From NCBI GenBank assembly GCA_038087875.1, contig CM075989.1, positions 744,001 to 808,000 on the forward strand: a stretch of DNA of 64,000 nucleotides. Direction: 5' to 3'. A program made the translations under genes and the position numbers. The notes beneath the pieces were generated by a model that was not told the origin of the DNA, made no database searches, and saw only the letters and a list, made by a program, of their open reading frames with translations. Below are positions 1 to 64,000 of this stretch, piece after piece. The DNA comes from Malacoraja senta. Lineage: Eukaryota. How positions within the stretch are numbered: the stretch's first letter is position 1; every line of letters begins with the position of its first letter.

Positions 1-3000
1 ACTTTAGCCGAATCAGCTATTACATTGATACCCAAAAAAGACAAAGATCTTGAAGAGCCAGGATCATATAGAGCAATCACTCTTTAAATACAGACCAGAA
101 AATATTAGCTAAAACCCTGGCATGAAGACTAAGTAAGTACATCAGTAAATCAATACACTCTGATCAAACTGGGTTTATACCTAAGAGACATTCGTTCAAT
201 AACTTGAGATGCTTGTTTAATATAATGTACTCATACAGAACGATAAACAAAGATTTATCAATTATTTCTTTAGACGCAGAAAAAGCATTTGACCAAGTAG
301 AATGGGAATATCTCTTCACAGTATTGCAAAAATTCCAACTAGGAAAAAATGTTATTTCATGGATAAAGTTGTTATTTAACAATCCGACTGCCAGAATACT
401 GACTAATCAAACTCTGTCACCTAAATTTCAATTATCCAGCGGCAATAGACAAGGGTGTGCTTTATCACCAATATTATTTGCCCTTGCTATAGGGTGCCCT
501 TAGCTGAAAGTACAAGAGTACATCCGGGCATTCATGGTTATAATACTAAATATACTAATAATAAGATTTTGTTATATGCAGCCGATGTACTTTTATATAT
601 TACCAACTCCCAAGTCAGTATCCCAAATATATTAAACCTCATAGAACAATTCGGCTCCTTCTCAGGGTATAGAATAAACTGGAACAAAAGTGAAATTATG
701 CCGATAAAACCTGAAAAATTTAAATATCTTGGAGTCTACATGATTAGAAAATATCCCTCTTTATTTCAAGCAAATTTTCCACCATTAATCACCAAATTAA
801 ATGTCCTTATACAATTTTGGAAAACACTTCCGATTTCCCTTATAGGTAGAGTAAATGCCATAAAGATGATTTTCCCTCCACAACTCCTGTACCTATTTCA
901 ATCAATACCGATTTTCCTCCGTAAAAACTTTTTTTTTTTTAAATCGACTCTGTCATTACAAACTATATCTGGGATTATAAAACTCATAGAATTCTTTTTT
1001 TAAATATTTTTTTTTAATTTAGAAGTATTGTACAATGCAATAATCTCAAACAAACATAAAATTATACATTTCTTGTACCACTTCTTATTTTAAACTTTAA
1101 TAAGAAAAAAGATAGAGAGAATTAGCAGAGATAGTGAGTGAGTGATTGAAAAAGTGGTCCAGGGAAACCTGTAGGGACCTAAACCACAAGAAAGAGTTAA
1201 ACAACAACAAAAATAGACAAAGGAAGGAAAAAGAAACAAAGTAAGATAAGATAAGACAAGATAAAAGTGGATGTACCTACTTCATATCTTTACTCACCCC
1301 TCACCAGGTCCTGAAACCATTTATTTTCAACATTTTGTTGCACCCTATATTTGTAATAAGTCGATAAATGGAGACTAAATCTTTTGGAAATGGTCTGGTT
1401 TACCTGCTAAGAGGAATCTCATATCTTCTAGGTGTAACAGATCCGACATATAAGAAATCCACATTTTTATCGTTGGTGTGGGAGCGTTTTTCCAGAATTT
1501 CAGTATGTTTTTTGGCCATTATTATACCGTAATTAAGGAAGCTCTTTTGAAATGAAGTCAGCTCCAAACTGGCTTCGATTGTTCCAAAAATGATCAATTC
1601 TGCATTCGGTTTCAGTTTTATTTTAAATAATTTCGTAAAAATTTCAAAGATTTCATTCCAAAATTCTTGAATTTTTATACAAAAAACAAAAGAATGTGCT
1701 ATAGTTGCTTCTTGGGTTAGACATTTATCACAGATGGAAGAGACATTTGGATAACATTTACTTATTTTAGCTTTTGAGTAGTATAGTCTGTGTAAAATTT
1801 TGAATTGAATTAGAATGTGTCTTGCATTAATCGAGCATTTATGCACATATAACAAGTGTTTATCCCAACTCTCTTTCGAGATTTTTATAGCTAATTCTTG
1901 TTACCAATCTCTTCTAATCATATCAGATGGTATTTCTATATTTAGGATGGTATTATACAAGTATGATATTAAATTAATTGATTCCGCCTTTATATTCATT
2001 GCATCGTCTAATAGCTCTGGAGACAAGTTTTGATATTCTTGTGTATATTTTTTCAAATAGTCACGGATTTGAAAGTATTTAAAATATTGATTGCTTCTCA
2101 AATTGTATTTAAGTTGTAGTTGGTGAAATGATAAAAAATTTCCATTATCATACATATCTCCAAACGTTTTAATTCCTAATCTGTCCCAGTATGTAAAAGA
2201 TGTATCTATAATAGATGGTTTAAACAACGGATTATTAACTATAGGTGCAAGAAGCGATAGATTTCTTAATTTTAAAGTTAATTTTATTGTTTCCAAATTC
2301 TAATTGTACTATGAATAATTGGATTTTTATTGAATATTGTATTCTTCAATTTTGTTGGTGAGAGAAGGATCGCTCCTATATTAAAAGGGGAACAATCCTC
2401 TCTCTCCATTACTATCCAATCCACCTGCTGGGCCAAGTTGTCCAACAGGTGAATCATATTTTTGACATTTGCTGCCCAATAATAATAAAAAATTTAGGGT
2501 GTGTTAATCCGCCAAATTCTTTAGGTTTGCACAAATGTCTTCTTTGAATTCTATGGGATTTTAGGTAAGTATATCGGTATTGGTTGGAATAGAATCTTTT
2601 TCTGAAGCAATTTTAAAAGGGAATTTTAACAGGTCTGTTGAGTCTTGAGGTTTTATCGTCATAATTTCACTTTTATTCCAAATTATTCTATATCTGGAAA
2701 AGGATCCAAATTCCTCTATTAGATTTAATATATTTGGTATACTGATTTGAGATTTTGTAATATATAATAGTACATCATCTGCATATAATGATATTTTATT
2801 ATTTGAGTATTTTGTATTATAACCATGGATATTCGGATGTATTCTAATACTTTCCACTAAAGGTTCTATTACCAGAGCAAATAGCAGAGGTGATAATGAA
2901 CATCCCTGTGTATTTCCCCTTGATAATTGAAATTTCGGGGACAACATATTATTAGTTAATATTCTGGCAGTAGGCCTGTCATATAATAGTTTTACCCAAG

Positions 3001-5350
3001 AGATAAAATTTGCTCCCATTTGAAATTTTTGCAAGGTATTCCATTCCACTTGATCGAATGCTTTTTCTGCGTCCAATGAAATAATTGATAAGTCTTGTTC
3101 TTCGGTTTTATATGAGTGCATTATATTAAACAGACGTCTCAAATTATTGCATGAGTATCTCTTGGGTATAAACCCCGTTTAATCCGCATTTATTAATTTA
3201 CTAACATATTTACTTAATCTTCTAGCTAATGTTTTCGTTAATATTTTTAAATCTGTATTTAACAGCAATAGCTCTGTAAGAATCCGGGGCTTCTAAATCT
3301 TTATCTTTTTTAGGTATAAGTGTAATCGTTGATTCTGCTAATGTCTCTGGAAGTGTCTGTTCTTTAAAAGCATATGTATACATTTTATGTAACCGTGGTG
3401 TAATTATCTCGTAGAATCTTTTATAAAATTCATTACTAAAACCATCTGGTCCTGGTGTTTTTCCATTTTTTTATGAATTTATTGTTTCTTCTATTTCCTT
3501 AGTTGAAATTTGTGCTCCTAATTCCTCTTGTTCGATCGAATTAAGTTTTGGGAGATTACAATTATCCAAGAACTCTATAACTTTAGTACTATCTGCTAAC
3601 GCTTTAGATGTATATACATTTGGATAAAATTGCACAAATCTTTTATTAATATCCTTAGGTAGTGTTAACAATTCCCCTTTATCTGATTTAATCTTCAAAA
3701 TCATATGGTCTTTTTCACTTTTTTTCAGTTGTCTTGCCAAAAGTTTGTGTGGTTTATCCCCAAATTCAAAATTTTCCTGTTTTGTAACTCATAGAATTCA
3801 TAAATTACATTTATGCAAACCTAAAGAAATTTGTGGACTGGCTCTCCCTAATTTTCTTCTCTATTATTGGCCAACTAATATTAAAAATTTAATTTACTGG
3901 ATGGACGATACATGCCAACAAGTAAACAGGTTAAAAATGGAAAGGGAAGATTGTTTGCCTTTAAATATAGGCGCGATTCATCTCTCTCCAATACATCTGA
4001 AGAAATCAATGTATCAGAAAAATCCGATAATCCATAGCACCTTACGAATTTGGAAACAGTTGAAATCAACCCTTAAATTGAAAAAATTCTCTCTCCTCTT
4101 ACCAATTGCCAATAATCCCTCGTTTAAACCGTGTACCTTAGACAAGGCGTTTACACAATGGGAAAGCCTAGGAATTAAAAAGCTGGGAGATCTTTATGGG
4201 AAGGGGACCTTCCTCTCGCTTCAAGAATTACAGGTGAAATATCATTTGAAAGGTGGTAATTTCTTTAGATATCAAATACGAGACTATGTGAAAATACACA
4301 CGCAAGATTGTCACTCTATGGGCCCAGATATATTAGATGAAAGCATGAACAGAAAGGCGGATACAAATAAGTTAATATCCTATTTCTACAATACCCTTTT
4401 AAATGTACATATCCCATCGTCGGAAATAATTAGGCGAGCATGGGAAGACAAATTGGGTTTAACAATTTCAAAAGATAGCTGGGAGGAAAATCTTTTATAT
4501 ATACATTACTGCTCTCTTAAAGTTAGGCACTCCCTAATAAAATTTAAAATACTGCATAGACTCTATTATTCAAAGTCTAAATGGAACAAGATCTTCCCAA
4601 ATATCTCTCCTATCTGCGATAAATGTCTCCTCCAAGAAGCGACTATAACCCATTCTTTTGTTTCCTGCACAAAATTACAAAACATCTGGAGGGGAATTTT
4701 GATATATTTTCCAAAATACTTAAAACTAAATTGGATCCCGATATAAAACTGATCACACTATTTATGTCAGAGGCCTGTTCTGAGCTAATGATATATCAAA
4801 GACGTTTCCTTAACTATGGCCTAATAACGGCGAAAAAATGAATACTCACATTTTGGAAACAGACAACAGTCCCTACAGTGAAGATGTGGAACACAGTTAT
4901 GTCCGAGACACTACATTTGGAAAACATTAGGCTTGTCTTGGCGGAAAAAACAGATCAATTTCTTAAGACATGGACACACTTTACTGAATTCTTACAACAA
5001 TAGTATGGTGCAACACAAATTTACATTTAAATCTGATGCTATGTTAGGTGAGGCGGGCGGGGGGGGGGGGGGGGGGAATGAGGTGCAAGGTATATCCCCA
5101 CTATGCTTTTTCTTTTTTTTTCAATTCCTATATCTTTGTGCTACACTGCTTTGGTAGTTTATGGGGTTTTCTTTTGTTCTTCTTCAATCTATCTTTTCAC
5201 TTTCTACTTCTTTTCTTTCTTGATTTCTCTTTCTTTTCTTTTTTCATTTTCATAATTTAGGTTATAAGGTTAAAAATGAAGCTGTACAATAAATGTATAA
5301 TTGTTGTATAGATGTCGAATGTTTTATCTTTGTACAATTGCTTCTAATAT
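1..5350 (+). mobile_element. Decayed L1 (LINE-1) ORF2 3' half plus 3' UTR, interrupted by an antisense L1 at 995-3785
   Basis: RT motifs [22 protein letters not shown](YADD), FKYLG in broken frames; C-terminal CCHC region CDKC...H...C at ~4615-4670; G-tract and T-rich 3' UTR. Confidence 0.92.
995..3785 (-). mobile_element. 5'-truncated L1 nested in L1, antisense, 14-bp TSD
   Basis: AACTCATAGAATTC at 981-994 and 3786-3799; T-rich tail at 995-1020; RT ([13 protein letters not shown]) and CCHC fragments on minus strand. Confidence 0.92.
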
Positions 5351-5359
5351 ATATTGTTT

Positions 5360-5846
5360 AAGTGTCATGACACTGCACTTGAATTGGGAGGCCTTGCACC
5401 CTGCTTGAAGTGGCATGAAACTGCATTTGAGTTTGGTGGCCTTGCACCCTGCTTGAAGTGGCATGAAACGGCACTTGAGTTTGGTGAACTTGCACCCTGC
5501 TTGAAGTGGCATGAAATGGCACTTGAGTTTTGTGGACCTGCACCCTGCTTCAAGTGGCAGGAAACTGCACTTGGATTTGGTGGCCTAGCACCCTGCATGA
5601 AGTGGCTGGAAACTGCACTTGAATTTGGTGGCCTTGCACCATGCTTGAAGTGGCAGGAAACTGCACTTGAATTTGGTGGCCTTGCACCCTGCTTGAAGTG
5701 GCAGGAAACACCACTTGAATTTGGTGGCCTTGCACCCAGCTTGAAATGGTATGAATCTGCACTTGAATTTGATGGCCTTGCACCCTGCTTGAAATGGGAT
5801 GAAACTGCACTTGGATTTGGTGGCATTGCACCCTGCTTCAAGTGGC
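5360..5846. repeat. 48-bp minisatellite, left arm (~10 units)
   Basis: Unit ~AAGTGGCATGAAACTGCACTTGAGTTTGGTGGCCTTGCACCCTGCTTG, head to tail, period 48 (e.g. CTGCTTGAAG at 5401 and 5449). Confidence 0.97.
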
Positions 5847-8069
5847 ATTTTATATCGAAGTCATGTGAGTGACTACGTGAAGAGCCCGCCAGCCCGCATG
5901 CTCATCAATAAGTTGACGCATGGCATGGGATTCGGAGCAGTTCGAAACTGCTCCGGAGGGTAAGGATTATTTTATTCCAGGAACGGCCCGCTGCTCCGTT
6001 AATTGGGTGCAGCGGGCTTGGAGAAGCTGACGGCCGCGACCAGTGCAGCTACTCGAGAAGCGGCCGCACAGCTACCACCATGGATGGTGGTCGATCTCAA
6101 AAAGTTGACGGGCATGGCCTGAGCAATTACCGCTATTGAAGCTCCAAGAGTGAGCAGGCAGCTGTTGGGGGAGAAAAAAATGATGAGCGCGGTCGTACAG
6201 ACACCTCTGGTTTTGGGGCTCCAAGGGAGCAGGCAGCTGTTCGGAGCATCTGAGGGGCGAGGCCTGTTCAGACACCTCCTTTGGAGCTCCGAAAGGGAGC
6301 CAGCCAGAGGTCTGAGGAAGCAACACCTGGTTCAGGGTTGTGTTATATTCCTCCCCTAAGAGACTCCGTTGAGGCCCCAGAAGGGAGCAACCTGTCCAGT
6401 GAGTAAAAAATAAATTAATAAATTAATAGACAGATATACAAATAAATAAAAATAAATGGATGAATAAATATATAAATAAAAAAGGAAATGTGCTCCTGGC
6501 TCAGGAGACACTTACAGGCTGTGCCATGCAGATGCCTGTGGAAGCAACACCTGGTTCAGGGTTGCGTTATAATATCTCCCGTTCAGAAGAAGGAAGCAAC
6601 ACCTGGCTCAGGGTTGCGTTATAATATTTCCTGCTCAGAAGAGGAGAGTGTTGGAGATTATTACATAAGTGACCCCGACTATGTGGATATCAATAAGGAA
6701 TTCGAATCCCTTGAGCTAGTGGGGGATATGCTGCATTTTAATCATATGAAGGAGCTACCAGCTCTTGTCACATATTTGCCATCCCTTTGGGGATAGGATA
6801 TTCACTGGAGGAAGATCTGGCTAAGAGCATCAGGGATTTAACTTCTCATTAGCTAAGGAGGGGAATATGCTGGATACGGCTGGGAAATATGCCAGTCCAG
6901 ATAACTGCCAGACATTTGGATGTTCCATAAGTCAATTACATAAGTTGGGATATCTCAGTGATGATATGTAGGCAAAGAATTATTTCAGCGAGTCCAAAAA
7001 CTGCTCACTGGAGTCATTACGGCCTTTTGCAAACTCAACTCGGAAGTGCAGAAAGCTGCATTATCATTTCTCTTTAATACACAGTTGCGGCTATTGCCTT
7101 CGCAAAAATGCTATAAGGCATGAGATAATTCCCAAAATGGCTCATTTTTACAGGGCCAGTAGCATGCAGCCTGCATAGTATCTCTTCAGAGAGGACTTAA
7201 GTAGCAAGTTGAAGACTTGCAGGGGAAATTTAAGGCGGCTGCGGGGGTGGAGTACCATCCTATGTGGGTAAAGCTCCAGTATTCCGGCGGGTTTACACAC
7301 CTGTATAAACAAGGAGCAGGAAGCACCGTTGAAGCTCCAGAAAGGAGCAGTCGGGAGTCACTAGCTGGCCCCGCAAGAGCAGCCTGTTGAACCAGGCTTG
7401 GAGTAATGGCAGGCGTGACCTGTCCAGTGAGCCCCGCTGAGGCTCCGAAGGAGCAGCTGGCCAAAAGAGCAGCCTGTCGATCCGGGCTGGGAGAAGCTGT
7501 CAGCACAATCTGCACAGTCAGATCCAGCAAAGGCTCCAAAAATGGCAAAAATGCCCGAATGAGCAGCCTGTCGAGGCAGACTTGGAGTAATTGCAGGCGC
7601 GGCCTGTTCAGTCAGCTACGCTAAGGCTCCAAAGGAGCGGAAGGGGCCAAAGGAGCGGCTTGTCAAACCAGGCTGGGAATAACTGGTAGCGTGACCTGCA
7701 CAGTAAAGCTCCAGCAAGGCTCCAAAGAGGCTGTAGGCCGAAGAAGCAGTCTGTCCCATTGGGCTCAGAAATGCTGGCAGGCGTGTCTTCCATAGCAATG
7801 TCGCTTTTGAGCTCCGGAAAAGAGCTGTTTGGCAAGCATGGAGCAGAAGATGTGGTCAGACATGGTCTGCAATGGGGACTTCCGGTGGCACTATGGAGTA
7901 GTAAGAGGCGCTCCATTTAGCTCCGCTCCGAAAAATGCGTTAAAACGCGTTAAAATACCTGTAAAATAAAAAGGGACTGAAGGAAAAACACTTACCCGCA
8001 GATGCCCGACGTCGCGTAAGTGCCGTAATCAGAAATCGACGTGATACCGCCTGGATACCGGTATTTTAA

Positions 8070-9075
8070 ATGAAAAGAAGGGCTTGCAAAAGGAATCTGC
8101 GTACACCGCCTCTGGTTAGACACAGAACTCTAAGGCAGATTCTACAAGAGGAAGGTGAAGAAACCTTTCAAGATTCTGAGGAAGAAAGACTTATTTCTAC
8201 CATGGAAGAGCAAGAACATGATCAAGCTCTAAGACTGGCTATGGTAAAAGACTTTATAGAAGTGCTGGCTGTAAAGCTTGGAAACGTGGAAACAAAACTT
8301 CATGTTCAACTCAATGCTGGGAAAACAGAAATCTGTGGAAAAATTGACACTCTACAAGTTCGAATTGAGGAGGTGAACACCTCTTTGAAAGGAGAAATTT
8401 AAAGGGTTGAAGAGGATATTAGTAATAAGCTGGAACCCATCCTTATCCCCTCAAAGGAAGAAGGCGACACCATCAGAGAACTGGAGGCTGCAACTGTGGA
8501 CATCTCTCAGACAACTTGAAGATTGAAGAAAGAACTCGGCCGTGTCTCTGGGCAATTGGCCCGAATGACCGAAAAATGCCTAGACCTTGAAGGTCGTTCT
8601 AAATGCCCAAATTTAAGAATTGTTGGGGTGAAGGAAGGGAAGGAAGATGGAAAAGATTCTTGGTACTTTACTGCTGACTTACTCCAACAGGTACTTAAGC
8701 TGCCTGAGAGACCTAAAATTGATCGGGCACATCAAGCTCAGAGAGCCCGACTAGGAGCTGGAGCACCACCAAGACAACTTATTCTGAAACTACACCTCCC
8801 ATCAGTTCTTGAAGACATCGTGAAGAAAGTTGCAAGCGCAAGAAACCTGATGTTTGAAGGAGACAACATAAGAATCTTCAGAGATTATCCAGCAGATGTT
8901 GTAAGAAAGTAAGTCGCGTGTTATCCTCAGAGACATACCAGGCTTAAGATATGGACTAATGTATCCAGCCAAACTAAGGGTCACATACAGAGAATCGGAG
9001 TGTTTCTTCACCGACCTAGAAGATGCATTTAAATATGGGCAAGACATAGCAAAGGATATAGCAAAGGACAAGTAG
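8070..9075 (+). pseudogene. L1 ORF1 (coiled coil, RRM, CTD), disrupted
   Basis: DLEGRSKCPNLRIVGVKEG, IDRAH, IRIFRDY, YPAKLRV motifs; stops and frameshifts. Confidence 0.88.
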
Positions 9076-10680
9076 AAAAGTAACATTTGGCATAGCTCTG
9101 TATGAAAATGCATTGACTTTAACAGACTATTAGCAGGGCTATGCTTTATTTACCAAACTTGTTATATTGTGTGTTTAAGTTACCCCTTGTATATGTATTT
9201 ATAAGGGGGTAGAGTGATATAATGTGTTTTTCAAAAAAAATGTTCGTATAAGATGGCCGACAGGCTAACAGGCGATTAAGTCTAGACTAACTTATCGGAG
9301 ATAGAAATGGAATGTGTGGGGAGGAGGATCCGTGGGAGATGTCCAGGGAGATCGATCAAGGTCTCCCTGAATAACTCAGCTGCGAATACAATTTAAACCT
9401 ATAATAAATATATAAATACTAACAAACGCACTAACCCGTCTATTTTAATTTAATACTGAATAGTCATGAGATTTGCTCAATCTAGGTAATGGTTCAAGAA
9501 TCTGTTTATATCCAAAATGTGGTTAATAACTATCCGATCAGAGGAAGAAGGTGAGAATTACAGTATGTTATTGGAAGGGGGATTTGTGAAGGGAGGAGAG
9601 AGAGAGAGATCTCTCTCTGCCTGTGGAACTGTTGGAGGTTCTAATGAATTCCTATATGCCTGATGATTTTAAACCAGCTATGTATTTAACATACTAATTT
9701 CAACATGCAAGTTTTTATATTTCTATATTTCAACTTAATTAGTAAATACTCACTTAGATGTATGCTATAAGAAGAAATCTAACTCTCTCAGATGAAATTA
9801 TTTACGGATTGTTCTCCGGTTTTTCTTTGTTACATTATATGTCGCTCAGTCCATTTTTTTTTGTGTTACTCGGTAAAGGGCGGAACTAACTGAAATTAAC
9901 ATCCACGGAAGCTCTGAAGATATATCCCACCAGGGGGTGGGTTTCACGCACAGTATCTCCAAATGCTGTGACTTTTGATGTTTTTTTTAAATTATTTTGT
10001 CTATTTAACACACTCCTTACTTACTCTTCTTAAGGCAATTTTTCTCGGGATATACCTGCAGGGCCTTGAAATTGGGCTCACCCACCCAGTAACCAAAAGG
10101 TTGATTTTAAATAGTGTGTTGCCCCATCTGAAACAAGGGAAACCATGTAAGCTCTAATGCAAGACGATCCTTTGAAGAAAATTGGAGGAATTACATTTTG
10201 TATCGATTAATGCTGATATAATATTTTTACAGGAGACGCACCTTAAAGATCGAGCGCATAACAGGCTGAAGGCTAACTGGATTGGCCAATTATATCACTC
10301 CACCTTTCTCTCCAAAGCTAGAGGTACTGCAATTATAATTTGTAAAGGTATACCATTTAAACATAAAGCCACTATAGCAGATAAGGAGGGTAGGTACATC
10401 ATAGTATCTGGGGAGATATATTCCACCCCACTTACTATGGTGAATATCTACGCTCCCAACTTTGATAACCTACAATTTTTAAATAAAATAATTAATATCT
10501 TAGATTCTACCCAGCAAAATCTGATAATTTGAGGAGACTTTAATTGTGTTCCAGATCAATATCTGGATAAATCATCACAACAAAGGAGATATAATACAAA
10601 ATCAAAATCTAGGGAACTCCTAAACACGTATATAAAAATGCAAAAAAACAGATGTATGGAGCATTGCGAATCCATCCGGG

Positions 10681-13001
10681 TTGGGATGGTCGAAGGGTTG
10701 AGATTTTTGATTGGAGAAAGGCTAACTTTGAGGAGATGAGAAAGGATTTAACAGGAGTGAATTGGGACATTTTGTTTTATGGGAAGGATGTAGAAGAGAA
10801 ATGGAGGACATTTAAAGGTGATATTTTAAGAGTACAGAATCTTTATGTCCCTGTTCGGTTGAATGGAAGTAGTAAAAATTGGAAAGAGCCATGGTTTTCA
10901 AGGGAAATTGGACACGGTTCGGAAAAAGAGAGAGATCTACAATAATTATAGGAAGCATGTAAATGAGGTGCTTGAGGAGTATAAAGAATGTAAAAAGAAT
11001 CTTAAGAAAGAAATTAGAAAAGCAAAAAGAAGATATGAGGTAGCTTTGGCAGGTAAGGTGAAAGTAAATCAAAAGGGTTTCGACAGCTATATTAATAGCA
11101 AAAGGATAACAAGGGATAAAATTGGTCCATTAGAGAGTCAGAGTGGACATCTATCTGCAGAGCCAAAAGAGATGGGGGAGATATTGAACACTTTCTATTC
11201 TTCGGTATTCACCAAGTAGAAGGATATTGAATTATGTGAGGTAAGGGAAACAAGTAGAGTAGCTATGGAAATTATGAGATTCAAAGAAGAGGAACTACGG
11301 ACACTTTTGAAAAATATAAAAGTGGATAAGTCTCCAAGTCCTGACAGGATATTCCCTAGGACATTGAGGGAAGTTAGTGTAGAAATAGCAGGGGCTATGA
11401 CAGAAATATTTCAAATGTCATTAGAAACGGGAATGGTGCCGGAGGATTGGCGTACTGCGCATGTTGTTCCATTGTTTAAAAAGGGTTCTAAGAGTAAACC
11501 TAACAATTATAGACCTGTTAGTTTGACGTCAGTGGTGGGCAAATTAATGGAAAGGATATTAGAGATATTATATATAAGCATATATAAGGGCCTGATTAGG
11601 AACAGTCAACATAGATTTGTGCCTGGAAGGTCATGTTTGACTAATCTTCTTGAATTTTTTGAAGAGGTTACTAGGGAAATTGATGAGGGTAAAGTGGTGG
11701 ATGTTGTCTATATGGACTTTAGTAAGGCCTTTGACAAATTTCCACATGGAAGGCTGGTTAAGAAGGTTCAATTGTTGGGTATTAATGGTGGAGTAGCAAG
11801 ATGGATTCAACAGTGGCTGAATGGGAGATGCCAGAGAGTAATGGTGGATGGCTGTTTGTCAGGTTGGAGGCCGGTGACTAGTGGGGTGCCTCAGGGTCTG
11901 TGTTGGGTCTACTGTTGTTTGTCATATTCATCAATGAACTGGATGATGGTGTGGTAAATTGGATTAGTAAGTATGCAGATGATACTAAGATAGGTAGTGT
12001 TATGGATAATGACATAGATTTTCAAAGTCTACAGAGAGATTTAGGCCATTTGGAAGAGTGGGCTGAAAGATGGCAGATGGAGTTTAATGCTGATAAGTGT
12101 GAGGTGCTACATCTTGGCAGGACAAATCAAAATAGGACGTACATGGTAAATGGTAACGAATTGAGGAATGCAGTTGAACAGAGGGATCTAGGAATAACTG
12201 TGCATAGTTCCCTGAAGGTGGAATCTCATGTAGATAGGGTGGTAAAGAAAGCTTTTGGTGTGCTGGCCTTTATAAATCAGAGCATTGAATATAGAAGTTG
12301 GGATGTGATGTTAAAATTGTACAAGGCATTGGTGAGGCCAATTCTGGAGTATGGTGTACAATTTTGGTCGCCAAATTATAGGAAAGATGTCAACAAAATA
12401 GAGAGAGTACAGAGGAGATTTACTAGAATGTTGCCTGGGTTTCAGCAACTAAGTTACAGAGAAAGGTTGAACAAGTTAGGTCTTTATTCCTTGGAGCGCA
12501 GAAGGTTAAGGGGGGACTTGATAGAGGTCGTTCAAATGATGAGAGGGTTAGACAGAGTTGACGTGGATTCGCTTTTTCCATTGAGAGTAGGGAAGATTCA
12601 ACCAAGAGGACATGATTTCAGAATTAAGGGACAGAAGCTTAGGGATAACATGAGGAGGGACTTCTTTACTCAGAGAGTGGTAGCTGTGTGGAATGACCTT
12701 CCAGTGGAAGTGGTGGAGGCAGGTTCTATTTTATCATTTTATAAATAAATTGGTTAGGTATAGAAACATAGAAACATAGAAACATAGAAAATAGGTGGAG
12801 GAGTAGGCCATTCGGCCCTTCGAGCCTGCACCGCCATTCGATATGATCTTGGCTGATGATCCAACTCAGTAAAATGACAGGAAAGGAATGGAGGGTTATG
12901 GTCTGACTGCAGGTAGATGGGACTAGGGGAAAATAAGTGTTCGACTAGAAGGGCCGAGATGGCCTGTTTCCGTGCTGTCATTGTTATATGGTTATATGGT
13001 T
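10681..13001 (+). mobile_element. 5'-truncated CR1 LINE inserted in the L1 endonuclease region
   Basis: NYRPVSLTSVVGK, DFSKAFD, GVPQG, KYADD, LERRRLRGDLI; (GGTTATAT)n tail; L1 sequence resumes at ~13002. Confidence 0.93.
12759..12871 (-). mobile_element. Short CR1 3'-end with (CTATGTTT)n tail nested in a CR1 3' UTR
   Basis: (CATAGAAA)n followed by ATAGGTGGAGGAGTAGGCCATTCGGCCCTTCGAGCC, same family as 15718 and 47937. Confidence 0.85.
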
Positions 13002-14435
13002 AAAGAGAATATTCCTTCTATTCATCCATGCATAAAACGTATACACGTGTTGACTATTTTCTGGTGGGCACAAAATTAATACCTTTTACAACAAATCCCA
13101 AATACCATAAAAATATTATTTCCAATCATTTTCCTCTAACCTTCTGCCTAAAACTAGAAGGAATGTACAATAAAAAAACATTCTGGAAATTTAATCCTCA
13201 AATATTAACTGACCCAGCTTGCTGTGAATATCTAAAACAACAAATGGAATTGTTTTATGAGACAAATGATACACCAGGTATTTTGGCTTCGTTATTATGG
13301 GAATCTTTTAAGGCCTTTATTAGAGATTCTATTATGTCATATCAAGCATATCAAAATAAAAAGAACAGGACGGAACAACTGGAATTAGAAGAACAGATCA
13401 GACAGCTGGAGTCAGAAAATGCTATAAATCCTTCTATGTATAAACATAATAACATAGCAATATTAAAATTCAAGTTAAATCAAATTCTCTCCGCAAGAGT
13501 TATCAAGCTATTTCAAATTACTAAACAGAAAAAATTTGAATTCGGCGACAAACCGCATAAACTTCTGGCACGTCAGTTGAGAAAAATGGAAATAGATCAT
13601 ACTATTCAAAAAATTAGATCAGTAAAAAGGTCAACTATTTACACTCCCTAAAGATATTAACGAAAGATTTGTACAATTCTATCAAAATTTATACACATCT
13701 AAAACTTCAGTAGAAACGATAAAAATTAAAAACTTCCTCGACAATTGTAATCTTCCGTCACTTAACGTGGCGGAACGTGAAGAGTTAGGAGCGCAGATCA
13801 CAATAAAAGAGATTGAAGAGACTATTAATTCATTGAAGAATGGTAAAACGCCAGGCCCAGACGGGTTTAGTACTGAATTCTATTAAAAAAATTATGATTT
13901 AATCTCCCCGCGTTTACAATCCCTTTATTTACACGCATTTAAAAACAGACACTACGACAAACTTTAGCCGAATCAACTATTACACTGATACCAAAAAAAA
14001 TAAAGATTTCGAAGGGCCGGGATCATATAGAGCAATTGCCCTGCCAAATACAGATCAGAAAATATTAGCTAAAACCTCGCAAGAAGACTAAGTAAATACA
14101 TTAATAAATGAATACATTCTGATATAACTGGGTTTATACCCAAGAGACACTCATTCAACAACTTGAGACGCCTGTTTAATATAATGTACTCACATAGAAC
14201 GATAAAAGAAGACATTAATTATTTCATTAGATGCAGAAAAAGCATTTGACCAAGTAGAATGGAAATATCTTTTTACAGTATTGCAAAAATTTCAATTAGG
14301 AGAAAACTTTATTTCATGGATAAAGTTGCTATATGACAAGTCGACTGCCAGAATACTGACTAATCAAATACTCTGACCTAAATTTTAATTATCCAGGGCC
14401 AATAGACAGGGGTGTGCACTAACACCTCTGTTATT

Positions 14436-14463
14436 GTTAACTCCGTGCTGTTATGGTTATATG
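14436..14463 (+). mobile_element. ~28-bp CR1 3'-tip insertion in the L1 RT
   Basis: TCCGTGCTG...TATGGTTATATG resembles the tail at 12969-13001; flanked by GTTATT at 14430-14435 and 14464-14469. Confidence 0.7.
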
Positions 14464-15717
14464 GTTATTTGCCCTTGCGATTGAACCTTTAGCAGAAAGT
14501 ATAAGAGTACATCTGAATATTCATGGCTATAATACTAAATATTCTAACAATAAAATATCATTGTATGCAGATGATGTACTACTATATATCACCAATTCCC
14601 AAGTTAGCATTCCAAACATACTAAATCTTATAGAGGAATTCGGTTCCTTTTCAGGATGTAGAATAAACTGCAACAAAAGTGAAGTTATGTCAATAAAGCC
14701 TCAAGATCCGACACACCTTCTAAAATTTCCTTTTAGAATTGCTACGGAAAAATTTAAATATCATGGAGTTTACGTAACTAGAAAACATACTTCTCTATTT
14801 CAAACAAACTTTCCACCATTAATTACAAAACTAAATGCCCTTATTCAATTTTGGAAAACGCTTCCGATTTCCCTCATAGGTAGAATAAATGCCATAGAGA
14901 TGATCTTCCTTCCACAAATCCTGTACCTATTTCAATCAATACCGATTTATCTCCCTAAACATTAAAACAAAAACTCGATTCTGTGATCACAAACTTTATT
15001 TGGGATTTTAAAACACACAGAATCGACATCTATGTAAACCCAAAGAAACTGGCGGGTTGTCTCTCCCTAATTTATTTGTACTATTACTGGGCAACGAATA
15101 TTAAAAACTTAATCTATTGGATGGACAACACATGCCAACAGGTAAACTGGTTAATAATGGAGAGAGAAGATTGTTCGCCTTTTAATATAGGCGCGATTCT
15201 TCTCTCTCCAATAAATCTGAAGAAAACAGTATATGAGAAAAAGCCGATTATCCATAGTACCTTACGAATCTGGACACAAGTGGTCAACCCTTAAACTGAG
15301 AAATTTATCTCTTCTCTCACCAATCGTCAATAATCCCTCATTTAAGCCATCTATTTTAGACAAGGCATTCACATACTGGGAAAGATTAGGAATGAAAAAA
15401 CTGGGAGATCTTTATTAGATGGGAACTCATAGTTGAAAAGTTGAAAGGTAGCCAATAATTTAGATATCTTCAAATACAAGTCTATTTGAAATCATATCCC
15501 CAAGACTGTCAATATATGGTTCCAGACATACTAGACGATTGCATGAATAGAAACTCGGATTCAAATAAGTTAATATCGTACCTTTATAATACCCTTTTAA
15601 ATATACAAACCCCTTCATCGGAAGTAATTAGACGAGCTTCGTAAGATGAACTCGGCCTAACAATTTTAAAAGATATATGGGAGGAAAGTCTTCTATGTAT
15701 ACACAACTGTTCTCTTA

Positions 15718-18700
15718 ACATAGAAACATACAAAAATAGAAACATAGAAAATAGTGCAGGAGTAGGCCATTCGGCCCTTCGAACCTGCATGGTTGATCAT
15801 GCAACTCAGTATCCTGTACCTGCTTTCTCTCCATACCCCCTGATCCCTTTAGCCACAAGGGCCACATCTAACTCCCTCTTAAATATAGCCAATGAACTGG
15901 TCTCAACTACATTCTGTGTCAGAGCATTCCAGAGATTCACCACTCTCTGTGTAAAAAATGATTTTCTCATCTCAGTCCTAAAATATTTCCCCTTTATCCT
16001 TAAACTGTGACCCCTTGTTCTGGACTTCCCCAACATCGGGAACAATCTTCCTGCATCTAGCCTGCCCAACCCCTTAAGAATTTTGTAAGTTTCTATAAGA
16101 TCCCCCCTCAATCTTCTAAATTCTAGCGTGTACAAGCCGAGTCTATCCAGTCTTTCTTCATATGAAAGTCCTGCCATCCCAGGAATCAGTCTGGTGAACC
16201 TTCCGATGAACCTTCTCTGTACTCCCAGAGAAGGTTCATCAGAAGGTTCACCAGACTGATTCTGGTGAACCTTCTGGTGAACATTCTCTGTACTCCCTCT
16301 ATAGCAAGAATGTCCTTCCTCAGATTAGGAGATCAAAACTGTACGCAATACTCCAGGTGTGGTCTCACCAAGTCCCTGAACAACTGCAGTAGAACATCCC
16401 TGCTCCTATACTCAAATCCTTTTGCTATGAATGCTAACATACCATTCGCTTTCGCGACTGCCTGCTGCACCTACATGCCTACTTTCAATGACTGGTGTAC
16501 CATGACACCCAGGTCTCGTTGCATCTCCCCTTTTCCTAATCGGACACCTTTCAGGTAATAGTCTACTTTCTTGTTTTTGCTACCAAACTGGATAACCTCA
16601 CATTTATCCACATTATACTGCATCTGCCATGCATTTTCCCACTCATCCAGCCTATCCAAGTCATCTTGCAGTCTCCTAGCATCCTCCTCACAGCAAACAC
16701 TGCCCCCCAGCTTCGTGTCATCCGCAAACTTGGAGATGTTGCATTCAATTCCCTCGTCCAAATCATTAATATATATTGTAAATAGCTGGGGTCCCAGCAC
16801 TGAGCCTTGCGGTACCCCACTAGTCACTGCCTGCCATTCTGAAAAGGACCCGTTTACACCTACTCTTTGCTTCCTGTCTGCCAGCCAGTTCTCTATCCAC
16901 ATCAATACTGAACACCCAATACCGTGTGCTTTAAGTTTGTATACTAATCTCTTATGTGGGACCTTATCGAAAGCCTACTGAAAGTCCGGATATAACACAT
17001 TCACTGGTTCTCCCTTATCCACTCTACTAGTTACATCCTCGAAAAATTCTATAAGATTCGTCAGACATGATTTACCTTTCATAAATCCATGCTGACTTAG
17101 TCCAATGATTGCACCACTTGCCAAATGTGCTGCTATCCTATCTTTAATAACTGACTCTAGCAGTTTCCCCACTACCGATGTTAGACTAACTGGTCTGTAA
17201 TTCCCCGTTTTCTCACTCCCTCCGTTTTTAAAAAGTGGGGTTCCATTAGCTACACTCCAATCCACAGGAACTACTCCAGAATCTAAAGAGTTTTGAAAAA
17301 TTATCACTAATGCATCCACTATTTCCGGGGCTACTTCCTTAAGTACTCTGGGATGCAGCCTATCTGGCCCTGGGGATTTATCGGCCTTTAATCCATTCAA
17401 TTTAACTAACACCTCTTCCCGGCTAACCTGGATTTCACTCAGTTCCTCCATCTCATTTCACCCCCGGTCCCCTGCTATTTCCGGCAGATTAATTATGTCT
17501 TCCTTAGTGAAGACAGAACCAAAGTAGTTATTCAATTGGTCTGCCATGTCCTTGTCGCAATGATCAATTCACCTGTTTCTGACTGCAAAGGACCTACATT
17601 TGTTTTAACAAATCTTTTTCTCTTCACATATCTATAAAAACCTTTGCAGTCAGTTTTTTATGTTCCCAGCCAGTTTTCTTTCATAATCTGGTTTCCCTTT
17701 CCTAATTAAGCCCTTTGTCCTCCTCTGCTGGACTCTGAATTTCTCCCAGTCCTCTGGTAGGCTGCTTTTTCTAGCTAATTTGTATGCTTCATCTTTTGTT
17801 TTGATACTATCCCTGATTTCCCTTGTTATTCATGGATGCACTACCTTCCCTGATTTATTCTTTTGCCAAACTGGGATGAACAATTGTTGTAGTTCATCCA
17901 TGCAGCCTTTAAATGCCTTCCATTGCATATCCACCATCAACCGTTTAAGAATCAATTGCCAGTCTATCTTGGCCAATTCACGTCTCATACCCTCAAAGGT
18001 ACGTTTCTTTAAGTTCAGAACCCTTGTTTCTGAATTAATTATGTCACTCTCCATCCTAATGAAGAACTCAACCATATTATGGTCACTCTGGCCCAAGGGG
18101 CCACGCACAACAAGACTGCTAACTAACCCTTCCTCATTACTCAATACCCAGTCTAGAATAGGCTGCTCTCTCGTTTGTTCCTCTACATGTTGGTTTAGAA
18201 ACTATCCCGCATACATTCCAAGAAATCCTCTTCCTCAGCACCCCTGCCAATTTGATTCACCCAATCTATATGTAGATTGAAGTCACCCATTATAACTGTT
18301 TTACCTTTGTTGCACGCATTTCTAATTTCCTGTTTGATGCCATCCCCAACTCCACTACTACTGTTAGGTGGCCTGTACACAACTCCCACTAGCGTTTTCT
18401 GCCCCTTAGTGTTTCGCAGCTCTACCCATATTGATTCCACATCCTCCAAGCCAATGTCCTTCCTTTCTATTGTGTTAATCTCCTCTCTAACCAGCAACGC
18501 TACCCCACCTTTTCCTTTCTCTCTATCCCATCCTGAATATTGAATATCCCTGGATGTTCAGCTCCCAGCCTTGGTCACCCTGGAACCATGTCTCCGTGAT
18601 TCCAACTATATCATAGTCATTAATAGCTATCTGCACGTTCAACTCATGCACCTTATTACGAATGCTCCTTGCATTGAGACACAAAGCCTTCAGGCTTGTC

Positions 18701-18997
18701 TTTACAACACTCTTACCCCTTATACAATTATGTTGAAAAATGGACCTTTTTGATTTTTGCCCTGGATTTGTCTGCCTGTCACTTTTACTTTTCACCTTGC
18801 TTCTACCCTCATTTTACACCCCTCTGTCTCTCTGCTCACACATTTAAGAAACTTACCACCTCTTATTCTGTTTATTATCTTTTTCTTCTTTCCCCCCTAC
18901 ATGTTGGGTCTGAGTGCTTCCCTTCTCTGCCTCCTGCCTCACACACTGTCTACTAGCTTTCTCTATTTGAGTCCCTCTCCCCAACCATTCTAGTTTA
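15718..18997 (-). mobile_element. CR1 LINE covering essentially all of ORF2 (APE + RT), decayed
   Basis: NARSI, GITETW, YRPP, GDFN, SDH endonuclease motifs; FADD RT; (CTATGTTT)n tail; splits L1 at CTCTTAA|AGTTAGGCA. Confidence 0.95.
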
Positions 18998-20814
18998 AAG
19001 TTAGGCATTCGCTAATACAATTTAAAATACTGCACAGACTTTATTATTCAAAGTCTAAACTGAATAAGATCTTCCCAAATGTTTCTCCCATTTGTGATAA
19101 ATGTCCCCTTCAGGAAGCAACTATTTCCCATTCTTTTGCCTCTTGTACAAAGTTACATAATTTCTGGAGGGTAATTTTTGAATTTTTTTCTAAAATACTT
19201 AAAATAAAATTGGACCCCGACACAGATTTGATTACTCTAGGTACGTCAGAAGCCTGTTCTGAGCTAACATTATTTCAAAGACGTTTCCTTAACTATGGCC
19301 TGATAACAGCGAAAAAACTAATACTTAAATTTTGGAAACTCACATCAGTCCCTACTGTTAAGATGTGGATTACAAACATGTCCGAGACACTACATTTGGA
19401 AAATATTAGGCTTGTCTTGGCAGAAAAACCAGATAAATTTTTCAAGACATGGACACCCTTCACCGAATTCTAACAAGGATAGTATGACGCAACACAACTT
19501 TGGATTTAAATCCAACTATGGGTTGGGTGAGATGGGTGGGGGGGGGAGGGGGGAGGGGGGGCGAGAGGCAGGTATATCTCCACTTTTTCCCTTTTTTTCC
19601 TTACTTTTTTTTTCCTTCTCCTCTCTTACATCTTTGTTCACTCTTTGTCCACACTGCTTTAGTAGTCTAGGGGTTCTATCTTTTCACCTTTCACCTTTTC
19701 TCTTTCTTGTTCTTTCTCTTTTCTTTTCCCTTATTTTCAAATTATAAGGTTAAAATTGAAGCTGTACAATAATTGTATAATTTTATATGCCGAATGTTTT
19801 ATTCTTGTACAATTGCTTTCAATAAAAAATAAAAAATAAAAAAAAGACATGGTCTGCAATGGAACTTCGCTGAAGTGGCAACAAGGGGGTCGACCTGGGC
19901 TCAGAGACACTGGCAGGTAAAGTCTCTTTACTAACCTCCATAAAACTCCAAAATGGAGTAGTCTGTCGCCCGGGTTTGGATTTACTGGCAGCAGGGTCTA
20001 TCTAGTATCTTTCAGTGTCTCTGGAGAAGAGCAGGTTGATGCAGAGACATTGGCAGGTGCCTTGCCTAGCAACCTCTGTAAGTTCCAAGTATGAACAGTT
20101 TGGCTACCCTGGTTCAGGGTAGACCAACTTGGAACTGGCTGGCCATATGGAACACTGCCTCAACATCTGTGATTGAGGTTATCAGACTGCTCAGTAGAGT
20201 GAGGTCATTTGAGGTTTCCCTCAACACATGCTTAATTCTTTCAGCTCAGCTAGTAGAGTTGCCAGTTCATTGGAAACATCATTGTCATCTTCTCTGGTAT
20301 AGGTAGCTACCAGCAGATACCCGGTCTGGCATGTTTTTATCTGACCTGCAGGTTCATGTTGTGAATTAAAAAAATATATATATATATATATATATATAAT
20401 AATCTGTAGGCTCTCAATACCAGAATTCCTGATTGAGTGGCTGGTCGAAGAGAGTGCGTTGCGCACACTGGCGACTGAGACAGGTGGTTTCAGTCAGAGG
20501 ATTGCGGAGCAATTCTTGGTCCAGGGTTGCATTATGCTATTTTCCACTCTGAGGAAGGTTGCTGAGGATTTGTCGTGACTGACAGTGAGGAGTTGACAGG
20601 GAACTCGTATTCCCACGTCAAGTGGATGTTGAGCTTCAGCTCCAGTCATAAGGATCTGATTATATGTTATGAATGGAAAAAAAACAAATAAATAAATAAA
20701 TAAATGGATCCTCCACGGCAAGAGAAGCCAGAATTTCCGCCCGTATGGTCAATAGAGGAAACAATGGTTATCAAAGTGGAAACAGAGACATCTCACAAAG
20801 GATGAGAAGTCTGC

Positions 20815-22205
20815 CCAAGATCAAGAGGGGTATATTTCTTTTATTTTCTCAAGGTTGAAGAAAAGTGGATCATGCCAAATCAGGATAGGATTTGGCTAGT
20901 CTGATATTGTGTTTGGTTGACCAGTTCAAGATGGATAATTGTCTTTCAGCAATTTAGCTGATTCAGAGGATTTAGGGCCTCAATCGATCTTGAAGATGCA
21001 TACTTTTCCATATCTATACACAAGAGGCACAGATATATCTGGTGTTTTTGATGACAAAGCCAGTGATGGAAAGTTTAGGCTCTACCTAGGGGTTGTCTTC
21101 AGGCCTAGGCTATTTACAAAGATTCTAAAGCTACTGCTGCCCTACTCAGATCAAAAGGGCATTGTGTCATGAAGTTTATAGACGACATGCTTTTGTAGCT
21201 GATAAGACTAAGGGGTTTTATCAATAGATGCCTTTTACGATATTAAAGATGAGGCAACATGAATTTTAATAGTGCCAATTTTGGCCTACTCATTCAGGGT
21301 GTCCATTGTAAAAGGTGGCAGAAAGAAGCTCCTATTTACTCGAAGTCACGAGTGATGGCTAGTTCAGCCTATTTCTCGTGCAGCTAGCTCTGCACGGTTG
21401 TATGGGAAGTTTGTGAAGAAGATACGTGAGCTACTTTTAAACAGAGGTAGCAAAGGTTTTGTGTTTCTTTCAGTTTGGGCTTAGAGAAGCGATTATGTTA
21501 TAGCACAATTGACACTGGTTGTGCTGCTTTGTCATTCTCTCTAGTACCATAAGTGGGACAATAAATGATTGGTTATTCACCCACTGAAGACTAACGTTAT
21601 GTAAGGTGTCTTTTATATGAACACTCTAAAGCCTAGACTCATAGTGGTGTGCAATGTGTATCAGTAAAAATTATTATGCAGATATTCATCTACTGTATTC
21701 CTAATGAGAGCAGTATCTTTTAAGTTAATTATGCTTTTAGCAACTGATTTCAGCACAAAAAACACATACTTTACTCAATCTCCAGCTTGGTCTCTGGGTC
21801 ATAACTGACATGATTGTAGCTTGTTATGGAAATTATCTCATAAAGCAAAATGGGCACGGTTGGGTACAATTTGGAGTTGACAGCATACACACCAGATCGG
21901 AGATTGAGGTGTTATTATGTATACAGGTACACTGAGCTTGAAGGTGTATGAAGATGTATGAAACCATGAGATGAAGGATAGTTTCTTCATTGTTATTTAA
22001 TAGTTTTCTCAAGAGATTGCTGGTGCAGACTATCTCAACATGAATAGAGTGTAAGCAGCTAACAGTGGGTGTGAATTCAAATAATTTCAAGTCTCACTCT
22101 TCCAAGGGGGCTGGCTCATTAGCAGCCAATAGTATGGATATTCCCATTTGATCATCTTCTTGCAACAGCAGGAGGCTAACAAAGAGCACTTTCAGAAGTT
22201 ATAAA
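20815..22205 (+). pseudogene. DIRS RT and tyrosine-recombinase remnants
   Basis: SIDLEDAYFS (~20981), PRLFTKILK, IDDML; YR-like FKSHSSKGA (~22086) and IPFDHLLATAG; many indels. Confidence 0.75.
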
Positions 22206-22770
22206 ATTTGGTTGAATATGTCTGGATGATTGTAGATAGTATTCTGAACAGTGTTGCATGAGTTATTGTCTGACACAAAGCCAATTGGGACTGTGGTCCG
22301 ATTAAGGGCAATGGACATGTATGTAAGTTAGCATCATGTTGTTAATAGCCCATGTGTTTTCTACCATTTATGGTTTATCTGTTTAAGTGTTTCACACACA
22401 GATTGGTTTACTGCATGAAACCACAGAACTTCAAAGGCTTCACGTAGTCACTCACGTGACTTGGATATACAATAGAAAGATTAAGTGAGAACTTACCGTT
22501 TGAAGTTTGATCTTTATTTTATGAGAAGTTGAAGTGAGGGACTACGTGCCCTCCAATCCAAACCCTGGAATCTCATAAAGATTCGGTAAGTCAAGGGTTA
22601 TTAATCTTTCTATAGTTTAAGTTCGTGCAAGCGGTCTGTGGTTTCATACAGTTGCACTGAAGATTGACGAGCATGCGGGCAGGTGGGCTCTTCAGGTAGT
22701 CCCTCACTTCAACTTCTCATAAAATAAAGATCAAACTTCAAACGGTAAGTTCTCGTTTAATCTTTCTATT

Positions 22771-23671
22771 AAACTGCACTTAAATTTGGTGGCTTTGCAC
22801 CCTGCTTGAAGTGGCATGAAACTGCACTTGAATTTGTTGGCCTTGCACCCTGCTTGAAGTGGCCTGAAACTGGACTTGAGTTTGGTGGTCTTGCACCCTG
22901 CGTGAAGTGGCATGAAACTGCACTTGAGTTTGGTGGACTTGCACCTTCTTGAAGTGGCATGAAACTGCACTCTTCAAGTGGCCTAGCACCCTGATTGAAG
23001 TGTAATGAAACTGCACTTGAGTTTGTTGGCCTTGCACCCTGCTTGAACTGGCATGACACTGTACTTGAATTGGGTGGCCTTGCACCCTGGATGAAGTGGC
23101 ATAACAATGCACTTGATTTGGGTGGCCTTGCACCCTGCTTCAAGTGGCATGAAACTACACTTGAATTAGGGGGCCTTGCACCCGGCATGAAGTGCCATGA
23201 AACTGCACTTGAGTTTGGTGGCCTTGCACCCTGCTTGAAGTGGCATAAAGCTGCATTTGAGTTTGGTGGCCTTGCACCCTGTTTGAAGTGGCATGAAACG
23301 GCACTTGAGTTTTGTGGACTTGCACCCTGCCTGAAGTGGCATGAAACTGCACTTGAGTTTGTGGCCTTGCATCCTCCTTGAAGTGATAGGAAACTGCACT
23401 TGAGTTTGATGGCCCTGCACCCTGCTTGAATTAGCATGAAACTGTACTTGAATTTGTTGGCCCTGTACCCTGCTTGAAGTGGTAGGAAACTGCACTTGAA
23501 TTTGATGGCCCTGCAACCTGCTTGAAGTGACAGGAAACTGCATTTGAATTTGGTGGCCCTGCGCCCTGCTTGAAATGGCAGGAAACTGCACTTGGATTTG
23601 GTGGCCTTGCACCCTTCTGGAAGTGGCAAGAAACTGCACTTGAATTTGGTGGCCTTGCACCATGCTTGAAG
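22771..23671. repeat. 48-bp minisatellite, right arm (~19 units)
   Basis: Same unit as 5360-5846; resumes in register (GTGGC|ATT...ATT|AAACTGCAC). Confidence 0.97.
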
Positions 23672-24108
23672 TAGATACTCCAGTAGATACGGTTAGGCGG
23701 GGTACACGTGAACCTCTGTGTCAGCTGGAAGGACTGTTAGGTTCCCTGGATGGAGCTGAGAGAGGAGGTATAAGGAGAGGTGTTACATTTCCTGCGGTTG
23801 CAGGAGAAAGTACCTTGGGATGTGGTTTGGGTAGGAAGGGGGGAGTGAAGCAAGGTGTTACAGAGGGAGTGGTCTCCGCGGAAGATGGAGAGGGGTCAGG
23901 GCTCGAAATTAGAGGTTGCCCGGGTGCCACTGACCACTCAAAGCGCCGCCGGGCAACCTAAACACCGAGTCATTTTGCCCGGCTTGGCAACCAGATACTG
24001 GTTTGTACCGAAGATAGACACAAAAAAATGTAGTAACTCCGGGGGTCAGGCAGCATCTCTGGAGAAAAGTAACGCGATGCTTTGCGTCGGCGGTGACGGC
24101 TGTATTGC

Positions 24109-24511
24109 GGGGAAAAGATACTAGGTGCGGGGTGAGGAAGGGTCGGAGCGAAAGACGGGCTTCGCACAGCGGCAGCAGCGGCTCCATCTGCTCCTCCTCC
24201 CTCCTCCCTCCTCCCGCCCCCCGCCCCCCGCCCACCCTGATAAGAGCCTCTGCTTGCAAACCCGCTAACAGCGATAACCGCTTTTGGAAACAAACCCTCC
24301 CGCACGCCGAGGCCGGGAGGAGGGAGGGAGGGAGGGGGAGGCCTCGGCGGTTATCGCTGTTAGCGGGTTTGCAAGCAGAGGCTCTTATCAGGGCGGGCGG
24401 GGGACGGGGGGCGGGAGGAGGGAGGAGGAGCAGATGGAGCGCTGCTGCCGCTGTGCGAAGCCCGTCTTTCGCTCCGACCCTTCCTCACCCCGCACCTAGT
24501 ATCTTTTCCCC
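24109..24511. repeat. GC-rich long inverted repeat (~170-bp arms, ~65-bp spacer)
   Basis: 24109-24281 is a near-exact reverse complement of 24347-24511. Confidence 0.95.
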
Positions 24512-24673
24512 TTCACCTTCCCCCCTTCCCCTCATTCATCCTGTAGTGATCTCCCATTCATCTTGCACAGACCCTCCGATCCACACTGTACTGACCCCCC
24601 CCATTGATCCTGTGCTGATCTCCCCCCCCATCCATCCTGTACTGATCCTCCCATGCAAGAAGAATGGGGGAAC

Positions 24674-24707
24674 AGTCTGAAGAAGGGTCTCGACCCGAAA
24701 CGTTGCC
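24674..24707 (+). ncRNA. Minimal hammerhead-ribozyme-like motif in a Penelope pseudo-LTR
   Basis: CTGAAGA, stem GGGTC/GACCC, GAAAC, GTT; stem I weak. Confidence 0.55.
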
Positions 24708-25884
24708 TATTTCCTTCGCTCCATAAATGCTGCCTCACCCGCTGAGTTTCTCCAGCACTTTTGTCTACCCCCATCCATCCCGTACTGAACCCCCCCCCCA
24801 TTCAACACCACTGACATCCCCGGTGCTCTCCCCTCACAATTTTACTACTCCAACCAACACGTACTAATTCACCTGCCTCAATCCATCCATTCTGCACCGA
24901 CTGCCTTCTAACGCCCCCCCCCCCCCCACCCCACCATCTATCCACCCCGCACTGATTCACACCCCCCCCCTCCCTGACCCTATTGTGCTGGAAATGTCTT
25001 CAGAGCGAACTTTGACTATGTTTTGATAACGGAATGCAATCAAATTCCCAATGTTATTATTTGTTTTAATACATAAAGATGGATTAATTAAATTGTGAAC
25101 ACGTGAAACATTAAAAACCGCAGTGTTCGATTGTCACTGGTGCCGTTGACACGTTATTACAGAAATCATTTTAACGGCAAATCAATGCTCTTAATATGGA
25201 GTATCAGTACTGTAGTTATTTAATGAGCAACATTCACAACTATACGTACGCATATATGTTACCATGGTCCAGGATTTATTGACACAGGTTGATCATACGC
25301 TGAATAATCCAACCACATTGTTGTTTGGAAGTGGAAAGAACTAATAGAAATTGCATTAATTGCAACGTGTAAAAAGAGTTGAAATACTGTCTTATAATTT
25401 TGCTGCATGTCATTGTGGATATATCATGTCTTGATTGGTGAATATGTTTAGTTTGTGACTTTATTTCAAGCAGAAATAATATGTGAATGCTTCATTGAGT
25501 ATAATTCCGACTGGTAACTACGCACGTCGTCCGAGCACATTATTGCATGCGTCATGCAAGCCATCTTAAATGACCGCCTAAACTGTCATTTGGCAACCTA
25601 AAAAGATGCCAAGGTTGCCCGGCTGGCAACAGGGAAAAAAAGGTAAGCGAGGGCCCTGGGGGTGTCGATGTGAAGATGTGACTGGGGATGGGATCACATC
25701 GGAGTGACAGAGGATTATGTGTTGGATGCAGAGGCTGCTGGAGTGCAAGATGAGGACCTGGAGAACTCAGTTCGTGTGCCAGCACGAGAAACCACATTTA
25801 CTAAAGAACAAGGACATTTAGGATATAAAACATTTTTAATGAAAGAACAAGAACAAGTCAAATGTTCCAGAGGACGTCCAGAGA

Positions 25885-26165
25885 ACAAGATCAGAGAGGA
25901 AACATTTCATCGGAAACTGAGGGGCAATTTTTTTCATACAGAGGGTGGTGGGTATATGGAATGAGCTGCCAGAGGAGGTAGTTGAGGCTGGTAAATAACA
26001 TTTAAAAGACATTTAGACAAGTACTTGATTAGGAAATGTTTAGAGGGATATGGGACAAATGTGAGTAGATGGGACTAATGTAGATGGGCCGTCTTGTTCG
26101 GCATGGGCAAGTTGGACAGAAGGGCCAGTTTAGATGCTCTATGACTCGATGAATCTATGACTATG
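25885..26165 (+). mobile_element. CR1 3' fragment
   Basis: RGNFF / GAGCTGCCAGAGGAGGTAGTTGAGG; (CTATGACT)n tail. Confidence 0.8.
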
Positions 26166-26189
26166 TACTGACAAAATGTAACAAAAATG

Positions 26190-28140
26190 TTGTATGCCAT
26201 TCACCAAAACATAAGTACAATCAGACCAATGCAAAAAGGAAATGGGAACAGAGTGCAGAATATAGTATTACAGCTACAGGTAAAATGTGTAAGGGTGTAA
26301 CAAGGTAGATTGGAAGATTTAGCACACATCTTTAGCTTAGTGAGCTCCGTTCAATAATGTAATAATAACAGGAAAGAAGCTGTTCTTAAATTTGGTGCTA
26401 CATGTTTTTGAGCTTTTGTTTCATCCTTGTGATTGAGGCAGTGCAGCGTAGGTTCACGAGATTGATCCCTGGGATGGCAGGACTGTCATATGAGGAAAGG
26501 TTGAAAAGACTAGGCTTGTATTCTGGAGTTTAGAAGGATGAGGGGGTATCTTATAGAAACACATAAAATTATAAAAGGACTGGACAAGCTAGATGCAGGA
26601 AAAATGTTCCCAATGTTGGGCAAGTCCAGAACAAAGGGGCCACAGTCTTAGAATAAAGGGGAGGTCATTTAAGACTGAGGTGAGAAAAAACCTTTTCACC
26701 CAGAGAGTTGTGAATTTGTGGAATTCCCTGCCACAGAGGGCAGTGGTGGCCAAATCACTGGATGGATTTAAGAGAGAGTTAGATAGAGCTCTGGGACTAG
26801 AGGAATCAAGGGATATGGGGAGAAGGCAGGCACGGGTTATTGATTTGGGACGATCAGCCATGATCACAATGAATGGCGGTGCTGGCTCAATGGGCCGAAT
26901 GGCCTCCTCCTGCACCTATTTTTTATGTTTCTATGATGCGAAAGGTGAGAAGAGGGAATGACTGGGGTATATGTAGCGCTTGATCATATTGGCTGTTTAC
27001 CCGCTGTTGCATTAAAGGGCAGATGGAGTCAATGGGATGGAAGGAGGTGGCTGGTTTGTGTGATGGACTGGGCTACTTCCCAAAGTCTGCAATTTCCGAC
27101 CTGACAATAAACAGGCCTTTGTACCTTTGAATTTCCGCTGTCTTGGGTGGAGAATTGTCACACACAGTGATTGGATATTTTCTATGGTGCAACTGTAAAA
27201 GTGGGTAAGTTTTAGTTTTTAGTTTTAGAGATACAGCATGGAAACAGCCCACTGAGTCCGCACCAACCAGCGACCCCTGCACACATACTAACCCGTGCAG
27301 CTCAAGGGGAGAATTTAGAAACTCTGTACAGTCAAGCACCCGTGGTCAGGATCGAACCCAGGTCTCTGGTGCTGTAAGGCAGCAACGCTACCACGGCGCC
27401 AACTTTCAGCTCCTAGTTATTGGAGACTTAGTTTAATTTAGTTTTGTTTAGAGATACAGAGCAGAAACAGGCCCTTCGGCCCACCATGTGCGCACCAACC
27501 AGCGATCCCCGCACATTAAAATTACCCTACACACACCGAAGATCTCGGAGAAAACCCACGCGCTCACGGGGAGAACATACAATCTCCGTACAGAAAGCAT
27601 CCGTAGTCAGGATCTTACCCAGGTCTCTGGCGCTACAAGTGCTGTAAAGCAGCAACTCTACCGCTGTGTCACAGTGCCCCTCTATTGTTGAATTTATTTT
27701 ATCTTCCAGTGAATTAGAGGTATGTATGTGTGATTTCCATGGCACATCATCAATGTGGTTGAACCAGGACAGGTCATTTGATGATATCTAAACCATGTCT
27801 ATTTCAGTACCATTGGTGCAGACTGGGGCATGTTCTTCAACCCACTTCCTCAAGCTGTTGACTGACTCCTTAAGTTTGGACATTGAGGGCGAGGATGGTG
27901 TCTTGATATCTCCATCTCCTTCCGATACTCTGTATCATCATTGTATCATACCCAGCCAAATACAATGGTGTCATCTACATATTTCTAAATTAGAGCAGAT
28001 TCTGGCCACACGGTCATAGTAAAGGGCTGAGAATGCAGTTTTGTGGGTCACCAATGTTGAGAATTATCGTAGAGGATGTTTTGTCACCAATGCTTACTGA
28101 TTGTGGTCTACGGGTCAGGAATTAGAGGATACCTTTGTGG
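26190..28140 (-). mobile_element. Old Rex1/RTE-type LINE fragment with CR1 (26423-26936, +) and SINE insertions
   Basis: Degenerate LINE sequence resumes on both sides of the CR1; CR1 has RGHSLRIKG motif and (CTATGTTT)n tail. Confidence 0.55.
27430..27682 (-). mobile_element. tRNA-derived V-SINE/HE1-like SINE; related copies at ~27210-27402 (-), ~35400-35700 (-), ~45083-45355 (+)
   Basis: tRNA-like head, GCGTGGGTTTTCTCCG core, CR1-like 3' end, (CTAAA)n-like tail. Confidence 0.7.
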
Positions 28141-28563
28141 ATGAGAGGCATGGGTGGATGCGCAGTCCTAACTGGGACTTTTGTAAAGAAATTCATTGGA
28201 ATTGCGGTGTTTAGAGAGAACCAGAATCAATAATTAGTTGCCCTTGTTATGTGGATAATTGTTGTGATCTTTTCCCATGGAGGGAGCATGAAGCCAGAAA
28301 GTAGATTTTTAAAGTTGGGGCGGGGGTGAATTTAAAAACGACACCAATGTACTAAATAAGCTACTTTAGGAAGCTATAGAAGAGGGTCCAATTTCAAGGT
28401 GAAGAAGACATCTTGACAGTTGTATGGAAAGGAAGGAAATGAGACTGGGTCCAGAACCAGGGGCCACAGTCTAAGAATAAATGGGAGGCCATTTAAAACT
28501 GAGATGAGAAAAAAAGGTTTTCACCCAGAGAGTTGTGAATTTGGGGAATTCTCTGCAACATAA

Positions 28564-29165
28564 AGGCTCTGTCTTACCTGTTTGCGGTCATCGGCGGTGA
28601 AGCGCGGCGTTGCCGGTAGCGAGGACCGCGCGGCAACGGCGAGAGCATCGAGCCTATCCGCCGAGCGCCGCACGGATGCTGCGCGGGGGCCGAGTTAATT
28701 CAAACACGGCGGGTCCCACGTGCTTGCGGTAAGTAAAAAAAGGGCGGGCCGACTGTGATGACGTCGGCCCTCCGCACGTGACTCACCAGCGGCGGCTGTG
28801 GCGGCGGCCATCCTGATCGCGGCGCTGTAGCGGTGGCTGTGCCTGCGGCCGTGCAGCACACGTGCTTCACTGGCGGCGGCACGTGCATCACTGGCGGAGG
28901 CTGTGGCAGTGGAGGTTTGACGCACGGCGCTCGAGCCATACTGGCGGCGGCCCGTGCGAGCGGCCGTGCGCACTCGTGCATCACTGGTGGAGGTTGTGCG
29001 GTGAGTATTTTGTTTTGGACATTGTCGTTTTTATTTTAGCACCGCGCGGTGTTGGGAACACCGCCGCACGGCTCGGGAATTGTACTTTCTCATGAGTGCG
29101 CGGTCTATGGTGGCAGATTCCTCCCGTTTCGCCGCCATAGACCGCAGACTCGTGAGACAGGCCTT
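28564..29165. mobile_element. PIF/Harbinger-type MITE in a CR1 3' end
   Basis: AGGCTCTGTC...GACAGGCCTT ends; TAA at 28561-28563 and 29166-29168; CR1 joins across it. Confidence 0.8.
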
Positions 29166-29645
29166 TAAGGCAGTAGAGGCCAATTCACTGGATGAATTTA
29201 AAAGAGAGTGCCTGGCCCACTTAAGTGACTTCAAGGCGACAGCAGGAGACTATGTAGTCCCCACATGGTCGGCACATGTTCGCGGGCGGTTGCCGGGAAG
29301 TCGCCTTCATGGTCGTGAGGAGTTCCCACATTCTGGGAACCTCATTGTAACAAGGTGACCCAAACACACGTAAGATACAACACATTTTTATTAAAGCACT
29401 TAAAGCATAGGATCTGCAGTACATTACAGCTCCGAGCTGCTACATCTACTGCCTGACGTAGGCGAGCTCTTAATATTATTATATATTTTTTTATTAAATC
29501 TTTATTTCGAACAGAATAAAAAATAAAAAGCAAGTGTGAAACAGCATACAAATACCAAAAAAAAATATATATATATATTTATAAAGTTTCATAAACAATA
29601 TTTATAAATAAATGAATCGTACGTGCCGAAAAGGAGCAGGAAGAA

Positions 29646-30415
29646 TAGAATAGAGTAGAATAGAATAGAATGCATTTTATTGTCATTCAAACAACTTGGA
29701 CTGAACAAAATTGCATTTTCTACAGTTTTTACATTACAAAAAAAAACAAGACCCACACTTAACACAGTTTACATAAACATCCATCACATTGAATCTCCAA
29801 CACCTCCTCACTATGATAGAAGGCAAAGTCTTATCTCTTCCCTTTGTTCTTCTCCCGCAGTCCAGCAATCCAACTGCAACGTCGAGGCGACTGGGGCTCC
29901 CGATGTTAAAGCCCCCGGCAGACGATGGTAAGTCCTGTGGCCATAAAGCCAAGCCGGGCGATGTTAGGCCCCGGCTCCGTGTCCTTTAAACCCCACGATT
30001 CCAGCGGGAGACGTTGCCATTGCGGGATTTCCGAAAAGCACTCCCACCAGGGACCTGGAGCTCCCGGTGTTCCTGTCCACCAGGCCTGCGGCCGAAGCCT
30101 CCGAAGCTCCAAAGTCAGGTCGCAGCTGCGCGTCACCACAGCTCTTCCCGCTCCGAAGATGGTCAGCTCCGCGATGGCAGGTCCGCAGGCTCAGCGACTG
30201 GAGCCCTCAGGTCAGTCCCGGCCGGAGGCCGCCGCCGGCTCCACGATGTTAGGCCCAACGACATCGGAGACCCGACAGGGAAAAAGTCGGGTCCCCGTAC
30301 AGGGAAAAGACTACCGGTTTCCCCCACATCCCTCCCTCCACCCCCACATATGCACAGCTAAAAAATAATAAAAACTAGGCTCAAGACATACATTTAACAA
30401 GACAAAAATTAAAAA
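29646..30415 (-). mobile_element. Non-autonomous non-LTR element with (TTCTA)n tail; relative at 39687-40422
   Basis: Shared blocks AAACATCCA.CAC...CTCCT...CCTCACT.TGAT.GAA and GATGGTAAGTCC in both copies. Confidence 0.55.
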
Positions 30416-32608
30416 AAGCCAAAGCTTATTAATTCCCACCCCTTATTCAACTGCTTATAATTATCATACAAATTTAGCAGCTATAAACACCTATTCCCAT
30501 ATGTACACCAAATTATTTACATTTATACACTAATCAAATATTTACAAAGCCATACAAAAAAAGAGAGAAAAAAATAAAAATAAAAACCCCTCAAAAAACC
30601 CACAGTATCTCTTAGTCATATATACAACCCATCACCCTATAATCACCCTTCCCAATACAATCAGTATAACAAATATCCCACTCAAAATCACCTATCCTCA
30701 TCCCAATATCCTTTAAAAAAAGTGTTTTTGTACATCTTTTTAAACTGAATTATGTTTATGCTAAGTTTTATCTCCTGTTCCATTCCACAAATTCACCCCA
30801 CAGATTGCTATGCACATACTTTTAAGAGTTGTTCTGACATTGAGTTTTTTAAATTAAGTTCCCCTCTCAAATTATACCCGCCCTGTCTTTCCATAAACAG
30901 TTTTTGTATATTTCCCAGAAGTAAATTATTTCTTGCTTTGTACATGATTTGTGCAGTCTTAAATTTAACCAGATTGGTGAACTTCAGTGTATGTGACTTT
31001 ACGAATAATAAATTGGTATGTCCAAGATATCCAACGTTATTGATGATTACTATTGCTCTTTTTTGTAATGTACATAACGGCTGTAGGTTGGTTTTGTAGG
31101 CGTTACCCCATATCTCCACACAGTAACTCAGATATGGCAATATGAGTGTTTTATACAGAGTATGTAATGATTTGTGGTCCACAATGTGTCTTGATTTTCC
31201 CAATATTGCTAGCTTTGCTTTGACATGGTTTATATGTGGTTTCCAGCAGTTTTTGAGGTCTAAGATCACACCAAGGAATTTATTTTAATTTACTCTTTCT
31301 ATACTTATGTTATCTATTATCAATTGTACTTGAGGGTTTGTTTTATGTTTTCCAAATAGCATAATCTTTGTTTTGTTAAATTTAGAGACAATTTGTTGAC
31401 ATCAAACCACTGTTTTAATTTATTCATTTCTGATGTGATAACCTCCGATTGTCACCGGAACAAAAAATATTCGTATGATCGGCAAATAAAATCAATTTCA
31501 GTATATTTGATACTGCATATGTCGTTAATGTATATTATGAAAAGCTTTGGACCTAACACAGACCCTTGAGGTACTCCACAAGTTATGTTCATGTAAGTTG
31601 ATTTATGTTCACCTATTTCTATAAATTGTTGCCTGTTTCTTAAATAACTTCTCACCCAATCGAATCCAACCCCTCTGATGCCATACCTATCCAGTTTCAT
31701 GAGTAAAATGTTGTGGTTTATGGTATCAAATGTTTTTTTTTAAGTCTATGAATATTCCCACTGCAAGTTTTTTATTATCTATGCAATTTGTGATTTCCTC
31801 GATTAGTTCCATTAGTGCCATAGATGTTGATCTGTCTGTCCGGAATCCATATTGACTGTCGACCAAAAGCTTATGTTTTTCAATGAAATTGTCAAGACCT
31901 TCTGTAAAAAGTTTTTCAAGGATCTTGGAGAATTGGGATAGTAAAGAAACAGGCCTGTAATTTGTGAAATGGTGTTTATCCCCAGTTTTATATAATGGTA
32001 TTACTTTTGCTATTTTCATTTTGTTCGAAAATTTACTGGATTAAAAAGACAAGTTACAGATATGAGTTATTGGTTCTGCAATTTCTTCAATAATGTTTTT
32101 TATTATAATCATATCAATATCATTCCAATCAGTAGAGGATTTGCTTTTACATTTTCTTACAGTGTCTATGAATTATTTTCCTTTGACTGCTCTAAGGAAG
32201 ATAGGGCTGGTATTTCTATCCTAAATATCAGTATCCGCCCCTTCTTTTGTTTCTGGGTCATTAACTTTTTCTGCCAAATCTGGTCCCACATTTACAAAGA
32301 ATTTGTTAAAACCATTAACCGCATCATCCATATTATTTATTGTCTTGTCTTTCTCAATAAAATACTCAGGGTAGCCTGTATTTTTTTATCCATTTCTAAT
32401 AATATTATTTAGCAGGTTCCATAAACCTTTCATATTGTTTTTATTATTCTCTAATATTTTATTATAGTATTCTTTCTTACATATCCTCATAATATTGGTT
32501 AATTTATTCTTATATTTTTTATATTTATTTTCTGCTTCTGAAGTTCGATATTTTATGAATTTACTATATAGTGTGTTTTTCTTTTTCCAGGCATTTTTGA
32601 AACTTTTA

Positions 32609-33139
32609 AGGGCCTGTCCCACGGGCATGCGACTCCATGCGGCAAGCGCGACCTAACTGCAAGTGGGGGCAGCGCGCGGGCCGCGCGGAGGTCGAGTGAT
32701 CCCCGCACAGGGCCGGTCCCACCAGCATGCGGCAGCATGCGGCAAGCGCGACCTAACATGAAGCGGAGGCCACGCGGAGGTCGAGTGACGTCAAGACGGT
32801 GCGTACGGCGGCGAGGCGGTGCGCACGGCTGTTGAGGCGGTGTGCACGGCCGTCGATGCGGCTGCGTCCGGCGTCAAGGCGGTGTGCACGGCCGTCGATA
32901 TGCTGCGCACGGCCATCGATGCGGCTGCGGGGCGGCAGGCCGTTGCCGCACGGAATATTTGAACAGTGTCAGTTTTTCGGAGCCCCGCTCGATGTCGGGA
33001 CCAGCTGCGCACAACTCCATACGGCTCCGGCGATCGAACTGGGACCGGCCCCGCGACCTCCGCGCGGCCCCCGCGCGGCCCCCGCTTGCGGTTAGGTCGC
33101 GCTTGCCGCATGGAGTCGCATGCCCGTGGGACAGGCCCT
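32609..33139. mobile_element. Young PIF/Harbinger MITE
   Basis: 49-bp perfect TIR starting AGGGCCTGTCCCACGGGCATGCG; flanked by TTA and TAA; CpG-rich internal repeats. Confidence 0.92.
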
Positions 33140-34423
33140 TAAGTGATCCATGGACTATTTGATTGTTTTTGTCTATCACTATATTCTTTCACAGGACAGT
33201 TTTTGTCATAAAGTGATTTAAAAATATTTAGAAATCCATTGTATGCTTTGTCGGTATCTTCACCCTCTTGTACTGCCCTCCAATTCTGTTTCAGAAATCC
33301 ATTCTTAAATACATTTATGTTTTCTTCAGTTCTCACCCTTTTGTATTATAAAACACATACTAGGCGGGGCTACTACTAACAAGCACTATGATTGGCTCGC
33401 ATGCAATAGCCAATCTATACTCATTATGGTTGCCGTGAATTTTTCAACATATTGTAAAATTAGTGGCGACTAGAATGAAGCCGCCATGGAGAGTAGCGAG
33501 AATTCTCGATCCTTAGTTAGGTCGCCAGGAGGTCCTAGTGGGTTGCCAGGAGGTCGAAGGTTCTCCGAGGTTCTCGTAGGTTATAACCAGTGCTGACTGG
33601 TGAATTTTATTGGCTCGATGGGGGAAAAAAAAGGTAAGCAGTAGTTTTCAGATCCAAGGATAACCGACGGGTAATGCTAAATGTCCGCTGAGATTCACAG
33701 CCGTGTATCTCTGGCATCTTAAAAGTTGTCTCCAGTCCTTCTATCCCCTTCTCCCCCTTTATCCCCCCTCTTTTAAAGGACTCACCGTACGCTGTTCTTT
33801 AGCCATCTTTTGACAGTGCCAACGTTCCTGTTGATCGCGGTGTGTGTCTGTTTCACTTTGAATATTTTAGACAGCACTCCTCCCGCTTACCCTGTCTCCC
33901 ACCTGCATAATGGGCTGGTGAAGGAAGCAATGTGTTTGTGTGTGTGTGTGTTCCACGCTGACAGTCACCTTTCCAGTTGCTGGTTTTTCAAGCGACTGCC
34001 AGCAACTTGACAGTCGCCGGCAATCCGCTGAAAAATCGCCTAAGTGGGAACGGCCCATTAGATAGAGCTTTAGTGGCTTGTGGAATCAAGGGATATGGGG
34101 AAAAGTCAGGCATGGGTAACTGATTATGGATGATCAGCCATGATCACAACGAATCGCGGCGCTGGCTCGAAGAGCCAATGGCCTCATCCTGCACCTATTT
34201 TCTATGTTTCTATGGTGTAGATTGATAGCGTGGTAGACATGAACGGGTTGGATTGAAGAGCCTGTTTCCGTGCTGTGTAACTCTATGGGAGTCGTTTACA
34301 ATTTGCCAAGGATAGACAACAATTGATTAAATGTGGTCTAGCACCAAAGAAAGGAAGATGATTAAAGAGTTCAAATGGGTTATGAAATGGAGCTGAGCCT
34401 GAATGGAAAGTATTGAATCTTTT

Positions 34424-35313
34424 TCACGACTTTACTGTTTTAATGATCATATTTAGTGGGTATTGCAACCCACTCTTGAACTCCTGTCTGAACCTCCTCT
34501 GGGTCACTCCATAGATACACGTGTTGATGCAGCAACTCAGCAGTAGCAACATGTTGCCACTTTCCTGGAGAGCAGCGCCGGATACAAATTTACCGTTTGT
34601 AAATTGGACATAGAAGATATTTACAACATATGTTGCCCACAACAAGATAGAACTTCCTGAGATAGCAAATAGTAAAATGATGGACATCTTCCGACTCTCC
34701 ATTTCTGGGTCTTTCTGATTCTCTCCTTTGCCACGGACCTGCAATCTCTCGCGGACTCTGTTTGAAGCCAGAATGTGTCGAACAGTCAGAACGTTTAGCA
34801 ACAACATCAGAAGGAAGGGGACACATGGGTTTAACATACGGCCAATCCAAGCAAATGCTATCCATGAAGAATTGGAATAAAAGCTTAACTTAATATTACA
34901 GAACCATTGGACATCATTAACAATATATAAAGGCTCGTGTACAAAGTACCAGGGAATGTTTCTCACAGAACTCACAATACAAATCGTGAAGATAACAATC
35001 GCCCCCATTTTCTCAGTGCAGTAGCTTGTTTTCAGCTTCTGGCAGCAGATGGCTACAAACCGATTGAAGGTGAACGCAACTGTCAGCCAGACTGAGCTGT
35101 CTCTGACAGCAAAGATAAGAGTTATTCTGAAGCTACAGGATGGAGTGGTATAGAGGAAGAAAACAGGGAAATAAATGATACTAATCCTGTTTAGTATCAC
35201 TGCTGTGACAAGGACAAGTGTATCTGCCATCGCCATGCTCATCAGGTACCAAGTGATACATCTCGACAGTCCGCACCTTCCCCGAGCCAGGATCACCATT
35301 GTCACCAAGTTAC
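34424..35313 (-). CDS. GPR139-like class A GPCR, copy 1, exon 2 (spliced protein 319 aa)
   Basis: 7TM hydrophobic pattern; MAMAD (TM2), FNRFVAIC (DRY equivalent), WFC, LNPCVPF, SCCINTCIY; acceptor TTTCTTTTTAAATGAG; phase-1 join gives GVPGNLV. Confidence 0.9.
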
Positions 35314-35829
35314 CTCATTTAAAAAGAAACAAACAAACAATTAATTCGACCAATCATTACCGGGCAATGGCAAATTGTACAAATAATTAACTGGGTGGAT
35401 AATTCAGTTTAGTTTCACTTAGTTTATTTAGTTTAGTTTAGTTGAGAGATACTTTGTGGAAAAAAGGCTCTTCGGCCCACCGAGTCCACACCAACTAACG
35501 ATAACTCCAACACAAGTTCTATGTTATCCCAATTTCACATCCTACACATTAGAGGCAATTAGCAGAAGCCATTTAACTTACAGACTTGCACGTCTATAAA
35601 ATATGGGAGGAAACCGGAGCACCTGGAGAAAATCCATGCATTCGCTGATAGAATGTAGAAACTCAATACAAGGTAATAAATGTGCAGATTGGGTCTGTAC
35701 TAATTGGAGAGAGAAGTGATCTTATTGCAGTCTGTAGGGTTCTGGGGAAGCTTGATGCAGTAATATTGAGATGATATTTCTGTTGTTGGAAGATTCAGAA
35801 CAAGGGGGAAAGTCTCATGTGAATCTTTG

Positions 35830-35975
35830 GCTATTTCTGGGTGTTTCTGTTTCTCTCCTTTTCCATGGACCTGCAATTCCCCACGGATTCTGGTTGCAGT
35901 TGACATGTGCCTGGTGCCACACTAAGGTCAAAGGTGACAAATGGGTTTAATGTACATCCAATCCAGACATCTGCC
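35830..35975 (-). pseudogene. Decayed TM5-ICL3 fragment of a third GPR139-like paralog
   Basis: VWIGCTLNPFVTF and RIRGELQVHGKGEKQKHPE vs AWIGRMLNPCVPF and RVRERLQVRGKGENQKDPE. Confidence 0.8.
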
Positions 35976-36459
35976 TTCCCAAAGACTAACCGGGTCTTTG
36001 ACAGCTTGTAGGTTGTAACTAATGCAGAGCACCAGGAATCATTGGCCCCTGTTAATTTATTATTCATTGAACACCAACTGTTCGGTGTTCAAGAGTATCG
36101 ATGGCCCAAAGGTAGGTGGAAGGGCATGTTACAATGAGGATATCGTGATCCTGCCATAGGATATAGATAGGATGAGTGAATGCCCAACAACATGGCAAAT
36201 GGTGTTTAATTACGGAAAGTGAGAGGCCATGCACATTGGAGGAATCAAAAGGACTCATTTAAAAGAAGAGAGGTTGCAATAAGTGAAGTAAAGACACCAG
36301 CAGCACCTGCTAATTATTTGTGATTCAAGCATAAAAATACCAGGACAATCTGCACGTTTCTCATTTGCAATCCTTCTCCATTGTCTTATTGTCTCCATTG
36401 AAAAGGGAAAGTGGGAACCATTTACAATGTTTATACCGTTGGTTCAGACCTCTAACTGC

Positions 36460-36770
36460 ATGTAAGCCTTGCTTTCCCTCCCGCTCCATCACACCCCCTT
36501 CCCAGTTTTCCGACCAGTCTGACTGTCTCCAATTACATTTTATCTCTGTTTGCTTTGTTGTTCCCTTCTTCCAGCTAACAATGATATCTTCTACATTTTC
36601 TTTGATCAGAATCCCTTTGTCCTGTTTGACATATTACACTTCCTTATCTATGTATCTCCCTCTCCCCTGACATCAGTCTGAAGTAGGGTCTCGACACAAA
36701 ACATCACCCATTCATTTTCTCCAGAGAGGCTGCCTGTCCAGTTGAGTTACTCCAGCATTTTGTGTCTACC
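36460..36770 (+). mobile_element. Penelope pseudo-LTR fragment; others at ~37105-37220 (-), ~44815-44945 (-), ~54270-54514 (-)
   Basis: CAGTCTGAAGTAGGGTCTCGAC...GAGTTACTCCAGCATTTTGTGTCTA, homologous to 24675-24768. Confidence 0.7.
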
Positions 36771-38029
36771 ATTTAGAAATAATTGTTAAAATGTTGCACT
36801 ATTTTGATCACCTTATTTAATGAATAACATGGTCACATCGGTGTAACAATTCCTTCTTGCCCTTACCACTAAAATGCTTTGGAACTTTCCTTAATCGTAT
36901 TCACCAGTGGTATTTCATGTGGTAATTTCTTTATTAAATGTTCACAGAGTAAACAGGTAAAGTGTGTGCTGATGCCAGTATAGCAAATGTGATAACTTTA
37001 TTGGAGAAGGGCTGCAAGGGTTAGTTAGGAAATTAATGATCCATGTCAAGCAAGGTTTTGCCAAAAGTTCTGCAGGGAAGAATTGAAGTACACAGGAGGG
37101 ACAAGGAACTGCAGATTCTGGAATATTGAATAAAATGCAAAGTGCTGGAATAACTGATGCAGCATTGGTCGAGGGAATGGACAGGCAATGTTTGGGATCA
37201 GGACCCTTCTTCAAACTGAATTAATGTACCCATGGTGAGGGTGTAAGTATGTAATGAATCAACTATTAAGACAAAATTCCACACTTATATTTTTCTCTTA
37301 TCACTACCTGTTGTTCTGGTGCAGGATTTGATTATGCTCATAGATATTACGATTTCACTGTACAGCGCACAAATAATTTCACGGCATCGCAGCACAATTA
37401 ACAAAAATAAACAAAAATCAACACCAACGGACAGTATGGTTCTGTTAGAGGACAAACTTGTCTGAGCGATTCGTGTGAAGTTATCAAATGCATTAAATAT
37501 AGTTTGCATGGAAGTCAGTAAGGCATTACTGGAGGCATATAGGACACTGGTCTGAAAGATGAGAGCACATGGAATCTAAGGGAAGTTGTGAAATTGTATC
37601 CAATATCTGAGTTGTAATGGGACACATAGATTGATGGTAGAGATTTAACTCTGTAAGTGGATGCCTATGACCAGTGGTGTACCACATGATGTTGAGACAA
37701 GTTACTGGATATACATTAATGATTTTGATTGAATGCAAGAGCTATAATCAAATCTTTTGAGAAAATGAAAATTGGTAGCATTGCTGATGGTGAAGAGGAT
37801 TGCTGTGGCTACAGGATGATGTTGATCAGTTGATGAGATGGGTAGATAGTAGGAGATGGAAGCCAATTCTGACAAGTGCAAGTTCATGCACTTTGAGATG
37901 ACCAAAGTGGGTAGAATATATATAAAATAAATGGTAGGGGTCTTGTGAGTATTAAGAAACAGAGGGGTCTCAGTGCACAACTAAGGATCCATGAAGACAG
38001 CAGCAAAGGTAGATTACGTGATGAAAAAT

Positions 38030-39200
38030 GCAGAGGGGATATTTGATAAGGTCCCACATAGGAGATTAGTGGGCAAAATTAGGGCACATGGTATTGGGGG
38101 TTGAGTGCTGACATGAATAGAGAAGTGGTTGGCAGACAGGAAATATAGAGTAGGGATTAACGTGTCCCTTTCAGAATGGCAGGCAGTGACTAGTGGGGTA
38201 CCGCAAGGCTCGCTGCTGGGTCCGCAGCTATTTACAATATACATCAATGATTTGGATGAAGGGATTCAAAGTAACATTAGCAAATTTGCAGATGACACAA
38301 AGCTGGGTGGCAGTGTGAACTGTGAGGAGGATGCTATGAGAATGCAGGGTGACTTGGACAGGTTGGAGGAGTGGGACGATGCATGGCAGATGAAGTTTAA
38401 TGCGGATAAATGTGAGGTTATCCACTTTGGTAGCAAAAACAGGAAGGCAGATTACTATCTAAATGGCGTCAAGTTGAGAAAAGGGGAAGTACAGCGGGAT
38501 CTGGGGGTCCTTGTACATCAGTGTATGAAAGTAAGCATGCAGGTACTGCAGGCAGTGAAGAAAGCGAATGGCATGTTGGCCTTAATAACAAGTGGAATCG
38601 AATATAGGAGGAAAGAGGTCCTTCTACAGTTGTACAGAGCCCTAGTGAGACCACACCTGGAGTATTGTGTGCAGTTTTGGTCCCCTAATTTGAGGAAGGA
38701 CATTCTTGCTATTGAGGGAGTGCAGCGTAGGTTTACAAGGTTAATTCCCGGGATGGCTGGACTGTCATATGCCGAGAGAATGGAGCAGCTGGGCTTGTAC
38801 ACTCTGGAGTTTAGATGGATGAGAGGAGATCTCATTGAAACATATAAGATTGTTAAGGGTTTGGACATGCTAGAGGCAGGAAACAGGTTCCCGATGTTGG
38901 GGGAGTCCAAAACCAGTGGCCAGAGTTTAAGAATAAGGAGTAAGCCATTTAGAACGGAGACGAGGAAACACTTTTTCTCACAGTGAGTGGTGAGTCTGTG
39001 GAATTCTCTGCCTCAGAGGGTGGTGGAGGCAGGTTCTCTTGATGCTTTCAAGAGAGAGCTAGATAGGGCTCTTAAAGATAGCAGAGTCAGGGGATAAGGG
39101 GAGAAGGCAGGAACGGGGATTATCAGCCATGGTCACATTGAATGGCTCAAAGGGCTGAATGGCCTACTCCTGCACCTATTGTCTACTGTCTACTGTCTAC
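38030..39200 (+). mobile_element. 5'-truncated CR1 in the intron of GPCR copy 1
   Basis: 285-aa RT C-terminal ORF (GVPQGS, FADD, LVRPHLEYC); CTATTGT-type tail. Confidence 0.93.
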
Positions 39201-41261
39201 CACTGCCGTGCGGATACTGGACTTTGTCTGTGGAAATGGTGTATTATGTAACTGAGAACTACATTTTGCACATTGTATAATTCCCTTTGCTCTACTTATT
39301 CTACATGAGTTTGTCTTCATTGCATTTATAGCATTATCTGATCTGATTGGAAAATTGGCATGCAAAACAAAGCTTTTCACTGTAGCTCCATATATGTGAT
39401 AATAATGAACCTAACCCTAAACCTGTCATAAAGTTACATACAGTACATCAATCAGGTCGCCCCCCAGTGTCCCAGAGATAACAATTCAAGTTTACCCATC
39501 TATGGCTAATACTTTCTAATTCAGGCAATTTTCTGATGAACCTCTTCTTCACCTCTCCAAAGCCTCCACATCCTCCCTGTAATACAGATGATAATCCCAA
39601 TGTGGCCTAAACAAATAAAACTGCAACATGACTTGCTCACTCATATACTCAATGCCCCAACTGATGAAGGCAAGCATACAATATCATAATCATAATAATA
39701 CTTTATTAGCCAAGTATGTTTTGCAACATACGAGGAATTTGATTTGCCATACAGTCATACCAATAAAAAGCAACAAAACAAACAAAATACATTTTAACAT
39801 AAACATCCACCACAGCGACTCCTCCACATTCCTCACTGTGATGGAAACGAAAAAAATCTCTTCCCTTCTTTGTTCTCGAGGTCGGGGGCCTCGAGCCTTC
39901 CGTTGTCGGGGGAATCTTGGCTCCAGCAGTCGGCGGTCGAGCCCTCGGCATCAGGGCGACTAAGCTCTCACATCGGGGGGGATCTCAGCCCCCCTGCGCC
40001 AGGCGATCGGACCCCGGGTCAGGGCTGGTCGAACCTTCTGCGATTTTGGAGCTTCCTGACATCAGTCTCTACCCAAGACTGCGAGCTTCTATATGTTGAC
40101 AGCCACAGGCCGTGTGTGGGAGCATCGATCCCATGCAAGGGATCGCAGGCTCTGATGGTAAGTCCACGGCCCCGCGGTAGGGCTTGAAGTCAGTCTTGAG
40201 CAAGGCCGCTAGCTCCATGATGTTAGGCCGCAGAGCGACCGGAGATACAATCCGGAAAACAATCGCATCTCCGGCAAGGTAAGAGACAAAAAAAAGTTTC
40301 CCCCGACCCCCCCCCACCCACATAAAACAAACCAGAGAACATTAACAAATACTTTAAAAACACACAAAAAATAACAAAAAAGATGAAAAGACAGACAGAC
40401 CGTTGGCGAGGCTGCCATCTCTGATGAATATGCCTTCTTTACCACTCTATCTACTTGTGTCGGCTCTTTAAGTGAGTTATTGCCAGAGACCACATGATTC
40501 CTCTGTCCATCAATGCTGTTAAGGTTATTGCCATTAACTGTATACTTTCCCTTCATATTCGACCTCCCAACGAACCACACTTCACACTTGATTAAACTCA
40601 ACCTGCCATTCCCACCCATATCTGCAGCTAATCAGTTATTACATTGTATATTTTGACCACCTTCCTCACTGTTCGCAACTCCACCAATTGTTTGAAAGAC
40701 ATTTGGACAAGTACATGGACAGGGAAGTGTTATCAGAACGTGGGTCAAATGCAGGTGAATAGTATTGGCATTAGAGGGCATCATAGATGAGATGGGCTGA
40801 AGGGCCTAAATTAGCACTATATAACTCCTTGAATCTCTGTGTTTAGTATAATTTAGGAAATAATTGGGGGCAAAGGACTGCTATATTTAGCAAAGACTCA
40901 AAATAAGCCAAATTTCATAAAGAAACATGAGAAATACGATGAGGTTATAGCTTACCATGTGTACCAATAACGTGGTTTAAATGTTCAAACTGCATAGACA
41001 ACATTTTGTGAACGGACACATTACATGAAGCCTGCAAATATTGTTATCATCATATAGAATGGCCCACATACGGATTCGCTGGTCCCAATCAGTGGGAACA
41101 GTTCTAACAAGTAAATTCTGCAATAATTACACTCTGCTTCAATAATGTTGAAATGTTGCTTCCTCTGGGATCAGATTCAATGTATTCAGTCATAACGTGT
41201 AGAGAGCAACGAAGCATTTCAAATTGGTCTACACAGTTCATCATTAGTACCAGACTCTTAC

Positions 41262-41331
41262 CTGGAACCCCCAACATTGCCAGAACAAGATAATAAATTC
41301 CATACACTTGACCGTTCACTTGTCCGTGCAT
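41262..41331 (-). CDS. GPR139-like GPCR copy 1, exon 1 (MHGQVNGQVYGIYYLVLAMLGVP)
   Basis: ATG, 70 nt, CCAG|GTAAGA donor; supplies first half of TM1 in frame with exon 2; paralogous exon at 63116-63185. Confidence 0.88.
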
Positions 41332-41374
41332 TTTATTTCACGATGTAGACGTGATCTTCATCTGCAATGCTGAA

Positions 41375-41490
41375 TGTTCAAATATATAATTGTTCAAAGC
41401 CCCGGGAGAGACAATTAGATTGCATCATCCATGAAGCAAACTGATTGGATGACATCACCATTATGTCAGTTCTACTCATTAAAAGGAAGA
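41375..41490 (-). promoter_or_regulatory. Proximal promoter of GPCR copy 1: TATA, O/E-like plus homeodomain pair, CCAAT, CRE-like, extended homeodomain site
   Basis: TATATA ~41382-41388; CCCCGGGAGA 41400-41409; CAATTAG 41412-41418; ATTGG 41444-41448; TGACATCA 41450-41457; CTCATTAAAAG 41475-41485. Confidence 0.65.
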
Positions 41491-41544
41491 AATTATATCA
41501 TCTGCTGTCCGTGTGTTTTTCTTTGTCTGCAGTATTTCATAGAA

Positions 41545-42155
41545 TAAATACATCACAGGAAGGTCCCTTCAACCCACAATGTTTGTGCTGAACATAATAA
41601 CGAGTTGAGCTGATCTCCTCTGCCTGCACGTGATCCATATCACTCTATTCCCTGCACTTCCATGTGCTTATCTAAATGCCTCTTAAAATGTTGCAATTGT
41701 ATCTGCACCACCACTCCTGGTGATGCGTTCCACGCCCCCACTACTATCTGTTTAAAACAATTTCCCCGCACATCCCCATTAAACATTCCCCCTCTCACAA
41801 TATACCTATGCCTACTAGTGTTGGACATTTCCACTCTGGGAAAAAGGTTCTGACTCTCTGCCCTATCTCTGCTTCACATAATTTTATATACTTCAATCAA
41901 GATGTATGCTTCATTACGTCTATCCAACCTTTCCTTGTAGCTGAAACTCTCTAATCCTGGCAGAATTGTGGTAAATGTCGCAGCCATCCTCTCCAAAGCC
42001 TCAATATCTTTCCTGTACTTGGGCGACCATAACTGCACACAATACTCCAAATGTAATCTAACCAAAGTCCTATAGAGCTGCTTTATGACTTCCGGACTCT
42101 TTTATTCAATGCCCCTACCAGTGAAGGCAAACATACCATACCTTCTTTACCTCCC
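41545..42155 (-). mobile_element. Old CR1 3' fragment
   Basis: VRLHLEYCVQLWSP and FKRHLDKHM motifs. Confidence 0.8.
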
Positions 42156-42158
42156 TAT

Positions 42159-42981
42159 TGTGCAAAGTACTATTGATACAGAGTCATTATATATCATAAC
42201 AAGTACTTTAATTAGAATACATACAGAGACCATCGAAATGAGTACTGTAGGCTCAAATTCATAAGTTGAACTGCCTAACCAACATGGCTGCCCACATGCC
42301 ACTTGGTGGTGGTGGTGTGGAAACCCGACATGGATTATGGATCAGGTCATCAGCAGCAAAACCAGACACAGATCATATCAGCAATACTGTTTGATCTACA
42401 TCCCTCCTCTTAGGCTTCTTTTTTTTCAGAGCAAACATAAAGCATGCAGAAGTAATATGTATATAAAGTTGTAGAATTAACTATAATCTACAGCAAAACA
42501 ATGGAGGATATATTGTAAGTAATATAAGTAACGTCAGTTATAGTTCAAGATCTGCCTCTCGACACAAGTCGCTGAGCCGGCGAACCGAGTGGGGATCACG
42601 TGGAATGTTGCGGAGATTGAGAAGATCCAAAAACAAGTCCCTGCTGGACTCTCCATGAGCTCCTTTGCACTGCGGACAGCTCGCTCAGCCAGCCTGTTCG
42701 ACTTTAGACCCAAAGGTGCGACCTGTGGTTCGTCCTGCTCAGCATATACCTATGCCGTGAGACTGGTCAAAGCCGAACTGGACAGGATGGTGAGATTGGG
42801 GTCATCAAGTACGTTACAGAACCCACGCCTCCAGTTGGAGTGCAGCCGGAATCACTGCCTTGTGGCCCTTTATGATAACCCCACCTTCAATGGCCAGTTC
42901 GCCTCAGTCATCGATCACGGATGGCCTGGCAAGCAGCATTTGCTTCCGCTTGCTGTTCGGCCTTACCTTTCTGTCCAAGAC
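42159..42981 (-). mobile_element. Gypsy-type LTR retrotransposon 3' remnant (pol/integrase pieces, PPT, 242-bp LTR)
   Basis: PPT AAGAGGAGGGA next to TG...CA (42400 down to 42159); DLLNLRNIPRDP and ELAIEGGVIIKGHKAVIP. Confidence 0.75.
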
Positions 42982-42987
42982 TAACAA

Positions 42988-43907
42988 GAGGTAGAAGGTT
43001 CTCAGAGGTTCTCGTAGATTGTAGCAGGTGCTGACAGGTGAATTTCATTTGCTCATTGGAAAAAAAAAGCAGTAGTTTTCAGAATCAAGGAAAACGGCCG
43101 GTAATGTTAAATGTCCACCAAACTTCACAGCCGTGTATCTTTGGCTTCTTAAAAGTTGTCTCCACTCTTTCTCCACACTTCTCCCCCCCTTCTCCACCCC
43201 TCTTCCCCATCTTTTAAAGGACATTGTGCTTTAGCCGTCTTTTTACAGCGCAACCTTCCTGTTCATCGCGGTGTGTGTCTGTATCACCTTGCCTTTGCAC
43301 CGTGTGAATATTTTAGACAGGGCAAGCGGGGGAAGCACTGTCTAAAAAATTCACACGGGCTGGTGAAGGAAGCGATGTGTGTGTGTGTGTTTCACTCTGA
43401 CAATCGCCGTTCCAGTTCACGGTTTTTCAGGCAACTTCTGGCAACTTGACAGTCGCCGGCAATCCGCTGAAAAATTGCCTAAGTGGGACAGGCCCATGAG
43501 GCACCGCTCCGATGCCCGACCCCCGGTTAACTGACCCTCACTTCCCACGGACCCCAGATGGAAACAGAGCACCTGGGCCGGCCCGCATTCCAAGGGGGGG
43601 GCGGGGGGAAGATAGGGGTGGGGGGGGGGAGTTAGCGAAACGCTCCTCGGACATCGCCAAGTCTCCGAATTTCCGCTCTCTCCGGGTGTGTGTGAAAGGG
43701 CAAACCTTCATGATCGTCGCGGTGTGTGACTGTATCACCTTGGCTTTGCACCATGTGAATTTCAGACCGCTTGCCCTGGCCCCCGCCTTTGCGATGTGTT
43801 TGTGTGTGTGTTCCACTCTGACAGTCGCCGTTCCAGTTCCCAGTTTTTCAGGCGACTGCCCGCAATTTGACAGTTGCCTGAAAAATCACCTAAGTGGGAC
43901 AGGCCCA
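42988..43907. mobile_element. Harbinger-type right-end fragments, two TIR ends in tandem
   Basis: CCTAAGTGGGACAGGCCC at ~43478-43496 and ~43889-43906; homologous to 33550-34058. Confidence 0.75.
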
Positions 43908-45606
43908 TAACACACCCTGACAGACAAACCCTGACACACACACCCTGGCACACACACTCTCTCACACACCCTCACACATACATTCTCACACACATTCTCA
44001 CACTCACACACACTCACACACCCTCACACACTGATACACACTCTCAGACACACTGACACATACTCATACACACACACACACCCTCACCAATCAATTCAAT
44101 AACAATTAGAGGCTAACTGTGTTCATTGTCTGAGTTTGATTGCTGGCTAATACAAATTAGATGCAAATTAAATTGTGTAGCCTACATTTACAATTTGTTT
44201 TGTTAGGTCTACATTTGTGTCTGCTAATGTTCGATTTCAAATGGTTTATTACTGGAAAGGGTGCGTTCGTGTGTGCACGACTGATACGACTCGCATGAAG
44301 TCGCATTTTGCCCAATCCGGCCCGTGACCTAAAATAAGTTTGACACCCCTGGTTAAAAATGAGAGAGGAACAATAGAATAAGAACCTGAGGGACAACATT
44401 TTCACAGAGAGGATGGTGGGTATGTGGAACAAGCTGCCAGGGGAAGTAGGCAGGTAAAATGACCACATTTAAAAAGCATTTGGACAGGTACATGGACAGG
44501 AAAGGTTTAAAGGGATATGGGCCAAATGCGGATAAATGGGACTAGTTTAGATGGGGCATCTTGATCTGCATGAACAAGTTGGGATGAAGGGCCAGTTTCC
44601 ATTCTGTAAGACTATGACACATTGTAGAAAGGATGCTCTGGAGAGGATACAGGGTTGATTTATGAAGATGTTGGCAGGGCTGGAATACTTTTTTCATTTT
44701 GAAGAAAGATTTGATAACTGGGATTGTATTCTCTGCAGCAATGGAGGTGAAGAAAAAACTTAGTTAAGGTGAATAATATTATGAGAATAGGACCTGTTTC
44801 GTTGAACAAAGAGTGTAGGAAGGAACTGCAGACGCTGGTTAAACTTAAGATAGACACAAAAAGCTGGAATAACTCAGCGGGACAGGCAGCATCTCTGGAG
44901 AGAAAGCATGGGTGATGTTCAGGTCGAGACCTTCAGATTGAAGAGGCTGAAAACCAGCCATATAGATGTAAAACACAATGACTGGAGATGTGTGTTATCC
45001 AATTAAGGGCAGAAATCAGAATCATGTGTTCATCTGTATTGATGTGACACCATAATATTACAGAAAAAAAATATTTAATGTGGTGGCACGGTGGCGCAGT
45101 GGCAGAGTGGCTGACCACAGACCCAGATTTGATTCTGACTACGGGTGCTGTCTGTTCAGAATTTGTATATTCTCTCTATGACCACATGGGTTTTCTCCGG
45201 ATATTCCGGTTTCTCCCACATCCGAAAGAAGTGCAGGTTTGTAGGTTAAATGGCTGCTGTATATTGTCCCTGGCGTTGTAGGATAGAATTGTAGGATAGA
45301 ATATGGTAAATTGCTGGTCAGTGTGGACTTGGTGGGCTGAAGGGACTGTTTCTCTCTCTATATATATATATATGTTACATATATATCTTAGTTTAATTGA
45401 ACCATATATTTGATTGAATATGTGGCATTATTTTTGTTTTGTTTCCATAGTCAATTGATTAATTTATTTGTGCAAAACAGTGATGGAAGTCTGATTCCTC
45501 TTGCCATGTTTCTATTTTTTCTCACTCTATTATATATTATATATTATATATTTTATATTGTATAATGTATATTATATATGTTATATATTGCATATTATAT
45601 ATTATA

Positions 45607-48600
45607 CTAGACTAAGTGTGACACGTTGGGTCCCAGCTTCACAGGGGAGGGCTGGTCCCCCAATGCAATATTCCACATCTCCATTAATTCCAATATTGCT
45701 GGTGGGGGGGGGGGGGTGGTTTCTGGAGCACTAGCTTGGGTGTTGTCAGCTAAGGGACTGGTTTCCGGAGGGCTAGTATGGACATTGTGGGCCAAATGGA
45801 TTCTTGGGCTGGCAGCTCAGTCACTCAGGCCTGGCAGGCTGGCAGCTCAGTAACTTAGGCCTGGCCAGCTGGCAGCTCAGAAACTGCCATACATTTTGCC
45901 CAAAACAGGTGACAGAGAGAAGGGGAGAGGGTGGAGAATCAATTTTAGACATTTTCATCTTTTTTTTTACAGCAATGAAGGTGGAAAGTCTATCCTTGCA
46001 TGGATCTCTGGATGGGCTAGCATAGGTGTTGTGGGATGAAGAGACTGGTTTCCAGTGGGCTACTATGGACATTGTGGACTGAATTGATTCTTCGACTCGC
46101 AGTTTAGTGAGTCATGACTGGTGGGCTGGCAGTTCACTAAGTCATGGCTGGTGGGCTGGCACTTCAGTCACTTACAGCTGGTGGGCTGGCAGTTCATTTA
46201 CTCGTGGCTGGTGGGCTGGTAGTTCAGTGACCTATGGCTGGTGGGCTGGCAGTTCACTTACTCATGGCTGATGTGCTGGCATTCCAATCACTCACAGCTG
46301 GTGTGTTTGTAGTTCACTCATTTACCCCTCCTCCCTTCACCCTCCACTCTACTACTTGCCATTCCCTCCCCCCCCCCCACGCATTTGATCTCCCCCCTAT
46401 GCACTATGAGTGGCTCTCCTACAGCACAACTATTCCTGCCTATTAGGTTCCCATTGTGAGGAAGAACACACAGGCATGGCAAGTGGAAAAAGGATTTATT
46501 AAAGTTTAAAATGTGAATGACTTTTAAAACATAACAACAATTTAAATGTTAAAGATGAGATTTATTAGGTTCAGTTTTTTCTAGTTGTGTCTCTTGTTCT
46601 GTTCTGCTGCTCACTGCCTCTTGATATCTCTTTGCTGTTGATCAAAACAGATACAATTTTAATATAGAGAGATTGAGCGGTCAAATTTTAACAAAGAAAA
46701 TCTGAGAATTTACCTCAAAAGCCATCATTGAGTGCAGGCCAGGCAGCAAATCCAATCTCACACCACTTCAAGCGGAGTGCAGGCCAGGCAGCAAATCCAA
46801 TCTCACAGCACTTCAAGCGGAGTGCAGGCCAGCACACACACACACACACACACCCTCCACCTCACGGACACATACACTCACACACACATTCACACTCACA
46901 CAGACTCACACACACATACACTCACACAGACTCACACACAAATACACTCACACAGACTCGCACACACATACACTCATACAGACTCACACACACATATACT
47001 CACACAGACTCACGCACACATACACTCACACAGACTCACACACACGTACACTCACACGGACTCACACACACATACACTCACACAGACTCACGCACACATA
47101 CACTCACACAGACGCACGCACACATACACTCACACAGTCTCATGCACACATACACTCACAGACTCACACACACTACACACACACAGACTCACACACACAT
47201 ACACTCACACAGACTCACACAGACTCACACACACATACACACAGACACACACACATACACACACAGACTCACACACACACTCACACACATACACTCACAC
47301 ACTCACATTCTCCACCTCACACTCACACCCTCCACCTCACACTCACACACACACCTTCCACCTCAAACTCACACTCACACCCTCCACCACACACTCACAC
47401 CCTCCACCTCACACTCACACCCTCCACCTCACACTCACACCCTCCACTTCACACTCACACCCTCCACCTCACACTCACACCCTCCATCTCACACTCACAC
47501 TCACACACACGTAAACACACTCACACTCACAGACTCATACACACACGTGCATACACACACACATACACTCACAGACACACACACACACACACACTCACAC
47601 ACACTCACACACACTCACACATACACTCACACACTCACATCCTCCACCTCACACTCACACCCTCCACTTCACACTCACATTCACACCTTCCACCTCAAAC
47701 TCACACTCGCACCCTCCACCACACACTCACACCCTCCACATCACACTCACACCCTCCACCTCACACTCACACACTCACACACACGTACACACACACTCAC
47801 ACTCACAGACTCATACACACACTTGCATACACACACACATACACTCACAGACGCATGCACACACATTCACAGACTCATACACACACACACACATACTCAC
47901 ACACACATATACACACACATACACACACACACTCACACATAGAAACATAGAAAATAGGTGCATGAGTAGGCCATTCGGCCCTTCGAGCCTGCACCGCCAT
48001 TCAATATGATCATGGCTGATCATACAACTCAGTATCCTGTACCTGTCTTCCCTCCATATCTTCTGATCTCTTTAGCCACAAGGGCCACATCTAACTCCCT
48101 CTTAAATATAGCCAATGAACTGGCCTCAACTACTTTCTGTGGCAGAGAATTCCACAGATTCACCACTCTCTGTATGAATTTTTTTTACTCATCTCGGTCC
48201 TAAAAGACTTCCCCCATATCATTAGACTGTGACCCCCTTGTTCTGGACTTCCCCAACATCGGGAACAATCTTCCTGCATCTAGCCTGTCCAACCCCTTAA
48301 GAATTTTGTAAGTTTCTATAAGATCCCCTCTCAATCTTCTAAATTCTAGCGAGTGCAAGCCGAGTCTATCCAGTCTTTCTTCATATGAAAGTCCTGCCAT
48401 CCCAGGAATCAGTCTGGTGAACCTTCTCTGTGCTCCCTCTATGGCAAGAATGTCTTTCCACATCCACTCACAGACTCATACACATACACACACTCACACT
48501 CACATACACACAGACACACACACACTCACACACACTGATTCACATGCACACTCACACATACTGACTCACACACACACACACACACACACACTCACAGATG

Positions 48601-49404
48601 CATACACACACTCACAGACTTGTGCACACATACACTCACACATACACTCACGGACTCGCACACATTCGCACACACATACACACATACACTCACAGACTCA
48701 TACACATACACACACTCACACTCACACTCAAGACACTCACACAAACACATACACACACTCACTGAATCACACACCATATATATGACAGTAAACTTTCTTG
48801 AATCTACTGATATGGCTGAGCGCGGCCTCTCCACTATGGGGTATCGCCGTTAGCGGCATTTCCGCAATCAGCGTGACCTCTGTACTCACCGGAAATTACG
48901 CATTCAGCGCACATAATGAACGGAAACTTTGGACTAAACACGGTCGGACCTAATAAAGCATTTATTCCTTCCAAACACAGTCGGACCTAATAAAGCATTT
49001 ATTCCTTCCAAACACAGTCGGACCTAATAAAGCATTGCACTTTCAAGCACAGGCAGGGCACCAGGCCAAACAACTCATGGCATTGTCATGAAGGGCTAAC
49101 AAATCATTGATTGCAAGTACATAAAGGGTTAACAAAGCATCATTCATTGCAAACACATTGCTGGCTAACAAATCATTTATTGCAAGCACTTTAAGGGTTA
49201 ACAAATCATCATTCACTGCAAGCACATTATTGGCTAACAAATTTTTATTTTTCATCGATGGCAAAAATCCGCAGGACCTGCTCAGCGGAGGAGGACTGTG
49301 AGTAAGATGGCCAAAAATCACAGCAATACAGGGTAACGTTTTTTCTAAAATCAATAAACAGCGCAGACAGGAAGTGGTCAAGATTACACTTTTAATTATA
49401 TAGA
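45607..49404 (-). mobile_element. Non-autonomous Helitron
   Basis: Minus strand A|TCTATATAATTAAAAG ... imperfect GGGACCC hairpin, TTAGT, CTAG|T; no TSD; AT-rich target. Confidence 0.8.
46832..48775. repeat. (CA)-rich low-complexity expansion with a CR1 3' end (47937-48455, -) inside
   Basis: CACACA, CACTCA and CCCTCCACCTCACACTCACAC repeats. Confidence 0.95.
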
Positions 49405-49546
49405 TATTATATTTTATATATTGCATATATGCATAACAGCATGAATTATAATCTGATTTCCATACATGAATATACTAAGGTTATTCATGTGCTGCACCTG
49501 TTGATCAGAGCCTGGTTCTACTGACGAATGTAATTAGGATTGTAAT

Positions 49547-50045
49547 TTAGACAATAGGTGTAGTAGTAAGCGATTCGGCCCTTCGAGCCAGCAGCACCAT
49601 TCAATGTGATCATGGCTGATCATCCCCAATCAGTACCCGGTTCCTGCCTTCTCCCCATATCCCCTAGCTCTGCTATCTTTAAGAGCCCTATCTACCTCTC
49701 TCTTGAAAGTATCCAGAGAACCAGCCTCCACCACCCTCTGAGGCAGAGAATTCCACAGATTCAAAACTCTCTGTGAGAAAAAGTGTTTCCTCATCTCCGT
49801 TCTAAATGGCTTACCCCTTATTCCTGAACTGTGGTCCCTAAATCTGGACTCCCCCAACATCGGGAACATGTTTACTGCCTCTAGCGTGTCCAAACCATTA
49901 ATAATCTTATATGTTTCAATAAGATGCCCTCTCATCCTTCTAAACTCCAGAGTATAGAAGCCCAGCTGCTACATTCTCTCAGCATATGATAGTCCCGCCA
50001 TCCCGGGAATTAACCTTGTAAACCTATGCTGCACTCCCTCAATAG
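49547..50045 (-). mobile_element. CR1 3' fragment
   Basis: RGHLIETYKI and FRTEMRKHFFSQRV. Confidence 0.88.
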
Positions 50046-50969
50046 CCTAAATTTAGCCTAACCTTATTCATACCTAATCCAATTTAAAGCATAAATGTTG
50101 CATTCAAGTGTAAGTTAAAAGACTCGCTACAGTAAGCACTAGATTGCAAAATTTCAAGCTGAACAACGCAAAAGCTCCCTCCCATAAGAGGGGGGACACC
50201 CCCTCCCACTCCCTCCCCCCCTCCCACTCCCTCCCCCCCTCGGTTGATACGCTCCTTCGGGCTTGGTCGCTGTACTCCCTCACAATTTCTCACTTTCAAC
50301 TCTCACCCATTGTTGGCAGCCGATAGGGCAACAAGGAAAGGGAGTGGCGACCGAAAGCGGCAATTCCCGTGATGTACATTCAGAAAGATGTCCCAACTGG
50401 GACAGAGAGCTGTTGCTGGCCTAAAATGTTATTGACCTTCAACTGTTCTCTCCGAGTGAAATATCCAGAGTGTTCCTTTTCACTGATGAGCTGGTGGGAG
50501 CTTTGACTTAATATCACAATGAGGGTGATGGTTGGAAAAATTGATTAATTCAGGGCTGATAATCATGTTGAAAATTAGGCACACCACACCACTCTCTACA
50601 CAAAATAAGCTGTCCATTATATCCTTTGGTCTGACAATAAGCTGCTGATACATTGCTTTAGTTGGCGCAGCCAGTGGAACACAAGATTTAGATGATCTTC
50701 CCTGTCAGCGAGGTATTGTCTGCAGCTGGTCATGTCTTTAACCTAAGTCTCTCAACTTAAATCTATATCCTCTGGTTCTCGATTCCCCTACTCTGAGTAA
50801 AATACTCTGTATGTAATCACCCAATCACCCAAATTCCCTCCATGATTTTATACACCTACACGACAGAGCCCCTCAACATTAGACTTTAGAGATACAGTCT
50901 CTAACATGCTCCCCAGGGCCTGCCACTTAATTTAAAGACCTTCCCCGGTTTAATTTCCCAAAATGCTAT

Positions 50970-52581
50970 AGGATAATAAATCCCCTGGGCCTGATGGTCT
51001 GCATCCCAGGGTCCTCAGGGAGGTGGCGCTAGAAATAGTGGATGCATTGGTGATCATTTTCCAATGTTCAATAGATTCAGGATCAGTTCCTGTGGATTGG
51101 AGGATAGCTAATGTTATCCCACTTTTCAAGAAAAGTGCGAGAGAGAAAACGGGGAATTACAGACCAGTTAGCCTGACTTCGTTGATGGGAAAGATGCTGG
51201 AGTCAATTAGTAAAGAGGTAATAATGGGGCATTTGGACAGCAGTGAAAGGATTAGTCCAAGTCAACATGGATTTATGAAAGGAAAATCATGCTTGACTGA
51301 TCTTCTGGAATTTTTTGAGGATGTGACAAGTAAAATGGATGAAGGGGAGCCAGTGGATGTAGTGTATCTAGACTTTCAGAAAGCCTTTGATAAGGTCACG
51401 CACTGGAGACTGGTGACTAAAATTAGAGCACATGGTATTGGGGGTAGGGTGTTGACATGGATAGAAAATTGGTTGGCAGGCGGGAAGCAACGAGTAGGAG
51501 TGAACAGGTCCTTTTCAGAATGGCAGGCCGTGGCGAGTGGAGTGCTGCAAGGCTCGATGTTGGGGTCGCAACTGTTTACCATATATATTAATGATTGGGA
51601 AGAGGGAATTAGGAGCAACACGAGCAAGTTTGCGGATGACACAAAGCTGGGTGGCAGTGTGAACTGTGAAGAGGATGTTAGGAGGTTGAAGGGTGACCTG
51701 GACAGGTTGAGTGAGTGGGCAGATATGTGGCAGATGCAGTATAATATAGATAAATGTGAGGTTCCACTTTGGCAGCAAAAACATGGGGGCAGATTATTAT
51801 CTCAATGGGGTTAGGTTAGGTAAGGGGGAGGTGCAGGGAGGTGCAGGGAGGTGCAGGGAGACCTGTGTGTCCTTGTACACCAGTCACTGAAAGTTGGCAT
51901 GCAGGTACAGCAGGCAGTGAAGAAAGCTAATGGAATGTTGGCCATAACAAGATGATTTCAGTATAGGAGTAAAGAGGTTCTTCTGCAGTTGTACAGGCTC
52001 TGGTCAGACCACATCTGGAGTAATTTGTACAGTTTTGGTGTCCTAATTTGAGGAAGGACATCCTTGTGATTGAGGCAGTGCAGCGTAGGTTCACGAGATT
52101 GATCCCTGGGATGGCGGGACTGTCATATGAGGCAAGATTGAAAAGACTAGGCTTTTATTCACTGGAGTTTGGAAGGATGATGGGGATCTTATAGAAACAT
52201 ATACAATTATAAAAGGACTGGACAAGCTAGATGCAGGAAAAATGTTCCCAATGTAGGGCGAGTCCAGAACCAGGGGCCACAGTCTTAGAATAAAGGGGAG
52301 GTCATTTAAGACTGAGGTGAGAAAAAACAATTTCACCCAGAGAGTTGTGAATTTGTGGAATTCCCTGCCACGGAGGGCAGTGGAGGCCAAATCTCTGGAT
52401 GGATTTAAGAGAGAGTTAGATAGAGTTCTAGGGGCTAGTTGAATCAAGGAATATGGGGAGAAGGCAGGCACGGGTTATTGATTGGGGACGATCAGCCATG
52501 GTCACAATGAATGGCGGTGCTGGCTCGAAGGGCTGAATGGCGTCCTCCTGCACCTATTTTCTATGTTTCTACGTTTCTATG
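50970..52581 (+). mobile_element. 5'-truncated CR1
   Basis: NYRPVSLTS, YLDFQKAFD, FADD; (CTATGTTT)n tail; 10-bp triplication GGGAGGTGCA at ~51826-51860. Confidence 0.93.
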
Positions 52582-53567
52582 ATATTTCAGACATGAAACG
52601 TCACCTATCCATATTCTTCTGGGATGCTACTGGACCAGTAACTAAGTTACCCCAGCACTTTGTCCCGTTTATTTAATTAATTATAGCAGTTGAGTCATTG
52701 TGTTACTTCTGTAAAATCCATTGGTATGGCCACAATTTGAGTACTCCGTACAGTCTGGTCACCCTGCTTAGAGGAAGGAAACTTAAAAAGGTACAAAAAA
52801 TGTATGAGCTGTTTATCTGGTCTGCAGGGTTTGAGCTGGGTATTATTTTCTGGAGGGCACACGAGATAGAGAGTGGGTAGGGGTGTATTATTGAAATTTG
52901 GAGAATTCTATTTTCATCTCTTTTGGTGTAAGCTACCCAAGCGAAATATGAGGTGTTGTTCCTCAGTTTGCATAAGCTGCCCAAGCGGAATAGTGTAGCC
53001 TGAAAGTCTGATGGTGAAGAATGCTGTTGGTAAGTTTGGCTTCATCGGTCAAGGATTAAGCATTTGATCGGATATGTTGTTGGTAAGACGACACGTGGAA
53101 TGTTGTGTGGGTTTGATTACCAGCTATTAGATGTCATTATATTGGAAAGAAGGCAGACAAAAATCATGACAGGTGGGCATGAATTTATATTGCGAGGGTG
53201 GGTAAACTGGGACATTTTAGCCTGAGCATCAGAGGTAATCTTACGGTTGTATATAACATCATGAGGGGTGTGTATATGGCATCGGTATTAGTATTAATTA
53301 ATTATTGCCACGCTATTATTATTTCATGTTGTTAAACTGGAAAGAGTGCATATTAGATTGACGAAGATGTTGCTCGTACTTGAGGGCCTGCGCTATAGGG
53401 AGAGGTTGGGCAGGCTATGACCTTATTGCTTGGAGCGCAGGAGGCTGAAGGGTAATCTTATGGAGGTGTATCAGATCATGAGAGGATTAGATCGGATGAA
53501 TGCACAGAGTCTTTCACCCAGTGTAGGGGAATCAAGTACCAGAGGAACACACAGAGTTCTGGAGTAA

Positions 53568-54268
53568 AGGGCCTGTCCCACTTGGGCGTCATTTGCACCT
53601 CATTTACGCATCGTGTAGAAAATTGGTCGACGCATCGTGACGCGTGGGGGGCACGTGGGTGACGCGCGCATAGCGCATGGTGAGGCGTGGAGTCGCATGT
53701 AGTGGCGGGCGGTATTTCGCGGTGCTCCCGGATTTTGTAGTGTAGCGAAATCCTCGCGCGCCACCTGCATGACGTACCGCTTACGCACACTGATGCATTG
53801 GCTATGCACGCTGATGCATTGGCGTCGCACGCTGGTTTCCTGACATCGCACGTGTATCGCGTGGTGACATTACCGTGCGTCAACGTCCGTAATCATGCGG
53901 AGCCGTGAGCCACCCATACGCAGTCAGCCCGCCTTTTACGCGTCATGTAACCTCTAACCTCATCCACACAGACCTCCTCCTGGGTTTCTTGCTAGCCTTT
54001 CTTGTTGTACTCCTGCCTGGCTGATCTGTCAGTATGAGGGCTGCTGCTAACAGAAGTCTCTGTTCTAGCTGTAACAATAAAATCTGTAGTTATTCCATGA
54101 TGGTCATGATGCAGAATAGGGAAGCAGGATATTCTAATGACGTCTTGAGCACCAGACGACTGTGCTGATGCATGATGATGCGTGATTTGCGCGCGACCTT
54201 CGCGTGTCAGTCACTACCGGCCTGTTGCGTAAATGACGCGCAAATGATGACAAAGCGGGATAGGCCCT
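53568..54268. mobile_element. PIF/Harbinger MITE in a Penelope pseudo-LTR
   Basis: AGGGCCTGTCCCACTTG...AAAGCGGGATAGGCCCT; TAA and TTA flanks; host GGAG-TAA-CTCAGC rejoins. Confidence 0.85.
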
Positions 54269-54514
54269 TTACTCAGCAGGTCAGGCTGCATCTCTGGATA
54301 ACATGGACAGGACTCTTCTCCACTGACTGTATGGGGGTGGGGGGAGGTGGAAGAGTGGAGGGGCAGGACAAAGCCTAGCAGGCAATATACTGCCACAGGT
54401 AAGGTGGGTTTGTTGATAGGCATATGATTGGACAGATGGGAGAGGTAAAAAGATAGGTGTGAGACAAAAGGATTGAAGAATTGCGAATTGTGAAGCTAGA
54501 GTAAAGGAATTTAG

Positions 54515-55566
54515 TAGCAATGTTACAAAATTTTGAGATTTTAAAAATCAAGTATTTAATTTATCCCATCAGATAAAGCATAAAAAGACGTTTAATTTGA
54601 CACCTAATTCACTTTCATATCCTCAGTATTAAAAAAGTTATGGCCATTTTCATACTCGGAAATTAGCATCTTGTTCCCTATTGCTTTTCCATTGACTTAA
54701 CACAAAAGCTGTGATCAAGGACAGTCAAAAGCCCATAACTTTCTTAAAAATTAAGAGAACTGAAATAAATTTTCAGTTATTATAGATTGAAGCATTCTGA
54801 AACAAATATGAAACAATCTTACTTAGATGACATGAAATTAAAGCATATAATTAGTTAGTTACCTAATTGTAGCTAATTACAACATTCAATTACTAGATCT
54901 AAACATCTATCAATTTCTTAAGAATAGATTAACATTTTTAAATAGCCTAAGTGTCCAAATAACATTCACACAAGAATTCACAATATAACATAGTTTTTAA
55001 ATCTCATTGTCATGGATTCCATTTATAGGCCAAATGGAAGGAATTTAATGTTTAATACCTGTAAATTAATGGGCATTTAAATCATCTTGTGAGTGGGTTT
55101 TTCTCGATCGCGATCAATTGGAACGTTGCATTTGCGGTGAATTTAACCCCGTATCGGCACGAAAAATACTGCCGGTTTGTTCGGGGACAAAAATCACCGT
55201 TTCGCAAATTAAAATGTGAATTAAAGGCCTCTTAAGAAGCACTTTTATACATAAAATAAACTGCTTTTGTTTACCTGTCCCGTGTGTAAAATCCGTCCCC
55301 GTTGTCGGCGTTGACGGCTTTAGAAGCTGATTTTAAAATAATTCCAGCGCTGAAATTGTCGGGCGAATAAAAATTAAAAATACACAAAACGCCCGTCGGA
55401 ACGATTCTTCAGCAAAAGCTTGCACTCCAACGAAATATAATTCAGGACAAGGAAGGAGAAACCTGCGTTTTAACACCGCCCCCCCCCCCTCAAAGGCGCC
55501 AAAATCGCGCACATGGCCAGTGGCAGAATTGCAGCGCCGCTGCAGGTAAGTATTGTAACATACCTA
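54515..55566. mobile_element. Non-autonomous DNA element with TAG...CTA ends and 7-bp TSD
   Basis: TAGCAATGTTACAA and TTGTAACATACCTA; AATTTAG at 54508-54514 and 55567-55573. Confidence 0.8.
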
Positions 55567-56358
55567 AATTTAGGTGGAAGGCACAGAAAGTTCAGAATTG
55601 GAATGGGAAGAGGAGAAAAAATGGATAGCAACCATAAGATCCCACGAGACTAAGCGTAAATGTTTCTATTTTTGCAGGGCAACAATGTTAAGAATTATCA
55701 TAGAGGATATTTTGTCATCTATACTTACTGATTGTGGTCTATGGGTTAGGAATTACAGGATCTTTTTGTGAATTGGGTCCTAACTACGGGAGTTTGGAGA
55801 AGTAAATGGAACGTATATGTTGAGGGCAAATCGTGATCAATAATTCATTGTCTGTGGTCATAGTCTTTTGCCATGGAGTGGATTCTTAGAGAAGAGGATA
55901 CATGTTTAATGTCAAGGGTGGGCGTTGGGGATATAAAAAGGACACCAAGGGGTCATAGAAACATAGAAACATAGAAAATAGGTGCAGGAGGAGGCCATTC
56001 GGCCATTCGGCCCTTCGAGCCAGCACCGCCATTCATTGTGATCATGGCTGATCTAAGCCCTATCAATAACCCATGCCTGCCTTCTCCCATATCCCTTGAC
56101 TCCACTAGCCCCTAGAGCTCTCTCTAACTCTCTCTTAAATCCTCGAAATATTGGTCAAAATATTGAATGGGCTACTTTAGGAAGCTATAGAAGAGGGTTG
56201 AATTTCAAGGTGCAGAAAACATTTTGACAGTTGCATGGATTGTATGGTTTAGAGCGATATGGGTCAACCGCAGCCGAATGAGACAGGGTTAGATTGATAA
56301 CGTGCAGGGCATGAAGGAGATGGGTTAAAGAGCTTGTTTCCATGCTGTGTAACTCTAT

Positions 56359-56970
56359 AAGGCCTGTCCCATTTAGGCAAGTTTTCAGGCGACTACAGGC
56401 GACTAGGCTGTCACCACATGGTGTCGCCTGTATGGTCGTGCGTAGTTTTGTCAGTCGCCCAAAGAGTCGTAGCGTTTTTCTGGTCACCGCTGGATTTTGA
56501 AATGTTCAACATTTTTCGGCGACAGTCAGCGACAGTGGGCTTGATAACAATGAGCGTTGCTTGAATTCTCCTAACGTAGGTGCTGTCGCAGGTTGTCGCC
56601 AGGATGACGTGGGTTGTCATCAGGTGCCGTAGATTGTTGCCGGTGCTGACTTTGGTGAATTCCATTGGCGACTACCAACGTTAACCTACGTCAACCGGTG
56701 ACAGGTACCGGCGCCTGAATTGTCTTAAGTTGTCTTCAGTTGTCGTAGCTTGTCGTGGGTGGACGTAGGTTGTCGTACGTGCAGTCGTTGGTGGACGCCC
56801 TAACGGGTCGCCGGTTGTCACTAGCTTGCCGTAGCTTGATGTCAACTAGGTGGTAGGTTGTTGTAGCTTGTCGTAGACATTGTCATAGGGGGGGTCCAGT
56901 TGCCGGTTTTTCCATGACCTGCTACGACTATGACAGTCGACGAAAAAATTGCCTAAGTGGGATAGGCCCT
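56359..56970. mobile_element. PIF/Harbinger MITE just downstream of GPCR copy 2
   Basis: AAGGCCTGTCCCATTTAGGCAA...TTGCCTAAGTGGGATAGGCCCT; absent from the paralogous site at ~34285. Confidence 0.85.
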
Positions 56971-57019
56971 TTAGGCGTCTTTGATAATTTGCCAAGGATA
57001 GACAACAATTGATTACTGT

Positions 57020-57908
57020 TCACGACTTTACTATTTTAACGATCATATTTAGTGGGTATTGCAACCCACTCTTGAACTCCTGTCTGAACCTCCTTTGGGT
57101 CACTCCATAGATACAAGTGTTGATGCAGCAACTCAGCAGTAGCAACATGTTGCCACTTTCCTGGAGAACAGCGGCGGATACAAATTTACCGTTTGTAAAT
57201 TGGACATAGAAGATATTTACAACATAGGTTGCCCACAACAGGATAGAACTTCCTGAGATAGCAAATAGTAAAATGATGGACATCTTCCGACTCTCCATTT
57301 CTGGGTCTTTCTGATTCTCTCCTTTGCCCCAGACCTGCAATCTCTTGCGGACTCTGTTTGAAGCCAGAATGTGTCGAACAGTCTGAACGTTTAGCAACAA
57401 CATCAGAAGGAAGGGGACACATGGGTTTAACATACGGCCAATCCAAGCAATGCTATCCATGAAGAATTGGAATAAAAACTTAACTTAATATTACAGAACC
57501 ATTGGACATCATTAACGATATATAAAGGCTCGTGTACAAAGTACCAGGGAATGTTTCTGACAGAACTCACAATACAAACTGTGAAGATAACAATCGCCCC
57601 CATTTTCTCAGTACAGTAGCTTGTTTTCAGCCTCTGGCAGCAGATGGCTACAAACCGATTGAAGGTGAATGCAACTGTCAGCCAGACTGAGATGTCCCTG
57701 AGAGCAAAGATAAGAGTTATTCTGAAGCTACAGGATGGAGTGGTGTAGAGGAAGAAGACAGGGAAATAAATGATACTAATCCTGTTTAGTATCACTGCTG
57801 TGACAAGGACAAGTGTATCTGCCATCGCCATGCTCATCAGGTACCAAGTGATACATCTCGACAGTCCGCATCTTCCCCGAGCCAGGATCACCATTGTCAC
57901 CAAGTTAC
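57020..57908 (-). pseudogene. GPR139-like GPCR copy 2, exon 2, 1-bp frameshift before TM5
   Basis: ~97% identical to copy 1 by eye; GCAATGC at 57447-57453 vs GCAAATGC at 34851-34858; 889 vs 890 nt. Confidence 0.85.
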
Positions 57909-57928
57909 CTCATTTAAAAAGAAACAAG

Positions 57929-60900
57929 TCAAGTCAAGTCAAGTCACATTTATTTATATAGCACATTTAAAAAACAACTCTCGTTGGCCAAAGTGCTTTA
58001 CATTTGTTATAAGAATAGCATAAACAAAAACTACATACATATATACATGTAGCCCTCACTCAGAGGACGTCAGGAAAGACTTGGGAGTATAGATAAGTTT
58101 TTAGTCTTGACTTAAAAGGGTCGATGGAGGGGGCAGTTCTGATGGGAAAGGGGATGCTGTTCCACAGTCTAGGGGCTGCAACCGCAAAGGCGCGGTCGCC
58201 CCTGAGCTTATGCCTAGACCGTGAGATATTCAGCAACCTCAAGTCGGCCGATCTGAGGGGCCTGGAGGTGGAGTGGTGGGTGAGAAGACTTTTTATGTAG
58301 GAGGGGGAAAGCCCATTGAGGGCTTTGTAGACATGGAGGAGGATCTTGAAGTTTATACGGAACCGCACAGGGAGCCAGTGGAGAGAGGCCAGGATCGGGG
58401 TGATGTGGTCCCTTTTTCGGGTGCGGCGTTTTGGACCAGTTGCAGGCTGGACAGGGAAGATTGGCTGATGCCAGTGTAAAGGGAGTTGCAGTAATCTAGG
58501 CGGGAGGAGATGAATGTGTGGATGATCTTTTCGTGGTCATCAAACTGGAGGAATTGTTTTATTTTAGCTATTGTCCGAAGCTGAAAGAAGCTAGCTTTTA
58601 CCACGGCATTGACTTGTTTGTCAAATTTCAGTGCTGAGTCAAATATCACGCCAAGGTTTTTGGCGTGAGGTTTGAGTAGTGGGGTAAGGCTTCCAAGGCT
58701 GCCTGTTATCATTTTGATTGAGTCCGAGGGGCCGAGAAGGATGACCTCAGACTTAAAGGGCTGTCTCACTGTGCGAGTTGACCCACGAGTGACCCCGAGT
58801 TTAAAACAAATTTAACTCGTGGTAATCACGTACAATTAACGTAGCGGGAACGTCGGAACTCGTGGACGCAACTTAGCGACTCTTGGCGCTAACGGGAGGT
58901 ACCCGTGAAACTTGTTAACTCTTGCAAAAGTTCAAACATGTTTGTACTTTTCCACGAGTAAAATGTACTCTTGTGGTTAAAATTTGAAACATTTTAAACT
59001 CGTTGTAAGAACGTAGTGGCCCGTGCGTTTAACTTTGTGACTCGTGATTCTACCGTGGGAACTCTTTTTAGAAACAATAATGAGGGACAGAAATATCAGT
59101 TACTTAGACTTTTTAAAGACAAATTCTGCTTAACAAAGTTAAGCAAGTTATTGATAAGGTGACAGTGGGTTGAAAAGAAAAAATTGCTTGAAGTTTATAT
59201 ATAAATTTGTGTTGTGTTGTGTTGAAAAGCTTTTTGCTGATCCGTTTGATTCTCACTGTTTGTTTACTTCATTGCACAATAAAAGAGAGTTCTTTGCTAT
59301 CAAGATCAAATTGATGTCTGGAAGTCTTCATTTTAATATCACTACAAAGGCTCATGACTTGAATGTAATATTCCTTTCATCATAAAACACAAAATAGAGG
59401 ATGGCAAAATATATTCACATCTTGATTCTCACAATCATTTGTGAGATTTAAGGATTCAGCTGCCTCATATGCTGCTTTTTAAATGTTTAAAATTGTCACC
59501 TCTCAGTAGATCAGAAAATAAGACAAAGTCTTATGTGAAACAAATGTCTTGAATGTGAAACAAAGTCTTTATTCTTGTTCAATATAAAAAACGCTTTTTT
59601 GCGCATATTGAGAAATATGCGTAATTTCCTGCAAACCCATATCACGCTGAAGCACCACAGCAAACAACACAGTGGTCTGAAAAAGGGCTTCTCATACATG
59701 AAAATCAACAAATGAAGCACAAATAAAAGTATTTCCACTATATACTAATTCAGCTGAGAAATGCACTAGTCTAAATTCAGGCAATAAAAGATACAATGCA
59801 ATGCGCTAAATGACAAGTTTTGAGATCTACAATCAGATAAGCAGATGCATGATAACCACGTTTTAAAGGAAAGATAGATGCAATGAAATTACTTTTACAC
59901 CACAATAAAAAATAAAATCCAGCACTTAAAGTTAAACAATGAAAAGTCAGCAGGATTTAAACTAAACATGAAATTAACTGGATTTTTCTGCATGTGGGCT
60001 CTCCTCATGCAGTGATGTACCTGTGGTCGGCAGCCGCTCAAAATAAGCTGTCCTGCCACGGCACACTGCCCAATTCTGAATTATAGTAGGAGCAGAGATG
60101 GTCTCTCTGCTCTTTTGCACTGTTGGTCCCCGTGTTACCTCGAAAACACTGCAGTGGCACTAAAGTCTCGTCGTTTGTACCACTCCTCCACGCACCTAGT
60201 GTTATTCTCCCTGTTTGACTGTCCACTAGGTCACCGTGCTGCATGGCTGTCGCTGATCCTGAAGCTGCACCTCTGATACGGATCAGGTTGTGCAGAACAC
60301 ATGCAGCAAACACAATAGTCTCTACGTTCTTTGGCTGGCATGACATCATTTTTTTAACGTGTGATGATTTTTCAACACTTCGATATACATTGTTGCCTCA
60401 AGATTAACGGGAGAGGAACTTGGTACACTCGGGAGACGAACTTGGAACATCGCAGAAATGAGAAGTAAACGGCAAACTTAGACATACCCGTGGGAACTCG
60501 GTTAAACTCTGGATCATAAACTTGTAGTCTCGTACGCAACCACGAGTCTTTCACTCGAGGTCACTCGTGGGTCAACTCGCACAGTGAGACAGACCTTTTA
60601 CTCTCGTTTAGTTGGAGGAAGTTCTGGGCCATCCAAAACTTTATATCCTCGAGGCAGTGGGTAAGGTTAAGCAGATTTGGTTTTTGGGCTTCAGAGGGAG
60701 ATGGAGTTGTGTATCGTCTGCGTAGCAATGGAAGGAAATGTCGTGCCTTTCAATGACTCGGCCTAAGGGGAGCATATACAGGGAGAAGAGAATGGGGCCA
60801 AGGATGGAACCTTGTGGAACCCCACAGCACAGATTAGCTGGGGGAGGAGAAAGAGTTGCCTATGTTAGTCGAGAAACCCCTTCCTTTGAGGTAGGAGATG

Positions 60901-61803
60901 AATCAGCTCAGGGCAGTGCCATCAATACCAACCCCATACCGGAGACAGTCAATTAGGATGGTATGGTCGACAGTATCAAATGCTGCGCTGAGGTCAAGAA
61001 GGAGTAGAATTGCACAGTCGTCGGAGTCAACAGTGAGCAGTAGGTCATTGTGTACCTTCAACAAGGCAGACTCTGTGCGATGGTGAGCCCTGAAACCTGA
61101 TTGGAACGTTTCCAAGATAGTGTTTTGGTGAAGGTAAGGTATAAGTTGACTTAAAATTACCTTTTCAAGGGCTTTTGAGAGAAAGGCAGTTTAGAAATGG
61201 GTCTGTAGTTGCTTGCCAAGGTGCGGTCGAGGTTGGGTTTTTTCAGGAGTGGCTGGACCACCGCATGCTTGAAGCAGGTAGGTACAGTGCCAGTGGCCAG
61301 AGAGCTGTTGAAGATGGCGAGGATGCTGGGACCAGCTGTTGTAATGACGTCCTTTAGGAGGGCAGAGGGGACCGTGTCGAGGGGGCAGGTAGTAGGTTTC
61401 ATGGTGGTGATCGGTTTTACATGGGAGGGTAGAGTAACGGGTTGGAAACTGTCTAATTTTGAAGAGCAGACCAATGAGACAGCCAGGTCACGGGTGGGAG
61501 GGGAAATATTCGTTCTTATGTTCTTTACCTTGCTGGTGAAAAATGTGGTAAATTCTTCGCACTTAGCAGGGGACCCAGTTAGGCTGGTGCTGGAGGCAGG
61601 ACAAATGATGGAGGTGATGTTGCTAAAAAGGACCTTGGAATTTTGTGCGTTTTTGGAGATAAGGGTGGAAAATTATTTAGTTCTTGCAGATTTTACTGCT
61701 TCCTGGTATTTGTGAAGATTATTTTTCAGGAGTTCAAAGGAAATTTGAAGCTTATCAGATTTGTACTTCGTTCTGATTTTCTGCATTCTCTTCTTAGGGC
61801 TCT
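57929..61803 (-). mobile_element. L2 LINE, 5'-truncated, inserted next to the GPCR copy 2 splice acceptor
   Basis: NYRPISKLPF, QSGFR, LDLSAAFDTVDH, SRLDYCNSL, GDRAFAVAAPRLWN; (GACTT)n tail; AACAAG at 57923-57928 and 61804-61809. Confidence 0.92.
58756..60597 (-). mobile_element. Internally deleted Harbinger transposon with transposase C-terminal remnant (60038-60349)
   Basis: ~45-bp TIRs; TTA at 58753-58755 and 60598-60600; AACVLHN...RDHLCSYYN...GSVPWQ. Confidence 0.9.
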
Positions 61804-61822
61804 AACAAGCAAGGAATAAATT

Positions 61823-62876
61823 CAATAGACAATATACAATAGGTGCAGGAGTAGGCCATTCGAACCTTCGATCTGTGATCACATTGATCATGGCTGATCA
61901 TCCACATTCATTATCCCATTCCTGCCTTCTCACCATATCCCCTGACTCCGCTATCTTTAAGAGCTCAACCTAACTCTCTCTTGAAAGCATCCAGAGAATT
62001 GGCCTCTACTGTCTTCTGAGGCAGAGAATTCCACAGATTCACAACTCTCTGGATGAAAAAGTTTTCCCTCATCTCTGTTCTATATGGCCTACCCCTAATC
62101 TTAAACTGTGACCCCTAGTTCTGGTCTCCCCCAACATCAGGAACATGTTTCCTGCCTCTAGCGTGTCCAATCCCTTAATAATCTTACATGTTTCAATTGG
62201 ATACCCTCTCATCCTTCTAAATTCCAGAGTATACAAGCCCAGTCGCTACATTCTTTCAACATATGACAGTCATAGAAACATAGAAACATAGAAAATAGGT
62301 GCAGGAGGAGGCCATTTGGCCCATCGAACCAGCACCGCCATTCATTGTGATCATGGCTGATCGTCCCCAATCAATAACCCGTGCCCGCCTTCTCACGAAT
62401 TAACCTTGTGAACCTACGCTGCACCCCCTCAATAGCAAGAATGTCCTCCTCAAATCTGGCGACCAAAACTGCACACAATTCTCCAGGTGTGGTCTCACTA
62501 GGGCCCTGTACAACTGCAGAAGGACCTCTTTGCTCCTCCACTCAACTCCTCTTGTTATGAAGGTCAACATACCATTAGCTTTCTTCACTGCGTGCTGTAC
62601 CTGCATGCTTAATTTCAGTGACTGATGAACAAGGACACCCATATCTTGTGTACTTCCCCTTTTCCTAACTTGACACCATTCAGATAATAATCTGCCTTCC
62701 TGTTCTTGCCACCAAAGTGGATAACCTTACATTTTCCATATTAAACTGCATCTGCCATGCATCAGCCCACTCACCCAACCTGTCCAAGTCACCCTGCATC
62801 CTCATAGCATCCTCCTCACAGTACACACTGCCACCCAGCTTTGTGTCATCTGCAAATTTGCTACTGTTACCTTTAA
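61823..62876 (-). mobile_element. CR1 3' fragment with a nested CR1 tail (62271-62395)
   Basis: FADD and LVRPHLE motifs; two tail types. Confidence 0.88.
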
Positions 62877-63115
62877 TGAGCCTGCAAATATTGTTATCAT
62901 CGTATAGAATGGCCCACATAAGGAATCACTGGTCCCAATCAGTAGGAACAGTTCTAACATGTACATTCTGCAATAATCATACTCTAGTTCAATAATGTTG
63001 AAAATATGCCTCCTTTGGGAACAGAATCGATGTATTCAGTCATAACGTATAGAGAGAGAGCAAAGCAGCAGTTCAAATTGGTCTACACTGTTGATCATTA
63101 GTACCAGACACTTAC

Positions 63116-63185
63116 CTGGAACCCCCAAAGCTGCTAGAAGTAGATAATAAATTCCATACACTTGGCCGTTCACTTGTCTGTGCAT
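63116..63185 (-). CDS. GPR139-like GPCR copy 2, exon 1 (MHRQVNGQVYGIYYLLLAALGVP)
   Basis: ATG, 70 nt, CCAG|GTAAGT donor; 62/70 identical to copy 1 exon 1; downstream exon is frameshifted. Confidence 0.82.
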
Positions 63186-63244
63186 TTTCTTTCACAATGC
63201 ATATGTGTTCTTGATCTGCAACCAACCTCCTGACAGTGCTGAAT

Positions 63245-63360
63245 GTTCAAATATATAATTGTTCAAAGCCCCGGGAGAGACAATTAGATTACATCATCCA
63301 TGAAGCAAACTGATTGGATGACATCACCATTTGTGTCAGTTACACTCATTAAAAGGAAGA
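63245..63360 (-). promoter_or_regulatory. Proximal promoter of GPCR copy 2, same motif set as copy 1
   Basis: TATATA ~63252; CCCCGGGAGA 63269-63278; CAATTAG 63281-63287; ATTGG; TGACATCA; CTCATTAAAAG 63345-63355. Confidence 0.65.
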
Positions 63361-63439
63361 AATTAAATCGCCTGCTGTCTGTGTGTTTATCTTTGTCTGT
63401 AGTACTACATAGAATAAAATAGAAGACTAAGGCACAAGA

Positions 63440-64000
63440 TTCCCTTGAAAAAGTAGAGATGGTCAAAAACTTCAAATTGATGGTCAAAAACAAAAACTTC
63501 AAATTCCTAAGAGTCAACATCTCCTGGACCACCCATATTGAAGCAATGAGCTAGAAGGGACACCAACGCCTCTACTTCCTCAGAAGGCGAAGGAAGTTTG
63601 GAATGTCTCCAACTCTCAACAATTTCTACAGATGCACCATAGAAAGCATCCAGGACCGCAAGAAATTGCAATGAATTCTGGACGCAGCCCAGGCCATCAC
63701 AGAGGGATCTAGGAGTGCAGGTGCATGGTTTCTTGAAGGTGGTCGCAGCTAGATAGGCTGGTCAAAAAGGCTGTTGGCACATTGGCTTTCATCAGTCAGA
63801 GTATTGAGTATAAAAGTTGAGAAATCATGTTGGTGAGGCCACATTTAGAGTATAGTGTTTAGTTCTGGGCACCATGTTATAGGAAAGATGTTATCAAGCT
63901 GGAAAGGGTGCAAAGAGAAGATTTACGAGAATGTTGCCAGGAATTGGGACTGAGTTATAGCGCCAGGTTGAATAGGTTGGGACTCTATTCCTTGGAGCGC
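63440..64000 (+). mobile_element. Rex1-type LINE fragment (~63440-63700) followed by a CR1 fragment
   Basis: QRLYFLRR.RKFG and FYRCTIES motifs; then VRPHLEY-like CR1 sequence. Confidence 0.7.

Follow-up and report, generated by a model that had tools for sequence, protein, structure and literature searches.

A predicted promoter of a skate receptor gene and its large GPR139-related elasmobranch family of candidate chemosensory receptors

Genes and other features of the locus

The window (the whole analysed stretch of 64,000 nucleotides from the skate Malacoraja senta, numbered from its first letter) carries two related receptor genes on the minus strand, gene A and gene B. The interval 41375-41490 is the predicted core promoter of gene A, which belongs to a very large elasmobranch family of GPCRs (G-protein coupled receptors) of class A that are related to GPR139. 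Spliced from its two exons (Table 1), gene A encodes a class A GPCR of 319 amino acids, for which the only Pfam match is 7tm_1. Its ATG is placed at 41331; the frame of a closer ATG, near 41361, is closed by a stop codon. The exon 1 junction is the same in the paralogues and in the true GPR139 of the skate. By alignment, gene A retains F3x33, W6x48 and N7x38.

Two details of genes A and B are uncommon among their relatives. The GAG splice acceptor of gene A (35314-35316) follows a T-rich tract and is found at the matching place of gene B, unlike the CAG or TAG acceptors of the first 40 paralogues sampled. The DRY-type motif of TM3 reads NRF in both genes as against the usual DRF of the family (N occurs in 3 of 50 members).

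The second exon of gene B has lost one base in a short T run near 57450-57460, and the resulting frameshift represents either a pseudogene or an assembly error. Gene B, a paralogue with the same order of promoter motifs as gene A, is 86% identical to it over 540 bp, and a third copy with the same order of promoter motifs lies 52 kb away. Because of their recent shared ancestry, the three genes were counted once; the earlier note on this DNA had already cautioned that recent paralogues sharing motifs are not independent evidence. The rest of the window includes tandem repeats, a CA-rich tract and fragments which we take to derive from LINE reverse transcriptases. Very high depth in genomic runs was seen at 38005-39239.

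Table 1. Features of the window discussed in the text
Feature	Positions	Strand	Remarks
Gene A exon 1	41262..41331	-	70 nt; start codon, a short N-terminus and the greater part of TM1; GT donor in phase 1
Gene A intron	35314..41261	-	About 5.9 kb, filled with repeats; unusual GAG acceptor
Gene A exon 2	34424..35313	-	Open frame; remaining part of the 7TM receptor
CCTTTTAATGAG, similar to the H/P extended homeodomain site	41475..41486	-	Confined to the small clade of gene A
TGATGTCA, presumed bZIP/CRE-like word	41450..41457	-	Motif match
CCAAT	41444..41448	-	At background level in the family
TGATGCAAT, presumed C/EBP-ATF composite match	41419..41427	-	Directly adjoins the CTAATTG site
CTAATTG, homeodomain-type site	41412..41418	-	CTAATT enriched across family promoters
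TCTCCCGGGG, O/E (Ebf)-like pseudo-palindrome	41400..41409	-	Family-wide element
TATATA, predicted TATA box	41383..41388	-	TATA-like word common across family promoters
Gene B promoter	63252..63356	-	Motif order as in gene A; motif scan
Gene B exon 1	63116..63185	-	
Gene B exon 2	57020..57908	-	97% identical to gene A
Two tandem repeat arrays	5357..5848; 22768..23672		Repeat of roughly 48 bp, 83-87% alike between the two arrays; long spurious reading frames
Presumed LINE reverse transcriptase-like fragments	2561..4746; 11265..12748; 13028..14965; 15806..17451; 38042..39185; 51185..52580; 61824..62877		
Low-complexity repeat	47142..47942		Long, CA-rich

Promoter motifs of gene A

An ordered set of motifs had been reported in the earlier note within about 155 bp of the ATG. 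All of them are present on the minus strand, 52-155 bp upstream of 41331, and the same order, noted near 63245-63360, does recur in gene B. Its statement that 10 of 13 positions match the extended homeodomain site AACTTTTTAATGA, with the last nine bases exact, is correct against the motif as printed in PMC7804114. CTAATTG and TCTCCCGGGG are separated by a 2-nt spacer, and TCTCCCGGGG ends 11 bp upstream of the TATA box. An additional motif, TGATGCAAT, had been overlooked. It matches the C/EBP-ATF composite, and TGATGTCA reads as a bZIP/CRE-like word.

No change falls within 41360-41421 among the differences listed for contigs of three related organisms (14 more are unlisted). Many changes are listed in the flanks: the same organisms differ in the 5' UTR, in the sequence farther upstream and in the extended homeodomain site, and the changes in CCTTTTAATGAG in related genomes lie at 41478, 41484 and 41486. 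Taken singly, the motifs of the gene A promoter do not exceed chance; enrichment appears across the 33 promoter groups described below.

Size, range and kinship of the receptor family

A degenerate DNA motif derived from TM3 has 814 exact matches in the assembly, and its reversed control has none. This motif is present in only 37 of 60 family genes sampled earlier, and extrapolation therefore gives about 1,300 loci, haplotype duplicates and pseudogenes included; such duplicates are represented by identical scores on C25 and C3819. The two-exon genes are clustered on many chromosomes. Of the second exons of 40 held-out loci, 27 were intact by a strict test and another 4 have open frames of at least 292 amino acids; roughly 25-33% of these loci are broken. 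In being large and clustered, and in the birth and death of its genes, this GPCR family resembles the olfactory receptor families of vertebrates. A full-length protein comprising both exons (P0246) is encoded on a public contig of 1,236 nt, which is too short to hold the introns seen (at least 567 bp), so that some member is likely to be spliced.

Searches of protein databases with two family queries returned 1,456 and 2,449 relatives. The named best matches all belong to sharks and rays, and nearly all have been named automatically as 'probable G-protein coupled receptor 139'. Chimaeras and bony fish do not appear among the best 120 matches of the two queries, a range that does not imply their absence from the family.

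The earlier description of these receptors as GPR139-like holds for kinship but not for identity with GPR139 itself. The best PDB match is GPR139, with an E-value of 1e-18 as against 7e-12 for the next receptor, and the position of the TM1 intron is shared, which supports a GPR139-related lineage. In a fold search with the model of a homologue (pLDDT 83), class A receptors of the peptide type scored much alike, with GPR139 in third place, and the result does not discriminate among them. The skate has a separate GPR139 gene, found once in the genome, with the same phase-1 intron in TM1, and 77 family proteins are 23-33% identical to its product, compared with at least 41% identity to each other in 400 sampled pairs. 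The GPR139 of catshark is 81% identical to that of mouse (PMC13200729). The ligand-binding residues of GPR139 are F3x33, H5x43, W6x48 and N7x38 (PMC5430874); at the corresponding positions, placed by alignment, F was found in 8, H in 11, W in 43 and N in 14 of 50 family members. Orthology with GPR139 was rejected on the grounds of low identity, the separate single-copy gene and binding residues that are mostly not kept. Assignment to the canonical odorant receptors was also rejected, on the basis of the exclusive 7tm_1 match in Pfam and the coding intron.

No publication on this family was found in the literature, where other names or subscription journals may hide one. In their accessible parts, a survey of vertebrate rhodopsin-like GPCRs lists just small extra GPR139/142 subtypes and leaves sharks unmentioned (PMC6504862), a review of GPR139 does not mention sharks (PMC12208981), and a paper on the whale shark describes GPCRs as scarce in cartilaginous fishes (PMC8455134). 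The available text of two further papers treats known receptor families only (PMC6368271, PMC11979771).

Selection on the receptors

In eight young paralogues almost all amino acid change is located in the N-terminus, the outer helix ends and the extracellular loops, and pairwise counting gave a dN/dS of 1.84 for the outer and 0.27 for the inner regions. Four other clades gave outer and inner values of 0.28 and 0.18, 0.15 and 0.14, 0.47 and 0.27, and 0.79 and 0.16, respectively; the outer value is thus the higher in three of them and equal in one. An outer dN/dS above 1 was obtained in one of the five clades, and the pairwise counts may include gene conversion. It seems that, in the young clade above all, the ligand pocket has diversified and the intracellular face has been conserved.

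Motif enrichment across family promoters

One hundred paralogue loci were fetched, 60 as a first set and 40 held out. Exon 1 with its ATG was recovered in 50 of the 60 and in 25 of the 40, and it was not found in six 10-kb extensions of loci lacking it. After L195 had been dropped for an unreliable start, 74 usable loci and three genes of the window clade yielded 77 promoters, which fall into 33 mutually non-alignable groups (22 first-set and 11 held-out). The synonymous difference among 21 representatives of the first-set groups has a median of 0.73 and a minimum of 0.54. The O/E-like score, a home-made one and not a measured matrix, is the match to the O/E consensus TCCCNNGGGA (maximum 8, half credit for transitions, threshold of at least 6.5 at -140..-60). 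Background was provided by 3,344 windows, with dinucleotide shuffles as a second control. Windows and thresholds for the 11 held-out groups were fixed in advance; the FOX-like word was scored there with the earlier window, outside the pre-set list. Binomial p-values are too small, because the promoter groups share ancestry.

The O/E-like site was found in 22 of the 33 groups compared with 15% of background windows and at most 12 groups in shuffles. In the first 22 groups the count was 14 (background 14.8%, at most 9 in 300 shuffles), and 8 of the 11 held-out groups had the site. The top motif discovered de novo by expectation maximisation (EM) was TCCC-nn-WGGA-GA, the right half-site of which (WGGA) is atypical. 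A TATA-like word occurs at -110..-50 in 31/33 groups (17% of background), including 10/11 held-out ones; in the first promoter set this predicted box lies 57-97 bp upstream of the ATG. In 21 of 31 promoters, the end of an O/E-like site with a score of at least 6 stands 9-14 bp ahead of the first TATA-like word, compared with 37 of 1,169 background TATA-like words (3%), in a spacing window picked after the data were seen.

The most enriched 6-mer was CTAATT (14/33 groups, background 4.5%), which was weak in the held-out groups, where 3 of 11 equals the shuffle maximum. The FOX-like word TGTTTRY is enriched, with 15/33 groups overall and 4/11 held-out, and TGTTTGT was found in 8/33. Words of bZIP type were present in 11/33 groups overall and, not significantly, in 2/11 held-out ones; TGATGCAA occurred in 5/33 groups (background 0.4%) and in none of the 11 held out. 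Sox-like words were borderline. Among the other words scored in the family promoters, E-box, octamer, E2A, Runx, PU.1, Ets, IRF, NF-kB, GATA, RFX, AP-2, NFI, Meis, POU4F and Atoh/NeuroD-type words, with those typical of B cells and hair cells among them, were not enriched, and neither was TTTTAATGA (1/33 groups). A palindromic ATGAATAATTATTCAT, similar to a POU4F site, stands about 120-140 bp before the ATG of L006 and in this promoter only.

The earlier note proposed a chemosensory family on the strength of such motifs and expected them to be enriched and positionally conserved in divergent paralogues. That expectation is borne out for the O/E-like site, for the TATA box and, in the full set with its weak held-out part, for CTAATT. 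Two of its elements drop out as family signals: the last nine bases of the H/P-type extended homeodomain site occur in 1/33 groups, the site being altered in related genomes, and CCAAT, in 10/33 groups, is not enriched over its background of 27%.

Searched genome-wide, TGATGCAANNTAATTG has 58 matches, 4 of them at known family promoters, and is not specific. A strict composite-plus-TATA pattern was found at five places in the genome, four of which are family promoters, a circular result because the pattern was built from those promoters. The sole non-family match of the strict homeodomain-O/E-TATA pattern (L044, G000:C1:253365134-253365173), behind which no family exon 1 was seen, may belong to the promoter or an enhancer of a different olfactory gene.

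Control promoters of the same genome

Five of seven V2R promoters pass the O/E-like criterion, six have a TATA-like box near the ATG and two contain CTAATT; the tight homeodomain-O/E-TATA geometry was not found in these seven. The FOX-like TGTTTRY word occurs in V2R promoters too (L084 and L087). One V2R of this genome is 99% identical to a named skate protein. Genes of the mGluR type gave 0/3 by the O/E-like criterion. The true GPR139 has neither TATA nor CTAATT in about 600 bp upstream, and its O/E-like words, at -256 and -193 only, lie outside the test window. The crystallin control consists mostly of one near-identical cluster with scores of 6.0-6.5, in which 2/11 promoters reach 6.5, and has little value for comparison. 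Tandem clusters of single-exon genes with beta/gamma-crystallin domains and near-identical upstream regions were observed at L135-L149 (C4533, C3318, C2122, C3887, C2899 and C5837). A search for the olfactory marker protein family gave no match in the genome; it was silent everywhere and does not imply absence.

Candidate function and rival explanations

Judging from the sequence data, there is good reason to expect that the family is chemosensory in some cell type, and its members are probably olfactory receptors of the shark and ray nose. The earlier proposal of a candidate chemosensory family is supported with respect to the enrichment of the O/E-like site and TATA box and not supported with respect to the H/P site, CCAAT and identity with the Greek Island composite. 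In the odorant receptor (OR) promoters of mouse, O/E, homeodomain and TATA motifs are described as typical, and M71 needs both sites (PMC12547500).

In the proposed mechanism, Ebf would bind the O/E-like site about one helical turn upstream of the TATA box, and a homeodomain protein of the Lhx2/Emx type would bind the neighbouring CTAATT. FOX and bZIP factors further upstream would assist, and the combined factors would drive transcription in olfactory sensory neurons, probably of one or a few genes per cell. ATF5 with C/EBP gamma has been proposed to boost the transcription of vomeronasal receptors (PMC8254721); despite this precedent, the C/EBP-ATF word failed the held-out test (0/11). The receptors, as presumed descendants of a receptor related to GPR139, which responds to Trp/Phe, would read amino acids or small peptides in water, and signalling would run through the PLC-TRPC2 route in microvillous neurons of the shark olfactory epithelium. 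The olfactory neurons of catshark are all reported to be TRPC2/Go-positive microvillous cells (PMC10116579), and this cell type would be a fitting one for a receptor whose ancestor was related to the Gq-coupled GPR139, a receptor for amino acids.

Ebf and Lhx2/9 are active in many other neurons, Ebf factors being used by many sensory ones, and Ebf1 is active in B cells. A chemosensory role outside the nose, in taste buds, in solitary chemosensory cells of skin, gill or mouth or in sensory ganglion neurons, comparable to that of Mrgpr-type receptors in mammals, is unlikely, although family size, clustering and pocket diversification suit any chemosensory organ and cartilaginous fishes reportedly lack MAS1-related receptors (PMC8455134). 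Against it stand the combination of O/E, homeodomain and TATA, a known signature of OR promoters (PMC12547500), the O/E-like site shared with skate V2R promoters, and the lack of enrichment of octamer, POU4F-type and Atoh/NeuroD-type words. The FOX-like word and the positive selection on outer surfaces, which fits pathogen sensing, would agree with a diversified immune receptor family controlled by Ebf1 and FoxO in B cells or other leukocytes, and Ebf1 marks B cells of the bamboo shark (PMC11372145). Such a role is nevertheless improbable: no enrichment is seen for E2A, octamer, Runx, PU.1, IRF and NF-kB words, in contrast to CTAATT, which heads the 6-mers; the rows listed in single-cell marker tables of shark immune cells contain no 'GPR139' or 'receptor 139', although sparse genes miss marker thresholds.

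It is quite improbable that the genes encode amino acid or peptide receptors of the brain or neuroendocrine system that have a GPR139-like role and multiplied largely without sensory purpose. The intron position and the closest structure solved, by sequence, do point to GPR139, a habenular receptor (PMC12208981), but the separate single GPR139 gene lacks the family promoter layout, three of the four binding positions vary widely across the family, and about a thousand diversified copies are hard to reconcile with endogenous ligands. Finally, the shared element may be uninformative on tissue, being a site of a core-promoter or unrelated factor that was kept by descent or conversion. The fixed distance to TATA (at 11-13 bp the O/E-like site could belong to another, core-promoter factor, which runs counter to the olfactory reading), the atypical half-site and the common ancestry of all promoters speak for this explanation. 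It is very improbable, given that perfect TCCCATGGGA and TCTCCAGGGA are found in separate clades; flanks no longer alignable among the 33 groups and synonymous sites near saturation indicate that the O/E-like site was kept selectively.

To return to the olfactory reading, the chances are about even that sharks, skates and rays smell mainly by means of an undescribed family of their own, hundreds to a thousand receptors strong and derived from GPR139, with an independently acquired Ebf/homeodomain promoter code and a choice of the one-receptor-per-neuron style. The count given for sharks stands at about 8 ORs, 5 TAARs, 6 ORAs and 35 V2Rs (PMC6368271), and the catshark nose has been explained by V2R/OlfC receptors (PMC10116579). 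The list of the top 50 olfactory genes in the accessible part of PMC11979771 contains no GPCR of any kind and is therefore uninformative here. It is a paradox that animals famed for smell have so few known receptors; at least 800 diversified GPCR loci under a promoter of olfactory type would remove it. If the olfactory reading is true, the repertoire would rival the mouse OR family, and the belief that cartilaginous fishes possess no more than a few dozen olfactory receptors would fall. It would also add an independently recruited family to the olfactory receptors of vertebrates and offer hundreds of compact natural promoters for the study of receptor gene choice. Even if the family is not nasal, a large GPCR expansion hidden under the label 'probable G-protein coupled receptor 139' needs explanation.

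Comparison with known systems

The family shares with GPR139 a coding region in two exons with the phase-1 break at one and the same point of TM1, and W6x48 is mostly kept. Unlike GPR139, the family numbers more than 800 loci and has a variable pocket and a promoter with a TATA-proximal O/E-like site. Like mammalian OR genes with M71-type promoters, it is large and clustered and combines O/E-like and homeodomain sites with TATA in a short proximal region. It differs from them in the coding intron, in matching Pfam 7tm_1 only, in an O/E-like site locked about 11-13 bp before TATA, and in an ATG that follows directly downstream, no 5' non-coding exon being apparent. The extended H/P homeodomain site, matched at 10/13 positions in gene A, is restricted to the gene A clade.

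The composite of mouse Greek Islands consists of TAATTG, one base and then TCTCCAAGGA (PMC5608512). Gene A likewise has TAATTG beside a pyrimidine/purine pseudo-palindrome with an AGGA-type half-site, and the AGGA half-site of the family equals that of the mouse Sfaktiria composite probe. Identity with this composite is not supported, the spacer being 2 nt in gene A and 0-3 nt in the family as against 1 nt in mouse. Gene A has two mismatches to the published pattern, which hardly discriminates because perfect matches occur in 7/33 family promoters and in 10% of the background. The Lhx2/Ebf composite of mouse marks enhancers and is depleted from OR promoters (PMC11643329), in contrast to the family, where the sites lie in promoters.

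The V2R/OlfC genes of sharks and rays resemble the family in the TATA-like box near the ATG (6/7) and the O/E-like site (5/7); they belong to class C, number about 35 in catshark (PMC6368271) and are without the fixed composite geometry. The skate family has a different parent receptor from TAAR, vomeronasal FPR and Mrgpr, is much larger, and is represented by elasmobranchs alone among the best matches listed. As in the family, these three are non-sensory GPCR lineages that expanded in clusters with a diversified pocket.
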